Positions 1 through 64,000 of a stretch of DNA of 64,000 nt are shown here, piece by piece. The position numbers and the translations under genes were made by a program. Source of the DNA: Rhizophagus irregularis (Eukaryota). How positions within the stretch are numbered: position 1 is the first letter of the stretch; each line of letters begins with the position of its first letter. The DNA lies in NCBI RefSeq assembly GCF_026210795.1, contig NC_089432.1, positions 2,542,001 through 2,606,000 on the forward strand. The letters are read 5' to 3'. The notes under the pieces were generated by a model. That model saw only the letters and a program-made list of their open reading frames with translations. It ran no database searches and was not told the DNA's origin.

Positions 1-358
1 TTTGTAATCCTCCAAATAAGAATAACGCTGTTTTTTGTGGATTGGTGGTTGTTTGAGATGGTTCGCTAAGTCCTGGTGATGTTTGAGCGAATGCGTGAGG
101 TAATATGAAATCCATATTTGTTTTTTTATTCAAATAAATTATTTGAGTTTGACGAGATGATAATGAAGATGGAGATACGTCTATTGAAATGAATTCATTT
201 GTTAATTCATTGTTCATAATTCCTCCTAGAATATAAAGTGTAGAATTTACAGAAAATATGCATGTTGAAGAATGGCCATATCTTGGTGATAACGATTGTG
301 AATTTATCGTCGTCGTAAGTAAGAAAATGAAAAAAATTATATATTTTTTATTATTCAT
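1..358 (-). CDS. Signal-peptide kelch-repeat protein, 5' part (runs off the window start; not in ORF track)
   Basis: Manual translation from ATG at 358: MNNKKYIIFFIFLLTTTINSQSLSPRYGHSSTCIFSVNSTLYILGG...ALFLFGGLQ. Hydrophobic N-terminus plus kelch motifs (PRYGHS, YILGG, LFGG); open to the window edge. Confidence 0.8.
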   Translation of the reverse strand, partial: MNNKKYIIFFIFLLTTTINSQSLSPRYGHSSTCIFSVNSTLYILGGIMNNELTNEFISIDVSPSSLSSRQTQIIYLNKKTNMDFILPHAFAQTSPGLSEPSQTTTNPQKTALFLFGGLQ

Positions 359-847
359 TTCGAAAAAAAAACGAAAAAAAAATTTTTCTTTTTTTTCTTT
401 CTTTTTTTTTTTTAAAGGAATAAAACTTTTTTTAAAAAAATCATATCAGATATATAAATAGGCATAAAAAACATTCTAAATGAAAGTATATAAATAGTTA
501 CAATTCTTTTTAAAAAAAAATGATGTGCGACTGATGTACTACTAAATATACCTATAAAACAATGGTTACATTTCCTAATCCTGCATATTTATTTGTTTTT
601 TCTATTACGCATCTAATACGCATCTTATGTATCACATGCGCCCCTTTGTTGGGTTCCTTCTATAATTGGACAATGAAAAAGGATGTTTTCGGACATCATT
701 TACCGTAAATATTTATAAGTTAACAAAGTTTTATGGAAATGTGAAGGATCTGCTCCGTCATTTACCAAAACTTTTAAGAAAGTGTTTTGTAAAAAACTGG
801 CATATTTTAACTCTTTGTACCCAGGCTTTGTTGAAATTACTTTTGAT

Positions 848-3190
848 ATGAACAATATGGCGACGCCAACGCCCCCTATCTCACAACGTACTCGTTCAGG
901 AACGGCCAAAAACTTGGTCCAAGATAAAAATGACGGTGACCATGAAGTTTTTTCAAAAAAAAAGGAACCTGACAATATTGTTACTCCTCTGCAGACTAAT
1001 ATAAATGAACCGCTAGAACCTAAAGAGGCTTCTAGCAGACGCGAACTTCGTAAAAAGAAACAACAAGTTAGTTTTAATACCAACAAACAAGTTTTACAAA
1101 ATACGTCTTCGCCAGTATTCTTGGTCTCTTCGCCCGAAAAAGTCAGTACAAACACAGTGGGCCAATCAACGGACCAAAATCTAGACGTAAACAATGATGC
1201 ATCTAACAAACAAACATCTAGTTCTGCTATTGGTCAAACTTCTGTCGATCATAACAACATCACATCAAATGACCAAATCGTAAATGATCAGCAAGTTATC
1301 TTACCCGATATAGAAATGATCATGGATGAGCAAGAGGACGACACTAATCAATTCCATAAATTAGAAAATAGTAAAATCATTGCCATACTTAAAGTGCCAA
1401 TCAACAACCCTGATAATATTGATGAATATAAAAAATTTATGAAGATCGTACAAAATAGTATTCTCGAGGATTCTATGCTTAAACAAGAAGATATTATTAG
1501 TCTTCAAGTTCAAATTATGACACAGAAAGTTCCAGAAGGCACAGTTGCACAAATGAATGATAACCAGAAAAAAGTTAATAAGATTATTACAGGAATTTCT
1601 TTACAAGCAACATTAATCTCTCAACAAACATGGAAAGATTTACAAGAAACGCCTTATCGATGTGATGGTATAGATTATTTTTTTGAAGAGGTTATAACAA
1701 ATCGTACACGACAAAAACAAAATAATGGAAATTCACAAGATAGGGTCGTACAAGTGTTTAATGCGTCACTTCGTTTGACTACTGCTATAATTAAACCCTT
1801 TATGCGTAAATATGGAGAATTAGAAGAAGAGAAATGTTATTCTCGAAGGCCTCATGCACATGCACCAAATCGTCAAGTAGTTTATATTACCTTTAAAGAT
1901 GCTAATAGTGTTCATCGATTTTACGATAATCACGTGCTTTGGATCTATGGCGAAATGTTATATGTTACTCCATTTTTAATGGATAAAAATATTAGAGAGG
2001 GACTCAAGCAATTTTGTATGAAGTTAAATGGACTCCCTCCTAACGCACAGGCAGTAGAATTTAAAGAATTCATAGATCATCATAGCGTTGTAGAATTTTA
2101 TATTCCTCGGAATACATATACCAATGATACACAAAAGTATGCTTACGTATATTTTAAAGACGAAGCAGCTATGGTTGCTGCTACTCAAGAAATTTTTTTA
2201 GTAAGAAACAAACAGACTGAATGGTCAGATCCCAGTGTGCAGTCATGTTTTAGATGTGGATACACAGGTCATTATATGAGAGACTGTGATTATGTGCCCC
2301 CTCGTACGAGACCAATGAGGAAGAATGAATATTTTAGACAGATTAAAGAGATTCGTCAAAATCGTTTTGCAAGAAATAGAGCAATTAATTATAGTAGCCC
2401 TGCTACATATGCTCAGATGGCAGCACAGAGTAATAGAAAATTTAGAAAAAGAGATTATAATGCTGGTAATACGCGAAATGGTAATCAGAATGATAGGTAT
2501 GTAGATAGATCTTGGAATAGAGACAATATAAATCATGATTTATATGAAGGTGATGATGATAATAGAAATTCTTTGGATGATGAAGAAGATTTTATTATGA
2601 ATGAAGTAGGAATGCATGAATGGGATGAACAACCTAAAACGCGGCCAAATGTAAGATCACGTGATGTTTTGCGTGGTACTCAGAAAGGAGGTTCGATACA
2701 TATGAAAGATAAAGAAAAAGAAGAATGGTATCATAGACAGACTAACGATAACTTACAGGATATTAAAAATGACTTTGCGAAAATTAAAGATATGATGGAT
2801 TGTATGTATAAAGAACAAGCGGCGATGAGAAATGAGCTTAATTTGATTAAGGTTCATAGCAATCCAAATCTTAAAGATACAACAAAAAATACAAATCAAA
2901 ATCAAAGTAAAAAAAGAGGAGGAGTAGTATTTAATAGTAATAACAAACGTACTAGAAATGAAGAAAGCAGCGGTTCAGAAAGTAATGCTGCTAATAATGT
3001 TTATATTCTTTCAAATCGAATGGACCAAGCTGATGATACAATGAAAAAAATGATGGATATGTTACAAAATATGAGTACTAAATTTGAACAAATATATAAT
3101 AATCAAGAAAATAACGCAAATAATAAACAAAAAAGCACTGTTATTAAGGGGGATAACAATGCTTTAACTTCAACAAACAACAACATTTAA
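848..3190 (+). CDS. LINE ORF1, nucleic-acid-binding protein (RRM-like domains + CCHC zinc knuckle + coiled coil)
   Basis: CFRCGYTGHYMRDC knuckle; RRM-like motifs (VVYITF, KYAYVYF). First ATG is at 848 (the track ORF opens at 782 on a GTG). Confidence 0.9.
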   Translation: MNNMATPTPPISQRTRSGTAKNLVQDKNDGDHEVFSKKKEPDNIVTPLQTNINEPLEPKEASSRRELRKKKQQVSFNTNKQVLQNTSSPVFLVSSPEKVSTNTVGQSTDQNLDVNNDASNKQTSSSAIGQTSVDHNNITSNDQIVNDQQVILPDIEMIMDEQEDDTNQFHKLENSKIIAILKVPINNPDNIDEYKKFMKIVQNSILEDSMLKQEDIISLQVQIMTQKVPEGTVAQMNDNQKKVNKIITGISLQATLISQQTWKDLQETPYRCDGIDYFFEEVITNRTRQKQNNGNSQDRVVQVFNASLRLTTAIIKPFMRKYGELEEEKCYSRRPHAHAPNRQVVYITFKDANSVHRFYDNHVLWIYGEMLYVTPFLMDKNIREGLKQFCMKLNGLPPNAQAVEFKEFIDHHSVVEFYIPRNTYTNDTQKYAYVYFKDEAAMVAATQEIFLVRNKQTEWSDPSVQSCFRCGYTGHYMRDCDYVPPRTRPMRKNEYFRQIKEIRQNRFARNRAINYSSPATYAQMAAQSNRKFRKRDYNAGNTRNGNQNDRYVDRSWNRDNINHDLYEGDDDNRNSLDDEEDFIMNEVGMHEWDEQPKTRPNVRSRDVLRGTQKGGSIHMKDKEKEEWYHRQTNDNLQDIKNDFAKIKDMMDCMYKEQAAMRNELNLIKVHSNPNLKDTTKNTNQNQSKKRGGVVFNSNNKRTRNEESSGSESNAANNVYILSNRMDQADDTMKKMMDMLQNMSTKFEQIYNNQENNANNKQKSTVIKGDNNALTSTNNNI

Positions 3191-3192
3191 TT

Positions 3193-6100
3193 ATGACAGA
3201 CAACCATAATACTAATATTTCCAATCAATTAAATATATATAACTCCCCCCTAACTAGCAATAATGAAAAAAGAAAAAGTGATGATCCTGTCCATATACGT
3301 AATTACAAAAAAAGAATTAAAAGAAAAAAGAACAATAAAAATGATAATATTACTATTAACAATAATGATGATAATATTTTGAATGAGGAATTAGAAGATA
3401 AAATTAATCAAACAAATGTAGTAAATAATACAAAAGCGTTTTTCAATGTGGGAACTCTCAATATTAGAGGAATGACGAAATTAAAAATGATGAATATTAA
3501 AGATACGTTAACGAAATATAATTTTGATGTTTTAGCGGTTACTGAAACAAAAATTAATATTAAATATGGAAAATTTTTAACGCAAGAAGTTGGAATTAAC
3601 AAAAATTATACAATATTTGGAACAATAGATAATACCAATATTAATAGTACAGGACTCTTAGTTTTTATTAAAAATAATATAGCAAATCACGTGACCAAAG
3701 TTCAAAATCATATGGGAAGAATATTAGAAATAAATCTTAATTTTAGCAAACATAACAAATTATCGATAATATCAATATACAATAAAAGTGGTAATTCAGC
3801 TGAGGCAAGGAATTTACAACAAACTATTAATCAATTAGTGATAAATATGATTAAAGATGCGCGAAGGAATCAATATCAGATAATGCTATTAGGAGATTTC
3901 AACCTCAGATACGCTAAATATGAAAAATTAAAAAATAGAGGCGTTAGAATAAACAATCAACTTAGTATCTTTAAATATCTGGAAAACCATGATTTTATAG
4001 ATGTCCATAAAGATTCTTTAGAAATAGATGATCAGCAACTAATGGAACGCTTTAGCACATTTAGCAATTATACTACATTCTCTCGTATTGATTATATATG
4101 GATGACGAATAATCTTTATAATGCAGTAATAAAAACAAATATAGTAGAATATAATAAAATGGATACTGACCATAGGCTAATATATGTTAGATTAAACAGA
4201 GGAATCATAATTTCACAACCATCATTATCAACCAAAATAAAAAGATCTTATAGAGTAAAATATCACTATGAGGAATTAAATGATGATGATAAACAGATGA
4301 TCACTGACACAGCCACTAAGGAATTAGAAAATAGGTTAAAAAATTATAAACCTAATAATATAGAAGAGAAATGGAATATTTATAACCATGTGATTTCTAC
4401 AACAAAGAAAAGTCATATAAAGCATAGCGAAATTAAAATATCTTTTGAAAGAGAAGATCAAGATATCAAAAATACGTTGGAATATAGATTTTATAGATAT
4501 ATAGTTTACATTAGAAGGAATTTAAAAAAAGATAAAAAATTCGCAATGATTAAAGACAATTGGAAAATTATAATTAAAAATCTACGCTCTATGATTAAGG
4601 CCTTAGAAATTAATAATGAATTTTATGTGTTAAGTTATAACTTTAGTAAATTTCTTAAGCATACATATTTGAAGGAAATGGAAGAACTATATTCTATAGC
4701 ATATATATTTTTGAATACTGAGATGATTAAGAAGAAAGAACAAAAGATTATGGATGCAATAGCTAAACGACAACAGGATTTAGAATACAATCAAAGACGT
4801 ATGATTGATAATGTTATGGAAAGGGAATTCAAAAAAATTAATATAGATAGGTTAATAGTGCAAGATAAAGATGGAGAAGATATTTTAGTAACGAACGAAG
4901 GGGAAATTAAAAAGTTAGTAGCAAATCATTTCCAGAATTGTGCAGGATCTGTAAATTGCGAAAAGGAAATTCCAGCTGAATGGATTGATGAGTATAGGCC
5001 AAAAGAAGAATTATCTGAATCAATATATGATAGTGTATTAACTCCTATAACTTTAGAAGAAATAATTGAGATAGGAAAAATGTTACCAGGAAAAAAAGCA
5101 AATGGTCCAACAGGAATTTCTTACGAAGATATAAAGCTTACTCTGATACCCTTAAAAGAAATCCTTCAAGAAATATTTAACGAAATATTAGAAACAGGAA
5201 CATTACCAAAAGATTGGCTTCGTGCTCATATATATCCGATACCAAAACCCAAGCCATGGCAATACGATTTGAACAATACACGACCAATTACACTTTTAGA
5301 AACTGCAAGGAAATTTTTTGTTAAAATACTAACAAATAGACTTTCTAAAATTTTTATTACTAACGATATTTTAAAAGGATACCAATTTGCAGGACTCCCA
5401 AAGAAATCAACTTTTGAACCTTTAAGGATAGTTAATGAAATCATCAACTATGCAGAGCAAAATAAAAAAGAGATGTGGTTTCTTATGTTGGATATGTCTA
5501 AGGCCTACGATAGAATTAATATACCAATGCTAAGAAAGGCACTCGAAAGAATAAAAATGCCAAAGAGAATAACACAAATTCTGACAGGATTGTTCACAAA
5601 TAGGACGAATCAAGTCTTTACCCCAACAGGATTGACTGAGCCCTTTGATATGTTAACAGGGATTGATCAAGGTGAAATAATATCACCATTGCTTTGGATA
5701 ATATATTACGACCCCTTACTAGCAAGAATAAGAAATACAAATCTTGGATTTCGAATGGAAGCGAAAGAATATTTGGATGTATATGAAAATGTGTATCGCT
5801 CTAGATCAGTTACATTTCCAGGATGTGCTTATATGGATGATACGGGATTTATCACAAACAACAAATTAAATTTAGAACGAATTTTAAAAATAGCTGATTC
5901 TTTCTATAGATTAAATAACATAAAAATTAATAAGCAAAAATCAGAATTGCTCCTTAGGAAAAATGTTAGTAAAAAGAAACCTTTAGAAAGTGTGGTTAAA
6001 ATCAAATTTGGAGAGGATGAAATAGAAGTTAAACCAACAGCTCGCAACCAATCATCACGATTCTTAGGAGTTTGGATCAACGCCTTTAATGATAATAGAC

Positions 6101-8943
6101 ATGTGGAACAACAAATCAAAAACGAAATCAAAGCAATAATAAAGAATATATCTTGTAGAAAAGGAATTACTGATAAGATGATGATTTATCTTTTCAATAT
6201 GCTGATTATTCCAATAGTTGAATATAGAAGTCAACTATATGTCATAGAAGAACGAGTATTAGAAAAATTAATGGCTCCTTTCAGATCGTTTATTAAAAAT
6301 AGGTTGAAATTTGCGAAAACTGCACCCAACGCGATTTTAGAAACTCATTTTATTTATAATTTGAATAACTTGGTTGCCAATCAAAAACAAGCCAAAATTA
6401 CAAACTTTGTCTTACAGGTTAATGATACAGGTATTCTGGGAAAAATAATGGAAGTTAGATTTATCAACATACAACAACAATTGCTATTAGAAAACCATCC
6501 AATATATGTTATTGATGAAAAGTTAGTTCATAAAATTAAGCAAATTAAAAATATTGGATTTAAATACCATTTTATTTTAAACAATATAAAACTTTTAGTA
6601 GAAAATAATTTTAAATTTGCAAGAAATGATAATATTATGCTTAAATTTAATGTAGAAGGTGGACCAACATTGATTAGAGACGTTGTTTCAAATGGAGTAT
6701 ATATCAAGAATTTTAAAACTTTACAAGATAATAATTTAATCTTTATGGATCAAATCACTACCTTGGATAAAAAATATTTACTATCAATCGAAGAATTAGA
6801 AATGAAGAGATTTGTTAAGCTTTTAAATACAAAAAGAATGTCAAAAAAAAATGGAAAACTTTATGAGAATATATTGGCAGATTTAGCAGACTCTAGGATA
6901 AGTTACAGAATTAAATCAAATATTGTTGAACAAATCTTAGCTGTAGACGAAGTTTATAATCTAAAAGGGACGATTTTATTACCCACCACTGTTTTACCAG
7001 AAAAAGGAGCAACGGTCGTTTCAAAAATGACTAGAGGAGTGTTACAAAATCGAACAGTTTTTGGAAGAATTATTAAAATAGATAGGGATAATAATGTAGT
7101 GTTTTTTAATCATTTTGAAAACTTGACAGATGATTATGAAAAAAATATAATCCTAAGAAAGTGTAAAGGTTGTGAGTTAGGGATAATTAATGCAGATGTA
7201 TTCAAAGGAGAAATTAAAAGTAATTGTTTAATCGTGGAACATATAGAAAGGGTATTTTTACTATCACCATATAGATGGAATAAACAACATCATTCGAAAA
7301 GATTACAAAATTGTACTTATTATTACGAAGGGGTCAGTGTTAATTTCTATGATGAAATGCTTAGATACGATAGTGCTTTTAAAAATAGTATTATACATCA
7401 AAGACTAGATAATAAAGACCTGATTCAATATGATGATAGACGAGATAAAACAGATAATATCGACAAAAATCTGGAAAAAGGAAGTAGATACAATATTGCA
7501 TATCAAAGAATAAAGCGTATTAAGGATAGGATAGCGTTAAATAGTTCAAAGAATATATCTATATATATAGATGGATCAGTTAAGGAAAACAAGACAGAAT
7601 ATATTAAGTCAATTTTTGGGGTTATGATATATGATGAAGATGATAATCTTATAGATAAATACTTTTCAACAGTAGAGCATTGGTTGACTTCAACAAAAGC
7701 AGAAACTATGGCTTTCTTTACTGCACTATTAATGATACAGGATGATAAGAACTATAAGATATATACAGACAGTCAAAATGTAATTAAAAACTATAGGTAT
7801 CTAACTAATAGATGGGAGACAATAACTACAAGGGATCTATTAAAATTTGACAAAAATAATGCCATATGGTTTAATATAAAAGAAATTTTAGATGAATTAT
7901 CACTACATATAGACGTAATTAAAGTAGAGTCTCACTCAGATAACGAATTACATAACACAGTGGATAAAGAAATTAAAGATTGCTACGAAATAGAAGATAA
8001 ACTATCTAACACTTTAGTTACATACAATACAGAACAATATAAATTCCCAGTCTTATGGAATAATTACGTGGTAGAGATGAATTTAAGACGGTTTATTAGA
8101 CTTCTGACTAGAACACAAGGATTGGAAAAATTCTTTAATCTGAATAGAAATTGGAGATATAGAATATTAGATGTTAAATGGGAAATTGTTTTCGCATATA
8201 TTGGACTCCAAATAGAGGGTGAAACAACTTTTAAAACTGATAATTTTATATGTAAACAAAAAAGAATGAAGATACAACGTTTGATAGAAGAAATTCCAAC
8301 AATTGAACAAATGAAGAAATCTTCGTATGATATTTACCGGAATTTTAAATGCGTGTTTTGTCATAAGAAAAAAGAAACCTTTAATCATGTGTGGACATGT
8401 AGATATAATAGAAAAATTTTAAAGCAGATAATAGGACGAACAATAGACACTATGGTTACTTTATTAAAGGAATATGGGGCTACTTTTGATGAAGTACAAA
8501 TACTAACAAATATTAAAAAACTTGATATTTTTTTTCCGAAGTTTAGGGATAACAAGTTTAATTTTGTAGATTTAATTAAAGGCATCTTTCCGATTCAATT
8601 GTATGACTTTATTGGAAACATCTTGGGAATAAATAACAATATGAAGATAATAGAGTTGGGAACAAAGATTTTACAATATGTTATGGATGAAACAAAGAAA
8701 CATATTTGGATACCTCGTTGCGAAAAATTGAAAATAATAGAAAAGAATTATGGGATTAACAAAAAAGATAAGAAAAGAACTGATTCTAAATTTTGTAGAG
8801 AGAAACAAGAAGATATTTTACAATACCCTGAAAATATGTATAGAAGATATGAAGATTTGGAGGGTGTTAAAGAGCATATTTTATTTGGTAAAGAAATCCT
8901 GGATTTTACAGTAGTTGTGAACCGGGTGGGTAAGATAAATTAA
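3193..8943 (+). CDS. LINE ORF2: APE endonuclease, reverse transcriptase, RNase H, C-terminal Cys/His motif
   Basis: APE motifs (TLNIRG, AVTETK, LLGDFN, SRIDYI, TDH); RT motifs (RPITLL, LDMSKAYD, GIDQGEIISPLL, YMDD, FLG); RNase H (YIDGS, AET, YTDSQ, KVESH); CVFC..ETFNHVWTC. Confidence 0.97.
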   Translation: MTDNHNTNISNQLNIYNSPLTSNNEKRKSDDPVHIRNYKKRIKRKKNNKNDNITINNNDDNILNEELEDKINQTNVVNNTKAFFNVGTLNIRGMTKLKMMNIKDTLTKYNFDVLAVTETKINIKYGKFLTQEVGINKNYTIFGTIDNTNINSTGLLVFIKNNIANHVTKVQNHMGRILEINLNFSKHNKLSIISIYNKSGNSAEARNLQQTINQLVINMIKDARRNQYQIMLLGDFNLRYAKYEKLKNRGVRINNQLSIFKYLENHDFIDVHKDSLEIDDQQLMERFSTFSNYTTFSRIDYIWMTNNLYNAVIKTNIVEYNKMDTDHRLIYVRLNRGIIISQPSLSTKIKRSYRVKYHYEELNDDDKQMITDTATKELENRLKNYKPNNIEEKWNIYNHVISTTKKSHIKHSEIKISFEREDQDIKNTLEYRFYRYIVYIRRNLKKDKKFAMIKDNWKIIIKNLRSMIKALEINNEFYVLSYNFSKFLKHTYLKEMEELYSIAYIFLNTEMIKKKEQKIMDAIAKRQQDLEYNQRRMIDNVMEREFKKINIDRLIVQDKDGEDILVTNEGEIKKLVANHFQNCAGSVNCEKEIPAEWIDEYRPKEELSESIYDSVLTPITLEEIIEIGKMLPGKKANGPTGISYEDIKLTLIPLKEILQEIFNEILETGTLPKDWLRAHIYPIPKPKPWQYDLNNTRPITLLETARKFFVKILTNRLSKIFITNDILKGYQFAGLPKKSTFEPLRIVNEIINYAEQNKKEMWFLMLDMSKAYDRINIPMLRKALERIKMPKRITQILTGLFTNRTNQVFTPTGLTEPFDMLTGIDQGEIISPLLWIIYYDPLLARIRNTNLGFRMEAKEYLDVYENVYRSRSVTFPGCAYMDDTGFITNNKLNLERILKIADSFYRLNNIKINKQKSELLLRKNVSKKKPLESVVKIKFGEDEIEVKPTARNQSSRFLGVWINAFNDNRHVEQQIKNEIKAIIKNISCRKGITDKMMIYLFNMLIIPIVEYRSQLYVIEERVLEKLMAPFRSFIKNRLKFAKTAPNAILETHFIYNLNNLVANQKQAKITNFVLQVNDTGILGKIMEVRFINIQQQLLLENHPIYVIDEKLVHKIKQIKNIGFKYHFILNNIKLLVENNFKFARNDNIMLKFNVEGGPTLIRDVVSNGVYIKNFKTLQDNNLIFMDQITTLDKKYLLSIEELEMKRFVKLLNTKRMSKKNGKLYENILADLADSRISYRIKSNIVEQILAVDEVYNLKGTILLPTTVLPEKGATVVSKMTRGVLQNRTVFGRIIKIDRDNNVVFFNHFENLTDDYEKNIILRKCKGCELGIINADVFKGEIKSNCLIVEHIERVFLLSPYRWNKQHHSKRLQNCTYYYEGVSVNFYDEMLRYDSAFKNSIIHQRLDNKDLIQYDDRRDKTDNIDKNLEKGSRYNIAYQRIKRIKDRIALNSSKNISIYIDGSVKENKTEYIKSIFGVMIYDEDDNLIDKYFSTVEHWLTSTKAETMAFFTALLMIQDDKNYKIYTDSQNVIKNYRYLTNRWETITTRDLLKFDKNNAIWFNIKEILDELSLHIDVIKVESHSDNELHNTVDKEIKDCYEIEDKLSNTLVTYNTEQYKFPVLWNNYVVEMNLRRFIRLLTRTQGLEKFFNLNRNWRYRILDVKWEIVFAYIGLQIEGETTFKTDNFICKQKRMKIQRLIEEIPTIEQMKKSSYDIYRNFKCVFCHKKKETFNHVWTCRYNRKILKQIIGRTIDTMVTLLKEYGATFDEVQILTNIKKLDIFFPKFRDNKFNFVDLIKGIFPIQLYDFIGNILGINNNMKIIELGTKILQYVMDETKKHIWIPRCEKLKIIEKNYGINKKDKKRTDSKFCREKQEDILQYPENMYRRYEDLEGVKEHILFGKEILDFTVVVNRVGKIN

Positions 8944-9327
8944 TACAACCATTTCTTGTTGTTTCCATTAATGACTTAATGGAGTTTAGTGCTTTTTGTT
9001 TTGTTTTACTTTAACTTTGGTTGCCGTTGGTAAGGTTTTACGAGTTTAATTCTTTACTAAGGTTTTTTACAAGATTTGTTGTCAGATAGTTTTACTATAG
9101 ACCTTTTATCTGTAAATTGGCACTCTGTACTGGGTTCTCTTTAATAAATAAATATGCGCTTTGCGCCTTTTGCCTACCAAAAAAAAAAAAAAAAAAAAAA
9201 AAAAGTTTTATGGAAATGTTAATTTATTAAAAAAAACTCCTTGCATGAGAAAAAAAAATATTTAACAATTCAAGTTAATCATTATTCCCGAGAAAAGTTC
9301 AAATAAATTTTTTTTTTTTTGCATTTA

Positions 9328-9329
<2 letters not shown>

Positions 9330-9367
<38 letters not shown>
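9330..9367. repeat. (CT)n microsatellite upstream of the kelch gene
   Basis: Run of TC dinucleotides seen directly. Confidence 0.9.
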
Positions 9368-9372
<5 letters not shown>

Positions 9373-9505
9373 GAATCATGTTTTAAAAAAAGAAAAATTG
9401 AATTTTTTTTTTATCATGTTAAAATATATATAGTACGCTACGTTAATTATAAAATAGTTTAACTGCGGCAATAAATCCAAACTTTCTATTGGAATTAATT
9501 ATACA

Positions 9506-10965
9506 ATGTCAAAATTATTAATAAATCTCCTAATAAGCGTACTTTTGTCGTCTGCGTTTGTATCTACATACGCAATTTATTATCCTCCATCACTTTATGG
9601 ACAAACATCAGCATATATTTCTTCTAGATTATATATTTTCGGTGGTACTATATTAAACATAAACAATTCAGTGACGTTTAACCATAATATATTTTATTTA
9701 GATTTATCAAAACCATTCAATACAACATCAGTATATCCATGGTCTAATGAATTAACCACTTTAGATATTTCTCATGTGAACGCATCGGCATGTGTAGGAG
9801 GCGCAATACAAGATAATATATTTGTATTTGAGGGAGTGCCTGAAGTTCTACAAAAATCGGATGGAACAATTGCACCTTTGATTTATAAATTCGATAGTCA
9901 ACAAAAAACAGTTAATCCACCACAATTTAATGTTACGATAGATATACCTAGAAGAAGAAGTGTACAGGCAGTTTGTGATAATCAAGGTAAAATGTATATA
10001 TTCGGTGGTATAGATGATTTTACTAGTACTGGTATATTTATTTATAACAGAATGGATATATTTAATACAATTGAATTATCATATGGTTGGAAAGTTGGAA
10101 ATGTTACCCAATCTGGTGGTGGAAGATATGGTTATTCCGCAGTATTATTGAATAACGATGAAAAAATTGTTTATATTGGTGGTAGATTACTTAGCGGTGA
10201 TTATGTAAGAATGAACGATATTTACATTTATAATACTAATTTGAATCAATGGGAATATCAGAACGCTGGTGGGACCGTTCCAAATGTACGAGAGGGTCAT
10301 TCTTCCGTCATAAGTAAGGAAATTACTCTTCTATTTTGAAATTTCGTTTTTCTTCAATTGTAATTTTATACTAATATTTTTTTTTCTTAAAAAAAAAAAA
10401 AAAAAAAAAATCTTTTTAATAGCACCCGATAACAGAATTATAGTTTATGGTGGATCTCAAGCTGATCCACAGTTAGCCGTATTAACTTTAACAGAAGGAA
10501 ATACGTTTTCTTGGTCAACTCCTAATGCAAAAAATCCAATACCAGGATTATATTTACATTCTGCTAATTTAATTAATTCTTATTATATGTTCGTTACGTT
10601 TGGTAAGTGTAAATATGTATATGAATTAACGCTTACGTTTATGAGTTTTTAGTTTTTAATAATTTAATAATTATTTTTTTTTCTTAGGATATCTCGAATC
10701 AACAAATAGAAGGAATAATGAGATTTATATTTTAGATACATCAAAACCTCAAGAATATTCTTGGATAACTAATTTTGATCCAAAAAATCCACCAAATGTA
10801 ATTAATTCAAATGGACCTGCAGAATTAAATGCTGATGATATAGCAATACAAAGTAAAAAAGTTTGGGTTTTGGGTAGTATTATTGGTTGTGTTTCAGGTT
10901 TCGTTTTATCTTTAGCTTTTATCATTTGTTTAAGACAATGTGATTGTTGTGGTATAAATGATTAA
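9506..10965 (+). CDS. Type I membrane kelch/galactose-oxidase-like beta-propeller protein (exons ~9506-10313, 10423-10602, 10688-10965)
   Basis: Signal peptide; kelch motifs (LYIFGG, RYGYSAV, REGHSS, IVYGG); GT-AG introns restore the frame; TM segment VWVLGSIIGCVSGFVLSLAFIICL; short tail RQCDCCGIND*. Confidence 0.88.
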
Positions 10966-11540
10966 AATGAATAATAATAATAAAAAAAATTAATAATTTG
11001 TTAGTTAAAAAAAACAATATTTTGTATTTTAGACTAATATACATAAAAAATACATAAAAAGTACATCAATTTTAATCGTTTTAACAGAAAATTATTCATT
11101 AATTAACGACGAAATTTAAATAAATAATATGAAAGTAATGATCAAATTTATTATTAGTTTTTAAAATTTATCTTAAAGTTCCTTGCATATTAACGTTAAT
11201 AAATTATTTTATCTATATCTTTTTCATTTTCATACATTAAACTTTTAGCATTCCTAATCCGAATTAAATTAAACCGCGTGATATATTTAGATCCTGAAAT
11301 TTGATTGGTATTTACACTATTTACAAGCGTGCGGACAGACAGAAATTCCCCAGTTTTAAGTGTACCTGATACTGTATGTCTCACGCTTACGCTTCGGAAA
11401 ATTACCAATATAAAGATTAATATAATTAACAGGGGTATTAGGAATAGTAGTTTCTCTCCGACCTTGTGAAATTTTATACATTAAACTAAAATTAATATTT
11501 CTTTTCACTTGATATTTACCATAGTAGTACACCAATACGA

Positions 11541-11834
11541 TATATATGTTATGCGTCAGATGGCGATTTGCGTCAGATGTAGCTGACGTGCGTCAAATAT
11601 ATTTTTAATCCCGGCCAAAATTATGACTCTAACGAAACTCTCGAAATCCCGGCCAAAATTGTCTGGCCGGCACTATGAATTTCGGCCCGTATTATGAATT
11701 TTATATAACACAAAAAATTCCACTTACCTTGTGGCTAAACTTTTATCCGAAGTCCCGTGATTTATAATTCTGGCTGGCACTGTAGATTTGGCCAGAATTA
11801 CTGTACATCTGACACAAATCGGCATACATATATA
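11541..11834. mobile_element. Degenerate MITE-like element
   Basis: Inverted repeat CGATTTGCGTCAGATGTA (11564-11581) / TACATCTGACACAAATCG (11804-11821); internal repeated CCGGCCAAAATT; TA-rich flanks. Confidence 0.55.
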
Positions 11835-12130
11835 TTCATCCATCAATACTTTTGAGTCAATGTAGAGAACCATACTAAGTAATTTTCATATGCTTAATCT
11901 ATTCTTCTTGATAATTCAAAGTCCGCCAACTTTGATAGTATAATGATGAATTAATTAATACATTACAAGAATGTTGTTACGACATAAAACAAATAAATTA
12001 TACTGTATTTATTAAAATATATATGTTAATTAATATAATTTCAAAAAAGAATTACCAAGTCTCCTTGAACAATTAATTTCTTGACATAATACAGAACAAA
12101 CTAATTGGTATCATGCCAGAATATATTTAA
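11835..12130 (-). pseudogene. Relic of kinase exons of the kinase-Sel1 family
   Basis: Frameshifted HSCNVL..TIK.LADFELSRRI..SMVLYIDSK, matching exon 4 of neighbouring genes. Confidence 0.65.
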
Positions 12131-13155
12131 CTTAAAGAAGAAATAATGTTTTGTTGGTTTTTGCACGTAATAAATAAAAAATTGAATAAATTTAAATAAG
12201 TCTTTTTTATTGACTAATCACAAAAAATTGATTTTCGAAGATGGTCTTTAAACTTAAATGCAAAGAGTCATTACCTTTATTTATATGTAATAAAGAAATT
12301 ATAATTTTTACAAATTAACAATCTCAAGATCCAATTTGTTACTCCAAAGCCACTTTTTGCTATTATATTTAATTAATATTGTACGTTCGTAATTTAGCTT
12401 AAACTTCAACGAGGTGGAAATTATTATTTGCCTTATGGAATTAAACTGAGTCGGGTATTGATAGAGTGTTCGGTAAAAGTGGTCATGTAACTTTAAATGC
12501 GATTTTCTCAAAATCGCGTAATTGTCCTTTGCTATGGTGGACCCCATATAATGTTTTTTATCGATAGCTTTTTCGATCATTTTTCCTTATTTTTGGGGTT
12601 CTTGCATTTTGTTATCCTTAGATACAGTGGAGCAAGTAATAAAATCGTTTACGGTAGGAGAGCACAATTTATGGATTTGCGAAACCTGTTGATCTTCGGT
12701 AGTATAATATGTACGGCTTGATTAAATAAGCTAACTTTAATCTTCGTCGATCCTAATTTACGATCAAAGTTGTAAATTTTGGAGGTTACGAAAAATCGTG
12801 CCACGCCCTCCGCTTTTGGAATTTTTTTTTTATTAATCGGAATTCCAAAAGAAACGTGGAATTAATTTGCCAGAATTAATTTGCATTTAAATTATTAACC
12901 GTGACGCAACTGACGCATGTAATGTCTGGAAGTATCTAATTAAATAAAATTAAGTTAATAAAGTTAATGCTTAAAGCTTATTGTTAATAAAGCTTATTGT
13001 TTTAGCAAAATGGTTAATTTAAATTAATTTTATTGATGGATTTTCTTCTATACAATAATATAATACCTATACAATAATATAATACTATTTAATAATTTAA
13101 TATGTATAATATATATTTCATATATCTGATATTTCATTTATTTCTATTTAAACTT

Positions 13156-15519
13156 TTAAACTATTCTGCATAAACATTTTCCCTCCCTCTTCTTAAGTTT
13201 TTCAAGTTTTTTTAATTTATCTTGTGCATCTTTGTATTTTTGATCAGCAGATTGTTTATACCAATAAATCGCTTCATCTATGTTTTTATTGACTCCTTTC
13301 CCATTTTTATACATATATGCAAGATAATATTGAGCTACAGCATCTCCTGATCTTGCAGCTTTTTGATACATTTTAACAGCTCTTTGATATAACTCATTCG
13401 CTTTTTGTTTATCAATTTTAGTTCCAATTCCATTATCATAACAACGTCCTAACATCATTATTCCATGTGAATATTTTCCTTCTGCTGATTTTTTAAACAA
13501 TTCAAAAGCTCTATCATAATCTTTATTAATGTCTTTACACATAAGTGCGAGATCATAAATAGCTACTATATTTCCATTATTTGCAGATTTTTCGTACCAG
13601 TGAAATGCTTTTTTTAAATCTTTTTTAGTTCCTAATCCTATTGCATAACAATAACCCACATCTAACTGACTTACAGCATAACCTCCTTTAGCTGCTTTTT
13701 TAAAATATCTGAAAGCTTCTTTGTCATCTTTCGCAACTCCATGCCGATATCCAAATTGATAAATAATCCCAACGTGATATTGTGCTAGCATATGATTCTC
13801 TTCAATTCCGATAAATAAACTAAATGCTTTTTTCAAATTTTGTTTCGTCTCGATTCCTAAATAATAAAAATATCCAAGTAAAAATATAAAATCTGAATCA
13901 TTTTGATTATTTAATATCCAATTATAAACATCTTTTGAATCTACATTAAGATTTTTAAGGTAATTAAGAATATTCTGCCTTATTACTTTTCCTTCTTTAT
14001 TTTCATTCAATTCATTAGAAATAAGATCAATTATTTCATTAACTATCATATTGAAATCTTTCTTGGGTGATTTCATAGGGTTTACTTTATTTGTATTATA
14101 TATATCAATACTATCTAAATTTTGAAGCATTTGAATCATTTGAGACCATCCTTTATTTGATGAATTTTCATCACTAGTAGTATTTAAAGGTTGTATCCGT
14201 TTTACCTTAGTATTATCATTTTGTTGATGATGATTTGTTTGTATATTTGAATTTGAAATAAATGTTTTTAATCTTTCAACAACTTCATGCATAGATGGTC
14301 GATTGTCTGGTTCGCCGTTCCAACATTCTAAAAAGTAAAAAATACAATTAGTTAAGTAAACATTAATGTATATTTAATCCAATAAATTATATTTACCAGT
14401 ATAAAGATTAACATAATCATCAGGAGTATTAGGAATGACTTTCTCTCTCTGGCCCTGTGAAATTTCATACATTAATCTAAGGTCATTTTTCTTTTCATAA
14501 AATGGTGGGACTCCACTTGATATTTCCCATAACAATACACCAATACTACTGTATATACATCACTCTTCTCATTTAATTCTATTACATTATTGCTATTCAA
14601 TAATCGTTTTGGATCAATATAAGGAACCATACCAAGTAATTTTGATCGTGATTTAGATGTTTCTTCAATCCTTTTTGATAAACCAAAATCCGCCAACTTG
14701 ATAGTATTTTGATGAATCAAAATATTACAGGAATGCTATTATAATTTAACACAATATAATTAATAATTAAGCTAAGCAAATAACACATAGTATATAATGT
14801 TTGCTTTAAATTACCAGGTCACGATGTATAATTCCTTCAACATGCAAACACAACACGGCACAAGCTAACTGGTATGCCAAGTTAAATTTATCATCCCAAG
14901 TAAGACAGGTGAAATTTTTCTTCAAGTAATTTCGAAGGGCACCACCATCAGCGTACTCCATTACTAACAAATAATTTTTTGTTTGATCAATTTTATTTTC
15001 TAATAAATTAAAAAAAAAAATGTTTTAGTTTTTTATTATTTTAGTTTATCGCATTATCTGTTATAGATATCAGATATATATTTCCATCGTTATTAGATAT
15101 TATACCTGATTCAAACTTTGTTATTCCGTGAACGCGAATAACATTAGAATGAAAATCCACTTTTCGTTGATGTTTAAGCTGTATTAAAATTAAAATAAAT
15201 CATAAGAACCATATAACCAATTTTTTTTTTGCCTCCATCACGTGAATATTTATTGACAATTACCTCATGAACAATTTCTTTTGCAGTTACATTATTAATA
15301 TTGAAAAATGATTTTAATGCTAAATAATTTTCCGAGTTTTTCCAATTTGCACGAAATACTTTTCCAAATGCGCCAAAACCAATTTCTTCGACGTTACTAA
15401 AATGCTTATATTCGTAATAATTTAAATATTCTTTATCGATAGCTTCTTCGATCCACTTAATACATTCATCGGAATTTTCTGTATATTGATTATATTCTAC
15501 TTCTTTATTTATTAGACAT
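13156..15519 (-). pseudogene. Kinase-Sel1 gene K1 (5 exons), frameshifted
   Basis: GFGAFGKV, ALK, HRDL, HSCN, DFG; last exon has Sel1 repeats. The ATG at 15519 is followed by a +1 frameshift (ATG TCT AAT AAA TAA); 5-bp insertion at ~14549 in the SDVYSIG motif. Confidence 0.8.
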
Positions 15520-16851
15520 GGTGGAGCATTAGTTGACGGCAAAAAAAAAAATAATAATAATCCTATTCACTCCGCTTACCTATTCACATGAGCTAACTTT
15601 AATTTACATAGAAAGATCTGCACCTTTTATTTTTCTCAAAGTGAACAAAGTTTATAGTACAATTATTACAACACGGAAAGATCCGCACTTTTCTGCGGTT
15701 ATGATTATGTCATTATGTCAATACTGCAATAGCAGCCTTTCTACTTTATCACATGAATTTTGCCGATCATTTGTCGATCATTTTCAAATTTATTTATTAC
15801 ATCATTACCGATACGGTATAGCACATCCCAAAATCCAGCAAATAAATTTATTTTATTTGTATTAATTTTTATTGTTCGAATTGAATTATTATCAGCTAAT
15901 TTTATAAATATTACCTTTTAATTTATATAATTTACGCGTTTCTTTAATATAAATATAAATGACTATAGATTTAAAAAAATTAACATAATATCTATTATAT
16001 TTCAAACTTTCCAAATTAATAATATTAACTCTTCTTTAAAATTTATTAAAATTAATAAAATTGAAAATGTAATAAAGGGCTTTAATATGTACCATCTACA
16101 CAAAATAATTTGTTACAGATGCAAGCTATATCAATATGAATAATTTTGTATTCATTGAAAAGAAGAGAGTGAGATCTATCTAATGAACTAAAAATCGCAT
16201 GAATTGAGTTATTGCTTGATGAATAAGTGCATTCAAAACATTCATTTTCAATTTTTGAATTTGATCATTAATATTTCAGTGTATTTCACCTTTTAAAATA
16301 ATGCAAAAATTATTTGTTTAGAATATATACATACAGAGAAAATAATGCCACATCACTAATATTAAAAAACTATCATAAAATTTCTTAATTACCAACAAAG
16401 CTTTTCATAAAATCTAGTTAAAAAAGTTTTATGACACTTTTGTTAAAAATTATCATGCTCTTCCACTTAAAATATAAATGAATGAATTAGACAAAATCTT
16501 ATGGTACGGCATTATTAAATCGTTAAAAATAGATAATTTTTAATAAAAATTCTTAAACTTTGATAAAAATAAGTAAATTTTCCTCCAAATATTCAAAAAA
16601 TTCATCCCAAACAGCTAGAAGTACAAACAATTTTTTTATTTCAACTCAAAAAAATTAATTGTTAAAAACCTTTAAAAATAATGCTTATTGCCCATTACGG
16701 GAGTATATTAATATAACATGACACACTCTTAGCGTTTCCCATTTTTGGGTACAGTTTTTCAGAATAAATATATGGAGTTGTATTAATTAAGGGTAGATAG
16801 AGTTTGGTTTTGGTACGAAATCTCGAAAATCATTTGAGCGACTGATACAAG

Positions 16852-17099
16852 GGTTACGGTACATTTCGCTATACAAGACCGACAACAAAATCTCGACAAT
16901 CCAATATCTGGACAAGTCAAAATCCTGACAAAATTATAACACATTTAAACTAAATATTACATATTGCAAAAACTGTTTTATTAGAAACACACATCACAAA
17001 ATTGTCGATATAATGACTTGTCGGGATTTTGGATTGCCGAGATTTTGTTGTCGATCTTGTGTTAGTCGTGCAAGTGACTGTCGAGATTTTGATCATACC
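16852..17099. mobile_element. MITE-like element with ~47-bp inverted repeats
   Basis: ACAAGACCGACAACAAAATCTCGACAATCC... (16873-16919) pairs with 17014-17060; no clean TSD. Confidence 0.65.
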
Positions 17100-17649
17100 A
17101 TAGAGTATTACTATTAATTGGTCGTCATATATTCGAAATGTCCAAAACATAATCAAATTTTCAGCAAAATATGAACTCCTGTAATAAAACTTATATGGTT
17201 AGAAGCCACGGTACTGTACTTTTATTTTTTAACCTAAAATATTTCTTTATTTAAAAAAATTACTGAGAAATCTTGAAGCTTAAAAAAGCTGGCGAATGTC
17301 ATTTGTTTTTGGCCGTTTATATTATCGGCTAATTTCCCGGTAAATTATTTTGCCGATATAATTGTTTTGCCGATCATATACTGGACAATTTTTTATTAGG
17401 AATGCCACGTGCCGTCTATCTTTATAGAGTTACCGGGTGAAACATTACATGGGATATGATATAAATTATTAAATTGATTAAAAATAATGTTACACGACGC
17501 ATGATTCCGAAAAATTCCGTTTATTTATTACACAAGTGAAATGGAAGAAAATTCTCACGTTTAAAATTTCAATAAAAAAAAAAATAAAAAATAAAAAAAA
17601 AAATTTTTTTTTTAAAAAATAAATAAATAATAAAGAAAAAAAAAATAGA

Positions 17650-19101
17650 ATGGCTTGTCATCTTCCAGCTGACTGTTTGGATGAAATATTTGAATATTTG
17701 GAGGAAGATAAACTCACTTTACATTCATGTTTGTTGGTTAATCATCTCTGGTGTGAAATTTCCGTTAGAATATTGTGGAGGAATATTTGGAATTTTAAAA
17801 GGTTAAGTAGAAAACGTTCATTGAGAGTATCATCATCAATCCTTAGTACATTAGTTGCTTGTCTTCCCAATGAATCAAGAGAAATCTTATATAAAAATGA
17901 AATTTTCCTTTCAACACCTACATCAAAACCACCACTATTTAATTACGCATCATTTTGCAAAGTACTTTCAATTTGTAGGATTAATATAATTGTTGAAGAC
18001 GTCCTTAAAAATGAACCATCAAGTGTAAATTGTTTAGTTACAAATGAAATTATTAAAATGTTTATGAATCAAATTTATGCTTTGAAAAAATTGAACTATT
18101 ACTGTAATCAATACACTATTAATTTAATTAATTTTTCTTTTACTTACTTTCCTGGAGCAAAAGATCTTTCAGAGTTATATTGCAGTTCAAATCTTCCTTC
18201 TAATTTTTTTCATCAATTGTCTCAAATATGTCATAATTTACAATCAATTTCTATAGATTTTCATTATGATGTTTCAAATGGGTTAAAAGAATTGATTTTT
18301 TTACAAAATAATTTAAAAGATTTGACATTATCAGCCTTTGATTATGTGAGTTGGGAAAATATTATACCTGCTATAACAAAACACTCTCAAACAATAACAA
18401 AATTACGACTTTATAGTGATAATGAATTACCATTTTCATTTGTTGGTTCATTCTCAAATTTACAAGAATTTATATTTTCATTTTCTGATGGATCAAGTTT
18501 TGAAGATTTTAAAGAGTTACAATATGTTAACTTTTCTAAATTACAAATTTTAAAAATTCCTCTTCAATGTCCACATCCTGATTATGTAAAGAAATTTTTA
18601 GAAATTAATGGAAAGAATCTGAAAAAGTTTTATACAGATGAGAATGATAAATCTTTAAATTTATCTATTGCTAAGTTTTGTCCAAATCTTACAAGTCTTT
18701 TTATAATATTCAATAAAGGTGAAAAGGATATATTGAAAACCATATTTAATAATTGTCAACACTTGGAGAGTATTAAAATTTGGGGTGGAAAAGAATATTT
18801 AACTGAAAAGGAAGTATTTGAAATTGTTGTAAATCACTCACCAAAAAGTTTTTGTGAATTAAAAATGTATAATAGTTCAGTTTCAGATGTTTTTCCAAAA
18901 GATTTGGAATCATTTTTTATAAACTGGAAAAAAAGAATACCAAAAAAATTACTTAATTTAATAATTATTAAGGAATTTCATTTTAATATGGAAAATATAA
19001 ATATAATTGAAAAATATGAAAATTTAGGTGTTGTTAAATTTGAGATTAAAGGGTATGAAGAGGAAGAAGATGATGAAGAAGAAGTCTATTCATTCTTATA
19101 A
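17650..19101 (+). CDS. F-box-like / RNI-like LRR protein (expanded Glomeromycota-type family)
   Basis: N-terminal LPADCLDEIFEYL...LHSCLLVNHLWCEISVRILW, PLFNYASF motif, leucine-rich repeats; intronless, 483 aa. Confidence 0.85.
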   Translation: MACHLPADCLDEIFEYLEEDKLTLHSCLLVNHLWCEISVRILWRNIWNFKRLSRKRSLRVSSSILSTLVACLPNESREILYKNEIFLSTPTSKPPLFNYASFCKVLSICRINIIVEDVLKNEPSSVNCLVTNEIIKMFMNQIYALKKLNYYCNQYTINLINFSFTYFPGAKDLSELYCSSNLPSNFFHQLSQICHNLQSISIDFHYDVSNGLKELIFLQNNLKDLTLSAFDYVSWENIIPAITKHSQTITKLRLYSDNELPFSFVGSFSNLQEFIFSFSDGSSFEDFKELQYVNFSKLQILKIPLQCPHPDYVKKFLEINGKNLKKFYTDENDKSLNLSIAKFCPNLTSLFIIFNKGEKDILKTIFNNCQHLESIKIWGGKEYLTEKEVFEIVVNHSPKSFCELKMYNSSVSDVFPKDLESFFINWKKRIPKKLLNLIIIKEFHFNMENINIIEKYENLGVVKFEIKGYEEEEDDEEEVYSFL

Positions 19102-19844
19102 TTATTAGCTTTTTATGATTTTATTAGTTTCTATTAAATCTAAAATTTAAATTTTTTAAACTAGCCGATGTGAGTGAATTCTACCCGAACCAATTTATTT
19201 ACTTTGTGCCGCCTTATATAATTAAATATTTAAATTTTTATTTTATTTTCATACGAAATATTTTTTTTTTAAATTAAATTAATTTTTGAGTTTCAAATTA
19301 GTTTTAAATTAGTTTTAGATCAGATTTAAATCTTTTAAATTAGTTTTGAACTAATTTCTATTAATTTGAGTTGCAAATATGTATTACGTTATTTATGTAG
19401 TAAAATGCCAAAATTGTCTTAAAGCTAAATTCACATTAAGTTGGTAGTACATTCAGTAATTATCTTGTGTTAAACCTAAATTCACGCACAATCAGTAATT
19501 TATCTTGTCTTGAGACATTGAATATGGTCTAATGGTTTAAACCGTGTTTAAATACCAAAATTATTTTAGACCAAATTTCTCCTACCAGCAGCATCTTCTG
19601 AACCAAATTAAAGGAATTGAAAACTTTTAAACTGACATTTAGTCAAATATGATCAACATATAACCGAAAAATTGTTTAACAGTAATTCACTTTTTTTTTA
19701 ACTCATTCTTGATAAATTCTTCTTTTTTTTTCGAAGTACATTATAAGCTACTGATTACTGATCAAGAATCTGATCAAGAGTCTATTTAATCTCTTACTAA
19801 AAAACACTTCTTTCTATAAATCGCTTTACAGAATTATCTCCCAA

Positions 19845-20138
19845 ATGATAGTGTCAATAAATTGTTTATGCCTAGGAAACACTTCTTTTATGAAACTTTT
19901 GTGGTTACCGTTGCTAATGTTAACGATATTAATGAACTTAAGTCAAAATTATTGATTTAACGATTTATCACCTCAAGTTTCTTGTCTATAAAGAGCTTTA
20001 TTATGATTATGATACTAAGTTTAATTGAAGTATATTAATCTTTGGAAGGTTAACATCGCTGAAAGTGAAGAGGACAGGCTTAAAGAACTTGATAAAGATA
20101 ATATTGTTGGTACCAAGTTGAGACCTGTCCTTAAATGA
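19845..20138 (+). pseudogene. Crinkler (CRN)-like N-terminal domain relic
   Basis: MIVSINCLCLGNTSF / YETFVVTV...INELKSK / YINLWKVNI...KLRPV across frameshifts and stops; LWKV motif. Confidence 0.55.
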
Positions 20139-21163
20139 TTATATTTCAGGTTCTATGCACGAACCACTTGCTCTCCCACTACGCGCTTACTTAATCATGT
20201 GACTATAATTAAAAAATAATGAATGTAGTGTAGGCAAAAATCATAAAGCTGGCCAAATTACATTCAAATGACCAAGGTCATTTGTCATTAGTCATTTGCC
20301 GAACACTGATATATTATATTTTATTCCAAATTGGTTTAATATTACAAAGATATTTTTATTCTGTGAAAGTAAAACTCATTACATACCTGTAATAAATAGT
20401 TTTTTTTCGTGATATTTATAGAAAAAATATATTAATCAGCAAAAGATTCTTGCTTTGTTTGTAGTTATTAATTTTGATCCTATAGTCCGTGAATGGCGTG
20501 ATCTATATAAATAATTCAATACCTTACTTTCTTCAGTAAACTGGTTAATAATTATTTAGATAAATTAAGTGCAGGAGAGATAAAATTCTTTAAAAATTCT
20601 TATTGGGCCGAGTTTCGATCAATTTATTATTTTTGTCCTTTAATATTGTGAACATATATTCTATTAAACTTATTGTATTGGAAAAAATAAAGGAAATTAT
20701 ATGATAAATGAACTTATATTTTTCTGATGTGATTACTGCGGATACTGAGTAGAAAATGTACGATTTATTTTAATCCACCTCAAAAATAATTTTAGATAAA
20801 TCAATTAAAGTTTTAAATAACTTTATTTAAAAACTTATTCGGATAAAAAAAAAGGTTAATAATAAATATAAAAACAAATCACTCTTAAAATATAAAGTTA
20901 ATAACAAATTTAAAATTATTTGTTTGTTTGCGATCGATTTTAAGTTTTCTTAATGGTTTTGCTTTCTAACGTTTGATTGTAATCAAAGTTGAGCGTCTCT
21001 TTTTCAATATTTTTTTCTTTTTTGCTTATTTTATTCTGTTATAAAAATTCCCACTAAGATATAATACTAAGGTAAATAAAAATGTGAACTAAGTTAAATA
21101 AAAATTTTTAAATATTATCTTTTTAAATAATATTCTGACTATTCCCGAAGAAACTATTATAAT

Positions 21164-23005
21164 TTAAATCTCATCATTCAAATTATCTTCTTCTTGATTA
21201 ATTTCATCGAGATCTATTATTAGTAATAATTAAATAAAATTAGACGAATTAAATGAGAAACTATTAATAAAATAATAAATAACTTCAAATAAATTATTTT
21301 ACCTGATTCGCTAAGTTGAACATCAAAGCATTCTGAAACTATAAAATAAACAATAAAATAATGTTAAAATAAAAATATGAAAAAAAAATTGTTAAAACCT
21401 GAATAAGATTTTTCATAATTAAAATTGAAGATTTACCTGAATTAACTTGGAAAGATGTTAAATCTGATGAATTTACAGGCTCTGGAAGATTTATAAAGTT
21501 TAAAAGTCTACTGGTATAGATTGCTTGAGGATGAGTTTTAATACTTTCAGACTTATTTTCATTTGATCTGTTTTTCAATGTTTTTTCTGTTATTTTTTCA
21601 TAATATTCATTCATTTGAGAATAAATTCATCATCATGATCATTAAATTCTGTTGCACACCATTTATTTAATGTTTGATACAATTCTTTAGCATATGGTCT
21701 ATTTTCTGCTTTAGCATCCCAACATTTCATAATTAAATCTACAAGAAATTTTGAAATATCTTCAGAAATTTTGGGTCTAAGCCCTTTACATATTTTAATA
21801 GCTAAAATATGATCATGAGGAACATCATTAAATGGAATTTCTTCAGAAAGGAACTCATTCATAATTATTCCAAATGAATAAATATCAGCTGCTTTTGTAT
21901 ATTGATATCCACGTAAAACCTCTGGTGCCATATAAGGCAATACTCTATAAACTCCTTTTTTATCTGATTTTTCTTCATTATTTGCTGGTTGACACATTCC
22001 TAAATCACTTATAAACATTTTCCCACCTTCCAATATATTACCCGAATGAAAGTCTTTGTGGACTTTTCCAGCATTATGGATATCTAACAGTCCATCTGCA
22101 ATTTTTGATAAATCATAAAGTTTCATATGATTATAAGAATTAAAATTGTAATTTCTTAAATTTCCATTTTCACAATAATATAAAACCATCATATAATTTT
22201 TGGTATTTGGATCTTGAGTTATTCCATAGCAGTTAACAACATGCAAAATATAAATCTGAAGATAAGATTTGATCTAATAATTAAAATTTTTTTTTAAAAA
22301 AAACAAAATTTAATAAAAATTATAATGTCGAATTAAATATAACATGGTAAATTAATTTTTTATTTAGTTACCTCATTTAAAAAATCTGTACTAATATCAG
22401 AAGAATTATCCAAGCTTTTTAACGCAACCGTCACGCCGCCTGTAAATCGGTGCCATTTTTGATTTTCAATATCCCAACGACCAATATTTCCTTCAGGCCA
22501 TACGGCTGAATAAATTTTACCAAAGCCTCCTCTGGTAATATAAGTGACATTTTGAAATTTTTCAAAAGGTATCCATTCAAGACATTTTGTATATTCTACT
22601 TCTACAGCATTAAGTTGTGAATGTTGTATTAATTAATCAATATCTTTATTTCCACTAGTCCAATTTTTAAAATTTTCTTCAAATCTTTTTGCATTACAAG
22701 GTTGACACCAATAATTTCCTGTGCCAGTATCGTTACATTCTCCACATATACCATATACTTCTTTTCTTTTTTCTATATCGTCCATATAAATTACTCTATC
22801 ATCAATCTCTTCTGATTTAGTGGCAGAATTAATAGAAGAAACATTAACATGAGACTAAATAAATGATTAAAATATATTTTATTTAGTATTTAAATGATAA
22901 TATTTAAATTATAAAGTGAAATTACATTTACTGATCTTTGTTCCAATCAGCATTTTTCCATAAATTTCTTGGCTTTTCTTTGGATGTTTTATTCAAAATT
23001 TCCAT
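21164..23005 (-). pseudogene. TKL-type protein kinase (non-Sel1 family with Cys-rich N-terminal segment), disrupted
   Basis: YGICGECN...WCQPCN...WTSGNKDID followed by in-frame TAA (~22634); VALK, HKDFHSGN, SDLG, LPYMAPE, DIYSFG; frameshift at ~21611 before the HPQAIYTSRLL tail. Confidence 0.85.
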
Positions 23006-23952
23006 ATTAGTATTTCTTGACTTTTTTTTGAATATCTTTTTTAACGATTCTATATATACAAATTTATTGAACGTAAAGTTATTTTATTTACGGAGCTCGG
23101 AGTTAAATGTATACAACAACATGTATCATGCACATCTGAGGCTACGATCCATACCAATCAGATTCAACAATTTTTTCAGCCAAAATATTGTATATTAACA
23201 ACGACTACATATATATAATGCAACTGGTATTATATTTTTAATTACATAAATTTTTTTTATTAATATTTCATATTAAAAAATTAATTTATAATCATAAATT
23301 TTGTGCTGTCAATACACTTTAGTTTAGTTGTAACATGTAATGGTTTATAACTATTTAAACTTTAAACGATTGTTTGTTATTAGCTCTACGCCCATTCAGG
23401 GCGGAATTACATAATGGCGCCCATTACAAAAAAGGAAGGAAATTCCTAATTTTGCTATTATAACATTTTTTTCAAATTTTTTTTTTTAAATTTAATCGTG
23501 ACGATAATATCTTGCAATGTGAAAAAAACTAACTATTAATAGTTAAAATGGGTATAATAGTTGAATACCTATTTTTATGGATTCTATAATAACAAGCGAA
23601 CGGATGTACATTTCAAAGGACGAATTCATATGTATAAAACAAATTTTTATGCACTATGCACTAACAATGCAGAAAAAATATTGTTTTTAAGAAATCATAA
23701 TTGAAAGATTTCAGTCGAAATAAAAAAACATGTATGCATTATGTCTATTTTTTACATTATAGAATAAGTGAACTATTTTTTTTTTCTTAATTAAGGATAT
23801 TTATAATCTTTTGGGAAGATAAATTAATGATCCTTGACAAATATAAAAGTAGCGACACTTTTGCTTCACTCCCTAACCGAAAAAAGATTATCTAATTTAA
23901 AACGATAATTTTTAACACAGACTTTTTTCAACAAAATTTTTCAAAAGTCAAA

Positions 23953-24361
23953 ATGGTCGCCTTGTTTTGTATGATCTTTATAGGATTAACTCAAACCTCT
24001 ATTGAATAAACGCCAAGGAGAAGTCGCTTACGCTGGCTTTAGTGACGGGTTACAGGATGATTTACCTATACTAATTTTGGAAGTACTTTCAAAATTTATG
24101 AAAAGATCAAATAAGCTTCGCGTTAATGAATTATTTGCCAGAAGTTTCGAAAAAGATGCGAATATCAACAAATATGAATTTATTATAGTAACCGAGGAAG
24201 GAAGGAAGATTGATATTACCAAAGACGTTAGAAAAAATATCAAAATTAACTCATCTGGTGGTACTCCACCTTTTCGAAAAGATTATGAAGGTGACATTTT
24301 TTCTGTTGATAAATTCGTTGGTGGTAAATTTATAGTTAAACATGATTGGCTAGTGCTTTAA
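23953..24361 (+). pseudogene. Probable decayed small secreted protein
   Basis: ATG 23953 gives hydrophobic MVALFCMIFIGLTQTS, then a frameshift into LNKRQ (Kex2-like KR) and the 24002-24361 ORF. Confidence 0.4.
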
Positions 24362-27300
24362 TTAAACAAGAAAAATTTTATACAGTAAGTACACTTTAAT
24401 TAATTAGAATTTACGAATATTTTTTTTTTTTTAAAAAAAAATATATTACACACTGTATGTAATTTTAAATTATCAAAATAGTAAATCATTCTATAAATTT
24501 ATTTTCATAAGTTTATATATGAGAATATTACAAGTGATTAATTATCAAAAACCAAATTGGCAAAGCTTATATTGTGTTTTGGAATTTTTTTTTAAAGTTA
24601 GAATCTTCTTAATTTATTACAATATAATAATTTTCCCTATCCGGATTTAATGCATGATTTTCGCTCCCCAGTTTTTTAATCTTATTATTTTGGATAATAA
24701 GATTATTCGTAATTTTTCCGTAAAAGTGTGTCATAATAATCAAATTTATTTTAAACTTAGCAGTGACGGCAAAATCCAAAAAAAATGATATGATTATATC
24801 TACTAAAATGTGTTTAGTTTTGTTTGTAAAAATAGACGTTGCTAAAAAAAAGCAATCGAATCCCAACTTTAGATATATTTTATATATTTGTATGTTCTTT
24901 ATCATATAATTAATAAAATATCTCATTTTACAAAAAAAAAAGCAATCGAATCGGCAAAAAATCACGTGATTATTGGATTTCATATGTGATTAAAGGTCGC
25001 GTGAATAAAAATTTACGATTGATTCTAAAAGTATTAACACGTCATTAATTAGAGTTTATCAGTAAATAATATAAAATATTTAAAGGGGCCAAATCTATTG
25101 TTTCAAGTTGTAAAGAGAAATTCACTGTATTTAGCAACGTAAATGTTATTATCATAAGTCCAAGAGTTTAAATTTAAAAACTTGCAATAAATAAATAATG
25201 ATTTTGTTGTTATTTAGCAAAAAAAAAAAATTAAATATTAATATATAATTCTAAAATTTCAATATTAAAGATTAGACTTCTTTTTCTAAAAAGTAAATTC
25301 ATTCCTGAAATTTCAATGGAAAGTAATATTAATTGTTAATACTTTAAAATTATGACATATGCTAATACTGAAATTTTACCAAAATTAGTACTTTTTGCTA
25401 TTTTGTGGCTAATAAAGAATCAAATTAAAAATTAATATATTCATATAAATCACATTTTAATTAATTGAAAATTATATTTGGAAATTTCACCGGAAATTAT
25501 TTATATGGCAAGGACTTTTATCAAAATTCGGGTAAAAAATTCCTTGATATTATATTAATTGAGGTTGCTAGTTGTTATATACTAAATTGTTAAAGAGAAT
25601 TTTACATGATTTACTTTTTATATAAACTCTTCCGACGCAAAAGTGTGATTAAACTTGACTCTTATATTTAATTTAATATATGCGGGTCAAAACAATTCTG
25701 ACAGTTACAAATATTTGTTGGTAATCATACCATATTCATAAATAGAAGTGGTTTTTTTTACTTTGTAAAAATTAATTTCTGCCGTGGAAATTTTTTATTT
25801 AAAAATGTCTATTAATCTCATGAACGATTTCTTTTATAACAGCGTTGTCAGGTTTGAGCAATTTTAATATAAATTATTGTTCTGAATTTTTTGATTTACC
25901 GAATAACCGTTACCAATTTCATATTATTTCTAGTCCAATTACATGTTATCGTAACACTGTTTGAAATTAAACTGGCCAAAATTAAATTGGCAGTTTTTCG
26001 GGCCGGGCACTTTAGATGCGGGCTGGGCCAGTTGTGAAATAGAGTTCAAAGCAGCTCTAATTTATAGTTATTATGCTTATTTTTAATAAAGTATAATGCA
26101 AAAAAAATTTTTTAGTAGGAAGTAATTTTGCAAAAACAAAAATTCATAAGCAATTTTCCTTCTTCATAAAAACAACCAATTACTAATTAATATGAATGTG
26201 TAATAAATAGTTCTGAAGTTCTGGAATGACTAAATTTATTAGTTAAATTTAAAATTTGGCAAGTTAATCAGATATTAAATTTATTCTTAATTATATATAG
26301 TAAGATTTTATAAACTTTTTGAACGAACTGAATGAAATTATAAAATTAATTCTATCAACATTTGATTTTTAAAGAAATTACAAAGTATTGTTGCTAGGCG
26401 AACAAAGTTTATTACTATATTAATTTTAATTTCACATTACTTGATATAGTTACCTGATAAACCTTACATTTACTTTACCTTGTAGAAAATAATTGAAGTT
26501 CAAAACTTGGTTATCCTTTAACCTTTATTTACAGAATTTTTTAAAAAAAATCTTGCTAATATAACAAAATTAGTTAATAAATATAAGAATATGTATTGCA
26601 TCAACATCTATAGAGCAAATATAAAATGTAATATAAATTTTATAAAGGATAAATTAGTAACATAAAGCTTATATGTCTTATTATACAAAGTAAAATATTA
26701 GCTTAGCAATATAATAATAATGGGTTAATTATTATTGTTTAACTAAATTCTTGTCATAAGTAAAGTGTTTGTAGTTATAAGCAACTATCAATTATAATGA
26801 AAAATTTTTATTTAATATACTAAAACAAATTTAAAATAACTATTATAGTTATAGATATGTTATTGATTTATTTTACATAAATTGTTCTTTTTAAGTTTTT
26901 CCAACTTATATTGGGCATCTTGATCTCCTTGTTCAGCAGATTTTTCGTACCAATAAATTGCTTTATCTATATTTTTAACAATTCCCTTTCCATATTCATA
27001 CATCATAGCAAGATTATATTGTGCTGACTCATGTCCTAAATCTGCAGCCTTTTGATATAATTCAAATGCTTTTTTCATATCAATATCAGTTCCAATTCCT
27101 TTATTATAACAAATTCCTAAACCATATATTGCATCAACATTTCCCAAATCTGCTGCCTTCTGACATAATTCAAATGCTTTTTTCTTATCAATATTAGTTC
27201 CAATTCCATATGCATAACAATATCCTAAATTATTCATTCCAGTTGCATTTCCTAAATCTGCAGCCTTTTGATATAATTCAAATGCTTTTTTCTTATCAAT

Positions 27301-27650
27301 ATCAGTTCCAATTCCTTTACTATAACAAAGTCCTAAATTATATATTGCATTAACATTTCCCAAATCTGCAGCCTTTTGATATAATTCAAATGCTTTTTTC
27401 TTATCAATATCAGTTCCAATTCCATTTTCATAACAATTTCCTAAATCATTTATTCCAGTTGAATTTCCTAAATCTGCAGCCTTTTGATATAATTCAAATG
27501 CTTTCTTCTTATCAATATCAATTCCAATTCTATTTTCATAACAACTTCCTAAATTATACATTGCTGATGAATTTTCTAATTCTGCTGCTTTTTGATATAA
27601 TCCAAATGCTTTTTTCTTATCAATGTCAGTTCCATTTCCAAAATCATAAC

Positions 27651-28826
27651 TAGAGCTCCGCACGGGTCGGGTCGGGTCGGGTAATTTGTCTGACCCGAAC
27701 CGAAAATTTTTATCAGGTCGGGTCGGGTCGGGTAACCTGCTCTGACCCGACCTGACCCGTCTGACCTGAAAGTATTCAGGTCATTTTTCTATAAAATAAT
27801 ATGAAAAAACGCCGTTTTGGCGATTTTTTTCATAAAAGTGGAAAAAAATGCCGTTTCGGCATTTTTCCATTTAAATAATATGAAAAAACGCCGCTTTGGC
27901 GATTTTTTTCATAAAAGAAGTGAAAAAAAAATGCCGTTTTGGCATTTTTACATAAAATAATATGAAAAAACGCCGTTTTGGCGATTTTTTTCATAAAAGA
28001 AGTGAAAAAAAATGCCAAAACGGCATTTTTCCATAAAATAAATGAAAAAATGCCGCTTTGGCGATGTTTTCATAAAAGAAGTGAAAAAAATGCCGCTTTG
28101 GCGATTTTTTTCATAAAAGAAGTGGAAAAAAATGCCGTTTCGGCATTTTTCCATTAAATAATATGAAAAAACGCCGTTTTGGCGATTTTTTTCATAAAAG
28201 AAGTGGGAAAAAATGCCGTTTCGGCATTTTTCCATTAAATAATATGAAAAAACGCCGTTTTGGCGATTTTTTTCATAAAAGAAGTGGGAAAAAATGCCGT
28301 TTCGGCATTTTTCCATAAAATAATATGAAAAAAGCCGCTTTGGCGATTTTTTTCATAAAAGAAGTGAAAAAAAATGCCAAAACGGCATTTTTCCATAAAA
28401 TAATATGAAAAAACGCCGTTTTGGCGATTTTTTTTCATAAAAGAAGTGAAAAAAAATGCCGAAACGGCATTTTTCCATAAAATAATATGAAAAAACGCCA
28501 TTTTGGCGATTTTTTTCATAAAGAAGTGAAAAAAATGCCGAAACGGCATTTTTCCATAAAATAAAATGAAAAACGCCATTTCGGAGTATTTGTTTATAAA
28601 AAACAATGCCGAAACGGCGTTTTTTTCATAAGGTAACATGAAAAAACGCCGTTTCAGAGTATAAACATTTTTTTTGAGCTAAAGTATTCGGGTTAACAGG
28701 TCAATCGGGTCGGGTCAAACCTGTAACCCGACCTGATACCGGGTCACGAATTTGACAACCTGACCTGAATATTTCGGGTCAACCCGACGGGTCACCCGAA
28801 TTGACCCTTACCCGTGCGGAGCTCTA
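27651..28826. mobile_element. Non-autonomous hAT element with internal tandem hairpin array
   Basis: TIR TAGAGCTCCGCACGGGT / ACCCGTGCGGAGCTCTA; 8-bp TSD ATCATAAC (27643-27650, 28827-28834); GGGTC/GACCC subterminal motifs; absent from the paralog. Confidence 0.93.
27790..28660. repeat. ~81-bp tandem array (~10 units), each with two ~40-bp palindromic subunits
   Basis: Unit ~AAAATAATATGAAAAAACGCCGTTTTGGCGATTTTTTTCATAAAAGAAGTGAAAAAAAATGCCGTTTCGGCATTTTTCCAT. Confidence 0.93.
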
Positions 28827-31800
28827 ATCATAACAATGTCCTAAATTATTTATTCCTAATGAATTTCCTAAATCTGCTGCCTTTTGAAATAATTCAAATG
28901 CTTTTTTCTTATCAATATCAGTTCCAATTCCTTTTTCATAACAATGTCCTAAATTATTTATTCCAAATGAATTTCCTAAATCTGCTGCTTTTTGATATAA
29001 TTCAAATGCTTTTTTCTTATCAATATCAGTTCCATTTCCACAATCATAACAATATCCTAAATCATTTATTCCTAATACATTTCCTAAATCTGCTGCTTTT
29101 TGATAAAACTCAAATGCTTTTTGCTTATTAACACTAATCCCAATTCCTAATTCATTAAATTTTCCAAGTAAGTAAATAGAATTTGAGTTATTTTGATTAT
29201 TTAATAATAAATTATTAATCTCTTGCAAAGTTATATTTTGTTCATTAAGATAACTTAAGGTCTTTAGTTTTGCTACTTCATCATTATCATTAAAAAAATT
29301 GAACATATTATTAACTATTATATTAAAGTTATCCCAAATTGGTTACTTGATGACATTGAAGATTCTATTTCTTTTGTATTCATCATATTAAAATTTTGAA
29401 TAACTTGAGATAATTCTCCATGTAATGAATTAGTACTTTCAGAAATTTTAACATCTAAATCAGGTAGTTGATGGTTATTTGATGATTGGACAGTATTGTG
29501 ATCATCATATAAGTGAAAATCCTTTATATTTATATTTTCCTTTATTATAAGTACTTTTAATTCATCAACTACTTGGTTAATGGTTGGACGATTATCAGGT
29601 TCAATATTCCAACAATCTACAAAAAAGAACGTCTTTAATTAATTAAAATCAACATTGTTTGTAAGTCATAGTTAAATTGTATTTACCGGCATAAATTTTT
29701 ATATAATCTGTAGACGTATTGGGAATAGGTGTCTCTCTGAGGCCTTGTAGAATACTTAGAGCCAAGCCAACATCATACGGTATATTATGAAAAGGAGGCT
29801 GACCACTAGATATCTCCCATAGTAATACTCCAATGCTATAAACATCACTTTTTTTATTTAATAAATATAATTCTGTTGTACTTCTATTAAAGCTTTTTGG
29901 ATCAGCGTAAGGAATTAATCCAAATGTTTTCGATTGAGAGTTAGATGTTTCCTCAATTCTTTTTGATAAACCAAAATCTGCTAGCTTAATAGTATTCTGA
30001 TGGACTAACACATTATTGGAGTGCTATCAATATTAAATTAACGTTAAAATAAGAAAATCATTAAAATAAAACACATAGTAATAAATTGTAAAATATCTAC
30101 CAAATCACGGTGCACGATCCCTTTATCATGCAAACATGATACTGCATAAACCAATTGAAATGCGAGATTAAATTTATTGTCCCAAGTGAGATTTTCAAAA
30201 TTTTCTTTCAAATATTTTCGGAGGGTACCATTTTCTGCATATTCTATCACCAACGAATATTCTTTTTTTTGGTTTTCTTTTTAAAAAAAAACAAATTTTA
30301 TTGATCAATTAATTATTATATTTTATGAAATAAATAATATTAAGAATATATCATACCTTTAATAGAAGTTGTGACACCATAAAAACGAATAACATTATGA
30401 AAATCAACTTCACGTTGAAGTTGAATCTAGGTAATAAATAAATTATTACATCAAAAACTCAAATATTTATAATAATAATGAAAAATGTTTGACATTATAA
30501 TTACCTCACGAACTAATGCTTTGACTGTAGCATCATTAATATTAAAAAAAGATTTTATTGCATAACGCTTATGAGAATTCTTCCAATTAGCACGATAAAC
30601 TTTTCCAAAACCACCAGAACCAATTTCTTGAATATCATAAAATTGGTCATACTCATAATACTTAATAAGTTTTTTAGAAATCTCTTCTTCAATCCATTTA
30701 TTCCAATCATTTGAATTGCTAACAAGTTCAGGCTGTTCAGCGTTATTAGACATTGTTTGGTACGAAAAAAATTTTACTGCGGAATTTAAATTTATGCTTT
30801 TCGAAAATTGAAAAAAAAATATAAATATTTTTTTTTGTTTCAACTATTTATGTTTAGCTATTTATAAATAAATTTTTTTTTTTGTCTAACTATTTATAAA
30901 TATTTTTTTTTTTATTTATGAATGATTTTTAACTATTTATAAATAATTTTTTTTGTTTTACTATTTATAAATATGGTATCACTGAACGCCAAAGGCAACT
31001 GTCGATCATTTTACTTCTAATTTAAGTTAGATCATCAAACTTTGATGTTTTAACTTCTAATTTTTTAATTATCTGTGTGAAATAATTAATAAAATGAATT
31101 TTAATAATTTTATTTTAACTCTTCATTTAAATAATTTAATAAATATTTTAAAAATTCATTTTTTACTCCGCAAAAGTGTGCAAATTATGATAGAAACATT
31201 ATATTTCAACAACAATAAAATATTGTTTATCATATATTCATATTTGAAATTAAGGAATTATAATTAATATGACGAGGAAGCTCAAGATCTTTAAGCCACA
31301 ATGACTAATTGGAGTAATCAAAATAAAAGATCATATAACCTATAATTATATCAAATTACAATATTATCGATCTACAATCTTCATATAAATAAATTTTTTG
31401 TACGAAAGAGGTTAATTTTATTCCCACAAAAAAAGAATAACCATTAACGTGTTTAAAAAATCATAAATTATTGCCATCAGTATTTATATTTCTGATTAAT
31501 AATTTAACAATATTCTAAAAATTTTATTGTAACAAAAATTTCTTTATAAAATTTTAATCAAATAAAAATTCATTGTATCTCAGTCCTAATACAATAAAAG
31601 CAAATAATATTATTGTGAGGTTTAATCTAGATCCTAAAAAAAAAATTTTATTAAAAAAAATTTCTTTAGTGATGGATTTAATTTAAGGTAAAAGTACTCT
31701 CATATTCGTAATATTAGATTTTTGAAAGTTTCTCCATTTGTTTGAATTAATTATTTTTTTTAAACGGTGATTTGTTTGTTGATCACCGATATTATTATGC

Positions 31801-33189
31801 ATAATGATCAAATTCAAGAAAAAACAATATATAAAAATGAATACCTTTTGGCTATGTACCGCGTAATACTACTTTATAATAACGAATTAATTGATTATTT
31901 AAAATCATTAGGTAAATTTTTTCGAACGGAATGCGCTACCCATGTCTTCAAAACAGCCTTATCAATTTCATTTTGTTCATATATCATTGATAAAGGTTCA
32001 ATTGATTCATTGTAATCAGACTTCTTTAAACTAGAACTGTTTATATTATCTATTCTTTATAATTTCTAATCTTGTTTTCAAGTGATTCTTGCCAGTAGCA
32101 TTTAGTTCCAGAACAACCATTAGCAAGATATTATAGTGATATACGTCCATTTATCCTACGTACCCAATACTTTGGACAATAATTGCAGTTGCGATATCCA
32201 TCATGTACTGTATATCAGATCTATTATTAAAATTATTTATTTATGAGTCACAGTAAATCAAACTTTATGATATTAATAGTGCAGTAAATCTGTTTTGAAA
32301 ATATTATTAACATTTGCGTCTATTACACTACGTTTTGGATCGGTTCATATGATCGCCAATTCTCACTTCTACTTCTTAGAACATGGATTACTCAATGAAG
32401 CCTAAAATAGTCTTTTTTTGTGTACATGTTTCACGTTTTTCCGCATATCTCAAATTTCGAGCAAGAGGACATCATGAAAATTAATTAATGTAAATTATAA
32501 TTTAATTATAAAGAACCCTAATTGTCATAATTTTTTAAAAATTGTAACGAAAACAAAAGTATTGTAAAATTAAAAAAAATCGCTTTTTTTTAAAAAAAAA
32601 ATAATATTTCTACGGCATCCTATAAGTGAACAATTATCTGACTAGGTTGCACGGTTGAACAGCTTTACCATAATGACGAACACACTGTGTATATTAAATA
32701 TTACCAGTTTGCTAGTATTGTCCTACTATAAAATTATAGAGTACCGAATTTTTAATAGTAAGCCTATAATTTTTGACACATGATGTCATATTTTCGTAAA
32801 ACAGTTTGTGCTTAGATTTAACATTATTATTTTATAATTTTATAGACCAATTTATATTTAAAGACAATTATTTATCATATTTTGTGAATTTTCCACATTA
32901 AACAATAAAGTGAAATTCAAATAGTCTCGAAGAGTACTACAACAAATAATTTTTTGCTCGGCGTCTAACAAAAAAAAGAAGAAATATAGTCTTTGAAAAA
33001 AAAATTAGTATTATATTTTTATTTAATATTTATCAATACCTGACTAATTCCGTAATTCTAAATCTCGTTGAAAAGCTAAATTTATGAATGTATAATAAAA
33101 AATAATTTATTTTTGCGTATTTAAAGAATGTATAGTTCAATTTTTTAAATAAAAATTATTCATTAACAATTTCTTTTACAGTGATGATA

Positions 33190-33312
33190 TTAGTAAAATT
33201 AAAAAAGGATTTTTAACATTAATTAATGCTTCAAATTTTCTAATTTACATGGAAAACTTCACTTTTCCAAATGCTCCGGAACCAATTTCTTGAATATTTT
33301 TTAATTTCAAAT
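33190..33312 (-). pseudogene. Kinase exon-1 relic
   Basis: KNIQEIGSGAFGKV readable on the minus strand at ~33260-33300; degenerate on both sides. Confidence 0.6.
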
Positions 33313-34012
33313 TTAGTATATAAAAATGACGTCTGCTGATCATTTGACGATCATCTCCAAAAAAGGAACAACGTAATTTTTGACGAAAAAAAAAAATTTT
33401 TAAAATAAAACTTAATATAAGCTTCGTATAGCCTTCAAATTATAACTTTTAGGTAATTTTGACTGCTCTACAAATTTACTTAATATCTTAAGAAAGGTTA
33501 TAAATACCATTTTTGAAATTTATGACTTGGGGTGAGAAATATCGAATCTCACCCGGGGTGAAGAATAAATTCACCCTTAAATTTATTCTTAATCATATAT
33601 AATAAGATTTTATAAACTTTTTGAACGAATGAAATTATGAAATTAATTCAATCAACATTTGATTTTTAAAGAAATTATAAAGTATTGTTGCTAGGCGAAC
33701 AAAGTTTATTACTATATTGATTTTTATTACTTGATATACCTGATAAACCTTATATTTAGTACTTTACCTTGTGGGAAAATAATTGAAGTTCAAAACTTGG
33801 TTATCCTTTAACCTTTATTTATAGATTTTTTTTTAAAAAATCTTGCTAATATAAAAAAATTAACAAATATAAGAATATGCATAAACATCTAAAGAGCAAA
33901 TATGAAATGTAATATAAATTTTATAAAAGTTTATAAAGGGATAAATTAGTAAAATAAAGCTTTATATGTCTTACTACACAAAGTAAAACATTAGCTTAGC
34001 AATATAATAATA

Positions 34013-34186
34013 CAGTCAAAGTTCTCTATAACGAATCCCACGGGCCGGAGATTAAAATTCGTTATAGTAAGAAATTCGCTATACTAAAAGCCATTTTATT
34101 ATAAATACTAAGATCTGTACCTGAACTTTTCTTCATTATAGCAAATTATTCGCTATATAAAAATTCGCTATAGAGAACTTTGACTG
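34013..34186. mobile_element. Tc1/mariner (pogo-like) MITE, 174 bp
   Basis: 24-bp TIR CAGTCAAAGTTCTCTATA(A/G)CGAAT; TA TSD; empty site in copy A at ~26718. Confidence 0.93.
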
Positions 34187-34328
34187 TAATGGGTTAATTA
34201 TTGTTTAACTAAATTCTTGTCATAAGTAAAGTGTTTGTAATTATAAGCAACTATCAATTATAATGAAAAATTTTTATTTAATATACTAAAACAAATTTAA
34301 AATAATTATTATAGTTATAGATATGTTA

Positions 34329-37137
34329 TTAATTTATTTTACATAAATTGTTCTTTTTAAGTTTTTTCAACTTGTATTGAGCATCTTGATCTCCTTGTTC
34401 AGCAGATTTTTCGTACCAATAAATTGCTTTATCTATATTTTTAACAATTCCCTTTCCATATTCATACATCATAGCAAGATTATATTGTGCTGACTCATGT
34501 CCTAAATCTGCAGCCTTTTGGTATAATTCAAATGCTTTTTTCATATCAATATCAGTTCCAATTCCTTTATTATAACAAATTCCTAAACCATATATTGCAT
34601 CAACATTTTCCAAATCTGCTGCCTTCTGACATAATTCAAATGCTTTCTTCTTATCAATATTAGTTCCGATTCCATATGCATAACAATATCCTAAATTATT
34701 CATTCCAGTTACATTTCCTAAATCTGCAGCCTTTTGATATAATTCAAATGCTTTTTTCTTATCAATATCAGTTCCAATTCCTTTACTATAACAAAGTCCT
34801 AAATTATATATTGCATCAACATTTCCCAAATCTGCTGCCTTTTGATATAATTCAAGTGCTTTCTTCTTATCAATTTCAGTTCCAATTCCATTTTCATAAC
34901 AATTTCCTAAATCATTTATTCCAGTTGAATTTCCTAAATCTGCTGCTTTTTGATATAATTCAAATGCTTTCTTCTTATCAATATCAATTCCAATTCTATT
35001 TTCATAACAACTTCCTAAATTATATATTGCTGATGAATTTTCTAATTCTGCTGCCTTTTGATATAATTCAAATGCTTTCTTCTTATCAATATCAGTTCCA
35101 ATTCCATCATCATAACAATGTCCTAAATTATTTATTCCTAATGAATTTCCCAAATCTGCTGGCTTTTGATATAATTCAAATGCTTTTTTCTTATCAATAT
35201 CAGTTCCAATTCCTTTTTCATAAAAATGTCCTAAATTATTTATTCCAAATGAATTTCCTAAATCTGCTGCTTTTTGATATAATTCAAATGCCTTTTTCTT
35301 ATCAACATCAGTTCCAATTCCTTCTTCATAACAATCTCCTAAATTATATATTCCCATTGAATTTCCTAATTCTGCTAACTTTTGATATAATTCAAATGCC
35401 TTTTTCTTGTCAATATCAGTTCCAATTCCATTTTTATAACAATACCCTAAATCATTTATTCCAAATGGATTTCCTAAGTCTGCTGCCTTTTGATATAATT
35501 CAAATGCTTTATGCTCACTAACATTAACACCAATTCCTAAATCATTAAATTTTCCAAGTAAATAAATAGAATTTGAGTTATTTTGATTATTTAATAATAA
35601 ATTATTAATCTCTTGCAAAGTTATATTTTGTTCATTAAGATAATTTAAGACCTTTTGCTTTGCTACTTCATCATCATCATAAAAAAAATTGAACATATTA
35701 TTAACTATTATATCAAAGTTATCCTCAAATTTGTTAATTGATGATATTGAAGATTCAATATCTTTTGTAGTATTCATCATATTAAAATTTTGAATAACTT
35801 GAGATAATTCTCCATGTGATGAATTAGTACTTTCAGAAATATTTAAATTAGGCAGTTGATGGTCATTTAATGATTGGACATTATTGGTATCATTATACAA
35901 GTGAAAATCTTTTATAATTATGTTTTCTTTTGTTATGATCACTTTTAATTCATCAACAACTTGATTAATAGTTGGACGATTATCAGGTTCAATATTCCAA
36001 CAATCTACAAAAAAGAACGTCTTCAATTAATTAAAATCAACATTGTTTATAAGTCATAGTTAAATTGTATTTACCGGTATAAATTTTTATATAATCTATA
36101 GACGTATTTGGAAGAGATGTCTCTCTGAGGCCTTGTAGAATACTTAGAGCCAAACCATCATCACACGGTATACCATGAAAAGGAGGCTGACCACTAGATA
36201 TCTCCCATAGTAATACTCCAATGCTATAAACGTCACTTTTTTTATTTAATAAATATAATTCTGTTGTACTTCTATTAAAGCTTTTTGGATCAGCGTAAGG
36301 AATTAATCCAAATGTTTTCGATTGAGAGTTAGATGTTTCCTCAATTCTTTTTGATAAACCAAAATCTGCTAGCTTAATAGTATTCTGATGGACTAACACA
36401 TTATTGGAGTGCTATCAATATTAAATTAACGTTAAAATAAGAGAATCATTAAAATAAAACACATAATAGATTGTAAAATATCTACCAAATCACGGTGCAC
36501 GATCCCTTTATCATGCAAACATGATACTGCATAAACCAATTGAAATGCGAGATTAAATTTATTGTCCCAAGTGAGGTTTTCAAAATTTTCTTTCAAATAT
36601 TTTCGGAGGGTACCATTTTCTGCATATTCTATCACCAACGAGTATTCTTTTTTTTGGTTTTCTTTTTAAAAAAAAAAATTTTTTATTGATCAATTAATTA
36701 TTATATTTTATGAAATAAATAATATTAGAATATATCATACCTTTAAAAGAAGCTGTGACACCATAAAAACGAATAACATTATGAAAATCAACTTCACGTC
36801 GAAGTTGAATCTAGGTAATAAATAAATTATTACATCAAAAACTAAAATATTTATAATAATAATGAAAAATGTTTGACATTATAATTACCTCACGAACTAA
36901 TGCTTTGACTGTAGCATCATTAATATTAAAAAAAGATTTTATTGCATAACGCTTATGAGAATTCTTCCAATTAGCACGATAAACTTTTCCAAAACCACCA
37001 GAACCAATTTCTTGAATATCATAAAATTGGTCATACTCATAATACTTAATAAGTTTTTTAGAAATCTCTTCTTCAATCCATTTATTCCAATCATTTGAAT
37101 TGCTAACAAGTTCAGGCTGTTCAGCGTTATTAGACAT
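34329..37137 (-). CDS. Kinase-Sel1 protein K3 (5 exons, 11 Sel1 repeats), apparently intact
   Basis: Exons ~37137-36889, 36810-36741, 36661-36487, 36412-36076, 36005-34329; GSGGFGKV, AIK, HRDLHSNN, DFG, SDVYSIG; frame kept across GT-AG junctions. Confidence 0.9.
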
Positions 37138-40100
37138 GGTTTGGTACGAAAAAAATTTTACTGTGGAATTTAAATTTATGCTTTTCGAAAATTGAAAAAA
37201 AAAATAGAAATATTTTTTTTTGTTTCAACTATTTATGTTTAGCTATTTATAAATAAATTTTTTTTTTTTTGTCTAACTATTTATAAATATTTTTTTTTTT
37301 TTATTTATGAATGATTTTTAACTATTTATAAATATTTTTTTTTGTTTTACTATTTATAAATATGGTATCACTGAACGCCAAAGGTAACTGTCGATCATTT
37401 TACCTCTAATTTAAGTTAGGTCATCAAATTATGATGTTTTAACTTCTAATTTTTTAATTGTCTGCGTGAAATAATTAATAAAATGAATTTTAATAATTTT
37501 ATTTTAACTCTTCATTCAAATAATTTAGTAAATATTTTAAAAATTTTTTTTTACTCCGCAAAAGTGTGCAAATTATGGTAGAAACATTATATTTCAACAA
37601 CAATAAAATTTTGTTTATCACATTTGAAATTAAGGAATTATAATTAATATGACAATGACTAATTGGGGTAATCAAAATAAATATCATATAACCTATAATT
37701 ATATTAAATTACAATATTATCGGTCTACAATCTTCATATAAATAAATTATTTGTACGAAAGAAATTAATATTATTCCCACAAAAAAAGAATAACCATTAA
37801 CGCGTTTAAAAAAATCATAAATTATTGCCATCAATATTTATATTTCTGATTAATAATTTAACAATATTCTAAAAATTTTATTGGCAAAAATTTTTTATAA
37901 AATACAGTATTAGTCAAAAAAATATTCAGTGCGAATAATATTTATATTGTAAAATCATTTCAAGGTTTAATCTAGATCCTAAAAAAAAAATTTTATTAAA
38001 AAAAAAATTATAAAAATTTTATCAAAAATAATTTCTTTAGTGGATTGTAATTTAATGTAAAAGTACTCATATTCGTAATATTAGATTTTTGAGAGTTTCT
38101 CCATTTTTTTTGAATTGATTATATTTTTTTTTTAAACGGTTATTCAATATTATTAAACATGATGATCAAATGCAAAACGGAATGCGCTACCCATGCCTTC
38201 AAAACAGCCTTATCAATTTCATTTTGTTCATGTATTGATAAGGGTTAAATTGATTCATTGTAATCAGCTTCTTTTAAACTAGCACTGTTTATATTATCTG
38301 TTCTTTATAATTTCTAATCTTGTTTTCAAGTGATTCTTGCCAGTAACATTTAGCTCCAGAACAACCATTAGCAAGATATAGGATATACGTCCATTTATCC
38401 TGCGTCCCCAATACTTTGGACAATTAGACCGACAGTGATTGTAAGTTGCGATATCGATGTACTGTATATCAGATCTATTATTAAAAGTATTTATTTATGA
38501 GTCACAGTAAATCAAACTTTATGATATTGATAGTGCAGTAAATAACTGTTTTGAAAATATTATTAATATTTGCGTCTATTACACTACGTTTTGGATCGGT
38601 TCATATGATCGCCAATTCTCACTTCTACTTCTTAGAACATGGATTACTCAATGAAACCTAAAATAATCTTTTTTTTTTGTATATGTTTCACGTTTTTCCG
38701 CATATAAATGTAAATTATAATTTAATTATAAAGAACCATAATTGTCATAATTTTTTAAAAATTGTAACGAAAACAAAAGTACTGTAAAATTAAAAAAATC
38801 ACCTTTTTTTTTAAAAAAAAAATATTATTTCTACGGCATCCTATAAGAGAACAATGATCTAGGTTGCACAGTTGAACAACTTTACCATAATGACGAACAC
38901 AATGTGTATATTAATTATTACCAGTTTGCTATTGTCCTATAAAATTAAAGAGTACCGATGTATGAGTAACACGGGTCACTGCAACGATTAATTAGCAAAA
39001 GGAAATTCATAAATAGTCTATCAAGAAAACGAATAGGAATTAAGGAATTTAACGTCACCCTTATTAGGGACCGCAAATCAGATACTACCACCCCACTTAA
39101 CATACTTTTCTCCAACTCCAATAAAGTATGCGTATGAGGATCCTTATCATGGTCCTGCCATAATTATAATGATTCGGTATCCTGAGATGACGCGTGTGTT
39201 ATCAGTAAGAAACAGGTCTTTTACCTTATTTTACTTTCACCTTTACCAAATCTTGTAAATCTCATACAAAGGTAATTCGCAGTTCTAGTGTTCTTAGAAC
39301 TTTCTCTCTACTCTTTTGACTGGTAAAGGAGAAGCAGAACAGAGGCTGGAATGAAATTTTTTAATATGACACTTGAAAATAATTTATTTTTCCTACTTTT
39401 ACGTGGACGCCTTAAACTTTTGCAAGACTTGGAAGTTGGACTAACGGTCATAGTATGTTTAACAATTCTTCCCATGTTTTTATATGTGCATATTATTAAG
39501 CGCGTAAAATATTATTAAACACGTAAAATATTCAAGTAAGGAATATGGAAAATTATTGCAAAAGTTTATTATTGCAGAGATGGGATTTGAAAAATTAATT
39601 AAAAGGATAGGTATTTTTATAGTATTTCTAGTTGTACAAACTCTTTGTGATACAATATAGGTTTATGATATACTGCGCATCAATAAAATCAGTGGCTTGC
39701 GTTAGTTATTCTGTTATAGGTTGTTAAAACTCATAATAGTCTATATGATTGCAAATATATAAATTTTAGCTGACAAAAAATATCAGTCCGTCTAATATCA
39801 TTTCGGAATTTTAATAAGTTAAATTATTCACTTCTTTTACATCTTTTACGATAATGATCTATTTAGAAAAATAAATTTTATGCATGATAATATGATCAAT
39901 ATAATTATGATGCTCTTACCATATAGTTACATATTATTTTATTACCATATGACAATTAAGGAGAAACCCATGTTAGTCATATAATGAATGATAAAGGGGA
40001 AAAGTTGATCACCATCATGATTTTCTTTTAATAATACTCGTCCACTTTTCTTTACAACTTATTAATTTCATTTTCTTTTAATATAATTAGAGATAAAAAG

Positions 40101-40226
40101 TTTTATTAACCAGTTATTCCCCCGCATCAATGACATTATTTATAACGTGTCCTTATTAATATTTTGCGAAGAGAACACAATATGGCGCAACTTGAGATAC
40201 GTCAGATATGTCACTATTCAAATGTC

Positions 40227-40400
40227 TGCACCTAGCTCGATATAACGATTATGCGATGAATTTCACGATAAAGCAATTTTTTTAAAATTTATCTTTATAT
40301 ATGAACATATAAAAATCGTTATATCAAACTTACAAAGAAAATTTTGATATAGCGATACTTTTTAATGAATCGAATGGTTCGTTATATTGAGTTCTGACTG
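40227..40400. mobile_element. Decayed Tc1/mariner (pogo-like) MITE
   Basis: CTCGATATAACGA at left pairs with TCGTTATATTGAG...GACTG-TA at right. Confidence 0.5.
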
Positions 40401-41369
40401 TAGTTTGCATTATATTTTTATTAATAGACTTTGAAAAGAGTTATTATAAAAAAATTATTTCTTTAGTAAATTAGTTAGTCAATAACTTTCGTAAATGTTA
40501 TTGTTATTGTGCATGAAGTTTAATTGTTGTACGAATTATATAAGAAATGATTTAATTCGTCCCTGTCCATATTGTTTATAAAATCACACGGAAAAACATG
40601 GCAAGAATTTTAATGACCAAGGAAATTAATTTTAAATTACACTTAATTTGTGATCCGGATGTCGACCAGTAAAAATTCGTAAATAATAAGAATCTGCCGT
40701 CGTCACAAAGAGAAGTGATTTTTTAATTTTTATCGGAAGAGAAATTAATAATGCATTCGAAAGCGCTATAAAATACTGTGATACATTTTCATTTTGTTGC
40801 ACTGGATGCATTGATACCTTACCCACAAAAATGCCAATTAAAAAATTTCGCCCCATTTTTTGATAGATCTCAATGATTTTTTCGATTATCTCCGAAAGTT
40901 TACTACAATAAAAACAAGTAATTATTATCATATGCCTCGGGTTTGGGTTTATACTAAGCGATATAAAAATAATATAAACAAGATTTAAATTTAAACGTAA
41001 CGATAGTTTTCTTTTTTAAACGATATTTAATAAATTTAAATAAATGAGACTCCGAAATTGGGAGAATAAATATAAAATATAATAAATAATAATGATAAAA
41101 TATTCATTTAACAAGTAATATATAATATATACATATAATAAGCAAACAAATAAGGGTGATTGATATGTTACCCTCCCACTCAATAACTGTATTGTTATGC
41201 ATGTCACTCAAGATCATGCCTAATTTTAACAGTTTTTATAATTAACTTATGCAAAAATAATGGACTACTAAGATCAAACACAACCCTAATAGGCTAGACT
41301 AATATATTTGAAAAAAAAAATGTCAACCATAATCAAAAGCCCATTGCTATAAACGTAATTAATCATTGA

Positions 41370-42842
41370 TTAATTAACTTTTTTTTGAATCCATTCAAAA
41401 TCATCAAAAGTTTGACCATATGAAACATTCTCATAATTTTCAACTATTCCTTCTGCTTTATATCTTTCCATAAAATCAATATTATTTAAACAATAATTGC
41501 TAGAACAATAAAGTGGAGTAGTTTGTAATAAAATTGGATGTCTTCCTTTCCAATTATCAAGAAATAATTTTATAGAATCTAATTTTGGAGATTCATTAAA
41601 ATAAAATTTAAATTTAAATAAACAATTTGGTGAAGATTTGGCCAAAACTTCAAATAAATGATCCCAATCAATTACCCTATCATTATGTTCTATATTATAA
41701 CTATCAAACATATTATTAACTAAAATATATAAACCATTCAAATATTGACAATTAATTAACAATTTTTCTAACTCTAATATATTACTATTCCGGATGACCA
41801 ATTTAAGATATTTGAGATATGTACAATTTTGATAAATAGCTTGAATGATCCTCTTATTATTATTCTCATCATGACTTACATAATCAATATTTATTTCATT
41901 AAGATATCCTCTTGAATTTTCAATTAATATTATTATAACCTTAATTGGAACTCTTCTAGCTTTTAAAACTTGTAAAAAGGGAAATGATAATCGTTCCAAC
42001 CAATTACATGCCTTTAATTCATTAAAATTATCATCCAATTCCAACCTTTTTAAATTTACAAAAGAAGTTAGAGTCTTTGTAACAGGTATATTTGTTGTAG
42101 TAAAATGTTGTATAATATTTGCATGTTTAATTAATGAATTTTCAAGAATTTCACAAAATGGTTCATCTGTTTTATAATGACACTTTGTTATGAATTTAAT
42201 ACTAAATAATTTTTTTGGTGTTTCAATCAATTTAATAATTTCATAATTATTATTATCATCTTGAATGAAAAGTTCCAATTCTTTAATTAATTTACAAAAT
42301 TTTGTTAATCCATTTAATACTTCATCATTTATATTAGTATTACAACTAAGAAATCCAATTTCTGAAAAACAATGTTTAGCTCCAGGAATATTTTGTATTT
42401 TATAATCAAATTTTTGTGGTATATAAAGATGTGTGAATTTTGTATTTTCATTAATAAAAAGTTTAAACATTTCTTGTTTAATATTTAAAATTTCTTTTTC
42501 TTCATTTATATTATTAATTATTATCTTTTCAATTTCTTTTAAATTTAAATGTCTACAAAAACTAATATAATCAAATAACGGTTTGTTATATGAATTTATT
42601 AAAAATTTATAACGTTTTGTTAAATGATTTGTTAATTTTTCGTTTGTTGAATGTGAAACAATAACTTTTAAAAATAATTTTTCATTTCCTCCCTTCAAAT
42701 ATTTCCATGGATTTTTCCATAAAATTGGTACAAGTATTTCACACCATGTCTTGTTAACTAAAATGCATGATCGAAGCGTCTTTTTATCATTTTGTAATTC
42801 TTCAAATATCAAATAGAGGACGTCTCCGTTTAAATTGAACAT
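41370..42842 (-). CDS. F-box-like / RNI-like LRR protein
   Basis: MFNLNGDVLYLIFEELQ...LRSCILVNKTWCEILVPILWKNPW, PLFDYISF; same family as 17650-19101; likely start ATG 42842. Confidence 0.85.
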   Translation of the reverse strand: MFNLNGDVLYLIFEELQNDKKTLRSCILVNKTWCEILVPILWKNPWKYLKGGNEKLFLKVIVSHSTNEKLTNHLTKRYKFLINSYNKPLFDYISFCRHLNLKEIEKIIINNINEEKEILNIKQEMFKLFINENTKFTHLYIPQKFDYKIQNIPGAKHCFSEIGFLSCNTNINDEVLNGLTKFCKLIKELELFIQDDNNNYEIIKLIETPKKLFSIKFITKCHYKTDEPFCEILENSLIKHANIIQHFTTTNIPVTKTLTSFVNLKRLELDDNFNELKACNWLERLSFPFLQVLKARRVPIKVIIILIENSRGYLNEINIDYVSHDENNNKRIIQAIYQNCTYLKYLKLVIRNSNILELEKLLINCQYLNGLYILVNNMFDSYNIEHNDRVIDWDHLFEVLAKSSPNCLFKFKFYFNESPKLDSIKLFLDNWKGRHPILLQTTPLYCSSNYCLNNIDFMERYKAEGIVENYENVSYGQTFDDFEWIQKKVN

Positions 42843-43644
42843 TTTTAGAAAGAAAATTCTCTTGTTAAAAAAAATATTAATCATATTGTATTACTTAATG
42901 ACGTTTCATGTTGTACACTCACTATACCACATTTATTGTACAAATATAGATATATTTGCCGTGTGATCATGATCATGCGAGTAACAGAAATTCACGTGGG
43001 CAATCATTTTTCAACAAGTGGTCACGAAGATCATTACGTAATTAATGCAGATCTTAATTTAATCGTCAATTTTTTTTTTTTTTAAAACAATAGTTTTAGG
43101 ACGTACATTAGAGTATTTTTTTGAATATATTGCTATAGATATTTTAACAATTTAACAGAATATATTACTTACTTGAAAAGTTCTTTTATTCTACTTCTTC
43201 AACCATCAATGAAATTAATTCACACTTTATCTCTAAATATTCTTCTTTTTCAATATCATCTATTCTCAAATTAATATTTTTATTATTTCTTTCTTCAAAT
43301 TCATATTGTATATTTTGCTCAACTGGTTCAAAAAAGTCTTGTTGTAGATTAATGTTAAGAGCCAAATTAAATAGATTAATATTATAAATGGATATCATGT
43401 ATTTCTTTTTACCTAATATTTATTATAATAAAAATTAATATTTTTTGATGTTGTTTGGCGTGCCAATGTCATTAGACATTCAAATCATTTCGATGCTACT
43501 AAAATTCCATTAAATAATTCTTAAAATAATTTGCCCTGAAAGTTGTATTACCAATTTGCTGTAATGTCTTTTGGACTAATTCTTTGACGACAATTATACC
43601 AGAAAATACATACAAAATTGTGACGTTTTTGTGACCATCTTTGG

Positions 43645-43904
43645 ATTTATAAACACAAGAAAACCCATCTCCATCTGGGACTGGCTCATTTCACCGAGAC
43701 CGACAGTTTTGAAATCCTAATCCACTTACCCTAACCTAATCCTAACCCAATCCCACCCTATTTTCTTACCTAATTCCTAAATTCCCTTGTCGGTGAGATA
43801 ATTGTCGGCAAAACATTTGTCTGCGAAATGACCCTGTCGGCGAAACGACTGTCGGTGAGATAATTGTTGGTGAAATGATTGTCAGTGAAATTAATGCGAC
43901 ATTT
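43645..43904. mobile_element. Small non-autonomous element with ~17-bp TGTCGGCGAAA-type repeats (possibly Mutator-like)
   Basis: Flanked by 10-bp direct repeat CCATCTTTGG (43635-43644, 43905-43914); tandem TGTCGG(C/T)GA(A/G)A units; CCTAA-rich core. Confidence 0.55.
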
Positions 43905-44786
43905 CCATCTTTGGTAAACTTGATAATTGACTTGTAAGCATCAAATTATATCTGTTGAAAGTTTTTCAACCAACCATTCTAAATTAATAACAATTTTTGT
44001 TATAAACTGAATGTCATTTATATCATAAAGTCATTAATAGAAATTGAATCAGTTAACAATTCGGAAAGGTGATCAGAAATTTCTCTCGAATCCATTTAGA
44101 CATAATCATTATCTATATTTTCTTTAGATTTTTGTTTATTTTGTTTGGTAGTTGATGACAATTAATACATTGTTTAATTGGATTTTCGGGCATTTTAGCG
44201 TTAAAGAACAAGTTATCATTAAGATTTGTTTGTGGTAGCCTTGACAAATCATTTTGTAAAAAAAAAATTACTAATAAAATATATCATAAAAGAAGAAAAA
44301 TAATAAAAATAAAAAATATATCGTAAAGAAAAAGGAGAGAAAAGGATAAAAAAAACAAACTATATATAATATGATAAATAAACTATAAAATAGACCATCA
44401 CAAAATATATAATTATTTTCGTGTCCACTTTTCTGGGTGATGCTGAGTTAAATTTTTGATTTCACATTGCACATCGAAATGACATATCAGTTATACTGGT
44501 GCTGTGAAGGATTGATAATTAAGAGAAACAATAGTAACAACTAACAATAGTAATCCCTATTTTAAACTACTTTATGTAATTAAGAAATGATTAATGTCAA
44601 ATGTTCAGTATCGAATATTTGCACGAAATCATTAAACGAAAATTAAAGAAACGTCCAATAAATAATACAAACGAGAGAAATTTATATAATTTATATTTAT
44701 ACATTTATATTCAACATTAAAAAAAAGAATCATTAATAGGATAAAAAAAAATATCAGTTTATTTACTTATTAAAACAATAAACTTT

Positions 44787-47105
44787 TTAATTATTATGTC
44801 CTAAATATTTCAATTTATTTTGTGCACTTTGAAATCCTTGATTAGCAGATTTTTTATACCAATAAATGGCTTGATCTATATTTTGTTTAATACCTTCCCC
44901 ATCTTCATACATTAAAGCAAGATTATATTGAGCATCACAACATTCCAATTTTGCTGCTTCTTGAAATAATTCAAATGCTTTTTTCTTATCAATATTAGTT
45001 CCAATCCCATTATTATAACAATAACCTAATAAATTCATTCCATCTGAATGATCTTCTGCAGATTTTTTAGCTAATTCAAAAGCTTTATTATAATCCTTTT
45101 CTGTACCATCACCATCAAGATATAAATTAATAAGATTACATTGAGCTCTAATATTACCTAAATCTGCTGCTTTTTGATATAATTTAAATGCTTTTTTCAT
45201 ATTAATTTCAGTTCCAATTCCCATACTATAACAATATCCTAACCTATTTATTCCATTTGGATTTCCTACTTTTGCTAATTTTTTTGATAATTCAAAAGCT
45301 TTATTATAATTTTTTTTAATACCTTTTCCTTCTATATATATACTAGCAAGAACTAACTGTGCTACAACATTTTCTAATTCCACCGCTTTTTGATATAATT
45401 CATAAGCTTTATGTTTATTAGTACAAGTTATAATTCCATGATAATTAAAATATCCAAGTAAATAAATAGAATTTGAATCATTTTGATTATTATTATTATT
45501 ATTTAAAAGCCAATTATAAATTTCTTGTAATTTTATCTCTTGATTATTAAAATAATTTAAAATATATCTTCTTATAACATATTCTTCTTTACCTTTATTT
45601 AAACATTGAAGATAAAATTTCATTAATTCATCAATCACAATACCTAAATCTTCTTCAGATATATTTTTATGAATATATTGAATTGTTGGTTCTGTTTCTT
45701 TTATTTCTTTCAAATAAATTTTATCAAAATTTTGAATAATAATTTTTTGTGATTCTTTAAATAAATCATTATTATTATTATGATTGTTATCTAACTTTTC
45801 ATTATCATCCGTTTGTATCTTAATAATTTCTCGTAATTTAGAAATTATTTGATTCATTACTGGTCTATTATCTGATTCTCCATTCCAACATTCTAAGACA
45901 CCATCCGACAAACGTTAGAATTACGTTAGAATTAATTAAATGTGAAAATTGAATAAAATAATAATTCAATAGAATTTTTAAAACAAAAAATAATTTGAGC
46001 GATATTTACCGATATAAAGATTAGAATAATCAAGAGGAGTATTTGAAACAATAGTTTCTCTGTAACCTTGTAAAATTTGGTTTACCAAATTAGAATCGTA
46101 CAATTTACCTTCAAACGGTGATTTACCACTTGATATCTCCCACAAAAGTACTCCAATACTATAAACGTCGCTCTTTTCATTAAATATAAACGATCGTACT
46201 ATATTATTTGATTCAACAATTAAACATTTTGGATCAATATAAGGAATTTTATCAAGTAAATCTGATGATTGTTTAGATATTTCTTTGATTCTATTTGATA
46301 ATCCAAGATCTACTAATTTTATAGTAGTATTCCTATGAACTAATATATTACCAGAATTCTATTATAAAATAAAATATAAGCGATCAAACCGTAAAGTGAA
46401 TTTAAATAATTTAACGAAAAAAATAATTTAATTACCAAATCGCCATGTATAATTCCTTTATCATGTAAAAATGATATAGTATATGTTAACTGGTACGCCA
46501 ATTTGTATTTGTCTTCCCAAGTAAGATTCTTAAAGTTCTCTTTCAAATAACTACGAAGAGATCTACCATCAACATCTTCCATTACTAATAAATATTCTTT
46601 CGCTTGATCATTATGATTTTCTAAAGAAAATAATTTAATTAATGTATTAGAACATTTCTTTCCTTTTTTTTAAAAAAAAAAAATCTATAAATTCGAAATA
46701 CGCATATACCTTTATTTGTAATTCCACAAAAGTTAATGATATTTTCATGAGAATCAATTTCACGATAAAGTTTAATCTAAATTTTACAAAAAATAAATTA
46801 GTAATTAAATTATTATAAATTACTAAATTAAAATATAATATTTTTTTTAAAAAAAAAATTACCTCTTGAACGATTTCTTTTATATCAACATTATCAATAT
46901 TAAAAGATTTTAATATAAAATAATGATCCGAATTTTTCCATTTTACACGATAAAAATTTCCGAAATTCCCATTACAGAATTTTTCAATATATAGAAAATC
47001 ATTATAATCATAATATTTTAAGTTATTTTTAAAAATATTTTCTTCAATCCAATTAATCCATTCATTTGTATTTACGGTAACTTTATTATTTTTTATGTCG
47101 GACAT
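44787..47105 (-). CDS. Kinase-like-Sel1 protein K4 (5 exons), divergent catalytic motifs
   Basis: Frame intact across exons; motifs FCNGNFGNF, HGDLNSGN, VDLG; ~6 Sel1 repeats in the last exon. Confidence 0.85.
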
Positions 47106-48310
47106 GTAATCCTTATTATTAATAATGATTTTGATTATATATTTTTATTGGAAATTTTTTTTGGACATGAAACTTGAATAATAATTTAATTTTTTAAATA
47201 ATTATTTTGAAATACTTTATTGGAAAAGAATTTTTTTTTCTTTTTTTTTTTCTTTAAACGTATAAAATCTGATTTCATGCATAAATGTTATTTGTACTAA
47301 AATAATTTTGTCATACCTTGTTGATCAATCATATGACTTGAATACAACATTTATTCGATGCATGATTTTAAATTTTTTATTACAAAGATTTAACAAATTA
47401 TGACCAATCTTGACCAGATTCAAAGTATAAAAATATAATATTCATATGACCATTACGTAATTAATATAATAACATTAATTACGTTGTTTTATTGTCGGAA
47501 ATTTGTTTTTATATTTCTTTGGCACATGACCAAGAATTCTTCCTTTTTACGATATTAATAGCATGCATTTATGGTCACATCTCCGTTTAACATATAATAT
47601 TTGTTGTATAATACTATATAAATTTATTTTCATATTATTCTTTGCAATTAATTACGAATGATTAATTGATTGAACAAAAAATGATTGTGATCGACATCGC
47701 ACAATATTCCAAAAATGATTAAGAAATGAGACTCATGTGTTATTTCAATCATTTTTTTTAAAATGTGCATTTTTATTACGTACGGATAATTTTAAGAAAG
47801 AATTTACTTAAATAGTTCATCCATACGTTTAGCTCACCTATTTGTCATCTATTTCCGGTATAACGTTTAACCAAATTTTTAAGAAAAAAACATAACATTT
47901 ATTTTTGACTATAAGCTTTTCTTTATTTATTTATTTTTTTATTGATTGTATAAATGAACAAATTATAATATAATTTGGCATGTGAATAAAAAATTATAAA
48001 TTTCTAAAAAAAGGAGGTTTCACCTTTTCCGTGAGGTGACCAGTGACCACACAACAAACACATATGCAAGCGTATATCATGGGAATATCAAACATAATAT
48101 TTTGCAAATCTTTATTTATTATTTAAAAATCAAAATAAAAAATAAAAAGTATAAACTATATAGAATCTTATATTATCACGTGACATAATGGATAGCAGAA
48201 TATTTTAACACTTTAACGGTATTTGAAACTAAAGAATAATAAAACCTTCTATTTTGCAAATAGTAAAATATTTTATTAAATTTCTCAAAAATTTCATGTA
48301 ATAATTCATT

Positions 48311-50552
48311 CTACTCTTGAAGATTATTTAATCTAGTTTGAGCACTTTGAAATCCTTGTTTAGCAGATTTTTTGTACCAATAAATTGCTTGATTAATATC
48401 TTTTTTAATTCCATTCCCATTTTCATACATTAAAGCAAGATTATATTGAGCCACATCAAGTCCTAAATTTGCAGCTTTTTGATAAAATTCAACGGCTTTT
48501 TCCATATTAACATCTGTTCCAATTCCATTTTTATAATAATAACCTAATAAATTTATCCCATCTGAATATTCTCCTTTTGCTGATTTTTTTGATAATTCAA
48601 ATGCCTTTTTTTGATTTATTTCAGTACCTTTTCCTTCTTCATACATTAAAGCGAGATTATATTGAGCTTTAATATTTCCCAAGTTTGCCGATTTTTGATA
48701 CAATTCAAATGCTTTTTGCATATCAATATCAGTTCCAATTCCAAGATCATAACAATATCCTAACATATTTATTCCATTTGAATGTTCTCTTTCTGCTAAT
48801 TTTTTAGATAATTCAAATGCTTTATTATAATTTTTATCAACACCTTTTCCATTAACATACATATAAGTAAGATCAACTTGTGCCACACTATTTTCTAACT
48901 TTGCTGCTTTTTGATATAATTCATAAGCCTTTTGTTTATTAATATTAATTTTAATTCCATGATAATTAAAATATCCAAGTAAATAAACGGAATTTGAATC
49001 ATTTTGATTATTTAAAAGCCAATTATAAATTTCTTGTAAATTTAATTTATGATTATTAATATAATCAAATATATGTTGTTTCCTTACACTTTCTTCTTTT
49101 CCTTCATTTAATTCCTTAAAATAAAGATTAACCAATTCATCAATTATGATACTTAGATCTTCTTCAAATATACTTTTGTTAATATTTTGAGTAGTCGGTT
49201 CTATTTCAATTATATTCGACTTCATAAAATTTTGAATTATTTGAGGTAATTCTCTATTTAAATTTGGTACATTCTCTGATTGTTTTACGTTTGTTTCTGT
49301 AATAATTGTTTTTAATTTATCAACGACTTGAATAATAGTTGGTCTATTGATCGGTTCGTTATTCCAACATTCTGAACAGATGTAAAAATAAGAAATTAAT
49401 ATATCAAAATACGTAAAATCATGATGTTAAAAAAATTATATATTTACCAGTATAAATCTTTATATAATCTTCGGGTGTATTTGGTATAGGGGTTTCTTTC
49501 AGTCCTTGTGAAATCTTATACATTAAACTAAGATCATAATTCTCTTCATCAAATGGTAATTTCCCACTCGATATCTCCCATAATAATACACCAACACTAT
49601 ATATGTCGCTCTTTTCATTTAATAAATAGGTTTGTATTTGATTGTCTCTTTGTCCATTAAAACATTTTGGGTCAATATAAGGAATATAAGGAATCGTCCC
49701 GAATAACTTGATTTTTTCATCAATTCTTTTTGAAAGCCCAAAATCGGTCAATTTGATATTATTTTGATGAATTAATACGTTATTTGAGTGCTATTATTAA
49801 AATATAAAGAGAACTATTAAAATTATAGTCAAAAAAAAAAAATACGTATAAAATAATAATAAATAAATTTACCAGATCGCGGTGTACAATTTTTTCGTCA
49901 TGTAAATATGATACGGCACAAGATAGTTGAAAAGCCAAATTAATTTTATCGTTCCAAGTAAGGTTTTCAAAATTTTCTCTCAAATATTTACGAAAGGTAC
50001 CACCATCGGCATATTCCATCACTAAATATTTTTTCACTTGGCCATCTCGATTTTCTAAAAAGGAATTATTAATGGATATATCAAAAAATTTTTTTTTATA
50101 TATAAACATATATAAACACGTTATTTCAATTATATAATATATTCATACCTTTATTATCTGTAATTCCAAAAAATTTAATGATATTTTCATGAAAATTAAG
50201 TTTGCGATAAAGTTTAAGCTAAATTAATAAATAATTTAATATGATATAATATAAAAAAAAATGCAACTAATATATATATATATTAGTTACATATAACGTA
50301 TTGTTATTATATTTTATTTATTACCTCACATAATATAGTGGCGTTGTCTAGATTAAAAGATTTTAATACAAAATATTGATCCGAGTTTTTAATATTTGCG
50401 CGATAAACATTTTCATAGTCCCCGTCGTCGATTCTTTCAATATTATAAAAATTATTGTACTCGTAATATTTTATATTATTTTTAGATATAACTTCTTCAG
50501 TCCATTTGTCAGAATTTCTGGAAGTTTGCAATTCATCTTTGTTATTAGACAT
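48311..50552 (-). CDS. Kinase-Sel1 protein K5 (5 exons), degenerate Gly-rich loop
   Basis: ATG 50552 (MSNNKDE); IDDGDYENVY, HRDLHSNN, TDFG; frame intact; ~6 Sel1 repeats. Confidence 0.87.
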
Positions 50553-52120
50553 TGAAAATATTAAAAATTTTCTAAAAAAAAAGTTTTTTTTCAAAAAAAA
50601 AATTAAAATTACTCACAAAACCATGAAACGTAAAAATGTGTATTAATATAAATAGTACAGAGCAGGATTTTACTTGTTTACATGTTTTACTTCGGTTGGT
50701 TAACCGTGCATTATTGTTAAAATTGATTTCAAACCACGTGTTCACTGCATGAAGGAATTGTTAATCATTTTTCGGAACGTATCATTTTTAGTAATACATA
50801 TGTATATTTTTTTATTTTACATTTTAAAAAAACAATGCAATACTTATTTAATATTTTATTACATTAACCCCCTTATGCTTTACTAAAAGAATTTTTTAAG
50901 AAATAAAATAAATTTTCAAAAAAAAATTTTTTTATTATATTTATTATAGGATTTATTTATTTATTTATTTATTTTATTTATTTATTTATTTATTTTTTTT
51001 TTTTGCGATATCGATAGATAAGAATCCGTATACAAGCCTCGCGGCAAAGTTATAATGATCGACATCTGGCTTGCCGTAACGAAAAATATACATATATTTA
51101 CAGTGGATTTTCAATTAATTGAATTCGTTAATAGCCCTTTTCATTTTAGCTTAAATGATTTACGTTCAAAATTTAAATTTAATAAATTTAATTTAGTTAT
51201 AGATAATTTTCTCTGAGATTATTACTTTTAGGTATTTCTATTGATCTACTTATTAATAAAGAAATTTTTTTTTTTTTTTTTTTGTTAGTAACGTGCGCGT
51301 TAACTAATGTTGAAAAAAAAATTCAATATATTTTGTTGATCATTTCCATTTTCGAGATTTGTTACACATTTCGTTACCAAGTATACCAAGTATTAGAAAA
51401 ATGAAGTTTAAATTAGAGCTAAAAAAAAAAGTAACACTGAAATCTTCGTAAAAAAAAGAAATAATTTATATAAAAAGAGGGAATTATTGTATTTTATTCT
51501 TAAAAAAATTTCTATATTTTTTGTTAAAATTAATCCTGGAAAATAATAAAAATAATATAAGACATAACGCATAACAAATTCTAATTTTATGAATTCAATA
51601 ACCAATTATACATTTCTTGTAAATTAATTGCTTTAAAAATAAAAGTCCTGATAGATGATTTAGTAAACGCAAACTTTTGAAATTTATCTTTTTTGATCAT
51701 TCACTTGGTTTCATTATGAAGAAAATAAATTTTTTTAACTTGACCACGTTCCTTTAATTGACTTCTTGGCACAGAGTAATAAGTGTGTTCTTAATTAAAT
51801 TTCACGAGAGTAATAAAATAAAATAGTATAGCCTAATAAAATTTAAAGGATTTTTTTTTTTGCTTAATCAATTAAAGCTTTCATTAAATAACGTTTGAGG
51901 ATAAGCCGTAAATTTTTAATAAATATCTTCAATAAATCTTGAGTGAAATCAATAATAATTAAAATTATAACCATCTACTAGGAAGAAATAAAAAATTTTT
52001 ATCATTTTTATCGGATCAATAAAATATAACGTATCATTTTTATGAAATCTAATTCTTTCGTCTTAATCAATCAATCATCTTTAGTCTAATGGCTTTTATG
52101 TCGCTCCCTGAATGTGTAGA

Positions 52121-52378
52121 CAGTGTTGTGACTGGGAATAGGACATATCCTTGGATGGAACAGGATGGGACAGTCCATAATTCGGTCAAGATATTGTTGA
52201 CGTCCAAGACAAAATTTAATTATAAGATGATTTACCGTACTTCATTAATGTCGTGTAATTTAGTTGATTACACGAGTAGGTAACGTCCGAAGGACCTAGT
52301 CCTTCAGACTAACGTCCTTGGGATAATATCTTGGACGGGACATCAAATTTTTGTGGGCATTGTCCCGTCATATCACTG
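52121..52378. mobile_element. Decayed hAT-like MITE
   Basis: CAGTGTTGTGACTGGGA / TCCCGTCATATCACTG imperfect TIR; GGAC/GTCC motifs; no TSD found. Confidence 0.45.
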
Positions 52379-52452
52379 GTTTACCTATATTATATAGGTA
52401 GGTAAACCAGTATGGATTCAAAACAAATTGGGTCTCAATTTATATACGAGCA

Positions 52453-52940
52453 GGTATCTGGACTTTTCGCCGAAGTCATTTCGCCGAAGGGATATTTCAC
52501 TGAAGGGATATTTCGCTGAAAGGACGTTTCTCCGAAATACCATTTCACCGAAACCCAATTCCATTTCGCCGAAGCCATTTTATCGTATAGACATTTCAGC
52601 GAAAAATTATTTATTCCATTTGGTTATTTTATTGTTTTTATACTAAATATATAAAGAAATTTTTTCTAGAAAAATTTCTGCATTAGCTAATTTTTATTAA
52701 ATTTATCTCGTTGAGTCGTTGTTTATAATATATTAATAGTCTTTTTTTACTTACTTTTACGCGAATAAATGTTTTCAGGAAAATAAAGTTATTTATTTAT
52801 TTCTTAACAATTAATATCAGTTACTTGAATGTTAAAGTGATAATATCCTGGAAAAAAAAAATTCCCTAAAAAATAATTTTTCATTGCGCGTTTTATTAAA
52901 ATGTTAATCGCTACCATTTTTGGCGAAATGGACTGTAACC
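52453..52940. mobile_element. Non-autonomous element with ~16-17-bp ATTTCGCCGAA subterminal repeats
   Basis: Tandem TTTCGCCGAA units at 52464-52610 and inverted TTGGCGAAATG...AACC at ~52920-52940; motif related to 43645-43904. Confidence 0.5.
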
Positions 52941-53169
52941 ATACATCCTGAAGATAAAGATATAACAACTTTTTATCTTGTTTTTGACGTTAAATTCTCA
53001 TAATATTTGGGATGTCCGTTGGCACTTTCATGGTCACCTTGATTATAATCTTGTCCTTAACTTTTTGAAATAATAAAAAAATTCAATAATTTTTTTACTT
53101 TTTAATAAGGGTTTTATTTTTGTCAACCCTTCGAGATTAGAAAACTACTTTAAACTAAAAGATCCACCA

Positions 53170-55715
53170 AATACTGTTAAAGTAAATCAGTTTTGATTTT
53201 GAGTAACATGAATTTAGGGATGGCAACGGTTATGATCATAACCGTTTAACCGACCGTTTAACCGTCATTTAACTGACCATTCGACCAACCATTTAACATT
53301 TGACTGACCATTTTTAACCATTTGACCGACGACCATTTAACCAATTATTTAAGTAAAATGGTATAACTGACCGTTTAACCGACCGTTTAACCAATTTTTA
53401 ACCGACCATAACTGACCGTTTAAATTGCTATAACCGATTATAATCGACCATAACCGACCATAACCGACCGTTGTCATCCCTAAACATGATTATTATTTGT
53501 TGTACAGTACTTTAGCCTTTATGTTTCATTTTATCTTCATTTGTTTAAGAAATGTTTTTGATATTTTCTTTTTCAAAAGGTAAAATCATTTTAAACGTTT
53601 TAATGAAAAATTAATTAGTTTATTATACTAGGTATAAATAATAATTTTATAATAAAAATCAACATTACATAATAATTCAACAAATTCTTGGTATTTGGAT
53701 AGATAATACAGTAAATATACAATTTAAAAAAAGAAAATGTCTTTAAATAATTTTACATAAAATGTTTCTAATTTTTTTTAAGTATTTTTAATTTATTTTG
53801 AGCATCTTGATGTTCTTGTTTAGCGGATTGTTCATACCAATAAATTGCTTTGTCTATATCTTTTTCGATTCCATCTCCCTTCTCATACATAACAGCAAGA
53901 TTATATTGTCCAGTTTTATTTCCTAAATTTGCAGCTTTTTGATATAATTCAACTGCCTTTTTATTATTAATACTTATCCCAATTCCGTTATTGTAACAAT
54001 ATCCTAACATCGTTATTCCGTTTGAATGTTCACTTTCAGCTGATTTTTTAAATAATTCAAAAGCTTTTTGATTATCTACATCAATACCTTCTCCTATATA
54101 TAAAAGTCCAAGATTATTCATAGCTATCAAATGTCCATTATTTGCAGCTTTTTTATACCAATTAGGAGCTTTTTTAAAATTTTTTTCAATACATTTCCCA
54201 ATATGATAAAAATAACCTAATTTATGTTGTCCCATTGCATAATCTAACTCAGCCATTTTTTCATAATATACAAATGCTAGTTTTTCATTCTTTGTAATCA
54301 TTCCATATCCAAATTCATAACAATTTCCAACATAATATTGTGCTAATATATGATCCTGTATCGATGCATTAAAAAACAAGTTAAATGCTCTCCTATTATC
54401 ATTGGGTGTTCCAATTCCATAATAATTAAAATATCCAAGTAAAAAAATGGAATTTGAATTGGTTTGGTTAAATGATAGCCGATTATAGATTTCTTTTGAA
54501 TTTATATTATGATTATTAAGATAATCAAGAACATGCTGTTTTGACTCATCTTTTCTATTAACCTCCCTAAAAATAAGATCAACTATTTCATCAACTATTA
54601 TAACTATTATGCTTAAATTCTGAATCATCTGAGATGATTCTCCATGCAATGGATTTTTTATACTAGTTGGAATTAAACTTTCATTTGATGTACTAGGAAT
54701 AATTTGATTAAACATATTTTGTTGATAAATTGTTGTGCTACTTGAATTTAGAGATATTCTTAATCTATTAACAACTTCATGTATTGATGGTCGTTTACTT
54801 TGTTCACCATTCCAACATTCTAATAATTGTATTTGATTAAACTATGAAAAAAAAATAAATATAATTAATAATATAGTGAAAATCAAACTTACCAGTATAA
54901 AGATCAGAATAATCATTAGGAGTATCGGAAATAATTTCTTCTCTTCGACCTTGTGAAATTTTATACAATAAACTAAGATCATAATTTTCTTCATGAAATG
55001 GTGGTTTCCCACTTGATATTTCCCATAACAATACGCCAATACTATATACATCACTCTTCTCATTTAGTTTTAAATTATCCGTTATTACTTTCGGATCGGT
55101 ATAAGGAACCTTACCAAGTTCTCTTGATTGTGAATTAGATGTTTCATCAACCCTTTTTGATAATCCAAAGTCTGCCAACTTAATGGAATTTTGATGAACT
55201 AACACATTACAAGAATGCTATAATACATATAACACAAGTAGTATTAAATTAATTGTTAACTTAATTCATGAAATATATAAATTTTTTAAAAAAATCACCA
55301 AGTCCCGGTGAACAATCCCTTCATCATGCAGGCATAATATAGAACAAGCTAATTGGTATGCCAAACTATATTTATTATTCCAGGTAAGTCTATGGAAGTT
55401 ATTCTTCAAATAGTCACGAAGGGTACCACTGGCTGCATATTCCATTACTAACAAATAATCTTTTGTTGGATTAAATATATTATCTAATAAAAGTAGTTAT
55501 TATTAATTATTTTATTAAAAAAACAAAAAAATATTTAAATCATTTTTTATAATATTCTCAACAGTACCTGACTCATGTTTTGTAATTCCGTAAAAGCGAA
55601 TAATGTTATCATGAAAATCTACATCTCGTTGAAGTTTAAGCTAAATTAATAATTAAAAAAAATAAATATAAAGAAGATATAAAAAAATAAATATTTTTTA
55701 GAATATGCAATTAAA
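53170..55715. repeat. Second local duplication (paralogous to ~61340-64000)
   Basis: Collinear similarity of 3' flank, exons and introns between K6 and K7. Confidence 0.88.
53215..53482. mobile_element. Ac-like hAT MITE
   Basis: TIR TAGGGATGGCAACGGT / ACCGTTGTCATCCCTA; AACCG/GACCG repeats; imperfect TSD AACATGA(A)T; empty site at ~61369-61376. Confidence 0.88.
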
Positions 55716-55799
55716 TTTTTTAATAATAATAAAAATTACCTCATGAACAATTTCTTTCAAAGTAATTTTATTAAGACAATAAAAAGATTTTAACGCTAA

Positions 55800-55986
55800 C
55801 CCTGTAAAAAATCTGATCTGTGTTTTATCTTTCCATGTTTTTTCCGTGAATGTATCATTTTCATGGAATTTATAGCCTTAAATCATGGAAATTTTCATCT
55901 CGCTAACACGGATATCCGTGAATGTATCATTTTCACGGAATTTTTACGGAAGACACGGAGAAATAATGGAAATATTTTTTATAGGG
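55800..55986. mobile_element. 187-bp MITE with CCC...GGG ends and 3-bp TAA TSD (superfamily uncertain: CMC/EnSpm-like or PIF)
   Basis: TIR CCCTGTAAAAAAT / ATTTTTTATAGGG; removing it and one TAA restores YLALKSF. Confidence 0.85.
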
Positions 55987-56099
55987 TAAATAATTATCAA
56001 AATTTTTCCAATTTGCACAGAAAACCTTTCTGAATGCCCTGGAACCGATTTCTTGAATATTTTTAAAATCTTCAAATTCATAATATTTAACATGTTTTT

Positions 56100-57128
56100 T
56101 AGTGTTGCCGGCCGTAATAGTTGTAACAGGTTGTAAAGGTTGTAACGTATTGCCGTAAAGTTGTAACGTTTTGCCGTAATTTTCTAACCAGTTGTAATTG
56201 ATGTAATGTTCGTAATTGGTGTAACATACAAAATAGCTAATTTTTAAAATAGATGTAACCATTAATAACGGATGTATTGATTTTATTATAAAATGGCATT
56301 TAATCCTTAAAAAATAAGAAAACTCACGTGAATTTTCTTAATTATCTTTATTAATGATACTTAAATCTTGATCATTGTGAATTATCGCATATCCGATATG
56401 TAATTGGATTATCAACTCTTTTCTAGGGAAATGAACAAGTTAATATTTTTTTTTATTGTTTTACTTTTATTTTCAATCTTTTTCTTTTGGTTGATCTCAT
56501 TTTATTTAGCAGATTCTTGGTTCTTTACGGACTATGGAAAAGATAGGTCTTTCTATTTAGGAACGTAACTAATTTCTTTTTTGTTTTCTTTTTTGTAGAA
56601 ATGCTTTGGACTTTCGGACTATTTGAAATGGGATTTTTGTAGTAATTTGAAAGGTGTTTTTCTTAATAAGAGTAAAAGCATGTGAATTTCTATTACTGGT
56701 AATTTACCATTGGTAGTATTATTTCATTACATTAGTATTGAGATAAATAAAAAAAAGAATGTAATGAAAATTTTCCATTTTAATAATTTACCGACATGGT
56801 TTGTGACATTTTTTTAAAAAAATACACGAGTAAAAATTATAAATTAGATTTTTTGCATTCATTCATAGGAAAAATTACGTCACTTATAATCAAAAACTTG
56901 ATTTTTATTGAACTATTTTCATCATAATTTAGTTAATAGCAGAATTACGTCATGTGTTTATAATCAAATATAATTTACCGATCTACAACTTAATTACAAC
57001 TTACAGCATAATTACGTATTACAACTCTAATACGGCACTTTACAACTTTTGCCGTAGTTGTAAATCAGGGTTACAACCCAAGTTGTAATCCAAAATGCCG
57101 TAATTGTTACTTACGGCCGGCAACACTA
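56100..57128. mobile_element. Non-autonomous hAT element, 1029 bp
   Basis: Perfect 18-bp TIR TAGTGTTGCCGGCCGTAA; 8-bp TSD ATGTTTTT (56092-56099, 57129-57136); GTTGTAA/CCGTAA subterminal repeats. Confidence 0.94.
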
Positions 57129-57367
57129 ATGTTTTTTACTGATAGCTTCTTCAATCCAATTAATCCATTCATCCACATTTTCATTATTTTGCATTTTGTT
57201 ACTATTGTTTATTATTCGAAATAGTGAATAGAGTAAGCAATAAAAATTTTGACGGGAAAAGAAATTAAAATTACTCCCAAAATACCACGAAACGTAAAAA
57301 TGTGTATTAATATAAATAGTACAAAGCAGGATTTTACTTGTTTTGGCTTCGGTTGGTTAACCGTTAT

Positions 57368-59644
57368 TTTATTTTATTTATTTTATTATTTTTTATTTTA
57401 TTACTAGAAGAGTAGTACTCCAAAACTATTACAAATAAAAGAAAGACAACATTTACATGTTCTACAACTAATATACGTGCATAGAATTTTGGACGTTAAT
57501 CCCCTACGGGACCTCACCCTTCGGACTATCTATTCAAAAAGCTAGGACTATGCTAACCTTTCAAATGGGCAATGAAACTAAAGACGAACAAAAAGAAACC
57601 TAAAAAAAAGAATTCAAGTCAAGTCATCCGTATTTTTCTTTTAACTAGAAACTAGTTATTGTATGTAAATACTGTCATATACAAAATGGTGTATCCTTAT
57701 AGGTCCGTAATTGTTTTTTAAGGGTAAAACTATATATTAGAGTAATCAAAGATCCTGCCCAGGTGAGGGCGGGATTTCAACTTTTTTTCTTTTGTTCCTC
57801 ATTAGAGGTCGTTGGAGTCTTCCTTTATCATCATCAATCTCGTCAGGAGGGGGTGTACGGCGATGAAAGAAAATATTATTATCATTAATAATTTCCAGGT
57901 GAGCATCTGATATAAAAAAAATATTTTTGTCTTTGTCGATCGGTGGTAAATATTCAGTGATTAGAGGACATGAACGTCTCAGTATATAATCATCATAAAG
58001 TTGTTTAGCTTTGGTATATCCATAGTTGTATTGAGGGATGACACGTTAAAACGTCATCGAACTTTATAATCAAAAAGATTAATATGGTATGTATTATTAT
58101 AAAACACTCGGGGATCACCATTAAAATCTGGAGGTAAAGGTGGTAGTGACTTCTTGAGTTTATTTCGTTTTTTAATTCTACGTAGCCAATTCTTGGCACG
58201 TTTCAAATTTATCTTTTCCTTATTACTTCTTCCTTCATAAGATGGATGTATTGAGCCACGTTCAGCAACATGGCTTAGTTGATTAAAAACAACTGATTGT
58301 GTGTAATGATCACGTCCTGGCCTGAGTAAATAAGGTTTATTATAATGAATTCTTCATTCAGAATTGATGATGCATTGTTTCAAATGATTCCAACGTTTGA
58401 TTTGTTGTGGTGAGCGAACGATGTCAAATTCAAGATTTCTATATTCTTTATAGAAAGGTCGAAGCGTGGGGATACCTTTCTTTGATAAAGTGATGGTTGG
58501 CTCCATAATTTCTTTCAAATTTTGATTATTGTTACCTTTGTAAGGTCGGTATCTTTTGATTACAACTTCATATTTCACGCCTAGTCGTGTTGAATGAACT
58601 TTTTTGGCTCGGGGATTATCAGTCAAGCATTTGTTACAAAGCAGGATTACTAGGAAATTTTGAATTGGTTTGTATATTTAAATTGACATTTTTTATATTT
58701 AAGAGGTGTGTTTGACATTTCCATCGATTTCTAGATAGAACGAAAGCTGCAGGTTGATCACAGTGTTTACCAAATCCAAATGAATTATTCATACCACATG
58801 GTAGATAGAATCCCAGGTAGATCACGTGGGAACCAGAACTAAATCTAATAAAAGTATTGGTTTGTCTATTTTTAATATTATCAGAAGATAATCTATTTTT
58901 AATTGCTAAAAATTTTACTAATAATAGTTGGCGTAAACGTTTAAAATATTTTTTAACGGTTTCAGGTGAAAATTGTCGATTAATAGCAAATGTGAAGGTG
59001 AGGTATGTCCCTATTAGGTAGTTGATGTTAAGTTTTTTACTACTTGAATTGAAGATCCTTTGATGATCACGAGTCATTTCAATATCATTGGTGCAAACGG
59101 TAAAAAAATTTTTCCTTGTTAGATCTAGATCAGCATGTTGATCTAACTCAATGAGGAAATATTGAGCTTTTTTGGTGTTGTATAGTGTACCACTGCCACG
59201 TGTATCAGTGATTTCATATGGGTTGATTCTCTTCGTGTGAAAGGAAAAAGAGTAAGTATTGCAAGGGCGGTATAAACGAACAATAGCTTTGGAGCCTTCT
59301 AGAGGTCCTTTGGAGTGGGAGTTCTCTGTACATAAGTTCTTTTGAGAGGTTTCCATATTCGTTATAAAGAGAAGAGGGTATTTATAAATACCAGTGTGAG
59401 CCAAAAATTGTTCCTTATTATGTATATGAAAAACAGCAGGAAGAAAATATGACAAAAAAAACTATGTAAAAATATTGGGTATATCTTTCGAAAGTAAATA
59501 AAGTGTATGTCTTTTAAAAGTAAATAAAGTGTATAAAAGTTCTCTTTCCAATATTAAGTGGAAAAGAAAGTTTTTGTAATAATAAAAATTAAAACGTCCA
59601 ACTTTGTAAATTTTGTTCCAGATTTTTGTGGGAAAGAGTTTCCC
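57368..59644 (-). mobile_element. RT-less, protein-coding retroposed element (2.28 kb)
   Basis: 13-bp TSD GGTTAACCGTTAT (57355-57367, 59645-59657); (TAAAA)n-like 3' tail; related uninterrupted site at ~50698 upstream of K5. Confidence 0.85.
57746..59356 (-). pseudogene. Decayed ORF (~535 codons) of unknown function inside the retroposed element
   Basis: ATG 59356 (METSQK...). Track ORFs 58634-59455 and 58354-58626 join via a frameshift; reading continues past TGA stops, and after a further frameshift ends ...IPPSPGQDL* at 57746. Confidence 0.65.
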
Positions 59645-60090
59645 GGTTAACCGTTATGGCAATGCATATTGCATTATTGTTAAAATTGATTTCAAACCAC
59701 GTGAAATGTCACGTGATTTTTCGTGACCTTTTCGGTCTTTTTTTTAGACCAAATTATTTTTTAAAATATTTGTCCCTTTGGTCTTTGTGTTTAGACCGAA
59801 ATTATTTTTTTCGGTCTTTTTAGATCGAATCTTTTTTTGTAATATTTTTTTTTTATTTTTAAAACCGATATTTTAAAGATATTTTTCGTTCCAGGTTTTT
59901 TTTTAAGAATTTTTCTAACTATCACCGGAGGTGATGTTCACCGGTGACTGAAATTATGACGATCGACCAGCATTAAAAAATATAGTGCCGGTAAAAATTG
60001 ATAATTCTGGCCAACGGTGATGATCACCCCAGTAAAAAACTTTTTTTAAATTCGAATTTTTTGAATTTATTAACATTAATAAAAAGACTT

Positions 60091-60266
60091 TATTGCTATT
60101 TTTTTATTACATTTTTTATTGTATTTATTCATTTATAATTAACACTAATAAGAAGACAATTTTCTTGGTTATCTCTATTGCTATTTTTTTTATTATTCAT
60201 TTTTTATTGTATTTATTCATTTATAATTAACACTAATAAAAAGACAATTTTCTTGGTTATCTCTAT
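60091..60266. repeat. ~86-bp tandem duplication (2 copies)
   Basis: TATTGCTATTTTTTTATT...TTCTTGGTTATCTC occurs twice head to tail. Confidence 0.85.
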
Positions 60267-60694
60267 CCTATAGCATAAGTTGTAGTAAAATTTTAATTAT
60301 AAAATCATAATAAATGATAACAGAATCAAAGACGGAGAAAGGACCTTTGTGATATAAGCAAACTAAAGTTATAATTATAATAGGCGATAATTGATGCAGG
60401 GGAAAAAGAGAATTTTAAAACTCTAACGACTATTAACAGTGAGTTCGTAAAGATTTCTTAAGAAGCGTCTGTAATAATATTATTATATTAGTTGAAGACA
60501 ATAATAAGAACCCACGTGAATTACATGTGGTTTGTTTAATAGAAATTTAGCTGATTTTTGGAAAAATATATTAAGTACTTTACTTAGTAACTAACCCAAC
60601 TCATATAGTCAAATGAGGTGCGTCAAATCGGCTAGTCAAATTAACCCTATTACCACACAACAGTCGCAACGGGCTGCAGCTAGTTTAATACTTA

Positions 60695-60901
60695 CAGCTG
60701 ATTTCATAATGTACGGGACACTTAGCAAATTTTAAAGAACTCGGAAATATTCGGTAAAGTTCTAAATAAGATAAAATTATACCACCATACTCGGAATAGT
60801 ACTCCAAAATTAGCGTATAATTTTTATTATATCAAGCTTTACCGAATATTTCCGAGTTCTTTAAAATTTGTTAAGTGTCCCGTACATTATGAAATCAGTT
60901 G
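60695..60901. mobile_element. Tc1/mariner-type fold-back MITE, 207 bp
   Basis: ~65-bp near-perfect TIRs starting CAGCTGATTTCATAATGTACGGGACAC; TA on the left, CA on the right. Confidence 0.85.
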
Positions 60902-60913
60902 CAACTGATATTA

Positions 60914-61215
60914 CAGCAAAATTCAAAATATAAAAATTGGGTTGTCTGGTAGCTGGGTAGTCAGGTTATTAGAAAAGTATAAATAGCACGTGACATAAGT
61001 ATAATAGTAAACTATAAAGTATTAACTGACGAAAATGCTCATTTAGTATTGTTCTTTATATTTATATAGTATACTATATCATATATATATAGTATATTGT
61101 TAATACGGTATATATAATCTGATATACGTGCTATTTTATACTTTTTTAATAACCTGATTACCCGAGTAACCCGGCTACCCGATAATCAAATTCCCGTATA
61201 TTATGAATTTTGCTG
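60914..61215. mobile_element. Second, more diverged fold-back MITE with related TIR
   Basis: CAGCAAAATTCA(A/T)AATATA... with ~80-bp imperfect inverted arms; TA on the left. Confidence 0.75.
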
Positions 61216-61670
61216 AATTTTTCTAATGGATCGACCCGGTTTGTCCATTAACAAATCGGGTTTGAACACTATTTTAGATAAATCAAACCTTCAAGAATAT
61301 GATACATAATACCAGTTTTAATTGTCCAACAATAACCATTCCAGAGTAAATCAGTTTGGATTTTGGGTAACATGATTATTATTTGTTGTACTTAGCATTT
61401 ATGTTTCGTTTTATCTTAATTTGTTTAAGAAATGCTTTTGTTGCGATATACTGTACTAGAATATTTCCTTAATAACATTATATCGATTATTTTCTTTTTC
61501 AAAAGGAAAATCATTTTAAATGTTTTAATGGAAAATTAATTAGTTCATTATACTAGGTATAAATATTAATTTTATCATAAAAATAAACATTACATAATAA
61601 TTTATTAACTAAATTCTTATATTTGGAAAGATAATTTTTAAAAAAAAGAAAATACTACCTTTAATTGTTT

Positions 61671-64000
61671 CTAATTTTTTTTAAGTATTATTAACCTATT
61701 TAGAGCTTTTTGAAATCCTTGTTTAGCAGATTGTTCATACCAATAAATTGCTTTGTCCATATCTTCTTCGATTCCGTCTCCCTTCTCATACATAACAGCA
61801 AGATTATATTGTGCAACATCCTCTCCTAAATTTGCGGCTTTTTGATGTAATTCAACTGCCCTTTTTTTATCAATACTTATTCCAATTCCGTCACTGTAAC
61901 AATATCCTAACATCATTATTCCGCTTGAATATTCTCCTTCAGCTGATTTTTTAAATAATTCAAAAGCTTTTTGATGATTTTTATCAACACCTTTTCCATT
62001 TAAATATAAAATCCCAAGATTATAAATAGCTATTAAATGTCCATTATTTGCAGCTTTATTATACCAATTAGAAGCTCTTTTAAAATCTTTTTCAACACAT
62101 TTTCCAAAATTATAAAAACAACCTAATTTAAATTGTCCCATTGCATAGCAATCTTTAGCTATTTTTTCATAATATACAAATGCTGATTTTTCACCTTTTG
62201 TAATCATTCCATGTCCAAATTCATAACAATTTCCAACATAATATTGTGCTAATATATGACCCTGTACCGATGCATTAATAAATAAATTCAATGCTCTCAC
62301 GTTATTTTCGGGTGTTCCAATTCCAAAATAATTAAAATATCCAAGTAAAAAATTGGAATTTGAATTGGTTTGGTTATATGATAGCCAATTATAGATTTCT
62401 TCTGAATTTATATTATGGTTATTAAGATAATCAAGAACATGCTGTTTTGACTCATCTTTTCTATTTTCTTCCCTAAAAATAAGATCAACTATTTCATCAA
62501 CTGCTATACTTAAATTCTTCTCAAATGAAATATTTATATTAATTTGATTATTTGTAGACATCATAAATAATTCATTTGCATTTGTATTATTGAATTTTTG
62601 AATCATTTGAGATAATTCTCCATGCAATGAATTTTCTATACTATTTGGAATTAAACTTTCATTTGACGTAGGAATAATGTGATTAAACATACTTTGTTGA
62701 TAAATTGTTGTGCTACTTGAATTTAGAGATATTCTTAATCTATTAACAACTTCATGTATTGATGGTCGTTCATTTGGTTCACAATTCCAACATTCTAATA
62801 ATTATATTTGATTAAACTATGATAAAAATAAATACAAGAACTGAAATTAATAAGTGAAAATTAAATTTACCAGTATAAAGATCAGAATAATCATTAGGAG
62901 TATCGGAAATAATTTCTTCTCTTCGACCTTGTGAAATTTTATACATTAAACTAAGATCATAATTTTCTTCATGAAATGGTGGTTTCCCACTTGATATTTC
63001 CCATAACAATACACCAATACTATATACATCGCTCTTCTCATTTAGTTTTAAATTGTCCGTTATTGCTTTCGGATCGATATAAGGAATCATACCACGTAGT
63101 CTTGATTGTGAATTAGATGATTCATCAACCCTTTTTGATAACCCAAAGTCTGCCAACTTAATGGAATTCTGATGAACTAACACATTACAGGAATGCTATA
63201 ATACACCAGCAGTATTAAATTAACTGTTAACTTAATTCATGTAAGGCCACACAAATTCGAATTTTCGGTTCACTTCACCCGGCCGGGTCACTTTTTCAAA
63301 TTTCAATAAAAAAAAGTTTATATATAAAAAATTTATCATGTGATCAGGACGTAATTTTATTGGCGGGTAAGTTTATCACGCGGCTGAGAACTTCTAGAGC
63401 GAAAATAAATTCCTCCCTTTTAAAAGTCAACCAATCAAATGTCACGATTTTATATATAAACTTTTTTTACTAATAAACAATAAACCCCGGGTCCCCGGGT
63501 TGATTTTAAATTTCAATGTTACATGAACCGAAAAATTGAATTTGTGTGGCCTAATATAGAAATTTTTTTTTAAAAAAAAATTACCAAGTCCCGGTGAACA
63601 ATCCCTTCGTCATGCAGGCATAATACAGAACAAGCTAATTGGTATCCCAAACTGTATTTATTATACCAGGTAAGTCTATGGAAATAATTTTTCAAATAGT
63701 CACGAAGAGCACCACTGTTTGCGTATTCCATTACTAATAAATAATCTTTTGTTGGATTAAGTATATTATCTAATAAAAAATGGTCATTATTAATTATTTC
63801 ATTAAAAAAAATATATATTTCAATCGTTATTAAATTTATTTAATAAAATTCTCACCTGTACCTGACTCATGTTTTGTAATTCCGTAAAAGCGAATAATGT
63901 TATCATGAAAATCTACATCTCGTTGAAGTTTAAGCTAAATTAATAATAAAAAATAAATAAATATAAAGAAAATATAAAAAAATAAATATTTTTTAGAATA
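61671..64000 (-). CDS. Kinase-Sel1 protein K7 (exons 2-5; exon 1 lies beyond the window)
   Basis: HRDL, HSCN, DFG, GMIPYIDP, SDVYSIG; Sel1 repeats; no lesion noticed in the visible exons. Confidence 0.85.
63245..63551. mobile_element. PIF/Harbinger (Tourist-like) MITE in an intron of K7, 307 bp
   Basis: TIR GGCCACACAAATTC / GAATTTGTGTGGCC; TAA TSD; absent from the K6 intron at ~55271. Confidence 0.9.

What the first reader, a model, noticed from the sequence alone, without database searches (positions are those of the whole stretch)
26860..37137. Recent paralogs K2/K3 differ in Sel1 unit number and identity while the kinase exons are near-identical
Seen: kinase exons are almost identical, yet K2 has 10 repeats and K3 has 11. 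The N-proximal units differ sharply (K2 VLGINDLGYCYDCGNG; K3 PFGINDLGYCYKNGIG plus SMGIYNLGDCYEEG). K2 carries the GNG variant in two non-adjacent units, where K3 has GIG. Inference: unequal crossover or intra-array gene conversion after duplication, i.e. repeat shuffling caught in progress.
Basis: partly seen in the sequence, partly recalled or inferred. Interest (0 to 1): 0.7.

Follow-up and report, generated by a model that had tools for sequence, protein, structure and literature searches.

The report
Broken, patchwork duplicate of Sel1-repeat kinase
Two neighbouring copies of a repeat-protein kinase gene in a root-symbiotic fungus differ by one repeat; one copy is broken by a frameshift and a small transposon, and the differences likely come from sequence swapping among related genes, an ordinary process in large gene families.

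Summary
K2 and K3 are tandem Rhizophagus irregularis kinase–Sel1 genes. The counts hold at DNA level: 10 against 11 units, kinase exons 97.7% identical, GNG in K2 units 1 and 3.

A 1-bp frameshift lies before the array (376-aa kinase-only product, also in a separate assembly), and a 1,176-bp hAT-like non-autonomous transposon (17-bp TIR, 8-bp TSD) splits unit 3.

This is not general shuffling: eight of ten K2 units match K3 in order (0–7 nt of 108). The differences sit in one ~750-bp block (9.1% against 2.3%) that ends where the missing unit maps. In the linker, K2 groups with R. diaphanus and other paralogs, K3 with OCT59_023865; a K2+K3 clade is rejected. So one copy likely received a block from another family member out of register; the direction leans to K3 but is unresolved. 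K2's 'different' unit 1 is an old type. The shared GNG is probably a ~60-bp intra-array conversion abutting the transposon (modest support). K3's 11 units are conserved in another isolate, so nothing is shown 'in progress'.

Verdict: ordinary birth-and-death with ectopic conversion. The family-level likeness to diversifying fungal NLR repeats is the lead worth following.

The parts
34329..37137 (-). K3: intact kinase-linker-11xSel1 gene, 835 aa; exons 37137-36889, 36810-36741, 36661-36486, 36411-36075, 36004-34329
   Evidence: Spliced translation is open and reads as P0123 = OCT59_023892 (compared by eye); Pfam PF07714 plus 11 Sel1
34389..35576 (-). K3 Sel1 array, 11 units of 108 bp (u0 35576-35469 to u10 34496-34389); u2 (35360-35253) has no partner in K2
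26860..30753 (-). K2: disrupted paralog; exons 30753-30505, 30426-30357, 30276-30101, 30023-29687, last exon from 29616; natural product 376 aa, kinase only
   Evidence: identical to P0124, POG66379.1; Pfam finds no Sel1 in P0124; OCT59_023891 (P0092) is a model that splices round the frameshift
29334..29335 (-). 1-bp deletion (frameshift) in the K2 linker, upstream of all repeats; stop at 29318-29320
   Evidence: Alignment; ORF end; short-read contig X12 29302-29388 bridges it with 0 differences
26923..29186 (-). K2 Sel1 array remnant, 10 units (u0 29186-29079, u1 29078-28971, u2 28970-28863, u3 split by the element, u9 27030-26923)
27651..28826 (.). hAT-like non-autonomous DNA transposon (MITE-like), 1,176 bp: perfect 17-bp terminal inverted repeats, 8-bp target-site duplication, subterminal CGGGT/ACCCG motifs, internal 81-bp tandem array; no transposase detected
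   Evidence: its ends continue into other flanks in runs X12 and X16; one internal ORF tested had no Pfam hit
29035..29786 (-). High-divergence block in K2 (kinase 3' end, intron 4, linker, u0, 5' half of u1)
   Evidence: 68 of 746 against 56 of 2478 mismatches; 0 of 200 permutations reach it
35425..36174 (-). Matching block in K3; its linker is closest to OCT59_023865 (P0131) apart from its own ortholog
27589..27642 (-). Unit-1-like patch in K2 unit 3 (carries the second GNG), starting next to the element's target-site copy
   Evidence: site pattern ooooDxDDDoo; alignment
26275..32747 (.). Duplicated block holding K2
   Evidence: self-BLAST, alignment
33577..38958 (.). Duplicated block holding K3
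   Evidence: self-BLAST, alignment

Best explanation
K2 and K3 are tandem duplicates of a Sel1-repeat kinase, K2 is broken by a frameshift and a transposon, and their patchy divergence and one-unit difference likely come from ectopic gene conversion among cluster members rather than from ongoing shuffling of the array. Steps: (1) tandem duplication of a 5-6 kb block, at about 6-7% neutral divergence (duplication shown, age inferred). (2) One copy likely took the linker to about unit 1 from another family member, and the tract likely resolved out of register, leaving 11 against 10 units (mixed ancestry shown; direction inferred, about 60:40 for K3 as recipient). (3) The 5' end was likely homogenised later between K2 and K3 (inferred). 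(4) A ~60-bp tract of K2 unit 1 was probably copied into unit 3 (inferred, about 60%). (5) K2 was inactivated recently (breaks shown, timing inferred). K3 is predicted to be a cytoplasmic signalling kinase whose Sel1 solenoid binds partners through a few variable positions per repeat (family knowledge, untested).
For: Block of 68 of 746 against 56 of 2478 mismatches, 0 of 200 permutations; synonymous sites alone 20 of 144 against 3 of 133, p=0.0004. Linker tree: K2 with P0040/41/42/49 at 99/95, K3+P0125 with P0131 at 94/89, K2+K3 clade rejected, p-AU 6e-58, whereas the kinase tree joins K2+K3+P0125 at 96/94. At 24 linker columns where K2 and K3 differ, P0131 sides with K3 at 19 and P0041 with K2 at 22. 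The best placement of the 108-bp gap is inside u1 (array nt 163-167; 124-197 within one mismatch), at the block's end. Far flanks 75 of 1197 and distal-array synonymous sites 9 of 134 agree (p=0.85), while kinase-5' synonymous sites plus introns 1-3 are lower, 9 of 364 (p=0.003). A 3-aa N-terminal insertion is shared by K2 and K3 but absent in P0125. Distal-array pN/pS is 0.18 (p=0.0009), so the loss of function is recent. The frameshift appears in a separate assembly and in short-read contigs.
Against: Direction is unresolved: neither constrained kinase tree is rejected (p-AU 0.27 and 0.09), and a synteny argument for P0041 failed. Intron 4 lies inside the block yet differs at only 2 of 70 nt, so the block's 5' part may not be imported. 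Donor evidence is protein-level only and uses gene models with errors. K3 u1 and u2 have no close match in P0131, so the link between the tract and the extra unit is positional only. Low 5' divergence could partly reflect constraint on introns. The unit-3 patch rests on two informative sites; a run of 4 is reached in 4 of 122 triplets.
Confidence: 0.72

Rival explanations
1. Pure intra-array events after duplication: an unequal crossover or slippage deleted one unit in K2, fusing u1 and u2, and intra-array conversion made the variants.
For: The gap sits within u1, as a u1/u2 fusion would give; K2u1's 3' half is 2 nt from K3u2 and 6 from K3u1. K2u1's nearest unit is K2u3 (9 nt), not a K3 unit.
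Against: It does not explain the different ancestry of the non-repetitive linker or the match of K2u1 to R. diaphanus P0041. K2u1's 3' half is near-consensus and as close to several other units.
Confidence: 0.15
2. K2 and K3 are old paralogs of two linker lineages; the central block is the unconverted remnant, and both arms including flanks were overwritten by long K2-K3 conversions.
For: It gives the same tree incongruence, and exchange at the 5' end is indicated. A large insertion could halt a tract, which would explain why the unit-3 patch abuts the element.
Against: It needs multi-kb tracts on both sides at the same ~6% level; one central replacement is simpler.
Confidence: 0.1
3. The unit difference or the K2 breaks are assembly errors.
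For: One related gene has models of 792, 828 and 612 aa in three records of the reference strain, so this family is prone to such errors. No contig spans K2 u1-u3.
Against: The frameshift is bridged by a short-read contig and recurs in another assembly. Element junctions match short-read contigs with 0 differences, though with only 26 and 30 letters on the short side. Units within an array differ by at least 7 nt. K3 units are 100% identical over 347 aa in another assembly.
Confidence: 0.03

Closest known systems
Expanded tyrosine-kinase-like (PF07714) + Sel1 (PF08238) family of Glomeromycotina
   Same: Domain order and organism; 1,565 relatives at E<=1e-10; listed as high-copy, often methylated genes in PMC8647823 and as expanded in PMC6123716 (passages read).
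   Different: Nothing in architecture. Those passages do not describe unit-level exchange.
Fungal NLRs with high-internal-conservation (HIC) repeats, e.g. Podospora HNWD (PMC13449251, passages read)
   Same: Similar repeats (85% nt between K3 interior units), a few hypervariable codons per unit, variable unit number, inter-paralog exchange, pseudogenes from frameshifts and TE insertions.
   Different: No NACHT or NB-ARC domain; a kinase instead. Units are less homogeneous (74% aa) and keep their order between paralogs and isolates. K3 shows no length polymorphism in the one other isolate seen. No non-self-recognition function is shown.
hAT-superfamily non-autonomous elements / MITEs
   Same: 8-bp target-site duplication, short TIR, subterminal repeats, multiple insertion sites (superfamily criteria recalled); hAT is reported as recently expanded in this species (PMC8647823 passage).
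   Different: 1.2 kb with an internal 81-bp tandem array; autonomous partner not identified.

Membership tests
Glomeromycotina kinase-Sel1 family | N-terminal PF07714/PF00069 kinase domain | tested here: met
   both K3 and the K2 product
Glomeromycotina kinase-Sel1 family | C-terminal Sel1 array in the same ORF | tested here: met
   K3: 11 repeats. For K2 met only as a DNA remnant; its 376-aa product has none.
Glomeromycotina kinase-Sel1 family | Kinase activity and ligand binding | not testable with these tools
   G-loop, lysine, HRD and DFG motifs are present in the sequence; no assay
HIC NLR (HNWD-like) | NACHT or NB-ARC nucleotide-binding domain | tested here: not met
   no such Pfam hit
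HIC NLR (HNWD-like) | High internal conservation of repeats | tested here: inconclusive
   K3 u1-u9 mean 85% nt, 74% aa pairwise; T-REKS Psim was not computed
HIC NLR (HNWD-like) | Hypervariable codons under diversifying selection | tested here: inconclusive
   codons 1, 2, 9, 12, 13 have pN 0.42-0.72 against overall pS 0.19; picked after viewing, no site-model test
HIC NLR (HNWD-like) | Repeat-number polymorphism between strains | tested here: inconclusive
   only one other full K3 ortholog seen; same 11 units
hAT non-autonomous element | 8-bp target-site duplication | tested here: met
hAT non-autonomous element | Short terminal inverted repeats and subterminal motifs | tested here: met
hAT non-autonomous element | Autonomous hAT transposase element with the same ends | not testable with these tools
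   no whole genome held for this window

The most novel reading that the evidence does not exclude
The hundreds of kinase-Sel1 genes of arbuscular mycorrhizal fungi are a diversity-generating receptor family that works like HIC NLRs: conserved repeats with about five hypervariable codons, with kinase, linker and repeat blocks swapped between clustered paralogs by mitotic ectopic conversion, partly triggered or bounded by DNA-transposon insertions. This would give a largely clonal fungus a sex-independent source of new binding specificities.
Probability: 0.25. Interest if true: 0.62.

Novelty: new member of a known kind. Interest (0 to 1): 0.3.

Why it matters
As it stands this is one worked example of how a large, poorly understood signalling family of mycorrhizal fungi turns over: duplication, block exchange between paralogs, then loss by frameshift and transposon. 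The processes are well known elsewhere. It would matter more if a genome-wide test showed systematic, selected diversification at the five variable repeat positions, since that would bear on how these fungi generate variation with little evident sex. In practice it also shows that the public model OCT59_023891 appears to splice round a real frameshift, so family counts likely include pseudogenes.

Tried and rejected
Synteny as a polarising argument: accession spacing first suggested that R. diaphanus RGB36595 (P0041) is the positional ortholog of K2, but neighbours map in reverse order (RGB36617 to OCT59_023919, RGB36620 to OCT59_023915), so I dropped it.

Unit-level tree of the 21 repeats: only 4 of 17 inner branches were well supported, and u1-u5 were unresolved.

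Metagenome scan for ortholog DNA: 1 of 167 candidate stretches, 46% identity, not useful.

Expression: run X18 (RNA by guess only) covered 3 of 30 bins with short pieces inside the shared repeats; no evidence either way. No empty-site joint appeared among the joints listed (the list was cut), and contigs cannot show absence. The runs may be the same strain as the window.

The second homolog search found no intact full-length K2 ortholog among the 120 of 640 hits listed. Other window kinases are only 65-75% alike in DNA and are not plausible donors. Rfam: no match. Earlier findings: none returned.

The first K2 translation was faulty and was redone. The script stopped at its last lines; P0017, P0007 and P0008 were not in the linker tree, and P0042, P0049, P0017 and P0003 were not in that kinase-core tree (rebuilt, still without P0049 and P0003). 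No GENECONV was available; permutation and triplet counts were used instead. No fold or complex prediction was run.
Full report
Context. The window is AT-rich fungal DNA with many minus-strand kinase-Sel1 genes. Protein searches place it in Rhizophagus irregularis: K3 corresponds to OCT59_023892 (P0123) and K2 to OCT59_023891 (P0092) and POG66379.1 (P0124). No whole genome was held, so comparisons with other genes are at protein level. K2 and K3 lie in duplicated blocks, 26275-32747 and 33577-38958.

Observation. K3 splices into an open 835-aa frame with a PF07714 kinase and 11 Sel1 repeats. K2 holds 10 units in DNA. The quoted unit sequences and the two GNG units are real. But K2 is broken twice. 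First, one base is missing at 29334/29335, so the natural product is 376 aa, kinase only, identical to POG66379.1. That record comes from a separate assembly, since its K3 model P0005 differs from the window in exon 2. A short-read contig of run X12 bridges the site with no difference (29302-29388). Second, a 1,176-bp element at 27651-28826 splits unit 3 and supplies a stop. It has perfect 17-bp inverted ends, an 8-bp target duplication and an internal 81-bp tandem array. Contigs match both junctions exactly but with only 26 and 30 letters on the short side, under the tool's 31-letter rule. The element's ends run into other flanks in runs X12 and X16, so it is multi-copy. The 8-bp duplication points to the hAT superfamily (criterion recalled).

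Where the copies differ. Exon 1 differs at 0 of 249 nt, all kinase exons at 21 of 898, the linker at 30 of 358, u0 at 12 of 108. Units u2-u9 of K2 are each nearest to u3-u10 of K3, at 0-7 nt; u0 pairs with u0; only K2u1 lacks a clear partner (9 nt to K2u3, 11 to K3u4, 14 to K3u2, 15 to K3u1). A change-point scan over 3,224 aligned sites finds one block, K2 29786-29035, with 68 of 746 mismatches against 56 of 2478 outside; 0 of 200 permutations reach it. Constraint on the kinase does not explain this: synonymous sites alone give 20 of 144 against 3 of 133 (p=0.0004). The 108-bp gap fits best at array nt 163-167, inside u1, where the block ends.

Three divergence levels appear: central synonymous sites 13.9%; far flanks 6.3% (75 of 1197) and distal-array synonymous sites 6.7% (9 of 134); kinase-5' synonymous sites plus introns 1-3 2.5% (9 of 364). 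I left the poorly aligned middle 5' flank (57 of 604) and the proximal flanks (13 of 395, 2 of 132) out of the far-flank figure. Intron 4 (2 of 70) was left out of both groups; it lies inside the block and is low, which argues that any imported tract starts after it.

Ancestry. In a 17-protein linker tree K2 groups with P0040, P0041 (R. diaphanus), P0042 and P0049 (99/95), while K3 and its ortholog P0125 group with P0131 = OCT59_023865 (94/89). A K2+K3 clade is rejected (p-AU 6e-58); the group was named before the tree was seen. In an 18-protein kinase tree K2, K3 and P0125 are one clade (96/94). So one copy is a mosaic. The four proteins nearest to K2's kinase after K3 and P0125 (5-8% differences) all carry K2-type linkers, against 11-12% for P0131, P0030, P0134 and P0024. 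This leans to K3 as recipient, but neither constrained tree is rejected and my synteny argument failed. K2u1 matches P0041's first unit at 14 of 16 residues; K3u1 and K3u2 have near matches only in P0125 among 160 proteins. P0125 has all 11 units in K3's order. K2 and K3 share a 3-residue N-terminal insertion that P0125 and most relatives lack, while K3 and P0125 share three array residues against K2. That suggests a later K2-K3 exchange over exon 1, on few sites.

The GNG patch. At 11 sites that separate K2u1 from K3u4, K2u3 reads ooooDxDDDoo, where D is the unit-1 state and o the ortholog state. That fits a 54-73-bp tract copied from unit 1. Against it: 4 of 122 triplets reach a run of 4, two of the D sites are array consensus, and GNG occurs in 16 of 687 relatives' units. 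For it: only 2 of 122 triplets share a rare state, and this is one. I put conversion at about 60%. The tract's 5' edge falls in the 11 bp that contain the element's target site. That may reflect repair at insertion, a tract halted by the insertion, or chance; it is unexplained.

Timing and function. The distal array shows purifying selection between the copies (7 of 571 nonsynonymous, 9 of 134 synonymous; p=0.0009), and the element's ends are perfect, so K2 lost its array recently. Whether the kinase-only product is made is unknown. K3's interior units are 85% alike in DNA and 74% in protein, with variation concentrated at codons 1, 2, 9, 12 and 13 (pN 0.42-0.72, overall pS 0.19; positions picked after viewing). 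Among 106 fetched kinase-Sel1 proteins a simple pattern, which undercounts, finds 1-11 units; 4 of 106 hold identical units within one array. Unit-number change is thus routine in the family.

Comparison with what is known. The family expansion is described in PMC8647823 and PMC6123716 (passages only). Repeat gain, loss, inter-paralog exchange and pseudogenes from frameshifts and TEs are described for Podospora NLRs in PMC13449251 (passages only; it has no mention of Sel1 or Rhizophagus). K3 is not an NLR: it has no NACHT or NB-ARC domain. Seven literature searches (listings and abstract starts only) showed no paper on unit-level exchange in these fungal Sel1-kinases or on this element. The library lacks most subscription journals, and I read no supplements; TE libraries in them may already name the element.

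Verdict. A real but ordinary case: a recently pseudogenised tandem duplicate with a mosaic history. Interest 0.3.

Noticed in passing
window 34013-34186: 174-bp element with perfect 18-bp inverted ends between TA dinucleotides, 3' of K3 and absent at the matching K2 site; Tc1/mariner-like MITE (superfamily criterion recalled).
   Followed up: partly
window 719-8943 (+): Two long overlapping ORFs (823 and 1,928 aa) that read like an intact LINE retroelement: zinc-knuckle ORF1, then endonuclease, reverse transcriptase and RNase H motifs (motifs recalled, not scanned).
   Followed up: no
window 13156-15566, 44787-47144, 48311-50612, 53768-56337, 61671-63839 (-): At least five more kinase-Sel1 paralogs in the same orientation, 65-75% alike to K2/K3 in DNA.
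   Followed up: partly
window about 33160-33291 (-): Degenerate kinase exon-1 fragment between K2 and K3, 74% alike to the gene near 15.3 kb; probably a relic paralog.
   Followed up: no
window about 53214-53484: About 270-bp stretch with inverted-repeat-like ends and internal AACCGACC repeats; likely another MITE.
   Followed up: no
K2 u6/u8 and K3 u7/u9: These units are only 7 nt apart in both genes and group at 99/99: an older intra-array duplication that predates the K2/K3 split.
   Followed up: partly
proteins P0001, P0128, P0129: One related gene has models of 792, 828 and 612 aa in three records of the reference strain, differing in repeat number; assembly or annotation collapse, or real variation.
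   Followed up: no
window 17623-19101 (-), 41370-42890 (-), 9458-10965 (+): Two F-box-like genes and a Kelch-repeat-like gene, typical of this fungus's expanded families (labels recalled).
   Followed up: no
window about 32584-32601, 37270, 38804-38822: Many contigs leave the window sequence at these AT-rich points in all four runs; a short high-copy repeat or low-complexity matches.
   Followed up: no

What the first reader, a model, noticed from the sequence alone, without database searches (positions are those of the whole stretch)
57355..59657. RT-less retroposon encoding an unknown protein, with TSD, A-rich tail and 5' hairpin
Seen: a 2.28-kb intronless insertion with a 13-bp TSD and a (TAAAA)n-like tail. 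Its minus-strand 5' end is a perfect hairpin GGGAAA-CTC-TTTCCC. It has ~290 nt of leader, one decayed ~535-codon basic ORF (YLGFYLPC...CDQPA...WKCQTH; HSTRLGVKY) and a GC-richer 3' UTR. No RT, endonuclease or gag motif is visible, and the 3' end does not obviously match the LINE at 743-9201. Established: TSD plus tail indicates target-primed reverse transcription. Inference: a non-autonomous protein-coding family mobilised in trans by a LINE, a separate segment of a bipartite retroelement, or a retro-captured viral/selfish RNA.
Basis: partly seen in the sequence, partly recalled or inferred. Interest (0 to 1): 0.8.

Follow-up and report, generated by a model that had tools for sequence, protein, structure and literature searches.

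The report
Fungal jumping gene carrying unknown protein
This is a broken copy of a small mobile element of mycorrhizal fungi that has no copying enzyme of its own, was likely pasted in from RNA by a borrowed LINE reverse transcriptase, and carries a conserved basic protein predicted to bind zinc, which suggests that a large family of 'orphan genes' in these fungi are really selfish retroposons.

Summary
The insertion is real: an exact 13-bp TSD (57355-67 / 59645-57), an A/T tail, one 537-codon reading path broken by two frameshifts and internal stops, and no RT. A diverged, low-depth contig joins both flanks with one partial target copy. It is not single-copy: one named Rhizophagus irregularis assembly holds three genes of this subfamily on three scaffolds and three 96-97% identical 526-aa genes of another. 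Ten listed contigs in three runs share the 5'-terminal 34 nt but run into other flanks; the 3' ~120 nt is also shared. The protein is a distant branch of the DUF8211-named proteins (HHalign 99.3%, E 3e-20): 410 clusters at 50% identity, a near-invariant C-C-C-H set, pI ~10, signs of purifying selection, no known fold, no match to the neighbouring LINE's ORF1. The 'hairpin' is not a family trait: other copies stop sharing sequence at AAACTC, so GGG is a junction addition. Best reading (0.6): a non-autonomous, protein-coding retroposon, working like HAL1 but not a member. Main rival: repeated capture of an RNA-virus segment. No description was found in 10 paper searches.

The parts
59645..59657 (-). 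5'-side target-site duplication, ATAACGGTTAACC on the element strand
   Evidence: chance 6 of 20000
59642..59644 (-). GGG found in this copy only; it completes the hairpin; inferred to be a junction addition (snap-back or untemplated)
   Evidence: other copies stop matching at 59641 (one at 59642)
59608..59641 (-). conserved 5'-terminal 34 nt (AAACTCTTTCC...), inferred internal promoter/initiator
   Evidence: shared by 10 listed foreign contigs in 3 runs; same 11-mer upstream of 30%-identical relatives L003/L004
59357..59607 (-). rest of the 5' leader, U-rich, differs between subfamilies
57746..59356 (-). decayed 537-codon ORF, distant DUF8211-type protein with C-C-C-H motif; two frameshifts, two further in-frame stops
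57561..57745 (-). upstream part of the 3' UTR
57408..57560 (-). 3'-terminal segment shared by many diverged copies, weakly structured; inferred RT-recognition signal
   Evidence: many contigs over 57408-57528, up to 12 at one site in X24; z about -2; no Rfam family at threshold
57368..57403 (-). A/T tail of TAA/TAAA/TAAAA units running into the ATAA start of the TSD
57355..57367 (-). 3'-side target-site duplication

Best explanation
This is a decayed full-length copy of a multi-copy, single-ORF element without reverse transcriptase, which was likely copied into the genome from its RNA by a LINE's enzyme acting in trans and whose basic protein is predicted to bind zinc and to bind that RNA. Steps: (1) shown - defined shared 5' edge, conserved 3' segment, tail, TSD, dispersed near-identical copies; (2) weakly supported - the element is transcribed as its own 2.2-kb unit from an internal promoter in the 5' 34 nt; (3) inferred - a LINE ORF2p primes on the A/T tail at a nicked target (tail units match the ATAA start of the TSD) and copies the RNA to its 5' end, where three G were added; (4) inferred - the protein coats or escorts its own RNA, like an ORF1p, which would explain why a selfish element keeps it under selection. 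The partner LINE is probably not the poly(A)-tailed LINE in this window.
For: TSD and tail. Empty-site-like joint 57343>59670 with one partial TSD in run X24. Shared 5' edge with other flanks: 4 of 4 contigs laid in X1, 2 of 4 in X24, 4 of 8 listed (11 laid) in X13. Three genes of this subfamily on three scaffolds of one assembly (POG74671, POG66385, POG59553) and three 526-aa genes of another (POG72973, POG73210, POG77134), 96-97% identical to the first. Nine groups at 80% identity among 24 core domains. Selection: 14 third, 8 first and 3 second codon positions among 25 listed differences (p 0.016), and pN/pS 0.27 over 173 codons of L003/L004. C, C, C, H conserved in 95-98% of 64 aligned sequences; pI 9.4-10.5 in 39 long members. 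Two runs guessed to be RNA, from two studies, cover the body and not the 5' flank (weak hint).
Against: TSDs and tails were seen for this copy only; no DNA of a second full copy could be fetched. The empty-site contig has depth 3.6, lacks 16 nt next to the TSD and diverges on both sides, so it may be a paralogous site. No partner LINE was identified and the 3' end shares nothing with the local LINE. The RNA label of X3/X8 is a guess, and contig holes also occur in the DNA run X1. RNA binding is inferred from charge and a motif alone. Copy number per subfamily is low (about 3), which also fits repeated capture from an outside RNA.
Confidence: 0.6

Rival explanations
1. The copies are endogenised segments or mRNAs of an unrecognised RNA virus or satellite of mycorrhizal fungi, captured again and again by LINE reverse transcriptase; the protein is a viral RNA-binding protein and the genomic copies do not propagate themselves.
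For: Conserved termini around a very diverged ORF; many deep lineages with few copies each; 14 intact unnamed relatives that I picked lie on contigs only 0.4-1.0 kb longer than the ORF (short contigs are the norm, so this is weak); basic protein.
Against: Contigs in two RNA-guessed runs match this defective genomic copy (X3: 1978 nt, 0 differences), which points to transcription from the genome; near-identical dispersed copies within one assembly; every organism-named hit among the 20 distant clusters looked up is Glomeraceae (7 of 20 named to organism); no rod-like fold or 5'-3' panhandle.
Confidence: 0.17
2. A host gene family with a cellular function that expands by ordinary retrocopying; this copy is a processed pseudogene of an expressed paralogue.
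For: Purifying selection; intact members in R. irregularis, R. clarus and Glomus cerebriforme.
Against: Copies carry the same 5' edge into new flanks; the element is missing from some runs of the same organism label (4 of 24 runs at share 0.00; not proof of absence); many gene models skip parts of the ORF, as decayed copies do; no intron-bearing parent was seen, though DNA of other loci was not available.
Confidence: 0.13
3. A HAL1-like deletion derivative, or one half of a bipartite element, of a LINE not present in this window, with the protein being that LINE's ORF1 or an accessory ORF.
For: Same anatomy as HAL1 (PMC5753468, passages); fungal precedent for LINE-ORF1-derived gene families (EKA, PMC4641428, abstract); one gene model, P0010, joins an RT fragment to the protein.
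Against: No similarity to ORF1 or ORF2 of the window's LINE (HHalign prob 0.1; HMM scans); no RRM or CCHC match in 76 Pfam scans of ORF pieces and relatives; P0010's RT breaks off after the RVT_1 domain and is 1 of 258 proteins, as expected of an insertion into a LINE.
Confidence: 0.1

Closest known systems
HAL1 (half-L1) non-autonomous non-LTR retrotransposons (PMC5753468, passages)
   Same: single ORF, no RT, dependent on a LINE
   Different: HAL1 encodes L1 ORF1p and derives from L1; this protein matches no LINE protein tested and the 3' end does not match the local LINE
DUF8211 / PF26638-named proteins of Glomeraceae (names)
   Same: homologous over 255 columns (prob 99.3, E 3e-20); shared C-C-C-H and SxRLG motifs
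   Different: 26-34% identity in the core, separate clade; family members here are not labelled PF26638; listed as domain of unknown function, with no mobile role found in print
Blumeria Eg-R1 / BG_Non-LTR elements (PMC6022598, section on Eg-R1 read)
   Same: fungal, non-autonomous, Pol II-like retroelements with conserved 5' regions in an obligate biotroph
   Different: Eg-R1 yields a 74-aa peptide and has no genomic poly(A); this element has a conserved 535-aa ORF and a tail
EKA family of Blumeria (PMC4641428, abstract)
   Same: large 'gene family' that turned out to be retroelement-borne
   Different: EKA are truncated LINE ORF1 copies; here no parent LINE is known
Endogenous non-retroviral RNA-virus elements made by LINE RT, such as EBLN (recalled)
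   Same: single ORF, TSD, tail, extra 5' G
   Different: no viral homologue found here; copies appear to spread and be transcribed from the genome

Membership tests
Non-autonomous non-LTR retroposon (TPRT product) | Target-site duplication | tested here: met
   13 bp exact; this copy only
Non-autonomous non-LTR retroposon (TPRT product) | 3' A-rich or simple-repeat tail | tested here: met
Non-autonomous non-LTR retroposon (TPRT product) | No RT or endonuclease encoded | tested here: met
Non-autonomous non-LTR retroposon (TPRT product) | Dispersed copies with common ends and different flanks | tested here: met
   5' end shown, dispersed genes; 3' flanks of other copies not readable
Non-autonomous non-LTR retroposon (TPRT product) | Empty target site exists | tested here: inconclusive
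   one low-depth, diverged contig
Non-autonomous non-LTR retroposon (TPRT product) | Partner LINE shown to mobilise it | not testable with these tools
   no whole genome held; needs a retrotransposition assay
HAL1 | ORF homologous to a LINE ORF1p | tested here: inconclusive
   no match to the one LINE in the window and no RRM/CCHC; other LINE families of the genome not available
HAL1 | Ends shared with the parent LINE | tested here: not met
   against the window's LINE only
SINE | Small-RNA-derived head, non-coding, short | tested here: not met
   no Rfam match at gathering score; 2.28 kb with a selected ORF
DUF8211 (PF26638) | Homology to PF26638-labelled proteins | tested here: met
DUF8211 (PF26638) | Passes the Pfam model threshold | not testable with these tools
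   the local Pfam copy returns nothing even for labelled proteins
Retrozyme / viroid-like or obelisk-like RNA | Self-cleaving ribozyme | tested here: inconclusive
   no ribozyme among 5 weak Rfam hits
Retrozyme / viroid-like or obelisk-like RNA | Rod-like, highly paired RNA | tested here: not met
   54% paired; -422 against -403 +/- 12 kcal/mol in 6 shuffles
Endogenous RNA-virus element | Homology to a viral protein | tested here: inconclusive
   no hit in BFVD, IMG/VR or PHROGs

The most novel reading that the evidence does not exclude
The DUF8211 'orphan gene' superfamily of arbuscular mycorrhizal fungi (at least 410 clusters at 50% identity) is an old, independent class of RT-less, protein-coding retroposons: each has its own internal promoter and its own zinc-binding protein of a fold not yet described, unrelated to LINE ORF1, with which it hijacks LINE reverse transcriptase. 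It would be a satellite of LINEs with its own conserved gene, or the genomic trace of an unknown RNA replicon.
Probability: 0.4. Interest if true: 0.82.

Novelty: new variant of a known kind. Interest (0 to 1): 0.66.

Why it matters
About 24% of the R. irregularis genome is unclassified repeat and many high-copy orphan genes are methylated like transposons (PMC8647823, passages); a curated library kept elements by their transposition domains (PMC11075540, passages), which an element like this lacks. If DUF8211-type genes are retroposons, part of the orphan gene content of these plant symbionts is selfish DNA, and the question of why a non-autonomous element keeps a protein becomes testable with a protein that owes nothing visible to a LINE.

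Tried and rejected
No whole genome was held, so copies could not be counted directly. Locus searches with the family profile found nothing in metagenome, viral or prokaryote contigs; a broader profile gave 4 short loci. Structure: models of P0007 (pLDDT 62, pTM 0.41) and of the N-terminal 240 aa (pLDDT 67, pTM 0.67) gave no match at E <= 0.001 in Foldseek PDB (first model only) or BFVD; best VIA Z 5.3 (kinase N-lobe-like sheet, rmsd 4.4, 77 residues) and 3.7, below the level that means anything; this does not show a new fold. PDB sequence searches were blank, as were the Atlas and PHROGs. A group I intron-like or hairpin-ribozyme-like reading of the 3' UTR (motifs recalled) had no Rfam support. 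A 9-bp 5'-3' complement was rejected: 398 of 3000 shuffles reach it. The hairpin as a conserved signal was rejected. Leader similarity to L003/L004 beyond the terminal motif is marginal (9 and 11 of 300 shuffles as good). Runs X21-X24 with share 0.00: X21 lacks cover of the flanks as well, so it says nothing. Earlier-findings look-ups by sequence and place were empty. Paper searches found no description of this element; supplements (such as TE libraries of PMC11075540) were not read and may hold it as an unclassified or SINE/LINE consensus.

Full report
Observation. On the minus strand the insert runs from 59644 to 57368 between two exact copies of a 13-mer, at 59645-59657 and 57355-57367; the 13-mer occurs nowhere else in the window, and random 60-nt window pairs at that spacing share a comparable 13-mer in 6 of 20000 trials. 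The 3' end is an A/T-only tail of TAA/TAAA/TAAAA units that runs into the ATAA start of the duplication. After a 288-nt leader, ATG 59356 opens a 537-codon path to TGA 57746 with frameshifts near 58636 and 58036 and in-frame stops at 58354 and 58054. Pfam finds nothing in 4 of 4 pieces, Rfam nothing at gathering score. The rest of the window holds no second copy.

Host and family. All organism-named hits among the 25 and 51 homologues of two searches are Rhizophagus irregularis; intact-looking members are about 526-537 aa. Among 24 core domains there are 14 groups at 90% and 9 at 80% identity (2 of 30 intended rows dropped for lack of the anchor motif, and rows with gapped cores left out beforehand). 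One named assembly has three genes of this copy's subfamily on three scaffolds, and three 526-aa genes of another subfamily, two of them 96-97% identical to the third. So the family is dispersed, recently amplified and low in copy number per lineage.

Ends. Laying public contigs on the 5' junction was the most telling test. All 4 contigs laid in run X1, 2 of 4 in X24 and 4 of the 8 listed (11 laid) in X13 match only 59608/10-59641/2, with 1-4 differences, and go on into unlike sequence on both sides; some loci recur between runs, so these are not ten separate loci. The shared edge is 59641, not 59644: the grouped loose ends continue TTT on the plus strand, and one locus has a single C. The family therefore seems to begin (AAA)AAACTCTTTCC, and the GGG that makes the hairpin belongs to this copy. 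Fold-back of the cDNA end onto its own GGGAAA would give exactly this; snap-back after full-length cDNA synthesis is described for R2 insertions (PMC11371274, passages), and untemplated C opposite a cap is the alternative (recalled). The 11-mer AAACTCTTTCC occurs once in the 64-kb window, and once, on the coding strand about 0.6 kb before the conserved part of the ORF, in two metagenome relatives of only 30% protein identity (20 and 24 of 20000 shuffles; the two share upstream sequence and count as one event, and I chose the motif after seeing it). At the 3' end, many diverged contigs pile on 57408-57528 (summed depth about 300 against 85 on the body in X1; up to 12 contigs at a site in X24). 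Tails and 3' flanks of other copies could not be read, because the tool cuts reads at that repeat. One X24 contig joins left-flank sequence, one partial target copy and right-flank sequence without the insert, but it has depth 3.6, lacks 16 nt and diverges on both sides: an empty-site-like sequence, not a clean one.

Transcription. X3 and X8, from two studies and guessed to be RNA, hold contigs over the body (X3 57658-59635, no differences) and nothing on the 5' flank, where DNA-labelled runs go on. The label is a guess and DNA runs have holes too, so this is a weak hint of a stand-alone transcript from an internal promoter.

Protein. A gene model that fuses a family member to a PF26638 domain (P0024) led to 14 PF26638-labelled proteins. 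Their profile aligns to the family over 255 columns (prob 99.3, E 3e-20; window piece against P0056 29%, E 5e-15), while forming a separate clade. A joint profile finds 410 clusters at 50% identity (281 at E <= 1e-10). Of 20 distant clusters looked up, 7 are named to organism (R. irregularis, R. clarus, R. diaphanus, Glomus cerebriforme) and 13 are not. In 64 aligned members C182, C192, C207 and H210 are 95-98% conserved, there is no well-kept acidic triad (one Asp at 73%), and the 39 long members have pI 9.4-10.5. Differences to a diverged copy fall 14/8/3 on third/first/second codon positions (25 of the listed rows; 34 rows of that table were not shown), and L003 against L004 gives pN/pS 0.27. 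Only 1 of 258 fetched proteins has an RT motif. Nothing links the protein to the window's LINE, whose ORF1 has RRM and CCHC and whose ORF2 has endonuclease, RT and RNase H. Two predicted models found no fold match.

Mechanism. Shown: a unit with fixed 5' edge, conserved 3' segment, tail and TSD; dispersed near-identical copies; a selected ORF; no RT. From established knowledge: TSD plus tail is the mark of target-primed reverse transcription, so the enzyme must come in trans. Inferred: internal Pol II promoter in the first 34 nt, RT recognition in the last 120-150 nt, tail-target pairing at ATAA, and a zinc-binding basic protein that acts on its own RNA. The local LINE has a pure poly(A) tail and an unrelated 3' UTR, so another LINE, or a relaxed one, is the likely partner. 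I give this 0.6, viral or satellite capture 0.17, a retrocopying host gene family 0.13, a derivative or half of an unseen LINE 0.1.

Comparison. It works like HAL1, which is non-autonomous and encodes only ORF1p (PMC5753468, passages), but membership is not shown: the protein matches no LINE protein tested. Eg-R1 of Blumeria is a fungal non-autonomous Pol II-type element but encodes only a short peptide (PMC6022598, one section); EKA genes are LINE ORF1 fragments (PMC4641428, abstract). Three AM-fungal TE papers, searched by passage, do not describe such an element (PMC8647823, PMC11075540, PMC11952901; supplements not read), and DUF8211 or PF26638 appears in 0 papers.

Verdict. A real and well-described insertion; a new variant of non-autonomous retroposon whose interest lies in its conserved, non-LINE protein and in what it implies for the DUF8211 orphan genes. 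The step from this one TSD-flanked copy to the whole superfamily is not shown and needs whole genomes. Interest 0.66.

Noticed in passing
window 743-9201 (+): Full-length LINE with both ORFs open (ORF1 RRM + CCHC; 1928-aa ORF2 endonuclease-RT-RNase H), 18-bp TSD at 725-742 / 9202-9219, starts with G, ends in poly(A); looks young.
   Followed up: partly
window 57130-57250 and 59900-60030: Short very high-copy repeats either side of the insert (summed depth up to 18790 in X1), with a 14-nt inverted match 57128-57141 / 60030-60043; the element may sit inside a larger non-autonomous DNA element.
   Followed up: no
window 13156-62801: Cluster of Sel1-repeat/kinase-type and F-box-like ORFs (family names read from the translations, not scanned); 26860-29342 and 34329-36026 look like near duplicates.
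   Followed up: no
window 58054-58056 and protein P0002/P0072: Two Logan ORFs of the same subfamily end at the same residue as this copy's stop, so a defective copy may have been a template, or copies convert one another.
   Followed up: partly
proteins P0009, P0013, P0016, P0024, P0032, P0039, P0046: A subfamily of gene models has an acidic N-terminal extension, and P0024 runs on into a second DUF8211 domain: possible longer or nested elements.
   Followed up: no
run X1, contig of 835 nt at 59608-59642: One sister copy's 5' junction has depth 360 against 18-80 for the others, so it lies in an amplified or collapsed region.
   Followed up: no
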